Positions 1-64,000 of a DNA stretch of 64,000 bases are shown in pieces; within the stretch, counting starts at the first letter, position 1; the number at the start of each line of letters is the position of its first letter. The notes under the pieces were generated by a model, which saw only the letters and a program-made list of their open reading frames with translations, had not been told where the DNA came from and did no database searches. Source of the DNA: Somniosus microcephalus. Lineage: Eukaryota. The stretch spans positions 115,382,001 to 115,446,000 of the forward strand of contig CM126211.1 of assembly GCA_052327205.1 (NCBI GenBank), read 5' to 3'. Position numbers and translations under genes: made by a program.

Positions 1-572
1 AACTACAGAATATGAATGGACATGCAGTGCAGGCTAGCTCATTCCATTGATACAATTCAGTATTTCTTTTGTGAATTTGCTAGATTAAAACAATTATGGG
101 TGTCTAATTTGAAATTGCCTTTGAATACTTTTTCCTTAATACTGTAATAGAATGTTTCGTTTAATTGAATTCGTGAGAGTGTTGGTATCAATGAAAGTAC
201 TTCAAAATCAGGTTAAATTTGAATGTTAGTACATCAAAATCAGGCACAAGAGAACGGGCCATACCTTTTCACCTATATAGAGACTCAAGTAGAAAAAAAT
301 ACTGCCATAACAAAATACCACAAAGAAACTAAAAGCCATTGTTTCAGCACAACTATTGTCTGAGCTGAATCACTAAACCAACAGGTAATTCTACTGCAGT
401 TAATACAATTCAAAATATCATTGACCCTAACGGTGGGGTCTAGAATTAGCTAGCAATTGAATTTTAATCAGTTGAACTTTCACTTAATTGTGTTTTTTTT
501 TTAAATACACAAGACTTTAAGCATACCTTGACACTACAGCTGTTCAACAGTGGTTTTGCCTCCACCAATGCG

Positions 573-1672
573 ACATAGAATTACATAGAATTTGCAGAAT
601 AGAAACAGGCCATTCGGCCCACTGGTCCATGCCACTGTTTATTCTCCACACGAGCCCCCCGACCCCCCCACCCGACTTCATCTAACCCTATTGGCATATC
701 CTTCTATCCCTTTCTCCCTCATGTAGTTATCTAGCTTCCCCTTGAATGCATCATTGCTATTCGCTTCAACTACTCCCTGTAGTAGCAATTTCCACATACT
801 AACCACATTCCAATAAGCATTCCTCCTGAATTTCTTATTGAATTTATGAGTAATACCTTGGGGGAAAAATTGGGTTTGTTTGGCCCTCGCGTTAACGCCC
901 CCCATTAGTGCCCCCTGGGGGCGCTAATGGCGTGCAAATCCCCGAGCACCCAGGCACGGCGCCACTAATGCCTCCCGTGAAATTCAGAGGGAGTTTAGCG
1001 GCGGCGGTAGCCGGTAGCGCCCCACGGCGCTGCGCTGCCGGCTATGACATAATCGCCAAGCGATGCGACCCCTTAGCATCCCACTGAGGCCCCTTACCGC
1101 CCTGTGACAGAAATTGGACTGCGCCCCGCGAAGCAGCTGCGGGTGATGTCAGCGACAACCTCGCGGGTCGCAAAACAGACCAACCTCCGCTTGCGAGGTG
1201 GTAATTGAAGGGGAAGCCCGGCTGTGCCCCGCACTGCCATTTCATTGTTTTGGCCAACCTCGAGGTCAGCCCCTCGTGGCGACCCTTGGCATGGGCCATG
1301 GCTGCCATTGCGCAGCCCAGCACCATGTCTCAGTGCTGGACTGCGGCCACAGCACCATGCTGGCCTGGTGGGCTTGTGGAGGCCGTCAAACGGCCTGCAG
1401 AGTGCGCAGCATCCCTCCCCTTTAACCGAAGGGGAGGGGTGATGAAACGCGTCTGCGCTATGTAGAGCAGCCGTGTAGTGCTCCAGCGCTACCGCGCTTT
1501 GCGCCCCAGACACCACCCCGAGAGGAAGTGGAGCGCCCAAGATAGTGCTTCGCATCCTTGCCGGGGCAGTAAGCCCAATTTAGCAGCCGGGGCGGTACTC
1601 CCGCGCCGGGTGCTAAATGGCTGGCGCGAATTCGGTTACCGAATTTCTCCCCCCTTGTATTTATGACCCCTA
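573..1672 (-). mobile_element. CR1 LINE 3' fragment, split by the MITE at 860-1653
   Basis: Minus-strand peptide VVSMWKLLLQGVVEANSNDAFKGKLDNYMREKGIEGY matches a CR1 ORF2 C-terminus. Tail repeats catagaatta at ~573-590. CR1-like sequence resumes after the MITE. Confidence 0.8.
860..1653. mobile_element. Harbinger-type MITE
   Basis: TIRs GGGGGAAAAATTGGGT / ACCGAATTTCTCCCCC; 3-bp TSD CTT on both sides; GC-rich interior with many GGCGCT/AGCGCC motifs. Confidence 0.85.
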
Positions 1673-2194
1673 GCGGGGCTGTGGGTTGGTTGGAGGTGGC
1701 TAACAGGCGAGAACATGATGGGAGCTTGGGGCCTAATGGTTCAAAAAGAGGCGAAAAGCAATTTGGGTCCCATTTTGCTGCCCCCAACCCCTCCCCACCC
1801 CGCGCAAGGCTGCTAGACCCTGCCCTATCCCTAATACTGCCAAGTTTCAACAACCCCCAACACCATCAAACCCTAGTCTCCCCAAATGCCCCAAAACTTC
1901 CTTCTCTGTCCTGATGGACCCTGTACTTCCCTACCCAAAACTGCAACCCCATCTGCAGTTAGAGTGTAAATATAGCCCGAGTCTGAAGTCAGGGCCTGAC
2001 CTGAAGCCAAGGGATCCCCGGGAAAGAGCGAGTTTCACTCCATTTTTACTCAGAGTCAGTTCAGGGCATAACACCTGACTTACACTACACTACTAAAGTG
2101 TAAGTACACCCTAAGTCTGTTAGAGATACCGTCTGACATGACAAAGCTCAAAATCATGTAGTTTGAATATAGAAAGATCATGATATGTTACATT

Positions 2195-3615
2195 TTTTTA
2201 ATTCATTGTTGGGATATGGGTGTCGCTAGCATCCCTAGTTGCCCATCCCTAGTTGCCCATCCTTAGTTGCCCTTGAGAAGGTGGTAGTGAGCTGCCTTCT
2301 GAACTGCTGCAGTCCGTGTGGTGAAAGTATTCCTACAGTGCTGTTAGGGAGGGAGTTCCAGAAGTTGGAGGAACGGCATTATGGCCTAGAAATTCGGTGG
2401 CGCCCCGTGCCTGGGCGCTGGAAGTACCGCCCCGGAAGGAGCCACGAGCGCCAGCCGGAAATTCAGTTTCAGCACCCTAAACGGAAGCGGGGCGCTGCTC
2501 GAGGCGCCCCACATCCCTTTTGGGGCGCTGCAACTGAAAATCGCAGCGCAACGTGCCGCAGTGCTACATGCTGCGGCACGGCGCGCTGCGGTACTGCAGG
2601 CCTTCCTCCCCTTCTTAAAGGGGCGGGGCCTGCTGCAGCGCGATCAGAGATCGCGAGTGCCGGCAAAAGAGCCCGGCACCGAGGAGAAGTGTCGGGCTCT
2701 TGGGACACAGCCGGCACAACACGGGGGGGGGGGGTGCTCAGGAGGCCGGGGACGGCGACGCGAAGAGGTGCTGGCAGGCGGCCAGCAAAAAAAATGGCCG
2801 CCCCGCACCTCTCCTTTAATTAGCACCTCTACCGCCACAGGCAGTCCCCCCTGAACCGGTCGCAAATTGCGACCGGCGTTACAGCGGGGGGCGCTACCAA
2901 ATTTCGCGATCGGGGCGGTAGCGGGGCGCTGCGCACACCGATGACGTCATCGGTGGTGGCGCAGCGCTACAGGCTAACGCCGCCATTAGCGCCCTGCTAA
3001 ATTTCACAGGAGGCGTGGCCAGTGGCGCTAAACCCACTAAGTGCCCTCTTTGGGCGCTAACTGGTGGCGCAGCCCACCGAATTTCTAGGCCTGTATGTCC
3101 AAGATTGGATGGATATTTGACTTGAATGGGAATTTGGAGGCGATGGTGTTTCCATGTACCTGCTGCCCTTGTTTTTCTAAGCAGTGGCGGTCATGGATTT
3201 GGGTGGGACTAGCAAAGAAGCCTTGGTGCCTTGCTGCAGCATATCCTGTAGATAGTACACACTGCAGCCACGGTGCACCAGTGGTGGAGTTACTGGATGT
3301 TTTAGCTGTTGGGTGGGATGCCGATCAAAAAGATTGCTTTGTACTGCATGGTGCTGAGCTTTTTGAGTGTTGTTGGAGCTGCATCCATCCAGGCAAGCGG
3401 AGAGTATTCCATCGCACTCCTGATGTGTGTCTTGCAGGTGTCAGAGAGGCTTTGGGGAGTTAGAATGTGAGCCACTTACTGCAGAATACCTAGCCTCTAA
3501 CTTGCTATAGTAGCCACAGTATTTAGGTGGCTGGTCCAGTTGAGTTACTGGTCAATACTGACCCCCAGGATGTTGATAGTGGGGGATTCGGTGATGGTAA
3601 TGCCTTTGAATGTTA
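2195..3615 (-). mobile_element. CR1/L2-group LINE 3' fragment, split by a MITE
   Basis: Minus strand encodes decayed LINE ORF2 C-terminal motifs (WNSLP, VRSAMEYSPLAWM-like). Confidence 0.65.
2383..3091. mobile_element. Harbinger-type MITE (~700-bp family)
   Basis: TIRs GGCCTAGAAATTCGGTGG / CCACCGAATTTCTAGGCC; flanks TAT/TGT; interior homologous to 6371-7024, 32970-33665 and 35725-36431. Confidence 0.85.
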
Positions 3616-4739
3616 ATATATGCCAAGGTATCATTGGCGGGATTAGGGAATGACAAAATTAATTCGATTTCAGGAGAGCAGATTTTGAGTTAATAAGTGA
3701 AAAATTGGAAAGATAAATTTCAAAGTAAGCTGATATGGTACCTAAGAAAATATGTTTTTTTTTTCTGGAGATGTTGTTTCACTTTGAATGCTAAACCTAG
3801 ATTTTCTAATGACCATTATTTTAACACTGATAGCAACCCGCTGATTGGAAAAACTAAGCTTGTGTGTGTACTTGACGAGGTGAACATGCTCAGAGCTAAG
3901 AAATGCACCAATGTGAATTTTTCCATTCTCACACCAGCCATCCTTATTGTATCTCGATGAGACTGCCAGTTTGTATACACTGTATGCAGTTTCTTCCTAT
4001 GGGCTTGTACCTGATAAAACTAGGTTGAAGGAGCCTAAATTCATTTCATATAGGACCTTCATGACCAGTAAAGAGAACCTTTCCTCCCTTTGGGCTGCAC
4101 CAGATTCAAAGCAAGGTCTAAACAGTGAAAGGTTTAACTATGCGAAAGAGGATTCAACTGAGATATTTCACATTGAAGGCTGAGGATCATATTGAAATCT
4201 AGATGTAGTAAATCTAGGTTATAGTAAGCAAAATGGTGCAAAAATCTGTTCTAGGTCATTTAAAGAAAATAAGATTGGACAATATATAAAAGAAAAGGTA
4301 GGGATGCTAAAATGCCAATTAGGAATAAAAAAAAAAAATGGCAAAGCACATCTTAATAGACACTGATGTAGGTGTATTTATATGGAGAGTTCACTGTCTT
4401 AAAGTGAGTCTTATGCAGATTGGCGATTAGGACATTCTGACATTGTGGTCAGGCCACTGGTTTGGAGCCCAAACTGAGCTTTTCTCATCGGTGTTATTTT
4501 AATGCTCACATTAAAATAATGCTGATCAGAAAATGTAGGCTCAATGTCTTGGCTCTGAAGTCCCAAGCTTTGATGTTGAATGTTCTGCAACTGCTCCAGC
4601 AGCCTGGCTGAGGACCAACCACCGCACAACTGAAGTTCTGCCAAATCCTCCATCACGGTTGACTAAAATCTTTCTCTGAGATCTGCCAGCCCTGAACACA
4701 CAACTGCTCAGAGCACTGACCGTGTCAGGCATGACCACT

Positions 4740-5630
4740 GGTGTTTTAACGGAGGTGGGATGGGGGGTGGGGGATGTGCGACCAGCCTGCTCCTAGGAAG
4801 CGGGTCGCTCATTTAAATATTTTAATGAGGCTGCATCCTTCAGATTTTTTCTCTGTTCCAGCTTTAATGTTGTGAACATCCCCAGCGATCGAACCCCCCT
4901 CTGCGACCCAATGCCCTCCCAATGTTCTCCACGGCCTATGATCTCCTCCAGGCCCCCCACAAGTCTTCCACGGGCTCCCCGGGTTTGTCTCCCCTCCTCT
5001 TCCGATCTCTCAGCCCCCCCCAATGATGTCCCCCCAACCCCCAATCTCTCCGGGCCCATCAATCTCCCACCCAACCCCTGATCTCTACCTCCCTCCTCTC
5101 TGCTCCCCGGCTGTGGCCTGGTGCCACAGGCCTACCCGCCCGACAGCCAGCCAGCCTCTCAATCTGGCTGCATGCGGCCAGGAAATGTAGTCCAAAAATG
5201 GTAATCAGGTCCTGCCATTAAAGACTTTTGAGTTTGTTTTTTTGTTAGTTGCTGATCTATTCTCATACTTTCTCTTTGCTGCTCTTATTCCCTTTTTTAT
5301 ATCTCCTCTGTACTTTCTTTTGCCTGCCAGGTGCTGTGATTTGCGTGTTGGTGGTCTTCCTGTTAATGTAAAGGGTTCGTCATGTGAACAAATTTGTGCA
5401 ATGGCTGGAACGGCGGCAGAAGCCCAAGCAGCAATCCATGTGCCCATGTGATCTCGTCTGCCTTGGAGGGAACCAAGCATTTTGTTGTGTAGGCCAATCA
5501 GTGTTCTTCTGTAGCCTGGCACTCATCTGAGTCCTATGCAGCTGTGCCGCCTGCGTTACATTGAACGGGCGCGGGTTAATCACGTATTGAGATCTGCATG
5601 CCCGTTTTCGGGGCTATCTGATTTAGCCCC
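4740..5630. mobile_element. Decayed MITE-like repeat containing a short CR1 ORF2 fragment (~5222-5320)
   Basis: Shares ...tggctg...caggaaa...ggt(c/t)ctgccattaaa with ~9995-10062; right end gatttagccccc; embedded KYRGDIKKGIRAAKRKYEN peptide resembles the CR1 ORF2 linker. Boundaries approximate. Confidence 0.45.
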
Positions 5631-6370
5631 CGCTGTGTCCCCAGAAACACTCGGAGCCTTTCAGATTGGCTCCAAATGGTCTCTTTGTTAAGCATTCCCG
5701 ACAAGGATTAGGAGGATTTACAACATGTACACTGATGTTCCTTGTGGATTTAGACTAACAGTTACTGAGTTTTGACTTTGGGAGTATTTGTGCAGGTTGT
5801 TGCCATTAGTGCATGAACTGAAATTTGCCAAATTCCTGCTCACCTAGCCTGCCTTTACTTAGCATTGGTCTAAAGCCCCGTCAATCAAACATGGAACAAG
5901 CAGAACTGTGGTGTTATAACTGCTGGAAAACAACAACAGTGAAATGCTGTGGTTACCATTGGCCAGTGAAATTACTAGAAAATTACATCACAGTCATGTG
6001 ATTACTATTACTCAAGAACCTGGCTCCTGCGGGGAATTTACCACATTTTTTATTCGCACAAATAGATACTTTGGGCTTGAAATGAACCCCTCTGGGGTTA
6101 ATTACCTTACCTTTTGAGAATTTACAGCTTTTCTGGAGGCTCAGTTGGACTGAAAATAGTTCTTTTGAGGCCTTATAAGGGCCTACTGGATGCATTTCCT
6201 GGGGCAGCCCAGGAACTCCCTAGACATGTTCCACTGATTCTGGGGAGGGGGCGGGGGTGCAGGGTGAAGATTCACCCTCTTCCTCCCTCCCCCCGCCCTT
6301 ACCAGAATTTAAAGGGGTATTTTGGTCAAATTGGAAAGCATGCAGAACTGGGTTCCATCCCAAAATCTTA

Positions 6371-7024
6371 GGGCTAAAAATTGAGTACTTTTAGCGCCCC
6401 AGAAAAATTAGTGCCCCGCACCGGAAATTGAGAGGTTGCGCCCCAAGAAGGAAGTGGGGCGCTACTGGAAGCGCCCCGCATCCCTCTTGGGGCACTGCGA
6501 GTCAATGTGGCACTGCGGTATTGCAGGCCTTCCTCCCCTTCTTAAAGGGGAGGGGCCTTGCGCAGCACAACCCGGGGTCCAGCTGGGCCCCCGGGGATCG
6601 GGAGTGCCGGCAAAAGAGCCCGGCACTCAAGAGAAGTGCCGTGCACTTGGAGCACAGCCAGCACTCCGCAGGGGGGCCATTCAGGAGGTCGAGGACGGGA
6701 GCGCAGGTAGGTGCTGGCAGGCGGCCAGCAACAAAAATGGCCGCCCTGCACCTCGCCTTTAAATTGTGCCTCCCGGGCCATAGGTAGGCCCCTCTGACCC
6801 GTCGGACATAACGTCCGGCGGTAAGTCAGGGGGTGCTCCCAAAGATCGCGGCCAGGGAACGAGCAGGGTGCTGCGCACGCCGATGATGTCATTGCCAGCG
6901 GCGCAGCACCGCGGGGCGCTACCGGTTAGCACCGCCGCTAACCTCCCACTGAATTTCGCGGGAGGCATGGGCGGCGCCGCACCCGGGCACTAGTTGCTTT
7001 GCAAAGCAACCCAATTTTTCCCCC
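6371..7024. mobile_element. Harbinger-type MITE (~700-bp family)
   Basis: Ends GGGCTAAAAATTG / CCAATTTTTCCCCC; flanks TTA/TCA; interior homologous to 2383-3091. Confidence 0.8.
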
Positions 7025-7666
7025 TCAGTGTCTCCAGCAGAAATCTTCCTTTCTGCCCTCCCCAACCCAGGATATTCAGCTGCTGTGTATTTAATACCTG
7101 TGGCCCAAGCACATGATACAGGCACAGATGATATTATGTCTACTTGTGTACAAAGCTGAGCTTGTCCTTTAATGGGGAACAGAGGTTGAGTTGCTCTTTA
7201 ATTGACGCCAAGGTTCTACAAAAGCCAGGGATGTTTAGGTCTGGCAGTTTAGTTTATTGTTTGCGTACACAACTATCCTGCTATGGTTGTGAAAGTCTGC
7301 AACTGATTAGATTGTTTAGATTGTACAATTTTTAGATTGTTTTTTAGAATTCCATGTGTGTTAAAGAAATTTAGCCGGAACAGTCCTCTAAAGTTAAAAC
7401 AGCTTAATTCAGACAAATATCAAGTATCTTGAACTTTCTAACTAAACTTTGAATACTTCTATAAACAAGGCTAGTACCATGAACAAGTGAGGTACTGAAA
7501 GAGGCGAAGTATAATTAGATAATTCTATGGAAATTATAGTCCAGATTAAAATGTTCTCACTAGAACTTTACACCTTTACGATGACTGATAGTTTACACTA
7601 TAATTTCCCAAAGAGAACTCAAGCTCAGTCAAGTCAGAATGTCCGTTATTAAATGTAAAGTAATGG

Positions 7667-8385
7667 GAGTAGAGTTTTGCTTGGTTGCAGCATAACTGGT
7701 GCAAAAGATCGCAGAATTTTAAGTGCAAATTACATTCAGTGCAAATTAGGTTTCCGCGATCTTTTGCGCTAGTTTAAAAAACATCGCACTGGAAGCAGGC
7801 CCCACTCACAAAGCTGGCCACAGCCCCAAGATGAATTAATCACCATTGGGAGTTTCTGCTAATTGCACTCATTTGCAGGCCTTCAAGGAGGCTCTAAAAA
7901 TTAAGCTGGTTCTTTTGGGTGCAAGGACACTAATGGACGTGTTTTAAAAGCTTTTTGAATGTAATTTTTTTTTAAATTTACTAAGAAACTGACTACTGTA
8001 CCCCAATATAACCAGCAAATGTTTCTGTATATTTTTCAAACCTTATTTTCAGTCATTTAAAATTGGGTTACTCACAGGTGGTGGATTGACACTGTGATTA
8101 AAAATGCTTGTTTTTTGTGATAAACTGATTTTCAGCTGTATTAATCAAACTTTACTAAGTTACCACTCTGAAATATATCAAGGAATATTTTTCAAAGCAA
8201 AATTTTTTTTAAAAATTATGTTTTAAAACGCTGCCTGATTGCGCTGGTTCATGGCAGATTGTGTGTTCGGTGATATGCAAATGAGCTTGAGCGAAAACTC
8301 GAGAAAAAAAAACTTCAAAACGAGCACAATTTTGGCGCAATTTACGCTCAGATTGCCTATTGCGCCCAAAGCGGAAACTCTATGT
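7667..8385. mobile_element. AT-rich MITE, inverted paralog of 51561-60940
   Basis: Aligns by eye to the reverse complement of 60330-60940 plus 51561-51668 (e.g. gatcgcagaattttaagtgcaaattacattcag); decayed GGGTAGAGTT-type ends. Confidence 0.75.
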
Positions 8386-8629
8386 TATGATATATTGCAC
8401 AAATATAATTCAAATTCAAGTTAAAATAACAAAATATTAACATACAATTACAATTTCAAACACAAATGATTCTGACTTTGTGGCTTTTCCCTCCATGTTA
8501 TTAAATGTATTATGAAAACACTCCTAACAAAATTTCTGTCTTTAGCTCCTAACTATCACTATATTTTTCAAAATTCAAAATTGGTAGCTATCAGGTCAGG
8601 AATAAGTCATGTAAAGTGGTAGCATCCAA

Positions 8630-9061
8630 AAGAAAAAGAAAGCAGGTCTTGAATTTATATAGTGTCATGATGTCCCAAAGCAATTTACAGCCTATGAAGC
8701 ACTTTTAAAGTGTAGTCACTGTTGTAATGTAGGAAACATTCCCACAAACAGCAATTAAATAAATGACCAGTTAATTTGTTTTAGTGATGTTGGTTCTGGG
8801 ATAAATGTTGATCAGGACACCAGAAGAACTCTCCCATCCTTCTTCGAATAGTGCTATGAGATTTTTTACCATCCACCTGAGGCAACAGGGACTCGGTTTA
8901 ATATCTCGTCTGAAAGACAGCACCTCTGACAATGCAGGCCTCCCTCAGTACTGAACTTGAGTATCAGACTAGATTAAGTGCTCAAGTCTCTGGAGTGGAG
9001 CTTGAACCCACGACCTTCTGACTTGGAGGCGAGAGTGCTACCACTGAGCCACAGCTGACAC
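8630..9061 (-). mobile_element. tRNA-derived Deu-domain SINE (SacSINE1-like)
   Basis: Minus-strand tRNA-like head (gtgtcagctgtggctcagtggtagcac...gggttcaagc), Deu-type core (gtctttcagacgagatattaaaccgag) and tail tatataaattcaag. Confidence 0.8.
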
Positions 9062-9456
9062 TTGATGATAACGCATTTCTATAATATTTTACATTAATGT
9101 GAGTAAAATATCAACTTATCTCAAAAACTGTAAGCCCCAGTAACCATAGTATTTCAGTATATTGAATATTGATATGCATTGCTTTTGTTATATTGTATCT
9201 ATCTCCTTTTTAATCCCTTTGAACGCCACAAAAATATTTACTCATCCAGGTGAAGTCAAGTAGCAGGGAGCAATATTACTTCCGGGTTTAGATGCATTAT
9301 ACATTGCTCTGGGGGGATATGTCCATTGTTGCTGATTTGCAATGAAATGTCTGGTGTATATATAAAGAATATGTTTATAATTTTGCTACAAGTAGCAAAC
9401 AGGAAATTATTCCCTTGGTTGTATCTATTATGCTGTGAGGTCCATTTTCAGACTCT

Positions 9457-10150
9457 TATGCCTCGATATTAAACCCCCCCCCCCCCACCATCTATGCCAT
9501 GACGGGCGAGTGGAGGTCGGGGTGGGTTAAACCCTAAAAAATGGGGAACGTGCCCCAACCCGCCACATACGCACCCATTGACGTTTTTACGGTGGCGGGT
9601 TTCGAGCCGTGTGAGTATCCCGTCTTGGAGCGGCAAGACACTTTGTTAACATATTCAAATTAAGCCCCTACTGTGCAATTGGGAGCCTGATTTAAATTTA
9701 ACTGCTGCCTGTCGGGTTTCCCAGAGCTCGGGAAACCTGGCAATAAAAGGGAGACAGGAGCTGCTGGCTCCAGAAAGTAAGTGCTTTTTATAGCACTCCT
9801 TCAGGCCAGGAGGAGCAGGAGGACTTCCCCAGGCCCCTCAAGGAAGCTTTAGGCCTCCCTTCTGCCACTCACGCCCTGTCTCTAGTCCCTGTCGTGATCG
9901 GTGGTTTCCACCCCCCAACCACGATCTGCAGCCTGTCCAGAGATTGCAGGGATCCATCCCCAAGGGTTTTCCTGCCCTGCAGATGGCCAGGCTGTTAATT
10001 TGGCTGGCTGCCGGGCAGGAAACAAAAAAAAAAAGAAATTATAATGAGGTTCTGCCATTAAATTCAGCAGGACCTCTACGTCCCCGGCCTTGACATGTTT
10101 CCTCCTTCCCGCTACTGTGCTCTCCTGTATCCTCCCCTCCTGCCCGCCCC
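9457..10150. mobile_element. Decayed MITE-like repeat
   Basis: GC-rich island beginning tgcctcgatattaa; internal similarity to 4740-5630; ends not well defined. Confidence 0.45.
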
Positions 10151-12897
10151 CCTCCCTCCCTCCCCCAGGAGCCTTGCTTTCAATTTTCTTGAGAACTCAC
10201 CTTTAAAGCCATTTTTTACCAGAGATAGGCATTTTTAAGAAATGAGTTCCTTCCTCTGAGCTGGAGAGTGGGACCCAAGAAGCAGAACAACAGCTTAGTG
10301 AAAACAAAGTTAAACTTAAAAAAGGTGGAAAATAGAGCCTGGAAATTATTATTGGTGATATTATGCTGAGGAATGCTTAATACATATGTAAAATGTGCTT
10401 TGTGTCTAATTTAGTAGTTAACTTTAATATTGTAGTAATTAAACTATTCCTAATGTTTCAATACATTAATTATTTAATACCAGTGATTTGTTTCAGTATC
10501 ACAGCGTGTGAGGGGAAAACAAAATAAAACAGGAGATACTAGTTTCTCTGAACCTGCGAGCTGTCTCAGGGTTAAATTATGACCTCTCATCATTATTACC
10601 TCGTTCTCTTTTTTAAATCTGTCAAAGGTTAGCTACCAATTTAAAGGGGCACTGTTTTCATGAAAAAGGGTTTAACAACTCTTTCTCATTTATCTGCAAA
10701 CACACAACACAATGACATAAATTGATCCATGCATCGTAGTGTTGCTTATAAGTGATTTATTGTAACAGAAATGTCAAACAACATTTCTGGCTCTTCTCCT
10801 TCCCCAGATCAGTACCTCAGGGTGAGTTAGCAGGATTCATCTCACTCTCAGTCTTACTTAAATAATTCTACATTGCTGCAGACATCTTGCAGAAACCTCA
10901 TAACATTCCCAAGTACCTGTGGCGATACCTACAATTTAACCAGAGACTGTTGTCGTATTTCTTCTTGGCAACCAAATTCCTGTGGCAAAGATGGTACATT
11001 AATTATGTCCTTGTTTTCCTTTTCTTGAAAATGCTAAGAAGATAAAAGACAGTATCACTCCGTATGTTCCTGATAACTTTACATTATAATCCACACCAGG
11101 CCGCAGGGGCTACAACAGAGTAGATCCCTTTGACACCAAAAGCACAAGTCCACATAAAATGTTGGTTTCCCTGGCTGCCAAATTCATTATAGGCAGTTAG
11201 TAGCAAGTCAGCACTTATCTCTAGTATTTGTATTCCTGTTTGAGCACAATCAGTACCAGTCAGGAATGTCACAATGGTGCCAGTGCAGATTTCTAGCGTC
11301 ACACACAGCTGTTATTGCAGGAAAACTGAATTAAATTTTAAAAGCTTGCCAAAGAAAGCAATTTAAGAACAAAATATGAATAGAAACATGTCTAAAAGAA
11401 TGTTATATAAAAGCATCACATTTTAGCAAAAGCGGAGCAAGACAGAAGAGTACACAATTTTATCATCTTTAAAATCAAAATGACATTAGAGAAAGATAGT
11501 TAAGCAAGGGAATAAAACAGGTTCCTTCCTCTACATATCAGCTCCATATTATAGCAAATAAAGTTCATGGAGCTACAACCAAACCAGAAAAACCTTTAAC
11601 GTGAGTAATCTATAGTACTTCATTTTAAAATGTCAGACATTTATAAATACATATGAAAATTAGCTTTAGTCATGGTTTGTTCAAAGTGAGTTCAACAATG
11701 TACTATTACTGAATTTGTTTCCTTTTACTTTGCAATACAAGTCTGATTTTCTTCAATTTTTTTGGTATGTCAAATTGACATGGCCACTGAGCAGCACAGA
11801 CACTCCTTTAACTTCTGGTCTCCCCCACATATTTTCAGTTCACTCCAACAATTGGCAAAGCACATAAAAAGGAAAGGGTGAGAATGTACTTTCACCTTTA
11901 ACTGCCAAAATTGTTCTCCATGTAACTACTGCACAATATTCCCCACTTACCAGGCTACTTGGAAAATATTGCCTGAAGAACTATATTTCATTTAAAATGC
12001 AAATGCATCATGGCATATCTCAAGTTTGTGAACAGTTAATGGATCTACCATTTTATGAGCCCTTACCCAACACAAATTAATCGCAAGACCAAGCAGAGCA
12101 TGATTTGCAGTGACTATTTTATAAACATGGAACCAGCCATAATTATATCACTGCTGCCACAAACTGAAATCTTTATAGTAAAGCTTGCAGTAAATTTTAA
12201 AATTATGTGCCATCAGACCCATTTATGAAACATGCCTGAATCTGCCCCTGCTCTTTTGTTTGTATTTAGTCTTTTCTGTTGTGATCAGTATTTGTGTACA
12301 TATCGCTCTGTTAGAAGTTAGAATTATATACCATTGTAATCGTGAAAATTAATCCAGAGACCAGTAACAGCTGCAGAAAAAAAAGTTCAAAAGTGAATGT
12401 CAAGAAAGAAAGGGTTCAAGCATCACTTAGGCTACAAATGTCCCGTTGCCTGAACAGATCATCAGTAGTGCTTTAGTATTCTGCAGTTCAATTGTGTTTC
12501 AGTGCTGGAGCATTCAGTCTTAGTGAGATCAACAGATAGGGTTTTTTTAAGTACTGTTTTCTCTTTCAACTGTTGCACAGCTTTTCCTGCAAGCAGACTT
12601 TATCCCAATTGCTCTGGAAGTTGTACCTCTACATAGTCTGGTCTTCTAGATGATGATTGACTCAGCGCCAACCCCAATTGCAACAAATTGTTTACTAGAT
12701 TTTATGTAGACCTAGGCAATGTTTTTACTCATCTTTTAGATGAATTATCACTGCATAACTCAGAACTTTAACTGACTAAAATAACTACAGTGCTTATTTA
12801 TAATTTAAAAAGCATAAGAAACTGGCAATACAAAACAATGCAATTTACAACAATAATCAAACTTAAAGACCATAGCAGATTAATTTATTTTCTTATA

Positions 12898-13335
12898 GGT
12901 GTCAGCCATGCCTCAGTGATAGCACTCTTGCCTCTGAGTCAGAAGATCATGGGTTTAATCTGAGTGCTGCACCGTTGGAGGTGTCGTCTTTCAGATGAGA
13001 CATTAAACCGAGATCCTATCTGCTCTCTCAGGTGGATGTAAAAGATCCCCTGCGCTATTTCGTAGAAGAGCAGGAGAGTTCTCCCTGGTGTCCTGGCCAA
13101 TATTTTTCACTCAACCAACATCACTAAAAACAGATCCAGTTCATGTGATAATTATCTCGTCATTGTCATATTGCTGTTTGTGGGACCTTGCTGTGTGGAA
13201 ATTGGCTGCCACGTTTCCTATATTACAACAGTGACGACACTTCAAAAGTGCTTCATTGCCTGTAAAGCGCTTTGGGACATCCTGAAATTGTAAAAGGTGC
13301 TATATAAATGCAAGTCCTTCTTATTTCTTTTCTTC
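12898..13335 (+). mobile_element. tRNA-derived Deu-domain SINE
   Basis: Same family as 8630-9061 in opposite orientation: head, Deu core gtctttcagatgagacattaaaccgag, tail gctatataaatgcaag. Confidence 0.85.
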
Positions 13336-13542
13336 TCAAATCTGCAACTGCAGAACCTGAACAACAATCATTATTTAAGTCACAAACAGAACATCAAAAT
13401 ATTCTGGCTCCTCCGAGCACTGTTTCAGGTTTTTGGAATTTTTCTTCTTCCGGGAATTTTTCTTCTTTCTGTAGCCAAAGACCATCCAATACTTGTCTTT
13501 GAACTTAGACTTCTAGCCACACTTTGACAATACTAACATTGA

Positions 13543-13660
13543 TAAAGAAAGAAAGACTTGTATTTATATAGCTCCTTTCATGACCTCAGGATGTCCCAAA
13601 GCACTTTACAGCCAATGAAGTACTTTATGAAATATAGTCACTGCTGCAATGTAGGAAATG
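13543..13660 (-). mobile_element. Deu-SINE 3' fragment
   Basis: (gaaa)n tail followed by the reverse complement of the SINE 3' end. Confidence 0.7.
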
Positions 13661-13839
13661 GACAGAAATTGACAATAGGGTTATATCCTTATAGGCTTTA
13701 CAAAGCTTGATAATCTGAGCCTGCAAATTACGTGGACACGCTAGAGCTGGTAGAAGTGCGGCAGTTTGGGAGTTCCATTCCCTGACGTGACCCACTGCTG
13801 ACCCCAACTCAAATCGTAGGGATGGAGTCATTTTTGCAT

Positions 13840-14094
13840 AATCAGGTGTGCTGAAGGCACCGAACACCTCGAGTCTCTTCGCCAGGAGCAAGCGGAAGCC
13901 AAGCGCAAACAGCGGAAGGAGCGCATGTCAACCCAAGCACCCCACCCACCTGCCCCTTCAACCACCGTCTGCCCCACCTGTGACAGAGACTGTAGGTCCC
14001 GCATTGGACTCATCAGTCACCTGAGAACTCATTTTTAGTGTGGAAGCAAGTCATCCTTGGTTCTGAGGGACTGCCTAAGAAGAAGAAGAAGAAG
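13840..14094 (+). mobile_element. RTE-group LINE 3' fragment
   Basis: C-terminal zinc finger CPTCDRDCRSRIGLISHLRTHF*, short 3' UTR and (GAA)n tail. Confidence 0.75.
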
Positions 14095-15127
14095 GATCTG
14101 TAGGAGCCTGAAGGAGCACAACAGGGTAACCTGACCCCTGACCCAAAAAGGGAGCCAAAGACTTATACTGAGCTGAAGACAAAATGGCCAGAAAATGGGT
14201 TTTAAGTTTGAACCACTGTTAGACCCTTTCAGCAATGGCAATCAATTCTCTGGAGCCAATTGTCATTTGTCTTTACAGCTGCAGGCCCCACATTAGGCCT
14301 AGAATGGGAACTATGCCTATGCACAGCACATGTAGGTCCCATTGGGTCTATAAACAGTGCGTCGAGTGGAATTCCTAAAGAAGTCCAGAAATGCCACGGT
14401 ATGCCCCAAACTGGTGAAGTTCCATCAAAGAGATGTGCAGAGAAGTCAGGTGTCAGTCTGGAGTACAACTTCTTAGTTTTTTTTTAATCAATCGGACAGA
14501 AATCCAACAGATGCTAAATTACAGCACAGTTTGCCCAAGAATTCTCCAATTTTCCCCCTTTACTCCACTCTAGCAATTTCTGCACTCTTATGCTTTATAT
14601 CAACCAACAGCCTCCTACTGATGAACATTTGAACACAAAAGGGGAGAAATTGGGCTGTGTAGCATCCACTTTTTATGCACTATGTGGCCTTCTAATGTTC
14701 AAAAATGAGGTGGAAAGTGCATCCGACGCCATCTTGGTAAAGAGGTTTGCACATGCACATCTAACGACCACTGGCAGCAGGCAGAGCAAGCAGATTATGA
14801 TGTCAATCTGTGTGCGACGCTGAGTTGACACCAGCACTGCCAGTTTGGAACTCCACGCTCCAGCCTACATCCTGCACAGCTCGCACAGCTGAACATGTGT
14901 TAAACGAAATGAAGGACCATACCCACCAGTGTTATTTAAAGGGATCATGAACTACTTACAGGTTAGCTGCTGGATTATTTCTTCTGGTTGATGGTGCAAT
15001 TGTATGCATTTTTGGAGCTTTCCGAAACTTGTCTAAAGTTTGAATATTCTACGGGGAGTGGTCTGGCTGGTGCTGAAGTACTTTTTGTTCATTTAAAAGC
15101 TTGTGCTGAAATAAGTTGCTTCCAGAC

Positions 15128-16467
15128 ATGGGTGGCCTTGTAGGGCTTCCTCTGGGAATTGAGCATGACTGGGAGAATGAAGAGAGGCCACGCAGAGCAG
15201 GACAAGCTGCGAGAAGGGGGGGGGAAGGGGTGGGGGAGAAGGGCTCTCAGCAAGAGGCCATATCCCCAGAGAGTCTTTAGGAAGCAATTCTCTTACTTCA
15301 ATGAGGACCAATGCATGATACATCTTTGTAAAGTCTGTGGGTTGTATAGTGAAGTAATACACAGACTACAAGAGTAACTTAAACAGGACTTTACTATTCA
15401 AAGGTCAGGGCGAATCTGCCCAATAAATCCTGACACAGCACTTATATACTGGTGTGGTCACCGTCGGTATTACAGTATACAGCAGCCAAGATAAAGTAGT
15501 GCCACACCTAAAATAGTTCTCTTAAAGGTGAACGGTTACATACGATAGTTCTCTTAAAGGTAGAACAGTTACATACACTACAATCTTCACTTCACAAAAG
15601 AGGTGATGACAGAAATCCGCCAACTGCTGCAGCCACAACTGCAAACTCAAAGTAGGGCAAGGACAGCATTACCTGTGGCTGTCGAGGTGACCGTGGCTCT
15701 TAACTTTTATGCATCTGGGTCTTTCCAGGCTGCTGCTGCAGATATAAACAACATCTTGCAGTTTGCCGTCCACTGCTGAATAAGGGAGGTCACTGAAGCT
15801 CTCTATAAACAGAGAGACAGCTTCATCTCATTCCCTCTTGCCAGAGACAAGCAGGTGGAGTGAACATAAGGGTTTGCACGGATTGCAGGCTCCCCATGGC
15901 GCAGGATACCATTTTGACTGAATGCATATTGCCTTACATGCGCCTTATCTGGTAGCGCATTATGCAGGTAAATGCCCGTTATCCTGGCAGTAGTCACGAT
16001 TCCTTCATTCTGTGGCAGTCCTCTGTGCCACCTGTATTTGACCCACCGCAGCAAGTCAAAGGCTGGCTATTGGGCGACAAGGGTTATCCACTCATGACGT
16101 GGCTCATGACTCTGGTCTGGAACACACAGCAGGCCTACAGTGAGAGCCATGCTGCCAGAAGGAACATTATAGAGCACACCATTGGCATCCTCAAGCAATG
16201 CTTCCGCTGCCTGGACTGCTCCAGAGGAGCCCTGCAGTACTCAGTTGAGCGCGTATCAAGAGTTTTGGTAGTTCCATGCTGCACAACATGGCCATTATGG
16301 GGGAACAGCCCTTGCCACCACCTATCAGGTGCGAAGCTGAGGAGCAGGAGCATGAAGAAGAGGAGGAGGAGGAGGAGGAGGAAGTGCAACAGGAAGTGGA
16401 GGAACATGAAGAGGAAGGGAGGCTACAACATAGACAACTCCTTTCTGCCCAGCCTCTACGTGATTAA
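15128..16467 (+). pseudogene. Harbinger DDE transposase pseudogene (element A)
   Basis: Motifs [31 protein letters not shown] and RNIIEHTIGILKQCFRCLD; stops, deletions and an LTR insertion. Confidence 0.85.
15327..15582 (-). mobile_element. Solo LTR (256 bp)
   Basis: TG...CA termini and 5-bp TSD ATCTT; removing it restores the transposase frame (CMIHLHFTKEV). Orientation inferred from a minus-strand TATATAA. Confidence 0.85.
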
Positions 16468-18798
16468 ATACTTCACTTGTGATACCAGTAAACTCAACCA
16501 CACCTCCCCATTCACCAACCATCCCACGCTCCTTATCTTTCCTCTATCACTGACCATCATATTGTCCTCTTTCCGACAACACAAAAATAAAAACCACCAA
16601 ACTGTGCAAATTCCAATACAATCTTAGTAAATCAATCATTACGTAATGCATACAAAAATAAAACAATCACCCTTGTGCATTCCCTTAGTGCCTGTCTTCC
16701 GTGTGACTTTGCCTCTCCTAGTGCTCATACGAGGCGCTTCCCTAGTTGCTGCAGCATGGGTGGTAGAAGGCTGCTAACCTTCAATTGCAATGGCATTGGA
16801 GGGTGACCTCAAGCAGTTCTGGGCCTGGAAGGTTTGGCTTCAGACTGCACCATCTCGGCCTGGGTGGCAGCAGTCTGGACTGGCTGGCTGACAGGCAACA
16901 GCAAGGGCACTGGCAAAATGGTAGGGATGGGAACAGGAATGCTGTCATCCTGAGAGAGGACAGCAGGTTTGTGCTCCATGGAGCCACTGCCACTCTCCCG
17001 GGGCAGTGCCTCAGCAATCCTAGTGATCTGTTGGAGAACAGATTGATGGACTGCTGTGATGCCCTGGAAACCCCTTTGAACACTGGTATCCAGAGCCCTG
17101 ATAGTAGCAGTCTGACCTTCCACTGCAGTACTCAGAACTTTGGTGGAAACTGCTTGTGCTGCAATGGGAGCTGTGACATCGGCCATCAGACACTGCCTCA
17201 TATTGGGTTCCACAGGTGTGCTGATCGAGGTGACCACTCATTCCATGTTGGAAAGGATGGGCTCCAAGCTCTACACAAAGTAATGTGTCAAGTTGGTGCC
17301 GGACTCCTCCATGCTCCTTGACATTGAGCGCAGGCTTCCTGGCAGTCTTTCCAGTGCACCAAGCATTTAGATGTGTACATCCATCAGCCTTCTTCAGTAG
17401 CCTGGCCCATTGAAGTCCTCATCTGACTCCTCCGCAGCAGAACTAGTATGCAACCTCACCCTCTGGTGAGCTGGCACTTGCGCTATTCTTTCCCCCTGCC
17501 CTGGCTCCTGCATACTTGTGCCCAGTATCTCACCATGTCCAAATCCCTCCTCTATCCTAGCCTCTAAAATATGCAGTGTCAATCTCTGAGCTGCTGGCTA
17601 CGAGTGTAAGATAGAGTGACCGTGTTTCGTCATTGTCACTGTCTTCTTCATCTTCCTCCACTGACTGGGTAGGTTCCAGTTCTTGGCTACCTGAAATGAA
17701 AAATGGACAAGGGATAGGGTTGTGGTGAGGGGAGAGGGGAAAGTAAGAAGTGCGTGCTTACACCATCTGCAGCTTCTAAGTCAGAAGAGATTGTTGGATG
17801 AGAGAGAAATGTGATGAAAGAAGGAGGATTAGGTCTGCAGATAACCTCATCATCGATCGCTTCAGCCCAGCCAGTGGCCCTTCCCATGATAGCCAACACT
17901 GTCTCATCCATGGGGGTTAAAATATACAGACGTGCTTATCTTCCTCCAGTTCTTTCTGCTGCCTGCTGTTATGTGCCACCTTCTCCTGCAAGAAAGAGGG
18001 AAGTGCATCAGTGAGTGTCCTGCAATATCTTTGGCTGATGTGGCTTTCATGGTTGAATAGCTGCCAGTGCCTGTGAGCTGTGAGTTGTGGGTGCTTGCAA
18101 CAGTCCACGTGTATGAGGGTGAGGTAAAGCATATGAATTTTAGGATTGAATACTGATTGATAGAGATTGTTCGTAGGTGGGTGATAGGGGTGTAGAGAAT
18201 TGAGCAGTGGATGAGGCTAGTCGTGCAGTTGGTAGGTTATGCCATTTGAAGATTAACTCACTTAAATTGATAACTCGTGTCAGATTAGAGTCATAGGCCT
18301 AGAAATTCGTCTGGTTGCGCCAGCGATTAGCGCCTAAAGAGCCCCAGATTTGGGGCGTTACCCAATTTTTGGACGTGCGCAGTGATCCTAGCGCATCCTG
18401 CCAAATTGAGTAGCCTGTTAGCGCCGGCGCTAAGTCTTTGCGCCTGCGAGCGGGCGCAGCCAGATAATGACGTCATTTCATTGTGCAACGCCTTTTTGGC
18501 GCCCCATACCGGAAATTCAGTGGCGCCCCCCTCCGTTCTGCCTGGCGCTATTAGTGACAGTTGGATGGAACGTTACCAGGTCCTTCTCAGACTCGGGGGG
18601 CGCTCTTTAAAGGGGACAGCACCAGTATAAAAGTGGCAGCCATTTGGCCTGGCCATATTGCTCGCTGCTGGAGAGAGTTGCAGACCTTCAGTTACACAGA
18701 CTTGTTCTTATTGAGCCAGAGGAGCCTTGGGACCTTCAGCCCTGTCCAGAACAGTTGGATCCAGAAAGCTGACTGCGTCTTACTCGTCGGCCAGAATA

Positions 18799-19948
18799 AT
18801 GGGAGCTGCTTTGGAGGGGAACGTCATCCTGGCTGAACAACTGGCAAGGGCACAGAGACGGAGGGAGAGAGGGCCGGGATTGGCCAGAAGGAGGAGGGCC
18901 ACTGGACGTCGCCAAATCCGACCATACGCTGCCAGGGTTTTCAGGCAGCAGGTCTCCTACCTTACCATGTCGGAGGAGCAGTGTCTGCGAAGGCTCAGAT
19001 TTGGTAAGGATGTTGTCACTGAGCTGTGCCACCTGCTTGCTGAGGATCTGCAGCCGCGGATACGGTGCAGGACCTCTCTGTCGATGGCCATGAAAGTCAC
19101 TGTTGCACTCAACTTTTATGCCAGCGGATCGTTTCAGGCAGCAGCTGGGGACATATCAAATATCTCTCAATTTGCGGTGCATTGCTGCATCCAGCAAGTG
19201 ACAGCTACCCTCTACAAAAGGAGGCACGATTTAATCACCTTCCCTGTGACCCTGGAGAAGCAGGGGGAGCGTGCACAGGGCTTCGCGGCTATTGTGGACT
19301 TCCCCATGGTGCAGGGGGCCATTGATTGCACACACGTGGCTTTGCGGAATCCGGAGGAGTTCCGTAACCGAAAGGGGTTCCACTCCCTTAATGTGCAGCT
19401 GGTCTGTGATCACCGGTAGATGATCATGGCGGTGAACGCACAATTCCCTGGCAGCAGCCATGATGCATTCATCCTGCGGCAGACCTCAGTGGCTGACCTT
19501 TTTGAGGCCCCGGCTCACCCACGAGGCTGGCTTCTGGGTGACAAGGGCTATCCTCTCTGCCCATGGCTCATGACCCCGCTCCGTTTGCCCAGCACCCCGG
19601 CAGAAGAGCATTACAATAACAGCCATCAGGCCACCAGGAACATTGTGGAGCACACAATTGGTGTGCTGAAGCAGCGTTTCCGTTGTCTAGACCATTTGGA
19701 GGGCGCCCTACAGTACTCGCCGGAGCATGTGGCGCGCATCGTTGTTGTCTGCTGCATGCTCCACAACCTGGCCATTCGATGCACCCAGCCAATGCCAGCT
19801 GACCCTCAAGGTCCAGCAGAGCAGGCGGACGGAGGAGGAGGAGGAGGAGCATGCGGGCGAGGAGGATCAGGAGGAGGAGGAGGAAGATGGGAGGGCTCCA
19901 GAAACTGGAAGGGCCGTTCGTCAGAGGTTCATAAGGACTTGGTTCTAG
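18799..19948 (+). pseudogene. Harbinger DDE transposase (element D)
   Basis: Catalytic motifs GAIDCTHV, LGDKGY and RNIVEHTIG; in-frame TAG at 19417 and a frameshift near 19830. Confidence 0.92.
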
Positions 19949-20774
19949 GCCCCTCGGACGGAATGGTGTCTGTGAATCGAACAGCGCCCTCCGGTTCGCT
20001 GTAAGCCTATGAAGGCCTCAATGATTGTAAATAGTGTACAGCTCGATTGTAAATAAAAAGTTTTCTTTATTTTCAAACAAGTGCTTCCTTCCAGCATGAC
20101 AACATAATGGTAACAGAAATCACAACTAACAAACTAACAGATAACTGTCTGGCAACCCGGCGAAATAACCAAACAATAACAAACAAACACAGCAGGTGTG
20201 GACGGCCTTAAATCCGGAAAAAGAGACGTCTTAGCACCTCCCTCTACTGGTGACCCCTTGATGGAGACCGACTCCTCTTACGAGTTCGGCCCCTTCCCTC
20301 CCTGCAGCTCCTCCGTAATTGGACCCCAGTGGCTGCGTCAAGGCTGGGGGACGCCTGCTGAGTGTCTGGAAGCGCTGAAGCCCCTGAGGGACGGCCTGGA
20401 TGACCTCTGGGCTTGGAAGTCCCGCAAGCAGGCTGCTCCAACTGGGCATGTCTGCTAGCAGTCTGCCGTGCAGGTGGTGGCAGCTGCTCTGCTGACGTGC
20501 CAGCGGTGGCATCAGGACTGCTCACATGCAGAGAGAGGACACCTGCACCATGGTCAGCCGAAACACTAGCACTCTGACGGGGCCGCACGGGATCATACGC
20601 CACAATCGACTGCTCCACAGATTCATGGCCTGCTGTGGTGCTGCAAGAGCCTGGGGTGATCCTGCCTGATGCAGCTAGGGTGGCAGCAGAGAGTGTTCAC
20701 GTGGCCTCAATTTGCGTGTGGACGAGGCCAGCAAGTGACTGCGTGGCAGCAGTGAGGACCTGCGTGGCAGGTGC

Positions 20775-21203
20775 CAGTGCTTCGGATAAGCCATGGACAG
20801 TCCTTTCCACTGCTTCGGACAAGGCTGGAACACTCCTTTCCACTGCCTCGGACAAGCCCTGGACAGACCTTTCCACTGCCTCGGACAAGCCCTGGACAGA
20901 CCTTTCCATTGCTGGGCTGAAGCCCTGGACAGACCTTTCCACTGCCTCGGACAAGCCCTGGACAGACCTTTCCACTGCTTCAGACAAGGCCGGAACACTC
21001 CTTTCCACTGCCTTGGACAAGGCATGGACAGACCTTTCCACTGCCTCGGACAAGGCCTGGACAGACCTTTCCACTGCCTCGGACAAGCCCTGGACAGACC
21101 TTTCCACTGCATTGGACAAGCCCTGGACAGACCTTTCCATTGCTGGGCCGAAGCCCTGGACAGTGCTTTCCATTGCTGCCCCAAAGTCCAGCACACTCTT
21201 TGT
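20775..21203 (-). repeat. 33-bp coding minisatellite, 13 x 11-aa (ERSVQGLSEAV)
   Basis: Directly visible in DNA and in ORF 20697..21326. Confidence 0.95.
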
Positions 21204-21936
21204 CAGTGTGTCGATCGACTCAGGCATCCTCCCCACTGCAGCCATCAGCTCAGTGTGTCTGAGCCGGGCCTGGGCGCTCATCTCGGCAAGGCTACGCACC
21301 TCCTCTGCACTCTGTGCAGCAGTCATGGTGGCCTGCCTCGCCCTCCGGGAGACGGCCCCCGAGCATCCCTACCCCCCGCGCGTTGCTGCAGGCCGCTGGT
21401 TCCTGCAACTGGCTCCTCATCAGAGCCCCCGCCCCCCTCCCCTCAAGGGAACTACTATCCCCAGTCTCCAGATGCGGTGGCTCCCCTGAGGCTGGCACGG
21501 ATGGTCCGGCTTCCTCCTGGTCGTCGCCTCCGGAGGCACTGGCACTGGCAGCTTGAGGGGCCGGCTCCCGAGCTGGTGATGCAGCATCTGAAAGCAGGGA
21601 GGTTGAAGAGTGGCTTTAGCAAAAGGACAGTTTGGCAGCAAGGGACGCAACAGTGCGGCAATGCTATGACATGGCTCCACATTGAGAAAGCATGCTGGCG
21701 GGGGAAACAACTGGAAGGTGACAGCTGTAATAGTAGAGAACCTTACCATCACTGTGGACAATGGGGTCGGCAGCTGCAGTGGTGACAGGACCACTCAGGC
21801 GTCCTCCCACAATCTGGTGGACTCTCTCCTCGAGATCCGTCAGAGGCTCCAGTTGAGGACGGCCTCCTCCGGTGCGAAGCTGCTCCTTGCAGTTTCTCGC
21901 CAGCTTGGCCTGCAGGGCAAAGGACGGGAAGTGATG

Positions 21937-22105
21937 TTACATGATGCCCTGAATGATGATCTCATGCCCCCCATGGTGGAACAGCCCTTACATGATGCCC
22001 TGGGTTATCATCTCATGTCCCCCATGATGGAACAGCCCTTACATGATGCCCTGGGTTATCATCTCATGCCCCTCATGGTGGACCAGCCCTTACATGATGC
22101 CCTGA
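21937..22105. repeat. 51-bp minisatellite in Myb intron 1 of D
   Basis: About 3.3 copies of ttacatgatgccctg...catctcatgccccccatggtggaacagccc; homologous arrays at ~23802-23968 and 34866-34985. Confidence 0.9.
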
Positions 22106-23153
22106 GTCAAATGTGCATGTGTGTGACCAGAAAGGGCCATGGGTGCTTGCTGACAGATGGCCAGTGGGGCATAGCACACCCTGTAGCCATAAAGTCAGGT
22201 GCTAATGGAGGGATGCATAAGTTTACATTAACTCCACTCACCCTCACGACCCAAGTGAGGTCGTTGAATTTCTTCCTGCACTACACAGGGCTCCTGGTCG
22301 CCATGCTGCTGGAGTTGACTCTCTGAGAAACATCCCTCCAAGCTCGTCGGTAGTCCTTATGATTAGGCCTCCTGCCATTGTCGGGGTAGAGGACATCTCG
22401 CCGGCGCTCCACTGCGGCCACCAATTCCTCCAGAGACTCATTGGTGAAGTGCTCTGCTCTCTGCCTCACCCTCTCCATATGCTCCAAGTTTTTTGCGCCA
22501 GAGAAGGGCCTGCGCCGATTTGCAGGCCTACAAGGCGCAGAGTGTGGATGCTGGAGCTGCCTGACCCACCCCTTTAAGAGCTGGCCGGCGCCTGGAAGTC
22601 TCATGGTCATGGGTAATTGAGAGCACCTGCGCTGCGGCTGGACGCCCCGATATTGGGTTGCGCCGGCATGTTAGCGCCTTAGGTGCCCCGTGTAACGCCT
22701 GAACTCGCTCTTCAATCACCTTTGGGGCACTGCAACCCAATATCGCACGAGGTGTCGATAAGTTGCGTCTGGCTATAAAATTTGCGCTCCGCCAATTCTA
22801 ACGCCCCAAGCGGGACTATACCCAATTTCTAGGCCATAGAATCATAGGCCTAGAAATTCGGTTGGTAGCGCCAGCGATTAGCGCCTAAAGAGCCTGAGAA
22901 TTGGGGCGTTACCCAATTTTCGGGCGGGCGCAGTGAATATAGCGCCACCTCCCATATTGAGTATCCTTTTAGCGCCAGCACTAACTCTTTGCGCGCACCC
23001 GCGGGCGCAGGCAGATCATGACGTCATTTCAGTGTGCAACGCCTTTTTGGCGCCCCGGACCAGATATTCGGTGGCGCCCGCAACCTTTCCGCCTGGCGCT
23101 ATTAGTGACAGTTGGATGCAGCGTTCCCAGGCCCTTCTCGGACTCGGGGGGCG

Positions 23154-24343
23154 CTATTTAAAGGGGACAGCACTAGTATAAAAGCTGCAGCCATTTGGGC
23201 TGGCCATTCTGATCGTTGCCGGAGAGAGTTGCTGACCTTCTGTTGGTGTGGAGATGCCGGAGTTGGACTGTGTCTTTATGCATTTCTCCACTTCACCTGA
23301 CGAAGGAGCAGCGCTCCGAAAGCTTGTGATTTCAAATAAAGCTGTTGGACTATAACCTGACCTTCTGTTGGACAGTAATTTTCTCATTGAGCCTTCGGAG
23401 GCACAGGCACTGGCAGCTTGAGGGCCCGGCTCCCGAGCTGGTGATGCAGCATCTGAAAACAGGGAGGTGCAAGAGTGGCTTTAGCAAAAGGACAGCTTGG
23501 CAGCAAGGGATGCCAGATTGCGGCAAGGTTATGACATGGGTCCACAGTGAGAAAGCATGCTGGCGGGGGGAACAAGTGGAAGGAGACAGTTGCAAAAGGT
23601 GAGAACCTTACCATCGCTGTCGACAATGGGGTCGGCAGCTGCAGTGGTTACAGGACCACTCAGACGTCCTCCAAGAATCTGGTGGACTCTCTCCTCGAGA
23701 TCCGTGAGAGTGACCACTTGTGGAGGTCCTCCACTGGTGCGAAGCTGGTCTTTGCCAATCCTCGCCAGCTTGGACTGCAGGGGAAAGGAGGGGAAGTTAT
23801 GTTACATAATGCCCTGAGTGATCATCTCATGCCCCCCATGGTGGAAGAGCCCTTACATGATGCCCTGAGTGATCATCTCATGCCCCCCATGGTGGAACAG
23901 CCCTTACATGATGCCCTGAGTGATCATCTCATGCCCCCCATGGTGCAAAAGCCCTTACATGACACCTTGAGTCAAATGTGCATGTGTGTGCCCAGAAAGG
24001 GCCATGGGTGCTTGCTGGCAGATGGCCAATGGGGCACAGCCCACCCTGTAGCCATAAAGTCAGGTGCAAATGAAGGGATGCAGAAGTTTGCAGAAACAAC
24101 ACTCACCCTCACGACCCGAGTGAGGTCGTTGAATTTCTTTCTGCATTGGACAGGGCTCCTGGTCACCATGCTGCTGGAGTTGACCCTCTGGCATACATCC
24201 CTCCAAGCTCGTCGGTAGTCCTTATGATTCGGCCTCCTGCCATTGTCTGGGTAGAGAACATCTCGCCGGCGCTCCACTGCGGCCACCAATTGCTCCAGAG
24301 CCTCATTGGTGAAGCGCTCTGCTCTCTGTCTCACCTTCTCCAT
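23154..24343 (-). CDS. Predicted spliced, C-terminally truncated Myb/SANT protein (232 aa) of element E
   Basis: Exons 24343-24107 (237 nt), 23774-23612 (163 nt) and 23452-23154 (299 nt) join into an open frame with canonical GT/AG sites. Expression unknown. Confidence 0.6.
23247..23356 (+). mobile_element. 110-bp Penelope-type terminal-repeat fragment inserted in element E
   Basis: Flanked by a 15-bp direct repeat CTGACCTTCTGTTGG (23232-23246, 23357-23371); absent at the homologous site in D; contains a hammerhead motif and AATAAA. Confidence 0.8.
23293..23329 (+). ncRNA. Minimal type I hammerhead ribozyme motif
   Basis: TCAC-CTGACGA-A-GGAGC-AGC-GCTCC-GAAA-GCTT-GTGA: stem I TCAC/GTGA, intact CUGAnGA and GAAA core, stem II GGAGC/GCTCC, palindromic AAGCTT stem III. 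Confidence 0.8.
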
Positions 24344-25707
24344 CTGGTCCAAATTTTTAGCACCAGAGAAGGGCCTGCGCCGATTCTGAGGCCTGCAAGG
24401 CGCAGAGTGTGGATGCTGAAGCTGACTGACCCACCCCTTTAAGAGCTGGCCGGCGCCTGGAAGTCTCGTGGTCATCGGTAATTGAGAGCACCTGCGCTGC
24501 GCCCGTCCGCTCCGATATTGGGTTGCGCCGGAAGTTTAGCGCCTTAGGAGTCCCGTGTAACGCCTGAATTCGCGCCTCAATCACCTTTAGGGACGATGCA
24601 ACCCAATATCGCGCCAGGTGGCGATAAGTTGCGTCTGGCTATAAACTTTGCGCTGCGCCAATTCTAACGCCCCAAGCGAGGCTATACCCAATTTCTAGGC
24701 CCTAGAGTCTTGTTCCTATACTGCATCCACATTCTTGGAGCAACACTCCTGGCATTGACCTTTGCCGCTACTTTTTTCCGCTACCTCCTGACCATATGTC
24801 TGGAGGGCCTTCTGCCCCCCTGCGGATACAGAACGTCTCTCCTTCTTTTCACCTCTTCCACCAAGACCTGCAGTGTAGTATCTGAAAACCTTGGTCCTTG
24901 CTCTCTCACATGTTCAGCCATTGCTCAAGTATCACAGCACAGATTGACTTTTGAAAAAACTGCCACCATTTCTTGCAGCCACAATGCACCTCCCCTTTTA
25001 GAGGTGCCAGCTGCCTTTAGATAGCACTAACTACTTGCGATATCGGGCCTGTTGCTGATGCGTGCAGCCAATGAACTGCACAGGGAGCGCTGGCTACACG
25101 CAACAATCATTTAAAAGAGCAGAAAGCACCAAAAACACTGCCTGCAACGCACTGAACTGGGTTAATCACTTCCCCCATACTCTTTAAAGCATATGTATGC
25201 ATTCTGGACCTGCAATATTGACACCAAATTTAGGATACTCAGCCATAACTCACATCTTCATGGCTGCAGGCATGAAAGTATCATCACTATGATGTCATTA
25301 GTAAACACACCAGCTGATACCTGGATAGATCATTTTGCATTTGATATCCTAAATTCTCTGCAGGAATCGAGGCGGGCTGGAGGCAGCTGACAGCTTGGTT
25401 TTAAAGATGCAAGATAGAACTTAGTTTGAATGTTGTTATATTTTAAAATATACAAAAGGACTGTTGTAGTTCAGGCTTATTCCCAACACTTTTTCATAGT
25501 TCTCATGTTCCTGGCTAGCCAGCAGTTCCTATAAGCAGACCAACTCCCTTTTGAACCACAAATTGCATCTTTATCCTCCCAACAAAATACAAAAACAGTG
25601 CAGAACAGCAAAACCAACAGAGCTATGATGAGTCCGCAGGAGGTTAATATAGCCGTAGAAGATTCATTTTTCTAACAGTTCCTTTTCAGCAAACTCTTGG
25701 AAATACA

Positions 25708-26367
25708 GGGAGGGATATTCAAGGTTGTGAGAGAACAGGAAGTCGGCTGGCTTGTTGGGTCTGGGGTGTGGGGTGGGAACCAATCCTGGAGGGGGACGAG
25801 TCCAGACCAGCAGCAGACAATGGTCCTGTTAGGTGGCCGCGCAGCGCTCTGGAAGTCCCGTGCAGGCCGCGCAGCGGCTTTTCAATGGACATATCGTGCA
25901 TGTGAGAAAATTTGAATGGGTCGCGCAGCCCGCTAAAGGGGCCACGCACCTCCAAAAAGAATTAGCAGGAACATTGGCAGCAGGCCTCAGTATTTTTGTG
26001 GAGGCAGGAGGAGCACTCCCGCTCTTCCTGTCCTCACAAAAATAAAATAGGTTTGGAGCCCCTTTGTGGAGCAGCCACCAGAGGTCCCTTTAAGGACCAT
26101 TAGTTAGGCTGCTCACTGCCTGATGCAAATAGTCTGAGTGTGCAGTACACAGGCAAATTTGCAGTTGTGATTCTACAACTGTGTAGGACACTAATTTGCA
26201 TATTTAAATAGCCTCCCATTTACAGACCTCCCTGAAAATTATATCAGGCAGGCCTTGGGTATCCAAGGATTGGCTAAGGTTCCCTTCGGTTCTCCCCCCT
26301 GATTTTCCACTAGCTGATGCCCATTTAACAGTGAGAAACAAGCGGGCAGCAGCTGAAAATCGGCCGC
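25708..26367. mobile_element. Decayed Harbinger-type MITE
   Basis: Imperfect ends gggagggatattc / gaaaatcggccgc with ACA on both flanks. Confidence 0.5.
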
Positions 26368-26819
26368 ACAGTCTCTGATGTTAGGTAACTGTGAGCCCCT
26401 GTATACCCTGGGAAATGTCAGTGGTGAGGCAGAATAGAGAACTGAGGACCGTGAAATAATCCTGGATAATATAGGAGTCCTTATTCTGATATGAATATGG
26501 AGCCTTTGAAGATTTCACCGTAACATACACACCACACAACAAACTGCATTAATGCTCCATAAAACAAGTTTCATCTCAGGGAAATTCACATCTTTCCAGT
26601 TGCATTGATTCTCAAAAGCTGACAGCAGTTGAAAAGCATAATCCCATCTATCAACCTGCATAAACTGTTGCAGCCATCAAAGTAACTGTAATACTGGCAT
26701 TTCTCTCCTTCTCATAGACAGACCATCTGTGGTTCTCCATTCTGATCCTTATTTAGGGAGGACAGCTTCCTTTTTTTTACTTAAGCTATTTGAAAAAAGA
26801 TCTATTTTCAATATTCATT

Positions 26820-27572
26820 GGGCCAGAAATTTGGGTCAGAGGCTTCCCGCGGGTGCAAGCCCCCGACCTGCACTTAACTTGCGCGCCGGCCGTTGTGCTG
26901 TGGGCCCGCGTGGGATTCCGATCCTGGGCCTGCTCCAACTGCCGGCGTGCAGTGCTTGCGTATCCCAGGGGCGCAGTTAGTTCGAAGCGTCCCCTGGGAT
27001 CACGTGGGCCATGGAGAGCCAATCGTAGCAGGGAATCTCTATTCATAGATTTGACAGGTGTATGAATAGAATTCGGCCCTAAAACATAACGAAAACTTCA
27101 AATAACTTTTGTTTTTAAAAATCACATTTTTAAAATAACTGTAAATTGAATAAAATATCTATTATAAACAATAACTTAAATTTTTGAAAAAATTAATTAC
27201 AGTTTTTAATGGGGCTAAAAATAAACTTACCTTTCTTTAAAGTATTTAAAAATAATAAACCTGTGGAAAAAATGTTTTAATTTTACTTAATTCACCACTT
27301 ACCTTGTTAAAAGCAGGCCTTGCGACTGCTTTTTAAAAGCGTAGCTGCTGGAAACTTACCCTCCTGGAGAAACCTGTAAAAAAAACAGAAGTTCCAGGCG
27401 TACGCGCTGTCTCTCCGGCGCACGCGTTCGACCTGTGAACCCCTTCCTTTAAGGGAACGGAAGTTCAGGTTTCTCACGCATGCGCAGTGCATGCACGAAA
27501 CCGGCACTTTCGTTGGCCCTACGCGTGAGTACCCAGCGCGTACTCACCCGTGGGGACCCGAATTTCTGGCCC
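26820..27572. mobile_element. Harbinger-type MITE with AT-rich core
   Basis: TIRs GGGCCAGAAATT / AATTTCTGGCCC; TSD ATT. Confidence 0.88.
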
Positions 27573-27839
27573 ATTATATACACTTCGGTGCTGCACTATT
27601 AGGTGTCATTAAGATCAACAGTGGAACTATAAGCATTAGCTGTATAGAAGAGAATTAATGCTAAGACTCTGAATGCAAAAAGCATGCTGACATTGTTTTT
27701 CTAGTGAATAATTAAAGCTTCCTGGAATAGTAATGCACAAGTTTTTTTATAGAATTATTTTTAGATTCAAGCACCTTGGACCGTTTTGCTACGTTAAAGA
27801 TGTTATATAAATGCAAGTTGTTGTTGTTGATTCGTATAG

Positions 27840-29046
27840 GTGAAGGTCCCGCAGTCCCCATCATTTTCCAAGGGCCGGCAGTGCTGCTGCTAAAAGCGAT
27901 GGCCCTGCAATTGTAAATTAGAGAGAGAATTATGTCACCTCGGTGAACTTGAACCTTAGTGCTGAGTTCAGCGCTGGGTCCTAAGCTCGCTCTGAAAAGC
28001 GAGCGTGCAGCAGACTGATAGAGATGTTGGCTACATTTCTTAAAGGGACACACACATCTTTCAGGTAAGTTTGCGTTAAATTTTTGGACTAGATTTTTTT
28101 GATTTTATTGAAGTAGTGGCTTGCTGCAATATATGTTAAGCATTTTTTAAGCCAAGGACTCAGCCATGCCCCTGCCAAGAATGGCCAGCAACGCCTCCTC
28201 TAAGGAGGTAAGGTGAAGCTAGGAATGGGAGGTGTGCCTTGTGTTTGGTACAGATTGTTGGTAGGTGAGTGATTGGGGCGGGGGGTGCGTTGAGAAGTGT
28301 GTGAGGCTGGTGGTGTAGTTGGTAGGAGATGGCTTTTGAAGATGCATTCACTGACCTTGACCACTGGTCTGAGGTCATGAAACTTCTTTGGGCACTGGAG
28401 CCAGGTCATGGGGGCAACAGTGCTGGCAGTTACGGCCTCGGTGATCTGGTCCCACGTTGTTCTTTCTGGAGTGCCTCCTGGCCCCTGTGGGTAGAGGAAC
28501 TCTCTTGCAGTGTTGACCTGCTGCACAAAGCTGGAGTGCTGTGTGCGAGACCCTGGTTGCCCCTTCTCTGGCTTGCTGAGCCATTTGTGTTAGTGCTGAA
28601 GCTCTTTTAGCATTTGTTTAGGTTCGGAAGGCAATTCAGCTTTAAGAGCTGAAGACTCCCATTTGGGAATTCTTTTTAATGTTAATCTTCTTTTCAGAAG
28701 GCAGCTGAGCTGTAAGGGTTAAAAACTGCCTATTTTTTACATGATTTTTGTATTTTTCATTTCAGTAGGCAGCTCCCCTTAAAGGGACTGCACTGCTTTC
28801 TGAAATGACAGCCTTGCTAAGAGCAGGCTGTTCTTGCTGCAGTGACTCTACAGCCATGCTACATTGGGCCTCCTGCCAGGATGAACGGCAGCAGAATGGT
28901 TTTGCACAGTGAGTTTAGCGCTGGGCTAATGTTAATTAGCCACCAGCGCCAATTTACTGGTCCTGCTGGGCCTCCATTTTCAGCGGACGTTCACACCGGC
29001 CCGCGGTAGCACCAGCAGGTCTTTACCGATATCCAATTTCTAGGTC
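27840..29046 (-). mobile_element. Non-autonomous Harbinger derivative with Myb exon-1 remnant
   Basis: LYPQG...WDQITEAV...LQCPKKFHDL peptide; right end CCAATTTCTAGGTC; inverted paralog of 32550-39940. Left end lost next to a SINE tail (~27780-27828). Confidence 0.75.
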
Positions 29047-29569
29047 CATAATATCTGTATTAATGCAATACCTATAACACGCTTTATTATCAGTCCATAC
29101 CTCAGTATAAATCTTAATTTTTAAAAAATGGATAAATCATTTTATTACTGTTTAATATTTAAAAGAGGCACTGATGACAGAGCCTTGACAAGGATTAGAG
29201 GAGTTAGTGATGTTGAAACTCCTTCTTTAAGTTGTGCTCTCCACTGGATACAGCTACATGATTAATTTTCTGTTATGTATTCTACAAAGAACCATAAAAC
29301 CCAGGTATATCCTTATTGTTTAATGCACATTTTACTACTGATGTATGAGGAACAGGAAAAAAACCCACAATGGTGGTGACATTCACCTTGGGCAGTAGCA
29401 CACAATGGGTGATAGCAAATCAGCAACCATTTTACACCCCGCCTGATTTTCTTTTCCATTTGTCAATTTATGTGACATTCCACACAATTCACCTTCACCC
29501 ACTGGGATATGCTGTTTCGAACCATTTGTAAAAATATTTACCTTATGTTTTACAGCCTCAAAGACATAA

Positions 29570-30167
29570 GGGCAGAGAAATTGGTATGCGTTGTACTTGT
29601 TTTTTGGGTGTAAAACAGGTGAAAAACATGCTAATTTAGCAGCGGGGCAGCCTGCGCACAACATGTGGAGGTGTTGGTCCCACCGCTAAATTTGTGGGGC
29701 CTACTTTCTAGGCCCTTTGAGTATGTTAATTGGGGGTGTAATGCATGATGAAGAACCCCTGTGTAAAATTTGCTCTGATGAGTGGGGCAGGCATCGGGCC
29801 TATCCAGCTCAGGAATCTTCAGTGACCCCTGCGGTCGCCAACTAAAGGTTAAGTTTTCATTTAAACATTTTTTTAAAAAGCTATCTGTGGAGTCAGGAGA
29901 AGCAGGAGTGCTCCCCACAGTACTTGTGATCGGCTCCCCCATTGTCCCCTCCCAGAACTTACCTGAGGGCCGCTGCCAGAGAGTCAGGTGGCCCAAAGTT
30001 GTCTCTTCTCATTGGGCTCGTCCTGTCTGTGGAGACGTGACACGCTCTGGCAACTTGCCTCAATTATTCATATGAGGCTTGGGGACCAATTTCTATTGAT
30101 CCTTGGTTCGGGCACGTGCTGCCTCCACTCGTGTGCCAATAATGGGCCCAGACTAATTTCTACCCCA
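29570..30167. mobile_element. MITE remnants (probably two adjacent pieces)
   Basis: TIR-like ends gggcagagaaattgg (29570), tttctaggcc (~29705) and ctaatttctacccc (~30154-30167). Confidence 0.4.
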
Positions 30168-30363
30168 TGATATGTTATTAGTATGCTAAGAAACTTATGA
30201 GCTTCTTTGTAACCTGTTAGCCAAATGCATATTTAGTGTACTTGACTACTGTGTTTCTTCAACTTCCTGTCTGGTGCATTTTCACTTGAGTACACTCATC
30301 ACAGGCAGTAACGCAGCTGTTGAGGAAGTGAATAGGATACAAATCTTTCCTGAACAACTCTAT

Positions 30364-31994
30364 GGGGGGAATTTTTTGGGGAGAGTCATCGGGCGTGTTT
30401 GGCGGCTGGTTGGGTGGGAAAAAATGTTTTTTGACAATGGGTCATTATGACCTTGTTAACAGCCCATTATGAAGTATTTTGAGCTCACCTTTACATTTTA
30501 CAAGGTCGTCCACGGGATCCACGCTACTCGGGGATCACGTCAGGAGTTGTATGACCATGGAATCATCTCATTACTTGACAGCTGCAAATGTGCTATAAAA
30601 GCTCCCATCTCACAGTTGTTCACTTTCCTAGCTCAGAAGCTGTTTGATGCTTACTGCATTTGGAAGACAGATTGAGCTGTATGCAGGTTGCATAAAGTAA
30701 ACTCTCTATCCAGTGTCACCTCCTTGGAGCAACCTCTCTCACCAGTGACAGATCGGTCCTGTCATCTCAAGTTCACCTGCCATCTATTACATCAGCATCA
30801 GTGCCCTTGAAACTACCTGAACTTGGTCCTCAGAATCCCACCATGATCAGCCCCAACACCAGCAGCACCAACAACAACGCCAACCTTCTCCGCAATCAAC
30901 TCATGCTGCACAGGACAGAGGGCATCAGTGCCCAACCACTTTGCTGCCTGGGAGGCCAGGGATGGCCTCACCATGGCCAGATTTACTTCACTTGATGCTG
31001 TACACCCTGGCTGCCACATGATGCACCAGGTTGGCACCACCCCACACCAACACCATAAAGCATCTCTACAATGCCCAAGCCATTCCTTTCACACTCATGA
31101 CCATTGCGGGCAGTACCTTTATGTCTCACCATTCACTGTAACTCACTAAGCCACTTCCAAAGGTGCACGCAGATCTGTCCAAGAACGCAAAGTGTTGAAA
31201 ATAAAGGTTTCAATGTTTGACACCACATTAACAGAAACTTTACATGAACATTGCATAAAACACCCAAGTGCCTACCCTTGTTTGTTGTTAGTTGATATGA
31301 TTGGACTAGGATGAGGATTGGTGTGAGGGGTGGCTAGTGAGATGGGGAAGTGATAATGTAGATAGAGAAGGATTGGTGGAGATGCAAGGTAAGTTGGTGT
31401 GAGTAAGGATGTGCAGGAGTAGGGTAGGGAAGGCAGAGTGATGGGGATGTGATGAATGGCATAGCAGGATGAGGTTGAGGTTGAGTGTGGCTTTGAAGTA
31501 ACGTTTCGTGATCTTCTGAGATCATTGAAAGGCTTGCGCCACTGCAGCCTGGTCCTCCTGATGACATCCCTGCTTGTGTCCTCCTGTGCAATGTGCAAAC
31601 AGGCTGCGTTGGCCCTCTGGGGAGATCTCTTCAGCCCATTGGAAGGGAAGAGAACCTTCCTACGTGCTGTGACTCCCTCCATAAGCATATGGAGGGAGTC
31701 ATGAGAGAGCCTGGGTGCAGCCATACATCTCTGTGTAGTGCTTGTCAGTATTTGCAGCACCTCAATGCTGTAGAACACAGACAGCACAACTGTCAAAATC
31801 AATTTGCGCATGGTCCCTTTAAGGAAACCGGCTGATGATGCGTCATCAAATGACGTCATCAGGCCCGTTTCCTTCAATTGGCCGGGAAACGTGCTGGGCG
31901 GGATTAACGAGCCCAATCAGGGGAAAATCATTTGGACAGCGGGATGGAGCCAGCAGCAGGGTTGGGACCCACCGAGGTAGGGGAAATTGCGGCC
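30364..31994 (-). mobile_element. Non-autonomous Harbinger derivative with Myb exon-1 remnant
   Basis: Ends GGGGGGAATTTT / GAAATTGCGGCC; TSD TAT; peptide APRLSHDSLHMLMEGV...VLFP...QWRKPFNDL. Confidence 0.75.
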
Positions 31995-32204
31995 TATTTG
32001 TTTACTCAAAGTACAAAACATAGGTGCCATGTTGGGGCAGCAAGGGAACCAATTGCAATGCATCCCACTCTGAAGGACATCCCTTTTGCTCCACCCAGGG
32101 TGAGTTCAGTGTTGCTCATCACTGATCATCACCAGCAAGCCAGCCAGAAACTGGATTGTGGAAGTTAGGGTTTAAGCTGCTATCCTTGAATGCTCCCTTT
32201 CAGA

Positions 32205-32545
32205 AGTATAGAAGTTAACAGCATAGAAGGAGGCCATTCGGTCAATTGAGTCTGTGCTGGCCCTTTGCCAGAACAATCCAAAACTAATTCCACTGCGTTG
32301 CTCTCTTACCATAACCCTGTATGGTGCTTCAAATAAGTACCATACAGGGTGCTTATCTGCTTCAAATATTTATCCAGTTTTCCCTTAAAAGATGCAGTGG
32401 TCTCTGCCTCAACTATTCCCTGAGTCAAAGCATGCCATAATCCAACAATCCTCTGAGTAAAATAATTTCTCCAAAACTTTCTTCTTGTTCTCTTAGTGAC
32501 AGTTTTAAATTGATGACCCACTTCACTGACTCTCCAACTACAGGA
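32205..32545 (-). mobile_element. CR1 LINE 3' fragment
   Basis: GHQFK...RNYFTQRIVGLWHALTQGIVEAETTASFKGKLDKYL peptide plus CR1-type 3' UTR. Confidence 0.8.
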
Positions 32546-32969
32546 CTTAGACCTAAAAATTTGATTGCGACACAAAGGCTGCCGGCGCCACCACGGCCGC
32601 GGGTTAACGACCACCGAAAATGGTGGCAATAGTAGGAATGAAAAATTTGCGCTGAGGACTAATGATTATTAGCCCAGTGCTCAACTGACCATGTAACGCA
32701 CTCCTGGTGGCGTTCATCAAGCCCCAATGTTGCACCCAGAAGCGGTTTTGCAGCTTCGCTCATCCTCTGAAAATGAGGCTGTGATTTCACAAAGCATTGA
32801 GGGATATTAAAAGGGAAATGTCTTGTGTTCTTAAAAGGGCAATGCCTTCTGTAATGATAAAAAATAAAAATGATGTAAAAATATGCAGTTTTCAGCTCAA
32901 CTGCCTTCTGCAAAAAAATTAACATTTGAAAAAAAAATTCCTAATGGGAGTCATAGAGTCATAGTCATA

Positions 32970-33665
32970 GGGGGAAAAATTGGGTGAGTAGCGCCACCTG
33001 TTAGCGCCTAAAGAGGCAGTCAGTGGCTGTAGCGCCACTGGCTGCGCCTCCCGCGATATTCAGCAGGGGCGGTAATGGTGGCGCTAGCCTTTAGCGCTGC
33101 GCCGCCACCGATGACGTCATCGGTGTGCGCAGCGCCCCATTCGCGATATTTGGTAGCGAACGGCGCCGTTCGCTACCCGCACCCGGTTCACGGGGCCTTG
33201 CTATGCCGGCAGAGGCGCAAGTTAAGGTGGAGGTGCGGGGCGGCCGCTTTTTTGGCGGCCGCCTGCCAGCACCTCTGTCCCCGGCCTCCTGGTCCCCCCC
33301 CGCCCCCCGCGGCATTTCCGGCTGTTTCCCGAGAGCCCGGCACTTCTCCTTGGTGCCGGGCTCTTTTGCCAGCACTCGCGATCGGGGCTCGTGCTTTTGC
33401 AGGCCCCTCCCCCTTAACAGTGGGAGGAAGGCCTGCAGTACCGCAGCGTGCCGTGCCGCAGCGTGTGGCGCTGCGGCACGTAGCGCTGCGAAATTCACTT
33501 TCAGCGCCCTAAGAGGGACGCGGAGCGCCTCGAGCCGCGCCCCGTCTCCCTCTAGGGGCACTTCAACTGAATTTGCGGCGATTGCTAATGCGGCGATCAC
33601 GGCACAAATTCCAGCGCCCAGGCGAACTTTGCGCCGCTTGGGCGCCTCAGGCCAATTTCTAGGCC
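32970..33665 (-). mobile_element. Harbinger MITE (M1) in the CR1 tail
   Basis: Ends GGGGGAAAAATTGG / CCAATTTCTAGGCC; TSD ATA. Confidence 0.92.
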
Positions 33666-33676
33666 ATAGAGTCATA

Positions 33677-35713
33677 GGCCTAGAAATTGGGTTGGTAGCG
33701 CCGGAGCTGAGCGCCTAAAGAGACCTAGAATTGGGGCGAAGCCCGATGTTGGGGCGGACGCTATGAAGATAGCGCCGACTCAGAAATTGACTATACATTT
33801 AGCGCCTGCGCTAAGTGTTTGCGCGCGCCCGCGCTAAGTGTTTGCGCGCGCCCGCGAGCGCAAGCAGCTCATGACGTCATTTCAGTGTGCAACGCCTTTT
33901 AGGAGCGCCTGAGCGCATATTGGGTGGCGCCCGGAGCCTTAGCACCCAGCGCTATTAGTGACAGTTTGAGGGAGGGCTAACAGGCCCTTCTCAGAGTAGG
34001 GGGGCGCTATTTAAAGGGGACAGCTTCAGTGCAGAATCTTCTGCCACTTGGCCTGCTCATTGCGCTCGTTGCCAGTGAGAGTTGGCGAGCTAATGTGGAG
34101 CGGAGTTCTGGGATTTGAGCTTTACAGTACTTGCTACCTTCAACCCTGTCCGAAGCACTTGCACCACTACACCTAAAAGCCTTTTGACCAACTGGCATCG
34201 GAATGGGAGCTTGTTTGGAGGGCGACGGACCTCATCTGCACTCTGTGCAGCAGTCATGACGACCTGCCTTGCCCTGCGGGGAGACGGTGGCCGAACTTGC
34301 CTATCCCCCCTGCGTTGCTCCATGCCGCTTGGTCCGGCAACTGGTTCATCCTCAGAGCCAACCCCCCTCCCCTCCAGGGGACTACTATCCCTCGTCTGCA
34401 GATGTCTCCGCTCCCCGGATTCTGCAATGGCTGGTCCGGATTCCTCCTGGTCCTCGCCTCCGGTGGCACTGGCACTGGCAGCTTCAGCGCGTTGAGCCCA
34501 AGTTGGTGCTGCTTCATCTGAAAGTGGGAGGTGGAAGAGTGGCTTTAGCAAAAGGACAGGTTTGCTGAAAGGCATGCCAGATTGCGGCAAGGCTCTGACA
34601 TGGCTGCACACTGAGGATGCATGCTGGCGGGGGGACCAAGTGGAAGGCAACAGGTGGAAAAGGTGAGAGTCTTACCCTCGCTGTCGGTAATGGGGTCGGC
34701 AGATGCAGTGGTCACTGGACCAGACAGACGTCCTCCAAGTATCTGGTGCACTCTCTCCTCCAGATCCGTGAGAGTGACCACTTGTGCAGGTCCACCACCG
34801 GTTCGACGCTGCTCCTTTCTAATCTGTGCCATCTTGGACTGCAGGGGAAAGAAGGGGAGGTTCTGTTACATGAGGCCTTGAGACCTCATCGCATGCCCCC
34901 CATGGTGCAAGAGCCCTTATATGAGGCCTTGAGACCTCATCGCATGCCCCCATGGTGCAAGAGCCCTTACATGAGGCCTTGAGACATCTGTCCATGTGTG
35001 TGGCCAGAAAGGGCCATGGGTGCATACTGACAGATGGCCATTGGCGCATCATTGCAGCAGGGTGCCCGAAGTCAGCTGCAGATGGAAGGAATCACAAGTT
35101 TGGTAAACCATCACTCACCCTAACGATCCGTGTGAGGTCGTTGAATTTCTTCCTGCACTGAACAGGGGTCCTGGTCGCCATGCTGCTGGAATTCACCCTC
35201 ACAGCAACCTCCCTCCAAGATCGTCGATAAGCCTTCTGATTTGGCCTCTTGCCATTATCCGGATACAGGACCTCTCGACGGTGTTCAACTGCAGCCACCA
35301 AGTGGTCCAGAGCCTCAGTGCTGAAGCGCTCTGCTCTCTGCCTAACCTTCTCCATAATGCACAAGTTTCTAACGCCAGACAAGGGCGAGCGCCGAATCTG
35401 AGGCCTACAGGGCGTTGGGTGTTGAAGCTCAGTCTGACTGACCCGCCCCTTTAAGAGCCGGCCGGCGCCTGTAGGTCTCGTGCTTTCCCGTAATTGAGTT
35501 CACCTGCGCTGCGCCCGTCCGCGTCGATATTGAGTAGCGCCTGACCTTTTGCACCTTAAGAGCACTGTGCAATGGCTGATTTAGCGCCTCAATCCCCTTT
35601 GGGGGCGATGCAACCCAATATCGCGCCAGGCGGCGATAAGTTTCGTCTGGCTATAAACTTTGCGCATCACCAGTTCTAACGCCTCAAGCGGGGCTATACC
35701 CAATTTCTAGGCC
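33677..35713 (+). mobile_element. Internally deleted Harbinger (element B), transposase reduced to its first codons
   Basis: TIRs GGCCTAGAAATTGGG / CCCAATTTCTAGGCC; TSD ATA; arms homologous to D and E; junction at ~34225. Confidence 0.92.
34090..35355 (-). CDS. Predicted spliced, C-terminally truncated Myb/SANT protein (275 aa) of element B
   Basis: Exons 35355-35119 (237 nt), 34838-34676 (163 nt) and 34517-34090 (428 nt) form an open frame with GT/AG sites. Expression unknown. Confidence 0.6.
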
Positions 35714-35724
35714 ATAGAGTCATA

Positions 35725-36431
35725 GGCCTAGAAATTGGCCTGAGGCACCCAAGCGGCGCAAAGGTCGCCTGGGCGCTGGAATTTGCGCCGCGATCACCGC
35801 ATTAGCGATCGCCGCAAATTCAGTTGAAATGCCCCTAGAGGGAGACGGGGCGCGGCTCGAGGTGCTCCGCGTCCCTCTTAGGGCGCTGAAAGTGAATTTC
35901 GCAGCGCTATGTGCCGCAGCGCCACACGCTGCGGCACGGCACGCTGCGGTACTGCAGGCCTTCCTCCCACTGTTAAGGGGGAGGGGCCTGCAACAGCGCG
36001 AGCCCCGCTCGCGAGTGCCGGCAGAAGAGCCCGGCACCGAGGAGAAGTGCCGGGCTCTCGGGAAACAGCCGGCATTGCCGCGGGGGGGGGACCAGGAGGC
36101 CGGGATGGAGGTGCTGGCAGGCGGCCGCCAAAAAAGCGGCCGCCCCGCACCTCCACCTTAACTTGCGCCTCTGCCGGCGCAGCAAGGCCCCGTGAACTGG
36201 GCGCAGGTAGCGAACGGCGCTACAGCGGTGTTCGCTACCAAATATCGCGATCGGGGCTGAATGGGGCGCTGCGCACACTGATGACATCATCGGTGGCGGC
36301 ACAGCGCTAAAGGCTAACGCCACCATTAACGCCCCTGCTTAATATCGCGGGAGGCGCAGCCAGTGGCGCTACAGCCACTGACTGCCTCTTTAGGCGCTAA
36401 CAGGTGGCGCTACTCACCCAATTTTTCCCCC
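35725..36431 (+). mobile_element. Harbinger MITE (M2), inverted non-identical paralog of M1
   Basis: Ends GGCCTAGAAATTGG / CCAATTTTTCCCCC; TSD ATA. Confidence 0.92.
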
Positions 36432-39400
36432 ATAGAGTTATACAGCACAGAAAGAGGCCCTTCGGCCCATCGCGTCTGCGCCGGCCATCAAGCCTTGTCT
36501 AATCTAATCCCATTTTCCAGCATTTGGTCCGTAGCCTTGTATGGTATGGCGTTTCAAGTGCTCATCCAAATGATTCTTGAATGTTGTGAGGGTTCCTGCC
36601 TCTACCACCCTTTCAGGCAGTGAGTTCCAGATTCCAACCACCCTCTGGGTGAAAAAGTTCTTCCTCAAATCCCCTCTAAACCCCCTGCCCCTTACCTTGA
36701 AACTATGCCCCCTGGTTATTGACCCCTCTACTAAGGGGAAACGTTCCTTTCTATCTACCCTATCTATGCCTCTCATAATTTTGTACACCTCAATCAGGTC
36801 CCCCCTCAGCCTTCTCTGCTCCAAGGAAAACAACCCCAGCCTGTCCAGTCTTTCTTCATAGCGGAAGTGCTCCAGCCCAGGTAACATCCTGGTGAATCTC
36901 CTCTGCACCCTCTCCAAAGCAATCACATCCTTCCTATAGTGTGGCGACCAGAACGGCACACAGTACTCCAGCTGTGGCCTAACCAGCGTTTTGTACAGCT
37001 CCATCATAACCTCCCTGCTCTTATATTCTATGCCTCGGCTAATGAAGGCAAGTATCCCATATGCCTTTTTAACCACCTTATCCACCTGTTCTGCTGCCTT
37101 CGGGGATCTATGTACATGCACACCAAGGACCCTCTGATCCTCTGTCTTTCCTAGGATCTTACCATTCATTGTGTATTCCCTTGCCTTGTTAGTCCCTCCA
37201 AAATGCATCACCTCACACTTTTCAGGGTTAAATTCCATTTGCCACTGTTCTGCCCATCTGACCAACCCATCTATATCGTCCTGCAGACTGAGGCTACCCT
37301 CCTCGCTATTTACCACTCCACCATTTTTTGTGTCATCTGCGAACTTACTGATCATACCTTTTACATTCACATCCAAGTCATTAATGTAGACCACAAACAG
37401 CAAGGGACCCAGCACCGATCCCTGCGGTACCCCACTGGACACAGGCTTCCAGTCACAAAAACAACCTTCGACCATCAACCTCTGCTTTCTGCCACTAAGC
37501 CAGTTTTGGATCCAATGTGCCAAGGCACCCTGGATCCCATGGCCTCTTACCTTCTTGACCAGTCTCCTATGCGGGACTTTATCGAAAGCCTTACTGAAAT
37601 CCATGTATACCACATCCACTGCACTACCCTCATCCACACACCTAGTCACCCCCTCGAAAAATTCAATCAAATTGGTCAGACATGGTCTTCCCTTGACAAA
37701 GCCATGCTGATTACCCCTGATTAATCCTTGCCTCTCGAAGTGGAGACTAATTCTGTCCCTCAGAATTTTTTCCAATAATTTCCCTACCACTGATGTTAGG
37801 CTCACTGGCCTGTAATTCCCTGGTTTATCCCTACTACCCTTCTTGAATAATGGTACTACGTTAGCTGTTCTCCAGTCCTCTGGCACCTCCCCTGTGGCCA
37901 GAGAGGTTCTGAAAATTTGTGTCAGAGCCCCTGCAATCTCCTCCTTTGCCTCACACAGCCGCCTGTGATACATCTCGTCCGGGCCTGGGGATTTATCCAC
38001 TTTTAAGCCTGCTAAAACTGCTAGTACCTCCTCCCTCTCGATGCTAATATGTTCAAGTATATCACAGTCCCCCTGCCCAATTTCTTTGTCTACATCGTCC
38101 TTCTCCATAGTGAACACAGATGCAAAAAATTCATTTAAAACCCCACCTACATCTTCTGGCTCCACACACAGATTGCCACTTTGGTCCCTAATGGGCCCTA
38201 CTCTTTCCCTAGTTATCCTCTTACCCTTAATATGCTTATAATAAAACACCTTAGGATTTTCCTTTATTTTGCTCACCAGTGTTATTTCATGGCCCCTCCT
38301 CGCACTCCTAATTTCTTTTTTAAGTATCCCCCTGCACTTTTTATACTCCTCTAGGGCTTCCTCTGTCTTTAGTCCTTTGTATCTGCCAAAAGCCCCCCTT
38401 TTTTCCCTAACCCATCCTCGTATATCCCTTGACATCCAAGGTTCCCTGGGCTTGTTGGTCCCACCCTTGACCTTTACGGGAACATGTTGCCATGGTACTC
38501 TCTCAATTTCCTTTCTGAAAGACTCCCATTGCTCCGATGTGGATTTTCCTACAAGTAGCTGATCCCAGTCCACTTTGGCCAGATCCTGCCTTATCATATT
38601 AAAGTCGGCCTTCCCCCAATTTAGAACCTTTATTTCCGGTCCATCTCTGTCCTTTCCCATGACTACCTTAAATCTCACCGAATTATGGTCACTGTCACCA
38701 AAGTGCTCACCTACTAACACTTCTACCACTTGCCCGGCCACATTCCCTAGAATTAGGTCCAGTACCGCCCCCTCTCTTGTAGGACTTTCTACATGCTGGC
38801 TCAAAAAGCTCTCCTGGATGCACTTTAAGAATTCTGCACCCTCTAAGCCTTTCACACTCTGACTAGCCCAGTTAATATTGGGGAAGTTGAAATCCCCCAC
38901 TATTATTACCCTATTATTTGCACATTTCTCTGAGATTTGCCTACATATCTGTTCCTCTATCTCCCCCTGACTGTTTGGGGGCCTATAGTACACTCCCAGC
39001 AAAGTGCTTGCCCCCTTTTTGTTTTTAAGTTCTACCCATATGGCCTCATTAGAGGAACCTGTTAATATATCATCCCTCCTTACAGCAGTAATTGACTCCT
39101 TAATTAATATTGCGACACCCCCTCCTCTTTTACCCCCCCCTCTGTCTCGCCTGAAGATTCTATACCCCGGAATATTGAGCTGCCAGTCTTGCCCCTCCCT
39201 CAACCATGTCTCCGTGATAGCAACAATATCATACTCCCATGTGTTCATCAACACCTTCAGTTCATCCACCTTATTCGCAAGACTCCTTGCATTAAAATAA
39301 ATGCCATCCAGCCTTGCCCTACTCCCTTGTGCCGTTACATATTTGCTCTGCCTTCCAAGCTGACTTGTTTTTTCCTCTATATTTGGTTGTACATCACCCC

Positions 39401-39452
39401 CTATTATAGCTCCACTCTGCATCCCATCCCCCTGCCATGTTAGTTGAAACTG
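36432..39452 (-). mobile_element. 5'-truncated CR1 LINE; its (ATAGAGTC)n tail extends, interrupted, to ~32948
   Basis: Full ORF2, short 3' UTR and 8-bp tail repeat; truncated just upstream of ORF2. Confidence 0.95.
36504..39422 (-). CDS. CR1 ORF2 (APE endonuclease-reverse transcriptase), open 972 aa
   Basis: Endonuclease motifs NARSL, ITETW, YRPP, GDFN and SDH; RT motifs GVPQGSVLGP and FADD; WNSLP C-terminus. Confidence 0.93.
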   Translation of the reverse strand: MQSGAIIGGDVQPNIEEKTSQLGRQSKYVTAQGSRARLDGIYFNARSLANKVDELKVLMNTWEYDIVAITETWLREGQDWQLNIPGYRIFRRDRGGGKRGGGVAILIKESITAVRRDDILTGSSNEAIWVELKNKKGASTLLGVYYRPPNSQGEIEEQICRQISEKCANNRVIIVGDFNFPNINWASQSVKGLEGAEFLKCIQESFLSQHVESPTREGAVLDLILGNVAGQVVEVLVGEHFGDSDHNSVRFKVVMGKDRDGPEIKVLNWGKADFNMIRQDLAKVDWDQLLVGKSTSEQWESFRKEIERVPWQHVPVKVKGGTNKPREPWMSRDIRGWVREKRGAFGRYKGLKTEEALEEYKKCRGILKKEIRSARRGHEITLVSKIKENPKVFYYKHIKGKRITRERVGPIRDQSGNLCVEPEDVGGVLNEFFASVFTMEKDDVDKEIGQGDCDILEHISIEREEVLAVLAGLKVDKSPGPDEMYHRRLCEAKEEIAGALTQIFRTSLATGEVPEDWRTANVVPLFKKGSRDKPGNYRPVSLTSVVGKLLEKILRDRISLHFERQGLIRGNQHGFVKGRPCLTNLIEFFEGVTRCVDEGSAVDVVYMDFSKAFDKVPHRRLVKKVRGHGIQGALAHWIQNWLSGRKQRLMVEGCFCDWKPVSSGVPQGSVLGPLLFVVYINDLDVNVKGMISKFADDTKNGGVVNSEEGSLSLQDDIDGLVRWAEQWQMEFNPEKCEVMHFGGTNKAREYTMNGKILGKTEDQRVLGVHVHRSPKAAEQVDKVVKKAYGILAFISRGIEYKSREVMMELYKTLVRPQLEYCVPFWSPHYRKDVIALERVQRRFTRMLPGLEHFRYEERLDRLGLFSLEQRRLRGDLIEVYKIMRGIDRVDRKERFPLVEGSITRGHSFKVRGRGFRGDLRKNFFTQRVVGIWNSLPERVVEAGTLTTFKNHLDEHLKRHTIQGYGPNAGKWD

Positions 39453-41348
39453 AATTCCCTGTTAAAGCTGAATTCCTTTCCGCACCCAGGAAAATGGGAA
39501 AAGTGCTTCAGCACTAACACAAAAGGCTCAGCAAGTCAGGAAAGGGGCACCCAGGGTCTTGCACACAGCACTCCAGCTTTGTGCAGGGGGTCAACACTGC
39601 AAGAGAGGTCCTCTACCCACAGGGGCCAGCAGGCCCTCCAGAAAGAACGATGTGGGACCAAATCACCGAGGCTGTCACTGCCAGCAGTGTCAGTACTGAA
39701 CTCAGCGCTAAGGTCAAAGTTCGCAGAGCGTGACTTTAAGGCGGCATGGCACACTGACTGACGTCAGTCTCTGCCTATTTGCATCTCCAGGGTCAGCGCT
39801 GCTATTGGCAACGCTAAGGCCCTCACCAAAATGGCGGCCATCGAGTCCCGCGCCAGAGAAGGGCTTTAGAATGTCGGCCGCCATTTATCGCCAGGTTAGC
39901 AGCGCAAACAGGTGGCGCTAAAGTTGGGAATTTCTAGGCCTATATAGGATATCATGGATTGAGTGGTATGGCTTACATTTTTAATTTCTATAAGTGGGTT
40001 GCCATAATAGCTTACAAATGACAGCTATAGGTGAACATTGATCAGCTCCTCAAATAGAAATAAGCATCATATGCTGTACCACTGCACGTGTTGTTATTCC
40101 TTTTCTTTCTACATATATGTGTAATTGGGTGTTCTTTAGTCTGTTGGAAATTACTGAAAAAACATTATTTGTTTGTCAGTGAATTTGTGCAACCTCTGAG
40201 AAAAGAAAGGTGTATTACTGTGAAGTACCCAGAAAAAAAAGCATACAGGGTGGAGGGACTAATTATGGAATGAGACATGAACAATAGAGTAACAGTGGAG
40301 GAATTGTCCAATGGAAGTACAGCTTCTAATGTCAAGGGCATAGATGAGAAGAGAAAAAAGTAGTGTGAAAAGCATTATAAATAACTGATGTTAGATTGGA
40401 GAAATTGCCTCAAAGAATGAAGCTTGTTTACAAACTTTATTTTGATTTTTTTATGGTGCTAGATTAAGGCAATGGAGCCAAAGTAAGAAGAAAAATCATT
40501 TGGTTTTTTTCTTGGTGGATCAGGACATGTTTGAAGGGTAAAGGTCTTTTATATTTTGTACTTTTCATACATGTATTTGTAGAAGATTTTTTTGGTCCCT
40601 CGATATTCTATTCAAATTGGAAAGATAGACACAGCAAAAGCCAAGTACCATCAGTGACAATTGCATTTTCCTGACAAGGTGATTGAACAGTTGGGCCTAG
40701 AAATTCAGTTCTTAGCGCCAGCCGCTAGCGCCTTAGGAGGAGGAGAAGTGGGGCGCTAAGTGGCTAGCGCCCGGGCGCGGCGCGATCTGCGCCTCTCGCG
40801 AACTTCACTCAAGAGTTAGCAGCGGCACAAAACCGCAGCGCCCGCTCAGCTGCGCGCGCAGATCCTGACGTCATTTCATGGTGCAACGCCCTTGGTGCGC
40901 CCCGAACCGGAACTTCAGTGGCGCCGCCCTTCTGTGCGCCTGGCACCCCCAGCGACTGGTAGAGGGGAACGGTTCCCAGTCGCTACGGGGTGCGGGGGAC
41001 GCTATTTAAAGGGGACTCCTCTTGCATTATAAGTGGCAGCCGTTTTGTGCCAATCCTGTGTGAGAGATGGATACTTGGAGAGAGACAAAGGGAGAGAGAG
41101 CGCTTTCTGCTTTGACTCAGCACTCGCACAGGCACTTCTGGCTTCAGGCCAGAGCTTTGCACTTGGATTTAACTTTTAGTGCCATAGCCTTGAGTCACCA
41201 CATGTAATGGGGGCTGCAATGGGTGGAAACGTTGGCTTACTGCATTGCATTCAAAGGGCTCAGAGACGCCGTGAGAGAGTGCCAGTCATGGCCAGACGGA
41301 GAAGGGCCAATAGGTGTCGGCACAGGAGACCTTACCCACCCAGGGTAT

Positions 41349-41578
41349 TGTGGTAAACCACTGTATTGTATATTGCCACCTCTGGGTGGCGCTGTGTATG
41401 GAGGCATGCCTCAGCTGACTCCACCCACCACTGTGTGGGTTTCGTTCAGACTTGTTCAGTCACTCACGAAGAAGCATGGTCTCTTCTTAGCTAATAAAAG
41501 CCTTATTCATCTCTTCTTTCGACTCGTCATCTCTTCTTCGACTCATCACCTTTTATGAAGTAATTGATAAGCGTATCA
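41349..41578 (+). repeat. Gypsy-1 5' LTR
   Basis: Identical by eye to 45473-45702; contains AATAAA. Confidence 0.95.
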
Positions 41579-41599
41579 ATTTTATTAGCTAAAAGTTAA

Positions 41600-44500
41600 A
41601 TGGCGACACCTGAGGAGCAACAACAGCAACGGATACAGCAGACATTGCTGAGAGCCCTCAGACCACCACGCCTGGACCTCGACCCTCAAGAGGTGGGTGC
41701 ATCAGCCAAGTTTGAACACTGGCTGAGCTGCTTTGAATCCTTCCTCGCAATCTCACAGGTTACAGAGGAGGATCACAAACTGAAAATTTTGACCGCCCAG
41801 GTGAGCCATCAAGTATATATGCTAATCCGGGACTCTAATACGTACGTGGCGGCCCTCGAGCTACTAAAAGGGCAATATACGCGCCCAGTGAACACAATTT
41901 ACGCCCGACACCTCTTGGGATCCCGCAGGCAGCAACCGGGAGAATCGGTAGGGGCATTTGCACGGGCGCTACTGGCACTCTGCAGAGACTGCGATTGTAA
42001 AGCGGTAACGGCTGTGGAGCACGCGCAGGGACTCGCCTGTGATGCCTTCGTCAGGGGCCTCCAGTCAGACCACACCCGGCAGAGACTGCTAGAAAGCAAG
42101 GAACCCGACCTGAAGACGGCCATTGCCCTTGCGCTCTCGTTAGAGGAGGCCCACCGAAACCTCGAGGCATACCCCCGTAACGGCGCCGAGACATGGCAAT
42201 CGAAACCGTGGGACACGGGACCGCCGCCCCCGGCACCAACCGCTGCAGCGACCCAACCGAGACAGCAGCCTCCGGTAAGAACTGCTTCGATGCCCAGTAA
42301 CCAGGCCCAAAAATGCTATTTCTGTGGCCAGTTAAAACATCCCAGAGCGCACTGCCCAGCTAAGACAGCTACCTGCTCGGGCTGCGGGAAGAAAGGCCAT
42401 TACGCTAACGCCTGCAAGGGGAAGCCAGCCAGCAGCGCAGCGTGCGGGCCGTGGGAGCAGCCATCTTATCCGCCATTTTGTGTACCCCCGGCCGCATGGC
42501 ATCCGCCGCCATCGTATCCAACGCACTCAACCGCCATTTCGTCACCGGAACCGACCACCGTCTCGGCGGATGACTATAGTGACTCACTAAGCCACATACT
42601 GGCCTCCGTGACGCTGGATCAAGCCCTCCCTCACCATCTATCCAGCTCCATGATGGATATCGCGGTAAACGGCCGCGCCACCAGTTGCCTGATCGACAGC
42701 GGGAGCACAGAGAGTTTCGTCCACCCCGACACGGTACGTAGCCACTCCCTCACGATTCTGCCAACGCACCATCGCATTTCTATGGCGTCCAAGTCCCAGT
42801 CAATGGACATCAGCGGCTACTGTGTGGTGACCCTGTCAGTAGGGGGCACTGAATATAAAAAATTTAAACTGCTAGTCCTGCCCCGTCTTTGCGCTGCCGT
42901 CCTGCTAGGGTTGGATTTTCAGTGCCACCTTAAGAGTGTCACACTAGCATACGGTGGACCCCTCCCCCCACTCACAGTCTGCAACCAACAACTTTTAAAT
43001 CGCCCGCTGCAAACCACCTGCAGCCTTTCCACATTAAAAGTCCCCCCCCCTCCCCTGTTCGCTAACCTCACCCGCGACTGTAAACCCATCGCTACCAAAA
43101 GCAGGCGGTACAGTGCCGGGGACAGAGCTTTTATCAGCTCTGAGGTGGAGCGGCTATTGAAGGAGGGCATTATCGAAGGTAGCACTAGCCCCTGGCGAGC
43201 CCAGGTTGTAGTCGTTAAAACCACTGCAAAACGCCGCATGGTAATCGACTACAGCCAAACCATAAACCGGTACACCCAGCTGGACGCGTACCCCCTCCCT
43301 CGCATATCTGATATGGTCAATCAGATTGCGCAATACAAAGTATTCTCCACCATCGACCTTAAGTCAGCGTACCACCAGCTGCCCATCCGCCATGAGGACC
43401 GCCAGTATACTGCCTTCGAGGCAAACGGCCGCCTCTACCACTTCCTTAGGGTCCCCTTCGGCGTCACCAACGGGGTTTCGGTCTTCCAAAGGGAGATGGA
43501 CCGAATGGTTGACCAGAACGCGCTGCGGGCAACCTTCCCCTATTTGGATAACGTCACCATCTGCGGCCACGACCAGCAGGACCACGACGTTAATCTAGCA
43601 AATTTCCTCTGTACGGCCCAACGGCTGAACCTAACGTACAATAAGGAAAAATGTATGTTTCACACCAAGCGCCTGGCCATCCTCGGCTGCGTGGTGGAGA
43701 ACGGAGTCATCGGGCCCGACCCCGACAGAATGCGCCCCCTAATGGAGCTACCCCTTCCCCACTGCCAAAAAGCACTGAAGAGATGCCTGGGGTTTTTCTC
43801 CTACTACGCCCAGTGGGTGCCCCTCTATGCAGACAAAGCCAGGCCCCTCATCAAAGCCACCTCCTTCCCCCTGACACCAGAGGCGTGTGCAGCCTTCACT
43901 CTTATCAAGAACGATATCGCGAAGGCCGCAATGCACGCGGTGGATGAGTCCATCCCCTTCCAAGTGGAGAGCGATGCCTCCGACTTCGCCCTAGCCGCGA
44001 CCCTTAACCAGGCGGGCAGACCCGTGGCCTTTTTCTCAAGGACCCTCCAGGGCCCCGAGACGAGACACTCCTCCGTCGAAAAGGAGGCCCAGGCTATTGT
44101 AGAAGCGATGCGTCACTGGAGGCATTACCTGGCCGGGAAACGATTTACCCTGCTCACTGACCAGCATTCAGTAGCTTTTATGTTTAATAATAAGCAGAGG
44201 GGTAAAATCAAGAACGACAAGATCTTGAGGTGGAGAATCGAACTCTCCACCTACAATTATGATATCTTGTATCGGCCAGGGAAACTCAATGAGCCCCCAG
44301 ATGCCCTATCACGTGGTACATGCGCCAACGCGCAGAGTGATAGGCTGCAGTCCCTCCACAATGACCTCTGCCACCCGGGGGTCACCAGGTTTTTCCATTT
44401 TATCAAATCCCGTAACCTGCCCTACTCCATCGAGGAGGTCAGGACCATGACCAAGAGCTGCCAAATCTGCGCCGAGTGCAAACCGCACTTCTATAGGCCG

Positions 44501-45430
44501 GACAGAGCAAGCCTGATCAAGGCCACCCGCCCCTTCGAACGCCTGAGCGTCGATTTTAAAGGGCCCCTCCCCTCCGCTGACCGCAATGTGTACTTCCTCA
44601 ACATAGTTGATGAGTACTCCCGTTTCCCCTTTGCCATCCCTTGCCCAGACATGACCAGTACCACGGTCATCAAGTGTCTGAATGACATCTTCGCTCTGTT
44701 CGGGTTCCCCAGCTATATACATAGCGACAGGGGCTCATCGTTCATGAGCGACGAACTTCGGCAGTACCTGCTAACAAGAGGTATCGCCACGAGCAGGACC
44801 ACCAGTTACAACCCCCGGGGGAACGGCCAGGTGGAAAGGGAGAACGCGACGGTTTGGAAGGCAGTCCTCTTAGCACTAAAATCTAAGGGCCTTCCGACCT
44901 CCCGCTGGCAGGAGGTCCTCCCTGCAGCGCTCCACTCCATTCGGTCACTGCTTTGTACTGCCACTAATGCGACCCCTCATGAGAAAATGTTCGTTTTCCC
45001 CCGGAAGTCTACATCGGGAACCTCGCTACCGGCATGGTTGACTTCTCCTGGGCCCGTCCTACTGCGGAGGCACGTGAGGACGCATAAAACGGACCCCCTG
45101 GTCGAGCGGGTGCACCTCCTACACGCCAACCCCCAGTATGCCTGGGTGACATACCCAGACGGGCGGGAGGACACGGTCTCCATACGAGATCTCACACCCT
45201 CGGGTACCCCTGAATTACCACCGTTATCCCCCTTACCACCGTTATCCCCCTTACCACTGTTATCCCCCACCACCCCTCCCAACCCAACCCCTGCAGACGG
45301 CATGCCAAAGCCCCAGGAATCTTCGCCAACCACCCAGACACCAGACCCGACGTCGGATGCTGCAACACCACCGCCGCCACCACGACGATCAGGACGTCAG
45401 ACAAGGCCTCCTGATAGACTTAACTTGTAG
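41600..45430 (+). CDS. Intact Gag-Pol polyprotein (1276 aa)
   Basis: Two CCHC knuckles, protease IDSGS, RT (IDLKSAYHQ, PFG, YLDN), RNase H ESDAS, integrase HHCC and D,D,E; domain order PR-RT-RH-IN. Confidence 0.96.
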   Translation: MATPEEQQQQRIQQTLLRALRPPRLDLDPQEVGASAKFEHWLSCFESFLAISQVTEEDHKLKILTAQVSHQVYMLIRDSNTYVAALELLKGQYTRPVNTIYARHLLGSRRQQPGESVGAFARALLALCRDCDCKAVTAVEHAQGLACDAFVRGLQSDHTRQRLLESKEPDLKTAIALALSLEEAHRNLEAYPRNGAETWQSKPWDTGPPPPAPTAAATQPRQQPPVRTASMPSNQAQKCYFCGQLKHPRAHCPAKTATCSGCGKKGHYANACKGKPASSAACGPWEQPSYPPFCVPPAAWHPPPSYPTHSTAISSPEPTTVSADDYSDSLSHILASVTLDQALPHHLSSSMMDIAVNGRATSCLIDSGSTESFVHPDTVRSHSLTILPTHHRISMASKSQSMDISGYCVVTLSVGGTEYKKFKLLVLPRLCAAVLLGLDFQCHLKSVTLAYGGPLPPLTVCNQQLLNRPLQTTCSLSTLKVPPPPLFANLTRDCKPIATKSRRYSAGDRAFISSEVERLLKEGIIEGSTSPWRAQVVVVKTTAKRRMVIDYSQTINRYTQLDAYPLPRISDMVNQIAQYKVFSTIDLKSAYHQLPIRHEDRQYTAFEANGRLYHFLRVPFGVTNGVSVFQREMDRMVDQNALRATFPYLDNVTICGHDQQDHDVNLANFLCTAQRLNLTYNKEKCMFHTKRLAILGCVVENGVIGPDPDRMRPLMELPLPHCQKALKRCLGFFSYYAQWVPLYADKARPLIKATSFPLTPEACAAFTLIKNDIAKAAMHAVDESIPFQVESDASDFALAATLNQAGRPVAFFSRTLQGPETRHSSVEKEAQAIVEAMRHWRHYLAGKRFTLLTDQHSVAFMFNNKQRGKIKNDKILRWRIELSTYNYDILYRPGKLNEPPDALSRGTCANAQSDRLQSLHNDLCHPGVTRFFHFIKSRNLPYSIEEVRTMTKSCQICAECKPHFYRPDRASLIKATRPFERLSVDFKGPLPSADRNVYFLNIVDEYSRFPFAIPCPDMTSTTVIKCLNDIFALFGFPSYIHSDRGSSFMSDELRQYLLTRGIATSRTTSYNPRGNGQVERENATVWKAVLLALKSKGLPTSRWQEVLPAALHSIRSLLCTATNATPHEKMFVFPRKSTSGTSLPAWLTSPGPVLLRRHVRTHKTDPLVERVHLLHANPQYAWVTYPDGREDTVSIRDLTPSGTPELPPLSPLPPLSPLPLLSPTTPPNPTPADGMPKPQESSPTTQTPDPTSDAATPPPPPRRSGRQTRPPDRLNL

Positions 45431-45472
45431 TACCCTTCACCCCGCCGGACTTCACATTAAACAAGGGGTGAA

Positions 45473-45702
45473 TGTGGTAAACCACTGTATTGTATATTGC
45501 CACCTCTGGGTGGCGCTGTGTATGGAGGCATGCCTCAGCTGACTCCACCCACCACTGTGTGGGTTTCGTTCAGACTTGTTCAGTCACTCACGAAGAAGCA
45601 TGGTCTCTTCTTAGCTAATAAAAGCCTTATTCATCTCTTCTTTCGACTCGTCATCTCTTCTTCGACTCATCACCTTTTATGAAGTAATTGATAAGCGTAT
45701 CA
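45473..45702 (+). repeat. Gypsy-1 3' LTR
   Basis: Follows the PPT and precedes the TSD GGTAT. Confidence 0.95.
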
Positions 45703-47044
45703 GGTATATCGCCAGCAGTTCTCATATCTGAACATGTCTGAGGAGCAGTGTGTTCGGAGGCTGCGATTCAGAAGGGAGGTGGTCACTGAGATCTGCCACC
45801 TGCTTCACAGAGATCTGCAGCCACAGCTGAGGAGCAGGACGTCTCTGTCGGTGGCAGTGAAGGTGATGGTGGCTCTCAACTTCTATGCCACTGGCTCCTT
45901 CCAATCCGCTACTGGGGACATTGCCAACATCTCCCAGTTTGCGGTACATTACTGCATCCGCCAGGTGACCAATGCCCTTTTCAGAAGGAGATGTCAGTAC
46001 ATCTCCTTCCCCATGACCCTGGACAAGTAGCAAGAGCGTGCAATGGGATTTGGAGGAATAGCGGGCTTCCCCATGGTCCAGGCGCCATTAACTGCACGCA
46101 TGTGGTTTTGTGGGCACCTCTAGAGAATGCCAAGGATTACCACAACCGGAAGGGCTACCATTCGCTCAACGTCCAGTTCGTGTGTGACCACAGGCAGCTC
46201 ATACTAGCTGTCAATGCCCGCTTTCCAGGCAGCAGCCACGATGCCTTCATCCTGCGCCAGACTTCTGTGCCAGACATTTTCGAAGCCCAGGCTCACCCAC
46301 GAGGATGGCTTCTCAGGGACAAAGGCTATCCTTTGTGCACCTGGCTGATGACCCCGCTCCGTGCGCCCAGCACCCCTGCTGAAGAGCGATACAATGACAG
46401 CCATCAAGCTACCAGGAACATCATTGAGCACACAATCAGCGTGCTTAAGCAACGGTTCCGCTGTCTGGACTGTTCCGGAGGAGCCCTACAGTACTCACCT
46501 GAGCGAGTCTCCCATTTCGTGGTAGTGTGCTGCATGCTGCACAACCTGGCTATCCTCAGGACTCAGCCACTGCCAGCAGACATTGGAGGACCACCAGAGG
46601 AGGAGGAGGAGCACCAAGGTGGGAGGGAGGCACAAAGTGCAAGGGCCGTCCATCGGCGGCTTATTGCACCTCGGTTCTAGGCCCCCTCTCAGGGAATGGC
46701 TTGTGCCAATGAAAGAACATGAATGGAGCCACTCCACAAGCCCTCAGCCAATCAAGGCAACAAATAGTTCAAAGTGCAAACATGGACAATGTGATTAAAG
46801 AAAAATTTTTACTGTGCAAACTCTGTGCCTTTCCCGCATGACAAACTAATTCAGAAAACCCCCCAAAAAACAGTCAGAGACATAACTGGCTCTCACAACC
46901 TTCAGAAAATGAAAAAAACAGTTAAACAAAAATGACCATTGTCCTCGGCCTTCATATAAAAAACAAACACAACAATCTCGGCCTTCATATATAAAAAAAC
47001 CATTCTCGGCCTTCATATATAAACACAACATTTGGCCACACCTT

Positions 47045-48892
47045 CTACCTTTTCCCCTGTGAGGGTGATCCACCTCGCTTCCGTGAATGGCCCCTTCCCA
47101 CCCTGCAGCTCCTCCTCAATGGGACCCCAGTGGCTGCAGCAAGGCTGGGGGAAGGCTGATGAGGGCCAGGTGGTGAGACGCCAGATGCCCTTGGGGGACG
47201 GCCTGGACCAGCTGCTGACTGCTCCAACTCTACTTGGGCGGCAGCAGTCTGTCCTACGGGCGGTGGCAGCTGCAGTGGAGGAGTGACAGTGTCGGCTGCA
47301 GGAATGCTGCCAACCTGACAGAGCACAGGCACTCCCTGGTCGGCTGATACACTGGCACTCGCACGGGCCAGCACTGCAGCATGAGCAGCAATCTGCTGAA
47401 GCACAGTCTGCTGGGCTGCTGTGGCGCGGCGAGGGCCCCGGTGATGCCTGGCCGATCCAGCGAGGGTGGCAGCAGTTAGTGCCCGTGTCGCCCTGATCTG
47501 TGTCTGCATCAGACCAGCCAGTGAATGCACGGCACAACTGAGCACTTGGCTGGAAGCCGCCTGTGCTGCCGCGAAGTCCTGCAGACTCTTTCCCTGTGCT
47601 GCACTGAATTCTTGCAGACTCCTGGCCTGTGATGCCCCGAATTCCTGAGCACTCCTTGCCAGTGACTCTATGGAGTCAGGCATCCTTGCCACTGTAGCCA
47701 TGAGCTCACTGTGCCTGCGCTCAGCCTGGGCGCCCATTTCACCAAGGAGCCGCACCTCCTCTGCGCTCACCGTAGCAGGACTGGAGGCCGCACTCACCCT
47801 CCGGGGAGAAGGCCGCCGAGCTTCCCCACCCCTCCCGCGTTGCTGCAGCCCGCTGGGCCCCGGAGCTTCACTCTCCTCAGACCCTTCCACCCTGCTCCCC
47901 TCCAGGGAAGACGTGTCCCCATCATGGCCATGGGCTGCCTCGGCTGAGGGTGGCACTGATGGGCCGGCTTCCTCTTCCTCCTCCTCGAATTCAGAATCAC
48001 TGACAGTGGCAGCTTGAGGGCCCACCTCCTCACCTGGCGAATCAGCATTTGAAAGCAGGGAGGCACAAGAGTTGCTTTAGAGTGAGGACAGGGCGGCAGC
48101 GAGGGAGGCATGAGTGCTGCTATGCACTGCATTGGTTCGATAGTGGCAAAGGATGCTGGTGTGAGGCACAAGTGGAAAGAGAGAGGTCAAAGAGGTGATG
48201 ACCTTACCATTGCTGTCCAGAACAGGGTCGGCATCTCCACTGGCGACGGGGCCAATCAGCCGGCCTGCCATAATGCGCTCCACACGCTGCTTCAGGTCGC
48301 AGAGCTCTTTGAGGTCAGGATGGCCTCCCCCGGTCCATCGCTGCTGCCTGCGATTGTGGGCCAGCTTGCCCTGCAAGAGAAAGGACGGCCTCTAAGTACA
48401 GTGTCAAACCCTGATCTTGCCTGCACTGCCTCCCATGGTGGAATAGCCCTGACAGTGTCAAGCCCTGATCTTGCCTGCACTGCCTCCCATGGTGGAATAG
48501 CCCTGACAGTGTGTAAAGTGCTGAATGTGCAAGTGGTTTTCATGAGAGTCCCATAGCTCTTGGATGAGGGCTGGGCATTGGGGCTTTCAGGTCCCTTTGG
48601 CCAGAAACTGAGGTGCACATGCAGAGATGAACAGGATAGTGGAAAGGGTACTCACCCTGACAACCCGAGTGAGGTCATTGAACTTTTTCCTGCATTGAAG
48701 TGGAGTCCTGGCAACCATGCTGTTGGTGGTCACCCTGTTTGCCACCTCCCTCCAGGCTTTTCGGTATTCGCTGGGAAGCGGTCTCCTGCCACTGTCAGGG
48801 AAGAGGACAGGTCGCCTGCGCTCTACTGCGCCAACCAGTAGCCTCAGGGCACCCTCGCTGAAGTGCTCCGCTCGCTCCCTAGCCTTCTGCAT
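47045..48892 (-). pseudogene. Three-exon Myb/SANT gene of F, near-intact
   Basis: Exons 48892-48656, 48370-48208 and 48048-47045 are all open; exon-3 acceptor reads AA instead of AG. Confidence 0.8.
48398..48512. repeat. 54-bp minisatellite in Myb intron 1 of F
   Basis: Units start at 48398, 48452 and 48506; shares a cccatggtggaa.agccct core with the D, E and B arrays. Confidence 0.85.
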
Positions 48893-49552
48893 GGTCCTGG
48901 GCGTAGAAATGATGATCCAGCAATGGTCAGGCCTTGCTGCACGGCTGCAGTGTGCAGGGCATGGCAGCCAAACAAGTCCACCCTCCCCCTTTAAGAGCTG
49001 ACCGGCACCAGCGTGTCTGCCTTCAATCAGCAACTCGCTGCACCTGCGCTGTGCCCGCCCTCGGTGCTAGCACCTTGGCACGCCGGCTTAACGCCTTATG
49101 ATAGTCGTGCATCGCCTGCTTTAGCGCAGCAGCAACCTCTTGGGGCGATGCAACTCAATTTCGGTGAAGATGGCGCTAAGTTGCGCCAGGCACTAAATTT
49201 AGCAAACGCCCGGCTGTAGCGCCCCAAACGTGGCGATACTGAATTTCTAGGCCTTGGTATTTTTAATGGGATAGATAAGGTAAAACCAGTTTATTAAATC
49301 GAAGTACACCAAGAAAGTAGGATCGGACGACAAATTTGAAATGAGCGAAAAGTAAACTTAGAACAAATGTCAGGAAAAATGTATTTAATCTACCATGCAA
49401 GCTAACAATGAGTTATAGAAAATACTATCATATCCAATGGTGGGAGAGTTAATATACTAGCAGGATGAGCTTTCATGTGCCAAACGGGTTTTTAAAAATT
49501 AATTTTGACTTTTCTTATGTGCTTATGTTCAAGAATGTTACATTTTCATTGT

Positions 49553-51430
49553 GGCCCTGATTTTCTGCCAGCCGTCGGGCGGGTTTTCAGGCGGGCGGGG
49601 GCCAAAATTTGCAGAAATAGGGGGTCGCGACCGCCCCCCCCCGCCTGATTCCCCGCCCCGTCCGACTTTCGGACCGCCGTTTCTCCGCGACCCGAATCAG
49701 TCCCGCCCGCCGCTGGCGGGTCTAGCCGTCGGGACCCTAATCACCAATTATTGGCATGTTTAATGCCATTTTAAGGGGCACTTGCTATTTTCAAGGGTTC
49801 CCCACGCTAAACATACCTGCGGGGAACCCCGCTGATGAAACCTGGCGTGAAGCTTGCTGGCTTGCTTGCTGTCAGCTGACAGTCATTCGGGAAAGCTGCG
49901 ATTTAATCGGAGAGCATTTGTATGGTGAAGGACCTTGTTGTTGCAGGCTTGGGGCTACTTCTTCAAGGCTTAGGCACAGCTGTGGAAGGTTGGAGCCTCT
50001 CACACTTCTCCAATGTGATCTCCTGGGAAACCCCTCTCGCCACCCTCACTCAGCGCTTCCTCAGCGGAGGCATCTACAAGAAGCATGGGACGCCTTTTTT
50101 TCCTTCCCTTCTTGCCATTAGAGGATCTCCAACAGCAGAGGCGGCAGCAGCAGAACCAGGAACAGTAGGATGAGCACCAGGAGCACCAGGCTGCTGCTCA
50201 CTCACCTGAAGCTGCACAGGCCAGAAGGGGCCAGCGCTTGGAAGTGGCTTGAGAGCACCCTGCTGCGCTTTAGGGGGCCATGGGGACCCATTTCTGCACT
50301 GGCAGTCCTACTCAGAAGGACTTCCATGAAGGTCTGGTTTCTCTGTTCAATAGATGGCCAACGCTCCTCAAGAGATGTCATTCTCTTATGAGCACTCACC
50401 ATGTTTTCCGTACCCTGGCGAGTTATCTCCTCCATGGAGGTTGCCAACCTTTCCATGGTGATGCGTTCATGCGCCAATGACTCCGCAAAGGCTCTGCTTA
50501 TGGTCACTAGGGACTCCTCCATTCGCTCCACACTCGCAGCGACCCTGGAGACAAAACCTGCCAGAGACTCCTGCATCTGTGCATGGAGATCCATCACCTC
50601 TTCTGTTGCGGATGGACCCAGAGGCAGAGGGTCAACATGCAGCGCAGCTGAGCTGAGCTGGCAGAGTCCTGCGCCCTCCAACGAGGACTCTCCACTGTTG
50701 TCCCTGTCTTCAGAATCTGGTGAGGCTCACTTGTGAGCTGTGAAACACCAGGTGACAACACTACTCTATGTCCCGAAGGTCCCCCCGAGGTGTGAGTGTC
50801 TGCGCTGGTGCTGGGTGCGCATACTTCTGCTGACGCTGCGCCCTCAGAGGTTGGAGCTTCCTCTGAGGAGTCTGGCTGCACAGCCTCTTCCTCCTCCACA
50901 GTGGGGACGGGGGCTCTGGATGGTCCTGTGGGGGAGTAGAGGAAGGAGTTAGAGATGTGATGCCAAGGTTACATGCACATTCGAGTTGACATCTGCTGAC
51001 ACCTGCATCCATGCAGCCTTGGTCTCAGTGGGAGGCCTCTTCCTGCCTGACCTAGGGAAGAGGACCTCTCTGTGGGCCCTAACCCCATCCAATAATGCCT
51101 GCAGTGAAGCTTCATCGAATTTGGAGGCAGCTCGGGGTCTGGCACTGGCCACAGCTGCTGCAGGCTCCTCTGCCATCCTGTATGGTTCGTTTGGAAGCCA
51201 ACAGAGGAAGCAATGCTTGCTGTGGACCTTGAAAGCACCACGAATGATGACATCATACCGTGGGGCTTTCTGACTAGAAATGGACAATTAGCAAGGTTGT
51301 CCACACGCTGGAAATTAATTGGTCACTTGAGGGAAAATTGCGTGCAGCTGGCTGACCCATTTTTTTGTGGGTCAGAACCCCACATTCGGGAAATCCGATC
51401 ATTTCCCACACAATCCACAAAATCGGGCCC
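49553..51430 (+). mobile_element. Internally deleted Harbinger (element G), relative of H
   Basis: Ends GGCCCTGATTTT / AAAATCGGGCCC; TSD TGT; transposase 5' stub fused at ~50235 to antisense Myb exon 3; Myb exon-1 piece at 50980-51175. Confidence 0.85.
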
Positions 51431-52201
51431 TGTGTGTCTGATGAGCATTTAGGCTGTGTTGACAATAAAATTAGGGTGGGTGAGTTGGTTAGAGTTTCCA
51501 CTTTTGGTGCATTCTATTATTTTAACTTAAATTTGCATTATATTTGTTCAATATATCATAGGGTAGATTTTCTGCTTCGGCGCAATCGGTGAGATAGGCA
51601 CAAAAGACGCGCAAAATTGTGCTAGTTCTGAGAAGTGTTTTTTTCTCGAGTTTCCACTCAAACTCAAAGGGCTCGATTTTCAATGGTCCGTGGAGGCGGG
51701 TCTGGAGGCATGTGGGGGGTTAAAATCGCAAAAACTGGCGTGCGTCCCCCCACCCCCCGCCTGGTTCCCGACTCCGAGCAATTTTAACTCAGTCGTGTCT
51801 GATGGTCCCGACTCCGTCCCGCATCCAACAGGCGGGACTGGTCGTTAAGGCCCTTAACAACCACTATATGGCCTCTATAATCCTATTTTAAAAGGCCCTT
51901 GCGAATTTAACCCTTTTCCCACGTGAAACATGCCTGGTGGGAAACACGATGGTGAAACCTGGTGGGAGCACTATTGGATTGCTGACTATCAACAGCAGGT
52001 CAACCATTAAAGAAGAGATTTGATCAGCCATCATTTGCAGGTGGCAGGACTTAGTGGTCTCAGGTCTGGGGCAACTTTTAGAAGGCTTAACCAAACCTGT
52101 GGAAGGTTGGAGCCTCACACCCATCTCCAGTGTGACCTCCTGGGAAACCCCTCTCGCCACCTTCACTGAGCGCTTCCTCAACTTTGGCATATACCAGAAG
52201 C

Positions 52202-53443
52202 ATGGGAGCCATTTATTTCCTTCCCATCTGGGCTTTAGAGGAGCTCGAGCACCAGTCACGGCACCAGCAGAACCAGGAACAACAGCAGCACCAGCAACAG
52301 CAGCAGCAGCAGGAGCGCCAGGCTGCTGCTCACTCACCTGAAGCTGCACAGGCCAGAAGGGGCCAACGCCTGGAAGCCCGTCGGTGCAGGAGATACCCCC
52401 CAAACAGGGTCTACAGACACAGGGTCAGCTACCTCAACATGTCTGAGCAGCAGTGCCAAAGGCGGCTCCGACTTTTGCGAGAGGTAGTGACTGACATCTG
52501 CGCAATGTTACAACAAGACCTGCAGCCCAGAGGACCAGGTGGACAAGCATTACCAGTGGCCGTCAAAGTCACCGCCGCACTCAACTTTTTGGCCTCAGGC
52601 TCATTCCAGGGATCAGCAGCAGACATCAGCGGCATCTCCCAGGCGGCCGCACACACTTGCATCATGCAGGTAACCGATGCCCTCTTTGCCCTCGCGCACA
52701 ATCACATCCATTTCACCAAGGATCGAGCAAGTGTCACGGTGCGAGCGGTTGGATGAGCTAATCTGGCAGGCTTTCCAAGGGTGCAGGGCATCGTTGACTG
52801 CACACATGTGGCCCTTAAAGCACGCCATCGCAATCCAGGTATTTTTGTCAACCGCAAGGGCTTCCACTCCCTTAACGTTCAGCTGGTGTGTGACTACAAG
52901 AAGGAAATTTTGCATGTTTGTGCCAAGTACCCTGGCAGTTGCCATGACTCCTTCATACTGCGCCAGTCTAGTGTGCCTCCGCTATTCAGTCCGCCAGACC
53001 AACTTAATGGATGGATACTTGGAGACAAGGTCTATCCCCTGAAGACGTGGCTAATGACGCCGTTGAGGAGCACATCAAACGAAGCTGAGGAGAGCTACAA
53101 CTCCAGCCACATGTCCACCAGAGCCATAATCGAGCAAACTATCGGTTTGCTGAAGATGTGCTTCAGATGCCTGGATAGATCAGGTGGAGCCCTGCAGTAC
53201 TCAGCAGCCAGGGTCTCCAGAATTGTCGTGTTTTGCTGTGCACTTCACAACATGGCACAGCGTCGTGGCTTGCAGATTCCTGAGGACCAAGTGGCTCTTC
53301 ACATATCCTCCTCAGATGTGGAGGAGGAGGAGGAGTGCGAAAATGAACATCCTGCAGAGGCCCATCAACCAGCGGCAGCATTACACGAGAACATTGCTGC
53401 CCGGGATGCAAGGAATGCACTCATCCTGGCCAGATTTGCTTAG
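52202..53443 (+). pseudogene. Harbinger transposase (element H)
   Basis: [14 protein letters not shown] and RAIIEQTIG motifs; one in-frame TGA at 52754; N-terminal Q-rich tract. Confidence 0.92.
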
Positions 53444-53662
53444 CCTAGTCAATCAAACACTTTTGCCTCACAGCTTCTTACCAGAGCATTGACAATGGCC
53501 AAGTACAGAGGATTCCTAGCACTCTGACCACCATACTGACAGTTGCAAGTATTCCTAAGGCCTCAATGTGGAAGTCCAAATAGCGAAATGACAGACGCCA
53601 CAACTGCAACATTTGCCATCAGAATTTTTATGTACAATTATGAAGCGATGGCATTTTTACAG

Positions 53663-56600
53663 TGATGTGCCTCAATAAATCCGAGACTCAATGTTAACTG
53701 AACAAAGCAAGGCTTTTATTAACTTAGAAGGTAACACACAGTGGAGAAGTGTCTCCCATCCAGAGGTCGGCTGTACTGGATGTGAGACACGCTGGGCCTG
53801 CTTAAGTAGAGGCCAGGTATGGGCGGAGCCCTACACACAATAAAATACAGGTGAGGAAATGGAACTGAGGTAAGGGAAATGAAACTGAAACTAAACCACA
53901 GTCACAGGCACAATCACACACAGAGAATACAGATGAGTGATGAATGGCATATTTCATCACATTCACCCCTTCTATAGATTTAGTCTGTTCGGGGGTTTGA
54001 TAGTCCTCTGTGACTGACGTGGCTGTTGTGGTGCCGCGGGTGTTGGCTGGGTGTCCCCGGTGGCCTCCTGGGTCTCTGCCGGGGGCACCGCCAGGGTTGT
54101 TGAAGGGGTGGTTGGTGGGGGTACCATTGGTCGATGTTCTTCCGGGGGTGATGAAAGAGTAGTGGGTGGGTAAGAGTTGCTGTGATCGTTGTTGTGGTTG
54201 TTGTCGTTACCGGCTGGGGCGACGTCTTTTATGGACACGGTGTCCTCCCTTCCGTCGGCGTGCCAGACATACGCGTATTGGGGGTTGGCGTGGAGTAGGT
54301 GCACTGACTCCACGAGAGGGTCCGTCTTGTGGCCCCTCACATGCCTTCGTACAAATACCGGACCTGGGGTGGAGAGCCATGACGGCATGGATACGCCTGA
54401 GGTGGATTTCCGGGGAAAAACAAACATTCGTTCATGAGGCGTGGCATTAGTGGCAGTACACAATAGCGACCGTATCGAATGGAGCACATCTGGGAGGATT
54501 CCTGCCAGCGGGAGATAGGGAGGCCCTTGGTCCTTAGAGCTAGAGTGACTGCTTTCCATACTGTCCCGTTCTCTCGCTCCACCTGGCCGTTACCCTGGGG
54601 GTTGTAGCTGGTGGTACGGCTCGTGGCGATCCCCCTGGACAGCATGTACTGGCGTAACTCTTCGCTCATGAAGGACGCCCCCCTATCCGTGTGGATGTAG
54701 CTCGGCATACCGAACAGGCAGAACGGGCTGTTGAGGCATTTAATGACCGTGGCGCTGGTCATGTCTGGGCAGGGGAAGGCGAATGGGAAACGGGAGTATT
54801 CGTCCACAATGTTCAGGAAGTAAACATTGCGGTCGGCTGACGGGAGGGGGCCCTTGAAATCCAAGCTGAGCCGCTCAAAGGGCCGTGTAGCTTTGATTAA
54901 GTGGGCTCTATCTGGGCGGTAGAACCGAGGCTTGCACTCAGCGCAAGTGCGGCAGTTCCTGGTCAGAGACCGAACTTCCTCAATCGAGTAGGGTAAGTTG
55001 CGGGACTTTATGAAGTGAAACAGCCGTGTGACCCCTGGGTGGCAGAGGTCGTTGTGGAGGGTCTGTAGCCGATCCCCGGTGGCGCTGGCACACATCCCTC
55101 GTGAGAGGGCGTCGGGGGATTCGTTAAGGGCCCCTGGCCGGTAAATGATGTCATACTCGAAGGTGGAGAGCTCGATCCGCCACCTGAGAATCTTATCATT
55201 TTTAATCTTCCCCTTCTGTTTATTATTAAACATAAACGCTACCGACCGCTGGTCGGTAAGTAGGGTGAAGCGTTTGCCGGCTAGGTAGTGGCGCCAGTGG
55301 CGCACTGCCTCCACGATGGCTTGGGCCTCCTTTTCCACGGAGGAGTGTCTGATCTCGGGGCCTTGGAGGGTCCTCGAGAAGAAAGCTACGGGCCGCCCCG
55401 CCTGGTTGAGGGTGGCCGCCAAGGCAAAGTCAGACGCATCACTTTCCACTTGAAAGGGAGTGTTCTCGTCCACTGCCTGTAGCGTGGCCCGCTCAATATC
55501 CCGCTTAATGCTTTTGAAGGCGGCGTGGGCCTCAGCAGAGAGCGGAAAAGAGGATGCTTTGAAGAGGGGGCAGGCTTTGTCGGAGTAGTTGGGGACCCAT
55601 TGGGAACAATAAGAAAATAACCCCAGGCACCTTTTCAGGGCTTTGGGAGTGTTGGGCAGGGGCAGCTCCCGTAGGGGGCGCAATCGGTCGGGGTCTGGTC
55701 CGATTTCCCCATTCTCCACCACGCTGCCTAGTATGCAGAGGCGCATGGTGTTGTAAACGCACTTGTCCTCGTTGTAGGTGAGGTTGAGTTTTTGTGCGGT
55801 TTTCAGGAACCTCTCGAGGTTCGAATCGTGATCCTGCTGGTTGTGACCGCAGATGGTGACGTTGTCGAGGTAGGGGAAGGTTGCCTGCAAGTGGTGGTCA
55901 TCGACCATGTGGTCCATCTCCCTCTGAAAGACCGAGACCCCATTCGTCACCCCAAAGGGGACTCTGAGGAATTGGTAGAGGCGTCCGTTCGCCTCGAAGG
56001 CGGTGTACGGGCGGTCCTCTGGTCTGATAGGGAGCTGGTGGTATGCTGACTTGAGGTCGATGGTGGAGAACACCCGGTATTGGGCGATTTGGTTCACCAT
56101 TTCTGATATGCGGGGTAGCGGGTAGACGTCTAGTTGGGTGTACCTGTTGATCGTTTGGCTATAGTTGATCACCATCCGTTTCTTCTCGCTACCCCTCACC
56201 ACCACCACTTGGGCGCGCCACGGGCTGTTGCTGCGTTCAATAATGCGCTCCTTCAGGAGCCTGTCTACCTCGGTCGCGATAAACCGCCTGTCCTCCCAGC
56301 TGTACCTCCTGCTTTTGGTCGCTATTGGCCGGCAGTTAGGGGTAAGGTTCGCGAATAGCGAAGGCGGCTTTACCTTCAGGGTAGCCAGGCCGCACACTGT
56401 GAGGGGCGGCTGGGACCCACCGTAATTGAACGTGATGCTTTGGTGGTGGCACTGGAAATCCAGGCCCAAGATCACGCTCGCACATAGATTCTTCATGATT
56501 AGTAATTTAAAATTATCGTATACAGTTCCGTTAACGGACAATTGTACCGCGCAGTAACCCATAATGGTCGATGTCTGGGTTTTATCAGCCATAGAGATGG

Positions 56601-58042
56601 TACCCCGAGTAGGGACCACCGTTAGAGAGAGTTGTTGTGCTAGTTCAGGGTGGATAAAACTCTCCGTACTTCCACTGTCAATTAAACCTTTAACCCCGCA
56701 CCCATTTACCTCGATGTCCACCATTGATTTGGATAGCGGGTGCGGCCTGGTCTGGTCCACTGTGACCGATGCCACTGTAGGGCCCTGATCGAGACAAGAT
56801 GGCGTCCACGCTGTCTGCTCACAAGATGGCGGACCCCACGAGGTCGGGCAAGATGGCGTCCAAGATGGCCGCTCCCACGGCGCACACGCGGCGGTGGCGG
56901 GTTTTCCGGCGGGGTTCCCTCTGCACACCTTCCCGAAGTGCCCCTTCTTACCGCACTTGAAGCAGGTGGTGCCTTTCGCCGGGCACAGGTTTCTGGTGTG
57001 TTTCGGCTGTCCGCAGAAGTAGCAGTTGGGGCCCCGACGCGTCGCGTCTGTCGTAGGGCTTCTGGGGGGAGAGCGGGGCCCCGACGGTGTCGGGCTGCCG
57101 GGCGGGGAAGGTGCCTTCCAAGATGGCGGCGCCCTTGGTGCACACGTGGCGGCGTGGGCGGCGCGGGCTGAAGAGTAGGCGTCCGAGTTTCTCTGGGCCA
57201 CATCCAGGGATCGCGCTGTGTCCACAGCCTGTTTCAGGTCCAATCCCGTTTTCTCCAGTAGTCTCTGCCGGATGTAAGTGGAGCTGAGGCCTGTGATAAA
57301 GGCATCACGAACAAGCTCGTCAGTGTACACTGCGGCTTTTACATCTTGGCACTTGCAGTCTTTGCCAAGCGTTTTCAGGGTGACTAGGAACTCATCCAGC
57401 GATTCCCCAGGTCGCTGTGCGCGAGTAGCGAGCAGATGCCTAGCATACACCTCATTCGTAGGCTGCTGGTAATGCGCCTTTAAGATGTCGCAGGCGGCCG
57501 GGTACGTGTCGGCGTCTTGGATGAGGGGGTAAACCCAGTGGCTTACCCAATTCCGCAGGATTCCGAGTTTCATACTTTCAGCGTCCGTAGCGCCTGTGAT
57601 GGCTGCGGAATTGTCCAGGAAGAATTCCATACACTTAAACCAGTGTCCAAAGCATGCCGATGCGTCCGAAGCATGCTGGTCCAAATCCAAACGTTCGGGT
57701 TTCAAGAGTTGATCCATTGTGTTGAAAAATAAGTTAATAAAATTGATGTGCCTCAATAAATCCGGGACTCAATGTTAACTGAACAAAGCAAGGCTTTTAT
57801 TAACTTAGAAGGTAACACACAGTGGAGAAGTGTCTCCCATCCAGAGGTCGGCTGTACTGGATGTGAGACACGCTGGGCCTGCTTAAGTAGAGGCCAGGTA
57901 TGGGCGGAGCCCTACACACAATAAAATACAGGTGAGGAAATGGAACTGAGGTAAGGGAAATGAAACTGAAACTAAACCACAGTCACAGGCACAATCACAC
58001 ACAGAGAATACAGATGAGTGATGAATGGCATATTTCATCACA
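53663..58042 (-). mobile_element. Full-length Ty3/Gypsy LTR retrotransposon (Gypsy-2)
   Basis: 299-bp LTRs at 53663-53961 and 57744-58042 (one mismatch seen), TSD TACAG, PPT AGAAGGGGTGAA on the minus strand. Confidence 0.97.
53972..57717 (-). pseudogene. Gag-Pol of Gypsy-2 with one frameshift in the integrase (~54500)
   Basis: Same domains as Gypsy-1; ORFs 54337..57756 and 53972..54559 overlap at WQE/ILPDVLHS; likely start MDQLLKP at 57717. Confidence 0.92.
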
Positions 58043-58072
58043 TACAGTAAACACAAAATTGCACCCAAGTGA

Positions 58073-60047
58073 CTACCGTTGTGACAATTTGTGCAGAATT
58101 TTCCTCTTGCATGTGCCCATATGTGGTGCCTCCCCTGTGGCTTCAGCAGATGTGGAGGCCCCTTGCTCACTTTGCTGCTGCTCCTGTCTCGACACCTTTG
58201 GCGGGCGTCCTCTGGGGTGGCGAGCCTGTGAGGGCTCGTCAACAGCCTGCTGCTCCTGCAGCTGTGCAGGGGTTGTGACACCTATCTCACTTGGGTGTGG
58301 ACTGCGGTGGGGCTCTGACTGAGGGCTCTGCAGTGACATGGAAGTGTGAGCGCTTGGAGAGGAGCCCCCACTTCCTTGAGGTCTGACACCAACCTCCCTC
58401 TCATGGGTCAGGTCCCCCTCAGCGCCTGCAAGTGGCTGGAGAGCACCTTGCTGCACATCAGGGGGGCCATGAGTCCTACTCAGAAAGACTTCCATGAAGG
58501 TCTGGTTTCTCTGTTCAATAGATGCCCATCGCTCCTCAAGAGATGTCATTCTATTCTGAACAATGACCATGTTTTCCATACCCTGGCGACTAAGCTCTTT
58601 CATGGCCGTAGCCATCCTCTCCTCTACGGTAGCCAGCCTTACCATGGAGGTATCCATCCTTTCCACAGAGGTGGCCATCCTTTCCGTGGTGATGCGTTCT
58701 TGCACCAATGACTCCACAAAGGCTCTGGTCATGTTCGCTATGGACTCCTCCATTCGCTCCACACTCGCAGCAACCCTAGAGACAAAACCTGCCAGAGACT
58801 CCTGCATCTGTGCCTGGAGTTCCATCACCACTGATCTCATGGATGGACCCAGAGGCAGAGGGTCGACATGCTGCTGAGCCGAGCTGGCAGAGTCCTGTGC
58901 CCTCCGACTAGGACTCTCCACTGCTGCCCGTCTCCACAATCTGCTGATGCTCACTTGTGAGCTGTGATACACCAGGTGGCAACACTACTCTGTGTCCCGA
59001 AGGTCCCACCGAGGTGTGAGTGTCTGCGCTGGTGCTGGGTGCGCAGAATTCTGGTGACGCTGTGCCCTCAGAGTTTGCAGCTTCTTCTGAGGAGTCTGGC
59101 TTCTCAGCCTCTTCTTCCTGGCTAGGGGGGCGGATGCTTGTGATGGTCCTGTGGGGGAGTAAAGGAAAGAGTCAGAGATGTGATGCCAAGGCTACATGCA
59201 CATTCCTTTTTGCAGATGCACATAAGTCCATCTGTTAGAGCTTCACAATCATTATCAGCGACTTATGCAATGTCAAAGAGAGAGATGGGAAACTTTTCTG
59301 TCACCATCATTCTGTGTTGCACCCTTCTGTCCATCCCCCACTTGCGCATCCTCCTCGATTCTCACTATTTCCAGTATTGCCTCCTCCCAGGGGGTCAGGT
59401 GGGCTATTGAGGCTGTCCCTCCTCCTGTCCTCGCTCGCTCTCTTTTGTTGTGAGCTCTCTTTTCCTGCAATGAGGGAGACAAGTGGAGGTTGAGTGAGAA
59501 TGAAGGAATGAGTGTAGAGATTGCATAGCATAGATACTTAGAAGGAGACAAAACTGGAGTGAGGTTGCAAGACCGAGGGCCCTCCCTGTGTGTTGTCAGT
59601 TGTGTTCAAAGCATCACAGTGATAGGGTGTGTGAGGGCTGCATGGTCGAATAGTTATGTGAATATGACCATAGAGAGAAAGGGATTGGGTAAGGGTGCAT
59701 GGATGTCAGTGTCAAGTGGGATGTGGAGGAAGAGATTGCTAAAGCTGAGTGCTGGTGAGGAAAGGCAATGGGGATCAGATTGAGGGTGATGGGAAATTCA
59801 TACTCACTTTTCCAGTGCGCTGAAGGTCATGAAATCTTTTCTGGCACTGAATCCACGTTCTTCATGTGACTCCCAAGGAGTTGACCGCCTCAGCCGCCTG
59901 CAACCATACTGCCTTAGTCTGCTTGGGAGGCCTCTTCCTCCCTGAGGAAGGGAAGAGCACCTCCCTGTTGGCCCTAGCCCCATCCACCAATGCCTGCAGG
60001 GCCACCTCGTCGAAGCGAGGAGCTGATCTGGGCCTCCCGCTTGTCAT
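58073..60047 (-). pseudogene. Three-exon Myb/SANT gene of H
   Basis: Exon 1 60047-59808 (APRFDEVALQALV...QCQKRFHDL, TGA at 59862), exon 2 from 59464 (EKRAHNKRERARTGGG), exon 3 from ~59148 with a coiled-coil-like region. Confidence 0.85.
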
Positions 60048-61711
60048 CCTTGTTGAAGGTCCCTCTCACACCAAACGGAGAAAGCTTGGCAGCCTGCAGA
60101 AGAAGCAAGGCTTGCTGTAGACCTTAAATGCAGCAGCAATGATGACATAATCGGAGGAGTCTTTCAGTCATGAAAAACCCATTTGCCAATGGTTCCCACA
60201 CGTTGGAAATCAATTGGACCATTAAGTTAAAATTGCATCAATCTCCCACATCCATTTAGATTTGGGTGGATAACGTGAAATGCAGCTAACACGACACCAT
60301 CCCGCACCCGAGTTAAAATCCAGCCCAAAATCTGCCATGAAGCAGCGTAATCAGGCAGCGATTTAAAACATAATTTTTTTAATAAAAATCTTGCTTTAAA
60401 AATATTTCAGAGTTGTAACTTGGTGCAGTTTTAGTAATACAGCTGATAATGGGTTTATCACAAAAAATAAACATTTTTAATTCGTGTCAATCATGCACCT
60501 GTGAGTAACCCGATTTTAAAATACTGAAAATGACTTTAAAAAAATGTACAGAACCATTTGTTGGTTATATTAGGTTTCAGTAGTCAGTTTCTTAATAGAT
60601 TAAAACAAAATTACATTCAAAAGCTTTTAAAACACACGTGTTAGTGTCTTTGTGCCCAAAAGAACCAGCTTAATTATTAGTGCTTCCTCGAAGGCCTGCA
60701 AACGAGCCCAATTAGTGAAAACTCCCAAAAGTGATTAATTCAGCCTGGGGGCATGGCCAGTTTTGTGGGCGGGGCCTGCTTCCAGCATGATGTTTTTAAA
60801 ATTAGTGCAAAAGATCACGGAAACTTTATTTGCGCTGAATGTAATCTGCGCTTAAAATTCCGCGATCATTTACGAGGTTTACGCCAATTTCGAGCGAATT
60901 GCGCCGAAAAAACCAGCGCAACCGAGCAGCAACTCTACCCCTAGCTGTAAATGGAATAGCATGTGTTTTCTTAGACTTCATGATGTTTCCAGCATTATGT
61001 GCCTTGAATTTTTTAACAATTCATTTCCCTTGTTAATGATGAAAACATGTTGGTATTCCCTCATTTGTGTGATAAAGTGGCACAAAACACACATTTACAC
61101 TAAAATATCTTTCAAATATTCCTTAAACTGTTCCTTCTATTGCTTGAAAAATGAAATAAATATTAGAAGAATTCCAAATTTTGCAGAAATGTTCTTCTTT
61201 CTGTTGGGGCCAGGTGATGTTTTATTGTTCTTTGACTGGGCATATTTTACTGTCAGAGTAGTATATGTATTTTCCTCTTCCTTCTTTGTAAAATTGTCCT
61301 TTTTGAGATATTGCAATCCTTATGTCCAATCAGTTTGGCATCATCTTCCAGTACTGTCAGCACAAGGTCTAAATTTATTTTTATTTTTGTAACCATTTTA
61401 ATAACTTTTATGATCTGTATTTCAATGTCATTTGCTAGGGGGTGGTCCTAATGGATAAATAATTCCCAATCCTATTAGAACCTGAAGAAAAAATTGACAA
61501 ACTGAGGTTTGGTTCTAAAACCAACACCAGTGGTCAAATTTACAGCTGACCTGTGCAATAAATATAATAGAAAATGGATGAGAATCAAAATACTTTACTC
61601 TCTGGTGTTGAAAAACAACAACAAATTGATTGGACATAAACATTTTAGTTTTGAGGATTGGGGCAGGCAGGTTTTGACTCCTTGGAAAAATAGTAGTAAT
61701 CTAATTCTAAC

Positions 61712-61808
61712 AATGGGCAGACAAATGGCAGATGGAATTTAATACAGAGAAGTGTGAGGTGATGCATTTTGGCAGAAGGAACAGGGAGAGGCAATATACA
61801 CTTAATGG
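61712..61808 (+). mobile_element. CR1 RT fragment
   Basis: Peptide WADKWQMEFNTEKCEVMHFGRRNRERQYTLNG. Confidence 0.8.
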
Positions 61809-62106
61809 TGTGGCAAAGCCACCAAGGGACTCCTGTATAACTGTATAACTGCCTTTAACAAGAGTGCTACAGCACCTAAGTTGTTTATGTAAATAACCAG
61901 TTCTGGGTAGGTCCCAGAACCAGCGCGATGACGTCATCACGTTGGTCACGTGACGTCCCGAACGGCGGGAAACGTGATGACGTTATGACGTCAGACTGGG
62001 AGGTTCCCAGCTCAAAGCTCGTGAAGCCAGCATTAAGAAAAGACCTGTTGATTGTTTCTCCTGCATACCATTGTTTGTTCTCTAGTTTATGTAATGATCA
62101 ATAACA
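61809..62106 (+). mobile_element. LTR-like sequence
   Basis: TGT...ACA ends, dense ACGT-core motifs, adjacent to a Gypsy pol remnant; no TSD found. Confidence 0.45.
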
Positions 62107-62237
62107 TGTCATTCTAGAGTGGTACACTAGATGGAGCCATAGAGCTGTATAGAGCTGTATATTTAGTTGTATGTGTTTAAGACTACACTACCCACGATGC
62201 ACTAGGCAACCCACAAGGCAGTAGTCAAGATGGCTGA

Positions 62238-62845
62238 CAACCACACCTGTACTCACTTTCTTTGACCCGACAAAGAGAATCAAAGTGTCAATGGATGCAT
62301 CAAAGGATGGCCTAGGCGCGGTCTTGCTACAAGCAGAGGGTGAAGATTGGAAGCCTGTTGCCTATGCCTCCAGGTCTATGACTGATACTGAGTGTCGATA
62401 CGCCCAGATTGAAAAGGAATGTCTAGGCTTGGTAGTTGGATTAGAAACTATATGGCTACATATATGGACTTCCCACCTTCACAGTTGAGACAGACCACAG
62501 CCCATTGGTTGCCATCATGAAAAAAAATCTGAATGAGATGTCTCCAAGGATTCAACGACTCATGATGAAGCTGCAAAGATATGACTTTGAACTGATCTAC
62601 ACACCAGGCAAATACATAGTGTTAGCAGATGCACTATCCAGAGCACCCACAATGAATCAAGTGAGCTCTACTGAAGAAGACGTGGATGTTCATGTGAGTA
62701 TGGTCACTGCTGCGCTGCCCATGTCAGACACAAAATCAAAGCAAATAGCAGAAGAAACAGTAAAAGATACAGTGTTACAAACAATAATAGAGAACATTCA
62801 TCATGGTTGGCCAAAAGGTTCCTGTCCAAAATACTATCACATAAG
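62238..62845 (+). pseudogene. Gypsy pol fragment (RNase H region) of a different family
   Basis: DASKDGLGAVLLQ...PVAYASRSMT...YAQIEKE and ADALSR motifs; frameshifted. Confidence 0.85.
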
Positions 62846-64000
62846 AAATAACAACAGAAAATGCTGGAAAAACTCAGCAGGTCAGGCAACATCCGTGGAG
62901 AGAAATTTGAGTTGACGTTTCGGGTTGGACCCTTCTTCAAAACTGGAAAGAAAAGAAACTAGATCGGAGGCAGGGCTGCGATCGGACAAAAGAATAAAAG
63001 AAACAAACGAAGTAAAAGAGATTAGAAGCTAGGCGAGATAGTAATAGGCTGGGATTAGGTGTAAAGTGTACTGGCAGGGCAAAAGATAGCTGCCGGGTGT
63101 GAGAGAGAAACAAAAGGAAAGGTGGGGGGGGGGGGGAAAAGGAGTGGAACAATTACAAGAGAAAATGAAATGGGGGCCGAGCTAATGATCTGAAATTGAA
63201 CTCGATATTGTGTCCGGAAGGCTGCAGACTGCCTAATCGGAAGATGAGGTGCTGTTCCTCGAGTTTACGTTGAGCTTCCGTGGAACAATACAAGAGGCCA
63301 AGGACGGTGAGGTCCGAGTGGGAATGGAGCGGTGAATTAAAATGACAGGCGACCGGAAGCTCGGGGTCACCCTTACGGACTGAACGGAGGTGTTCCGCAA
63401 AGCGGTCACCCAATCTGCGTTTGGTCTCCCCAATGTAGAGGAGACCGCATCGTGAGCAGCGAATACAGTATACTAGATTGCGAGAAGTACAAGTAAATCA
63501 CTGTTTCACCTGGAAGGGGTGTTTGGGGCCCTGGACAGTGGGAAGGGGGGAGGTATAGGGGCAGGTGTTACATCTCCTCCGCTTGCACGGGAAGGTGCCA
63601 GGCGAAGAGGAAGGGCTGTTTGGGGTGATAGAGGAGTGGACTAGGGTGTCTCGGAGGGAGCGGTCCCTGCGGAATGCTGAAAGGGGAGGGGAGGGGAAGA
63701 TACGTTTGGTGGTGGGATCACTTTGGAGGTAGCGGAAATGCCGGAGGATGATCCGTTGACTGTGGAGGCTGGTGGGGTGAAAGGTGAGGACAAGGGGAAC
63801 CCTATCGTGGTTTCGGGAGGGAGGGGCAGGGGTGAGGGCAGAAGTGCGGGAGATAGAACTGACACGGTCGAGGGCAGTGTCACCCACAGTAGAGGGGAAT
63901 CCTCGGTTGCGGAAAAAGGAAGACATGTCTGAAGCACTGGTGTGGAAGGTGGCGTCGTCGGAGCAGATACGGCGGAGGCGGAGAAACTGGGAGAATGGAA
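62846..64000 (-). mobile_element. Penelope-like element 3' part (GIY-YIG endonuclease plus terminal repeat), runs off the window
   Basis: LVYCIRCSRCGLLYIGETKRRLGDRFAEH GIY-YIG motif; CKRRRCNTC linker; RVPLVLTFHP; stop at 63498. Confidence 0.9.
62910..62944 (-). ncRNA. Degenerate minimal hammerhead ribozyme of the Penelope repeat
   Basis: Minus strand AGTT-TTGAAGA-A-GGGT-CCA-ACCC-GAAA-CGTC-AACT; first core C replaced by T. Confidence 0.65.

Follow-up and report, generated by a model that had tools for sequence, protein, structure and literature searches.

R2, Dada and the SART/TRAS elements are strictly target-specific. The same holds for R1, and when a preferred site is used repeatedly, tandems arise that carry target DNA at their junctions, a process described as double insertion (McGurk and Barbash, 10.1101/158386). 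PIF/Harbinger DNA transposons are defined by TIRs and a 3-bp TSD, the usual TIR length being 25-50 bp (PMC9179366). For the zebrafish element Harbinger3_DR, a two-gene Harbinger whose 3-bp TSD lies within a palindromic preference of ~15 bp, the target consensus is AAACACCWGGTCTTT, with CWG in the centre (PMC3016246). The CR1 retrotransposons of birds carry a 3' octamer microsatellite, ATTCTRTG, and severe 5' truncation has been described for them; the accessible parts of the two sources contain no mention of DNA transposons that target this octamer (PMC8665684, PMC4316615). A palindromic target preference and the formation of tandems by repeated insertion are known already.

The locus described here lies in a window of 64,000 nucleotides of Somniosus microcephalus DNA (assembly GCA_052327205.1, contig CM126211.1, positions 115,382,001 to 115,446,000, forward strand), the whole stretch that was analysed. 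Two transposons, D and E, were found to occupy adjoining ATA sites of a 22-bp octamer tract in the host element A. At the left junction of D, at 18296, attagagtcATA passes directly into GGCCTAGAAATT. The D/E junction at 22835/22847 reads AATTTCTAGGCC, ATAgaatcATA, GGCCTAGAAATT, and at the right junction of E, at 24701, AATTTCTAGGCC is followed by CTAgagtc. Both elements are delimited by GGCCTAGAAATT inverted repeats, and the flanks are tagagtcATA, ATAgaatcATA and CTAgagtc; the order given in the preliminary description (octamer sequence, D, ATAgaatcATA, E, CTAgagtc) was exact.

The remnants of the tract are read on the plus strand. The left one (18286..18295), a CR1-type tail octamer absent from 29 other copies of A, consists of tagagtc and ATA, the left TSD of D. 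An 11-bp spacer, ATA gaatc ATA (22836..22846), combines the right TSD of D, one octamer step and the left TSD of E. The right remnant, CTA gagt (24702..24708), abuts A directly with no CR1 body between, as the comparison with A copies also indicated. After removal of D, E and one TSD each, a tract of 22 bp, or ~2.75 octamer units, was left, which agrees with the roughly three units previously placed in the Myb exon 1 of A. The 5' part of this exon (24709..24950, minus strand), identified by translation and by alignment to A copies, is broken at its RKKFNDL motif.

The right TSD of E is CTA and not ATA. A shifted TIR/TSD boundary, with TAG or CAT as the TSD, was ruled out, since it would make the TIRs asymmetric. 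In 60 stretches chosen by position, 38 elements had perfect 3-bp TSDs of many kinds and 5 further elements had mismatched ones, so the CTA was considered unremarkable. A comparison train is formed by elements F (32970-33665), G (33677-35713) and H (35725-36431), which together (32970..36431) lie in the tail of a CR1 with its body retained (ORF 36504-39461). This is also the CR1 ORF nearest to the D/E tract, which no CR1 body adjoins, in accordance with the earlier statement that none was nearby. All five train members, D to H, sit at ATA, as had been reported. Elements with the same TIRs were also present outside the octamer repeat within the window, at 2383-3091 (TAT/TGT) and 40694-49253 (TTG).

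Based on their domains, TIRs and TSDs, used in place of a tree, D and E were assigned to the Harbinger DNA transposons of the PIF/Harbinger superfamily. D (18296..22835, plus strand) is 4,540 bp long, has TSDs ATA/ATA, and is 94-96% identical to its kin over the transposase. The transposase gene (18799..20004, plus strand) was recognized from its ORFs, from comparison with the kin and from a Pfam match of its C-terminal half to the DDE transposase domain DDE_Tnp_4 (PF13359, E 2e-28). It is broken by an in-frame TAG at 19417-19419 and by a 4-codon deletion relative to the kin, and 9 of the 29 nearest kin fetched retain an open transposase ORF of at least 386 aa with DDE-type motifs. D is an autonomous-type but dead element. 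The second ORF, of the Myb/SANT type, matched PF13873 in E (E 1.6e-10) and in G (9.1e-10). The homologous exon 1 of D (22243..22478, minus strand, 3' edge approximate) was defined by translation and contains one in-frame stop. A tandem repeat of 12 units of 33 bp within D, found by TRF (20774..21176), stands in an open frame of the minus strand (ORF 20697-21368) and is likely a later exon of the D Myb gene. E (22847..24701, plus strand, 1,855 bp, TSD ATA/CTA) is a relative of D without the transposase and in the same orientation. Its identity is 86% with positions 1-398 of D and 90% with positions 3231-4540, and its Myb/SANT exon 1 (24106..24343, minus strand, 3' edge approximate) carries the Myb_DNA-bind_5 match given above. 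The perfect core of the TIRs, accompanied by 3-bp TSDs, is 12 bp long, which is under the usual 25-50 bp.

The octamer lies after the 3' UTR of a LINE with a 985-aa ORF (36504-39461) that contains Exo_endo_phos and RVT_1 domains (Pfam). We take this LINE to be CR1 on the basis of its type of tail. An 8-bp tail following the 3' UTR of a LINE with endonuclease and reverse transcriptase is shared with bird CR1 (PMC8665684, PMC4316615), whereas the octamer in the present genome is mainly ACTCTATG, in addition to ATTCTATG variants.

The origin of the tract was examined in other copies of A. With the left flank as query, 29 of them were identified among the 40 candidates scored out of 4,148. The octamer tract was present in none of the 29; 28 spanned the site with gtcagat-Ygttaaa-cttc or a close variant, and the remaining copy (L038) was deleted there. 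Hence, 22 foreign bases stand where A has 7. The loss of 7 bp removed the codons for F and N from RKKFNDL together with the initial base of the D codon, and it reaches 10 bp if ambiguous edge bases are included, so that the figure of roughly 10 bp proposed before was close. Further, in 23 of the 27 kin of D with a readable left end the flanks were unrelated to the tract. The possibilities that the tract belonged to A or to the termini of D and E, either of which had been named as fatal to the target interpretation, were both ruled out by these comparisons. Since neither A nor the termini of D and E include the tract, it was concluded to be the target of insertion. The native A sequence had a target score of ~5, and the rebuilt D and E sites scored ~120 and ~700, respectively; the tract therefore created the target.

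Tracts that lack a body are uncommon but real. The 100 free tracts listed all led into the 3' end of the octamer-bearing LINE, with no body-less tract evident among them. Elsewhere, a free body-less tract was seen at one locus (L058, 1 of 14 tracts) and an occupied one at another (L296). A body-less tract that was hit twice is thus an uncommon history, since such tracts are rare.

The strength of the preference for CR1 tails was estimated in the whole 6.45-Gb assembly. Exact TIR-ATAGARTCATA-TIR junctions numbered 106 and a reversed control pattern gave 0, so the train junctions are not due to chance; TIR-to-TIR junctions of 0-30 bp numbered 571. A flank-constrained pattern recorded 106,145 exact TIR ends, which is a lower bound, and the total was estimated at ~132,000. 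Tail sites were occupied in 3,156 cases (ends followed by ATAGAGT) and free in 39,873 (AGAGTCATAGAGT, under the identical constraint). The resulting occupancy of 7.3% is ~6,300-8,900 times the genome average. Some related TIR was noted by eye at 12 of the 100 body-proximal sites listed. Kin of D lie in tails in both orientations, one of them (L066) with an open transposase of 402 aa.

The strict reading, that these elements insert into CR1 tails only, was not borne out. Tails held 4 of the 27 closest kin of D. Of 97 unique ends sampled by position within the first 10.7 Mb of C1, 8 were tail-like, as were 8 of the 32 found in evenly spaced DNA totalling 800 kb, two of the latter 8 being doubtful. 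As ~90% of the copies, with many different 3-bp TSDs, lie outside CR1 tails, the tail is a hot spot and does not represent site specificity. One loose motif underlies several multicopy hot spots, of which the tail is the largest.

This motif was derived from 129 half-sites outside tails and reads A-R-A-S-W-Y before the TSD, with frequencies of 0.60 for A at position -6, 0.83 for A at -4, 0.64 for A at -2 and 0.59 for C or 0.32 for T at -1. The central triplets of the 129 ends were of 38 different kinds, mostly AT-rich. The tail sequence AGAGTC-ATA-GAGTY matches the motif on both sides, once per 8 bp. A position-weight model placed the tail site within the top 0.01-0.05% of genomic sites and predicted ~250-1,100-fold enrichment for it, which is 6-30 times below that observed. 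The half-sites were also counted directly. When the count was confined to TSDs whose middle base is C or G, a filter that leaves out ATA and TAT, GASTY followed 2,461 of 31,648 ends, compared with a background of 0.30% in evenly spaced genomic samples totalling 800 kb. The enrichment was 26-fold for one side and 684-fold for both, and it rose to ~3,400-fold with a TSD factor derived from 18 of the 129 ends. Since the GASTY count is raised by another multicopy hot spot (AGA-GAGTT, 19 of the 100 rows listed), the agreement is approximate, and the prediction is still ~2-fold short of the observed value. Because the half-site counts predict ~3,400-fold, it is likely, as judged from sequence counts, that the hot spot can for the most part be explained without dedicated targeting of CR1 and that the tail attracts insertions by matching a loose palindrome. 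The tail preference is common to transposase-coding and MITE families and would fit a property of the transposition machinery, which is in keeping with the earlier attribution of the preference to the transposase.

We proposed that D and E inserted stepwise into neighbouring units of a CR1 tail stub, which acted as a hot spot through its match to the motif, and a probability of about 0.8 was assigned to this reading. A 22-bp stub of a CR1 tail likely landed first in A by extremely 5'-truncated retrotransposition, and D and E then likely entered neighbouring units successively, each with its own 3-bp duplication; we infer this order of events and the tail-only origin of the tract. The transposition machinery of the clade would favour a loose palindrome close to A-R-A-S-W-Y-NNN-R-W-S-T-Y-T, presumably read by a complex of the transposase and the Myb protein. 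Each tail would then be a short row of near-optimal sites, because the repeat matches the palindrome on both sides every 8 bp. An insertion would leave the next unit intact, giving rise to trains with an 11-bp spacer. Neighbours in trains belong mostly to unrelated families and stand in both orientations.

Of the two origins offered in the preliminary description, a tail-only CR1 that was hit twice fits best, because a second D+E pair was not found among the 40 best of 3,841 candidate junction matches and other body-less tracts occur. The other origin, a pre-formed D+E composite that was moved together with flanking pieces of the octamer, is favoured by the rarity of body-less tracts and by the recurrence of junctions between D- and E-family elements. 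However, the best non-self match of the D-E junction in the same 40 was 91% and had other spacers, and the six loci inspected in full (L298-L303) contained different pairs, two of them (L298 and L299) with D-like and E-like elements in the reverse order relative to the CR1 body. Cut-and-paste transposition, moreover, leaves the flanks outside the TIRs behind, so that the composite was regarded as very unlikely. Alternatively, the tract could have arrived as part of a normal CR1 whose body was lost afterwards by deletion, perhaps when E transposed, which is compatible with the presence of a body at almost all tracts and with the altered right TSD of E. It was nevertheless considered improbable: the deletion would have had to stop exactly at the CR1/A boundary, with A losing just 7 bp, and mismatched TSDs are not peculiar to E, as the 5 elements mentioned alongside the 38 with perfect TSDs have them too.

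Harbingers in tails might instead have been amplified by CR1 retrotransposition, the D+E copy having been truncated just before the body. This is favoured by the junctions of element, tail and body, which number in the thousands (1,280 of them exact), and by two loci with an identical pair of families (L018 and L019). Such hitch-hiking was rejected as extremely unlikely because the orientation was not fixed, the two elements of a pair pointing the same way in 25 and opposite ways in 26 of 51 close pairs at 40 body-adjacent loci (the pairs are not independent), and because identities were uncoupled, with elements at 98.1% beside CR1 at 88.9% and CR1 at 99.2% beside inverted elements. It was also considered whether the clade had become specialised in recognising the 3' ends of CR1, which would offer it a safe haven. 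An occupancy of ~7% by exact-TIR elements, the related TIRs at 12 of 100 body-proximal sites and the residual excess of at least 2-fold over the motif prediction speak for such dedicated targeting. On the other hand, the share of tail-like ends was low in all three samples given above, sites outside tails were governed by the identical motif, and a body is not needed, because the D+E tract lacks one; dedicated targeting was therefore judged quite improbable.

Insertions into neighbouring units were clustered. Next to an element-bearing unit, 190 units were occupied and 458 free (29%; the free count is a slight undercount caused by the last letter of the pattern), and next to a free unit 555, an upper bound, were occupied and 13,334 free (4%). 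The odds ratio was 10. This ~7-fold tendency to insert beside an existing element is not accounted for by sequence preference alone. Outside tails a comparable excess was seen: dimers sharing only a TSD numbered 177 against ~24 expected, and junctions with non-tail spacers, ~10 of 50 listed when judged by eye, correspond to ~110 genome-wide against 17 expected. The age of the CR1 copies was rejected as a cause on small samples: closeness to the nearest kin did not differ between CR1 bodies whose tails were free, held a single element or held a train (p 0.36 for the T subtype, with 23 vs 18 loci, and p 0.94 for the A subtype, with 5 vs 17; a locus was included if it had at least 5 comparable kin). 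Accessibility of the region, local hopping and recruitment by the ends of resident elements may each contribute. Evidence on local hopping of one element was mixed: tail junctions joined neighbours of the same family in 6 of 30 cases, an excess over the 25 of 870 pairs drawn across loci, but TSD-only dimers showed no such excess (2 of 15, compared with 22 of 210). D and E themselves, just 86-90% alike, were ruled out as a hop of one copy. It is conceivable, though rather doubtful, that resident Harbinger ends recruit further insertions, other families included, within a few bases, so that mixed trains would extend themselves from CR1 tails. Myb protein or transposase bound at a TIR could be one such route, and the 29% vs 4% occupancy, the excess of dimers and the similar age of CR1 copies with free and occupied tails are compatible with such recruitment.

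In its palindromic flank preference of ~6 bp per side, seen in the 129 half-sites and in the genome counts, the clade resembles Harbinger3_DR, with which it shares the two genes and the 3-bp TSD, and the half-site A-A/R-A-C/S-A/W-C of the latter nearly matches the present motif. It differs in that the CWG centre is replaced by a loose, AT-rich triplet and in that a more degenerate motif is offered every 8 bp by a multicopy LINE tail (PMC3016246). TSD-only dimers like those of McGurk and Barbash (10.1101/158386) also occur here, whereas in the tail trains it is the next repeat unit that is used, which leaves a spacer of 11 bp. The elements joined in trains are mostly of different families, in either orientation, and another mobile element provides the reusable target. 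Accumulation in a multicopy target is shared with R1/R2, Dada and SART/TRAS, but ~90% of the present copies lie outside the repeat. Paper searches, which cover neither Repbase-type reports nor most subscription journals, turned up no account of Harbinger insertion into CR1 tails, of the extent of this coincidence or of the effect of neighbours.

The locus represents a quantified case of one mobile element making landing sites for another: some 40,000 short LINE tails take up roughly 5-8% of a DNA transposon family of ~65,000 members. The natural insertions define a Harbinger target motif near that of Harbinger3_DR. The trains record successive insertions in order and supply starting points for tandem arrays. 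For CR1, insertions into the tail would likely split the body from part or all of the tail and could disable CR1 copies.

Several hot spots were found for the clade of Harbingers sharing the TIR of D (18296-22835) and E (22847-24701), the adjacent pair inside the host element A, and the CR1 tail was one of them. Genome-wide, when TIR ends followed by a TSD with a central C or G and then GASTY were counted, AGA-GAGTT accounted for 19 of the 100 rows among the matches listed. It was also observed that members of this clade had repeatedly inserted at one identical site of other multicopy repeats (loci L098, L078 and L083; L099 and L118; L109 and L122). A different copy of element A carried a CR1, consisting of the tail and a 1.1-kb body, ~45 bp off the site of the D/E tract (L045:1878-3000).

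F (32970-33665) and H (35725-36431), which form the two ends of the first train, were inverted copies with 91% identity, and the adjoining CR1 retained an open ORF of 985 aa. One CR1 tail at another locus (L093, G000:C9:196146252-196147704 plus flanks) contained a head-to-tail row of four nearly identical MITEs, each 698 bp long, with a period of 709 bp; this array looks like an expansion following an initial dimer. Spacers of 14 bp, such as ATAGAGTCATATAT, were recorded at L158, L159 and L171-L179, suggesting insertions with a 3-bp stagger next to an older TSD; one such junction was present six times on C31, all inside ~2 Mb.

The putative Myb gene of D contained a coding repeat of 33 bp x 12 (20774-21176), which encoded a helical repeat with a unit of 11 residues, the Pfam matches being weak and apolipoprotein-like, and a 51-bp x 3 repeat was located in an intron of both D and E. 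A further same-TIR Harbinger (40694-49253; TSD TTG) lay outside the octamer repeat and harbored an LTR retrotransposon whose two LTRs, 230 bp each (41349-41578 and 45473-45702), were identical and which had an open ORF of 1,276 aa. The LTRs of a second retrotransposon (53663-58046) were 99.3% identical.

In a passage of a published paper, Harbingers were reported to be absent from elephant shark, and a check of other cartilaginous fish was called for (PMC9179366). The ~65,000 exact-TIR elements of the present genome are relevant to Harbinger presence in cartilaginous fish, if the genome comes from that group.

Follow-up and report, generated by a model that had tools for sequence, protein, structure and literature searches.

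Harbinger transposons in consecutive units of CR1 tails: a LINE microsatellite as a favoured row of insertion targets in a shark genome

Introduction

How do three DNA transposons come to stand in three consecutive 8-bp units of a single LINE tail? Such a locus lies in the 64-kb stretch of Somniosus microcephalus DNA analysed here (the window), and an earlier note had read it as a train of Harbinger elements that inserted independently, each with a duplicated target site (TSD) of 3 bp, into the tail of a CR1. We consider this reading at the locus and genome-wide.

Results

The locus is laid out exactly as had been described, with three elements on three consecutive ATA sites between positions 32948 and 36446 and a separate TSD for each: GAGTC ATA GAGTC ATA GTC ATA is followed by M1, ATAGAGTCATA, B, ATAGAGTCATA, M2, ATA GAGTT ATACAGC and a minus-strand LINE (Table 1). 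The final ATA of the distal tail units (32967–32969) is the left TSD of M1. The two linkers have the same orientation, as the earlier note stated, and the block is thus not a single palindrome. M1 and M2 are 95.5% identical, which is the typical level for their MITE family. B carries GGCCTAGAAATT at either end and is 77% identical over 1.55 kb to a transposase-bearing element at 18296–22835, the transposase part of which has no counterpart in B. Related elements of the window contain 51–54-bp counterparts of the 50-bp tandem repeat in B. The junction hairpin does fold (−16.8 kcal/mol, z −8.6), but as the trivial result of two facing terminal inverted repeats (TIRs), and a functional structure was dropped in favour of such a by-product. 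An 11-bp TSD mechanism was also ruled out, as distal flanks often read TTA/TTG/ACA-GAGTC ATA and the linkers begin with ATA.

Table 1. Features of the three-element train and the adjoining LINE (positions in the window)
Feature	Position	Strand	Remarks
Distal CR1 tail units GAGTC ATA GAGTC ATA GTC ATA	32948..32969	+	Sequence
M1, 696-bp non-autonomous Harbinger MITE	32970..33665	+	Unlike ends GGGGGAAAAATT / AATTTCTAGGCC
Linker 1, ATA GAGTC ATA	33666..33676	+	M1 right TSD, shared 5-bp half-site, B left TSD
B, 2,037-bp Harbinger deletion derivative	33677..35713	-	Myb-like gene region kept, transposase region gone
50-bp tandem repeat in B, 2.4 copies	34866..34985	.	Sequence
B exon coding Myb/SANT-like (trihelix)	35092..35358	-	PF13873 E 2.7e-10, PF13837
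Linker 2, ATA GAGTC ATA	35714..35724	+	Orientation as linker 1
M2, 707-bp MITE of the M1 family	35725..36431	-	Inverted relative to M1
Right TSD ATA and CR1-proximal half-site GAGTT ATACAGC ('site 1', ATAC subfamily)	36432..36446	+	
CR1-type LINE 3' end (UTR)	36435..36503	-	Sequence; recurs beside other junctions
LINE ORF2, open 985-aa frame	36504..39461	-	PF00078 E 5.8e-33, PF03372, PF14529

The three elements are placed in PIF/Harbinger by short TIRs with a 3-bp TSD (matching in 14 of 18 paired elements), by the preference for an extended palindromic target, and by the Myb/SANT-like gene (PF13873 in B) and DDE_Tnp_4 transposase of autonomous relatives. The related element at 18296–22835 matches PF13359 (E 6.5e-29) and PF04827, on the opposite strand and with an in-frame stop. 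The LINE, which we take to be a CR1 from its tail and motifs, has an ORF2 with AP endonuclease and reverse transcriptase domains, a feature common to other LINE clades, and a 3' octamer microsatellite tail with the LINE-strand unit ACTCTATG. This unit is close to the avian CR1 tail unit ATTCTRTG (PMC8665684). For PIF/Harbinger elements, the part of the literature available to us also reports footprint-free excision (PMC2836001).

The arrangement is not confined to this locus. Its exact junction has 104 copies genome-wide, and TIR-ATAGAGTCATA-TIR junctions number 297 when TIR variants are included, with no genome-wide match to the reversed-pattern controls; the junction layout is not due to chance. 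Trains of three to four elements are found, which agrees with the cassette-like arrays proposed earlier. A LINE 3' end of CR1 type flanks 20 of the 24 junctions with a complete right-hand element, and the remainder are flanked by another linker (three) or lie elsewhere (one). The first tail site is filled in 742 of 10,034 and 1,518 of 13,771 cases, counted as exact matches to patterns of unequal length, and this occupancy of 7–11%, ~5,000–7,000 times the uniform expectation, bears out the proposed enrichment in CR1 tails. At least 28 end types occur in tails, in both orientations, and the commonest MITE there is divided 20:25 and 21:23 between the two. To call the tails a 'landing pad', as had been done, overstates their part, since they are a favoured target for only a minority of elements: ~2,760 occupy the first two tail sites, ~3% of ~96,000, and ~97% are inserted outside tails. 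Only 5 of 29 close M1 copies lie in tails, and the elements are thus not strictly target-specific in the manner of Dada or R1/R2, with most copies in one multicopy target. The further description of the pad as 'renewable' is right only insofar as new tails continue to come from CR1 and an insertion leaves the adjoining units in place; of the creation of units by insertion there is no sign.

A target matrix built from 74 de-duplicated non-tail ends, all of GGCC type, supports the extended near-palindromic target that the earlier note had suggested. The half-site is approximately A-R-A-c-W-C|NNN (A 45, A 60, A 49 and C 49 out of 74 at positions −9, −7, −5 and −4), and the 3-bp TSD is often ATA/TAT (17/74). 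By matrix score, tail sites rank in the top 0.005–0.02% of 198,680 positions, and the predicted tail enrichment of 2,500–13,000-fold is of the same order as that observed. As a generic, non-tail matrix predicts the right order of enrichment, LINE-specific adaptation is unnecessary. The contrast between sites 1 and 2 across subfamilies was predicted at 4.3 and observed at 3.9, and tails with a GAAAC core are occupied ~10-fold less than the others (39/6,556). Against the matrix, GAATC tails are predicted five-fold under GAGTC tails, yet occupancy is equal (181/2,607, or 6.9%, and 497/7,966), and the occupancy of ATAC tails is under-predicted (2–5%, with 11–13.5% seen).

The 5-bp core fits the half-site on both strands, read as GAGTC or as GACTC, and a single core is thus a right half-site for one ATA and a left one for the ATA that follows. 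With a core serving two neighbouring ATAs, the 8-bp period becomes a row of overlapping targets, and since duplication of the ATA does not disrupt the following target, adjacent insertions are separated by an 11-bp linker. The transposase/Myb complex would read the tail targets directly, as reported for other PIF/Harbingers, and GANTC units would be expected to be preferred among the unit repeats at issue, namely (ATAGAGTC)n, (ATAGAAAC)n and shuffled ones. Among the first 50 close pairs listed, counted by eye, all 18 of the 11-bp linkers carry GAGTC, and none of the linkers is 5–10 or 12 bp long. A separate class with 3-bp linkers accounts for 12 of these 50 pairs. We consider it quite likely that the three Harbingers inserted independently, as the earlier note held, since the tail units fit their palindromic target, and that a short-range bias favours the neighbouring unit.

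Two features had gone unremarked in the earlier note, the excess filling of adjacent units and near-identical direct-copy arrays (locus L217). In young (TTAC) tails, an occupied first site has a filled neighbour in 10 of 25 cases against 55 of 4,698 (1.2%), and in older (ATAC) tails in 8 of 11 against 442 of 3,268 (13.5%), giving odds ratios of 56 and 17. These counts are split by subfamily because the pooled comparison (42% vs 6%) mixes ages. Filling above the rates for independence means that independent insertion alone fails, and only part of the clustering is covered by the age of the CR1s together with local hops or duplications. Age as the sole cause of the doublets was rejected, with no significant divergence difference in two comparisons and a 1.4-fold difference in one; it explains part. 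More tentatively, several causes may combine in the excess: uneven CR1 exposure, local hops or duplications in tandem, and a bias at the level of the locus, either because a flank is open or because a resident end recruits.

Resident-end recruitment would be target immunity turned round: a Harbinger end in place would draw the transpososomes of any related family to the closest good target. We regard this possibility as somewhat doubtful. The resident end might be bound by the Myb-like protein or might open chromatin, and either effect would add to the sequence preference. The neighbour odds ratios argue for it, as do sequence samples in which 7 of 27 and 6 of 22 insertions at the first site have a filled neighbour, and genome-wide the number of facing-end pairs drops with distance, from 567 (0–30 bp) through 191 (40–70 bp) to 65 (300–330 bp), where 13–19 would be uniform. 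Among 19 adjacent MITE pairs, 7 are <80% alike and hence not copies of each other. Occupied young CR1s are just ~1.4 times older than empty ones (private differences 0.48% vs 0.35%; p 0.045 in a binomial and 0.23 in a rank test), and the CR1 side of occupied tails has no extra ends in 45 kb, although as a search for hot regions at the kilobase scale, with 3 ends in 181 kb round empty tails, this comparison has low power. Recruitment also gains from the binding of a Myb-like protein to TIRs and transposase, as described in the available portions of two reports (PMC2836001, PMC9179366). On the other hand, a previously accessible patch, or a CR1 subset exposed in bursts, would give the same pattern; one ATAC sub-subfamily makes up 16 of 27 empty but 2–3 of 25 occupied tails; and the window is itself Harbinger-dense, with 13 ends against 6 in 199 kb. 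The sub-subfamily skew between empty and occupied tails is seen in ATAC only. Perhaps, then, Harbinger ends attract further insertions in trans and LINE tails seed self-extending mixed-family cassettes and later satellites, but we would not expect this on balance.

It is improbable that the main origin of the trains is local hopping, or unequal exchange at ATAGAGT by which an element and its linker are duplicated in tandem. At the present locus M1 and M2 are inverted, non-adjacent and no more alike than is normal for the family, B is a different element, and M2 is absent from the best 40 matches of M1. Elsewhere, 25 of 39 junctions pair elements that are <83% alike or without a match, and at L005, L010, L016 and L027 neighbours resemble dispersed copies at least as much as they resemble one another. 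Some loci do fit duplication: L217 has four direct copies with 3–6 differences per 698 bases, the best copy compared elsewhere being ~90% identical, and L012 (98.7%) and L223 (a 4.5-kb direct pair, 97–98%) are similar. Of the 19 pairs of adjacent MITEs, 6 (four loci, three of the pairs from L217) reach ≥96.5% identity, against 23 of 3,544 random tail pairs. Judging by such near-identity, direct arrays of the L217 kind are likely to come from tandem duplication.

Retrotransposition of a CR1 that carries Harbingers along in its tail, or movement of the three-part block as a composite DNA transposon, is very unlikely, and both are largely refuted. L227 and L228 have a MITE (97%) and a long element (98%) in common, arranged in one order within unrelated flanks, as co-movement would predict. 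Against this stand the variety and both orientations of the end types in tails, the TSD of its own at every member rather than at the outer ends of a block recurring at many loci, the CR1 3' end on the right-hand side in 20 of 24 cases where moved composites would be expected mostly outside tails, and the solo state of all 29 close complete M1 copies, none with neighbours.

Assembled contigs from three samples of two studies mapped on 31800–34800 include none across the train and list no empty allele; the X16 contig at 32869–32978 extends just 9 bases into M1, where the bridging rule asks for 31. An assembly artefact, to which the lack of a spanning read at the train would lend itself, is nonetheless hardly credible given that M1 is 4.5% divergent from M2 with indels besides, that all TSDs are correct and that ~300 analogous junctions of mixed composition exist.

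Discussion

The CR1-tail trains are a novel form of a known phenomenon, target-driven tandem insertion. The earlier note knew of no prior description; tandem build-up by target preference has been described for other elements in the part of McGurk and Barbash (2018; PMC5932611) available to us. There, P element, hobo and R1 dimers likewise proceed from target preference through adjacent copies to arrays; L217 parallels the hobo array, and the shark 3-bp-linker pairs match the same-site dimers. The P, hobo and R1 dimers however use one site with one shared TSD, as in double insertions of P-element type, whereas in the main class of the shark an 11-bp linker with two TSDs joins consecutive sites 8 bp apart, within the tail of another element and with families mixed.

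Three further systems invite comparison, as far as the accessible sections of the cited accounts go. Zebrafish Harbinger3_DR shares the 3-bp TSD, a transposase plus a Myb-like gene and a ~15-bp palindromic target (AAACAC-NNN-GTCTTT-like), and its target consensus AAACACCWGGTCTTT is similar to the shark matrix (PMC3016246, PMC2836001). The shark TSD differs in being mostly W-rich and not CWG, the preference is looser, and the LINE tail offers a periodic row of targets. Tourist MITE multimers of rice and maize (PMC5172404), from the same superfamily, are adjacent or nested by independent insertion, but they insert into MITEs, with insertion into LINEs and other elements reported as low, where the shark target is a LINE tail. 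Dada (PMC3706591, PMC8869645), also a DNA transposon, likewise gathers in multicopy sites, the small-RNA genes, but is strictly target-specific.

The shark genome shows at full scale how the tail of one mobile element can turn, by sequence fit alone, into a periodic row of targets for members of an unrelated superfamily. This amounts to a natural experiment with >20,000 near-identical targets of known occupancy, one-base subfamily variants and ~300 doublets, and the tail set allows direct measurement of how Harbingers recognise their targets and of insertion cooperativity. Nested tail insertions also give the relative order of CR1 subfamilies and Harbinger bursts. The GAATC unit, which is occupied too, is the standard CR1 octamer of amniotes, and the same trains are therefore to be expected in other vertebrates with both elements. 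Recruitment by resident ends, if true, would bear on Harbinger-based gene tools and on the start of TE-derived satellites.

Results

We find that the layout claimed in the earlier note, three Harbinger elements in consecutive 8-bp units of a CR1 tail with linkers of the same orientation, is borne out by the window sequence. The middle member, B, aligns over 1.55 kb at 77% identity with the element at 18296-22835, which carries a transposase (PF13359). The ORF2 of the adjoining LINE is wholly open despite the three interruptions of its tail. In the MITEs M1 and M2, as at many other loci, the termini differ between the two ends (GGGGG/GGCC, GGGC/GGCC), which suggests tolerance for mismatched TIR tips, or inter-family chimeras. 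A second train lies at 18296-24701; to its right stands CTA GAGTC, with no CR1 3′ end of the usual kind after it. For the additional elements of the window, 3-bp TSDs match wherever both ends were checked.

Harbinger and CR1 features of the window, and the L217 array elsewhere in the genome
Feature	Position	Strand	Remarks
CR1 tail units	32948-32969		
M1	32970-33665		
Linker ATAGAGTCATA	between M1 and B		
B	33677-35713		Myb/SANT exon kept (PF13873)
Second linker ATAGAGTCATA	between B and M2		orientation identical to first linker
M2	35725-36431		inverted relative to M1; identity 95.5%
ATA GAGTT ATACAGC	directly after M2, before LINE		
CR1-type LINE ORF2	36504-39461	minus	open 985-aa APE+RT frame
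Second train, left member			4,540-bp Harbinger; stop breaks transposase frame; Myb-like gene on opposite strand
Second train, linker ATAGAATCATA	between 4,540-bp and 1,855-bp members		
Second train, right member			1,855-bp derivative; 90% alike to the 4,540-bp Harbinger; direct orientation
Additional Harbinger-type ends/elements	860-1653, 2383-3091, 26821-27572, 39940 (right end only), 40694-49253		
L217	G000:C9:196146254-196147702 and beyond		four direct copies of 698-bp MITE, 99.1-99.6% identical; 11-bp linkers; CR1 tail

The train is real and recurrent. Counting junctions (TIR, 11-bp linker, TIR), as the earlier note had proposed, gave 104 exact copies in the genome searched (G000, 6.45 Gb) and 297 with TIR variants allowed, against none for reversed-pattern controls, and trains of three to four elements are present at, for example, L213-L219 (loci chosen for multiple junctions or long members). 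A search with the 16-base end pattern yields 192,098 matches, which corresponds to about 96,000 elements (control about 1,000). Site 1, which adjoins the CR1 body, is filled in 742 and empty in 9,292 of the young TTAC tails (7.4%), filled in 1,518 and empty in 12,253 of the older ATAC tails (11.0%), and in a further 497 tails site 2 is filled with site 1 empty, all counts here being exact-match lower bounds from patterns of unequal length. A uniform insertion rate is 1.5e-5 per base; the first two tail sites combined hold about 2.9% of Harbinger elements.

A target matrix was built from ends listed first on contig C1, most of them retrieved, skipping those already known in tails; 82 flanks, minus 3 tail-like and 5 near-duplicate, left 74 non-tail ends. 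These gave an extended half-site, approximately A-R-A-c-W-C at -9 to -4, with ATA/TAT as the TSD in 17 of 74. The Harbinger3_DR consensus AAACACCWGGTCTTT, as given in PMC3016246, resembles this target, and extended target preference and footprint-free excision are described as superfamily traits in PMC2836001. The core fits the half-site whichever strand is read, as GAGTC or as GACTC; given the 8-bp period, every tail ATA is a complete target, with cores common to neighbouring sites, and the 11-bp linker is one core flanked by two TSDs.

The matrix gives tail sites a score of 2,500-13,000x background, from which an occupancy of 2-20% is expected; this is of the right order, yet too low for ATAC tails. 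For TTAC tails, the one-base subfamily difference is predicted to enrich site 1 relative to site 2 by 4.3x, and the observed contrast, (742/55)/(1,518/442), is 3.9. The non-palindromic GAAAC core, predicted to be avoided, is filled in 39 cases and empty in 6,517 (0.6%, against 6.2% for GAGTC), the empty count being somewhat inflated by an approximately 2-kb (ATAGAAAC)n-like array at G000:C1:16162326-16164201. Contrary to the matrix, GAATC units are 6.9% filled (181 vs 2,426) where a 5x lower value was predicted; many of these insertions have CCCCC-type ends, a type outside the matrix sample.

Facing ends cluster genome-wide: with gaps of 0-30 there are 567 pairs, falling to 191 for 40-70 and to 65 for 300-330, where uniform expectation is 13-19, part of the distant pairs sitting in minisatellites. 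By eye, the first 50 of the 567 close pairs have linkers of 3 bp (12), 4 bp (1), 11 bp (18, each built on a GAGTC core) and 13-29 bp (19), and none of 5-10 or 12 bp. About a quarter (12 of these 50) have a single common 3-bp TSD, like same-site double-insertion dimers. Minisatellites whose units contain target-like half-sites (L070-L076; G000:C1:347.95-347.98 Mb, 223.43 Mb) carry several Harbinger insertions, spaced by dozens to hundreds of bases; tandem repeats besides CR1 tails thus gather insertions too.

Discussion

Target preference alone does not account for the clustering of neighbours. Among tails listed on contig C1 with site 1 filled and the next unit intact, the next unit is filled in 10/25 TTAC (of 82 listed) and 8/11 ATAC (of 100 listed), against 55/4,698 and 442/3,268 when site 1 is empty (odds ratios 56 and 17). 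Sequence samples show a filled neighbour in 7/27 TTAC and 6/22 ATAC tails (counted by eye, the distal end being visible in 49/71 rows).

Three partial causes can be named. Adjacent elements may be local copies: identity reaches 96.5% or more in 6/19 adjacent MITE pairs, against 23/3,544 random tail pairs, and in L217, likely a nascent TE-derived tandem array, copies differ at 3-6 of 698 bases; 7/19 adjacent pairs, however, are less than 80% alike. CR1 copies may also have been unevenly exposed, as one ATAC sub-subfamily makes up 16/27 empty but 2-3/25 occupied tails and private differences are 0.48% in occupied and 0.35% in empty TTAC copies (22 and 24 copies), although this divergence difference has p 0.045 pooled but 0.23 by rank. 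At the window itself the neighbourhood is Harbinger-dense, with 13 ends in 64 kb, whereas the surroundings of 20 empty tails have 6 in 199 kb, and GGCC-type ends are about 7x denser than in the flanks of empty tails. As 7/19 pairs are so dissimilar and the effect is largest in young tails, a locus-level bias is left over, reflecting either a flank that is accessible or a resident end that recruits newcomers.

A composite transposon or LINE cargo is largely ruled out by varied end types (28 multi-member and 37 singleton), both orientations of the commonest tail MITE (20:25 and 21:23, in a sample enriched for junction loci) and solo M1 copies. The earlier note's refuting case, the same three-part block at many loci, did not materialise: each of the 29 complete copies closest to M1, taken from the 40 best-scored among 2,529 candidates, stands alone; most have TSDs that match, 5/29 lie in tail-like sites, and their 95-97% identity to M1 is comparable to that of M2, which is absent from those 40. 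The right-hand element is complete in 24/39 junctions, followed by the CR1 3′ end (20), another linker (3) or other sequence (1). As an exception, L227 (G000:C2:282.16 Mb) and L228 (298.34 Mb) carry the same MITE (97%) and 4.4-4.5-kb element (98%) in identical order; the two CR1 tails are different and their distal flanks unrelated, which hints at rare block copying or transposition, or possibly templated repair between tails.

The suggestion of a renewable landing pad holds in part. Renewal comes through fresh CR1 copies and, according to the literature, precise excision. At least two full units occur in 12/30 TTAC and 6/30 ATAC empty tails and, doublets counted, in about 18/27 and 6-7/22 occupied ones; this fits use of pre-existing units, though numbers this small are compatible with some creation.

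The closest known cases include tandem dimers driven by target choice and able to expand into arrays (PMC5932611), Tourist MITE multimers (review PMC5172404) and Harbinger target preference itself. The CR1 octamer is given as ATTCTRTG in PMC8665684. The portions available of PMC9179366 and PMC13343379 make no mention of tail targeting, and the former reports that Harbinger was not found in elephant shark; among the papers listed by searches of openly available full text, no title or abstract opening describes Harbinger trains in CR1 tails. In conclusion, the train is mostly accounted for by a mechanism already known, here working on a substrate that is unusual in being periodic, and the strong neighbour effect is its most interesting part.
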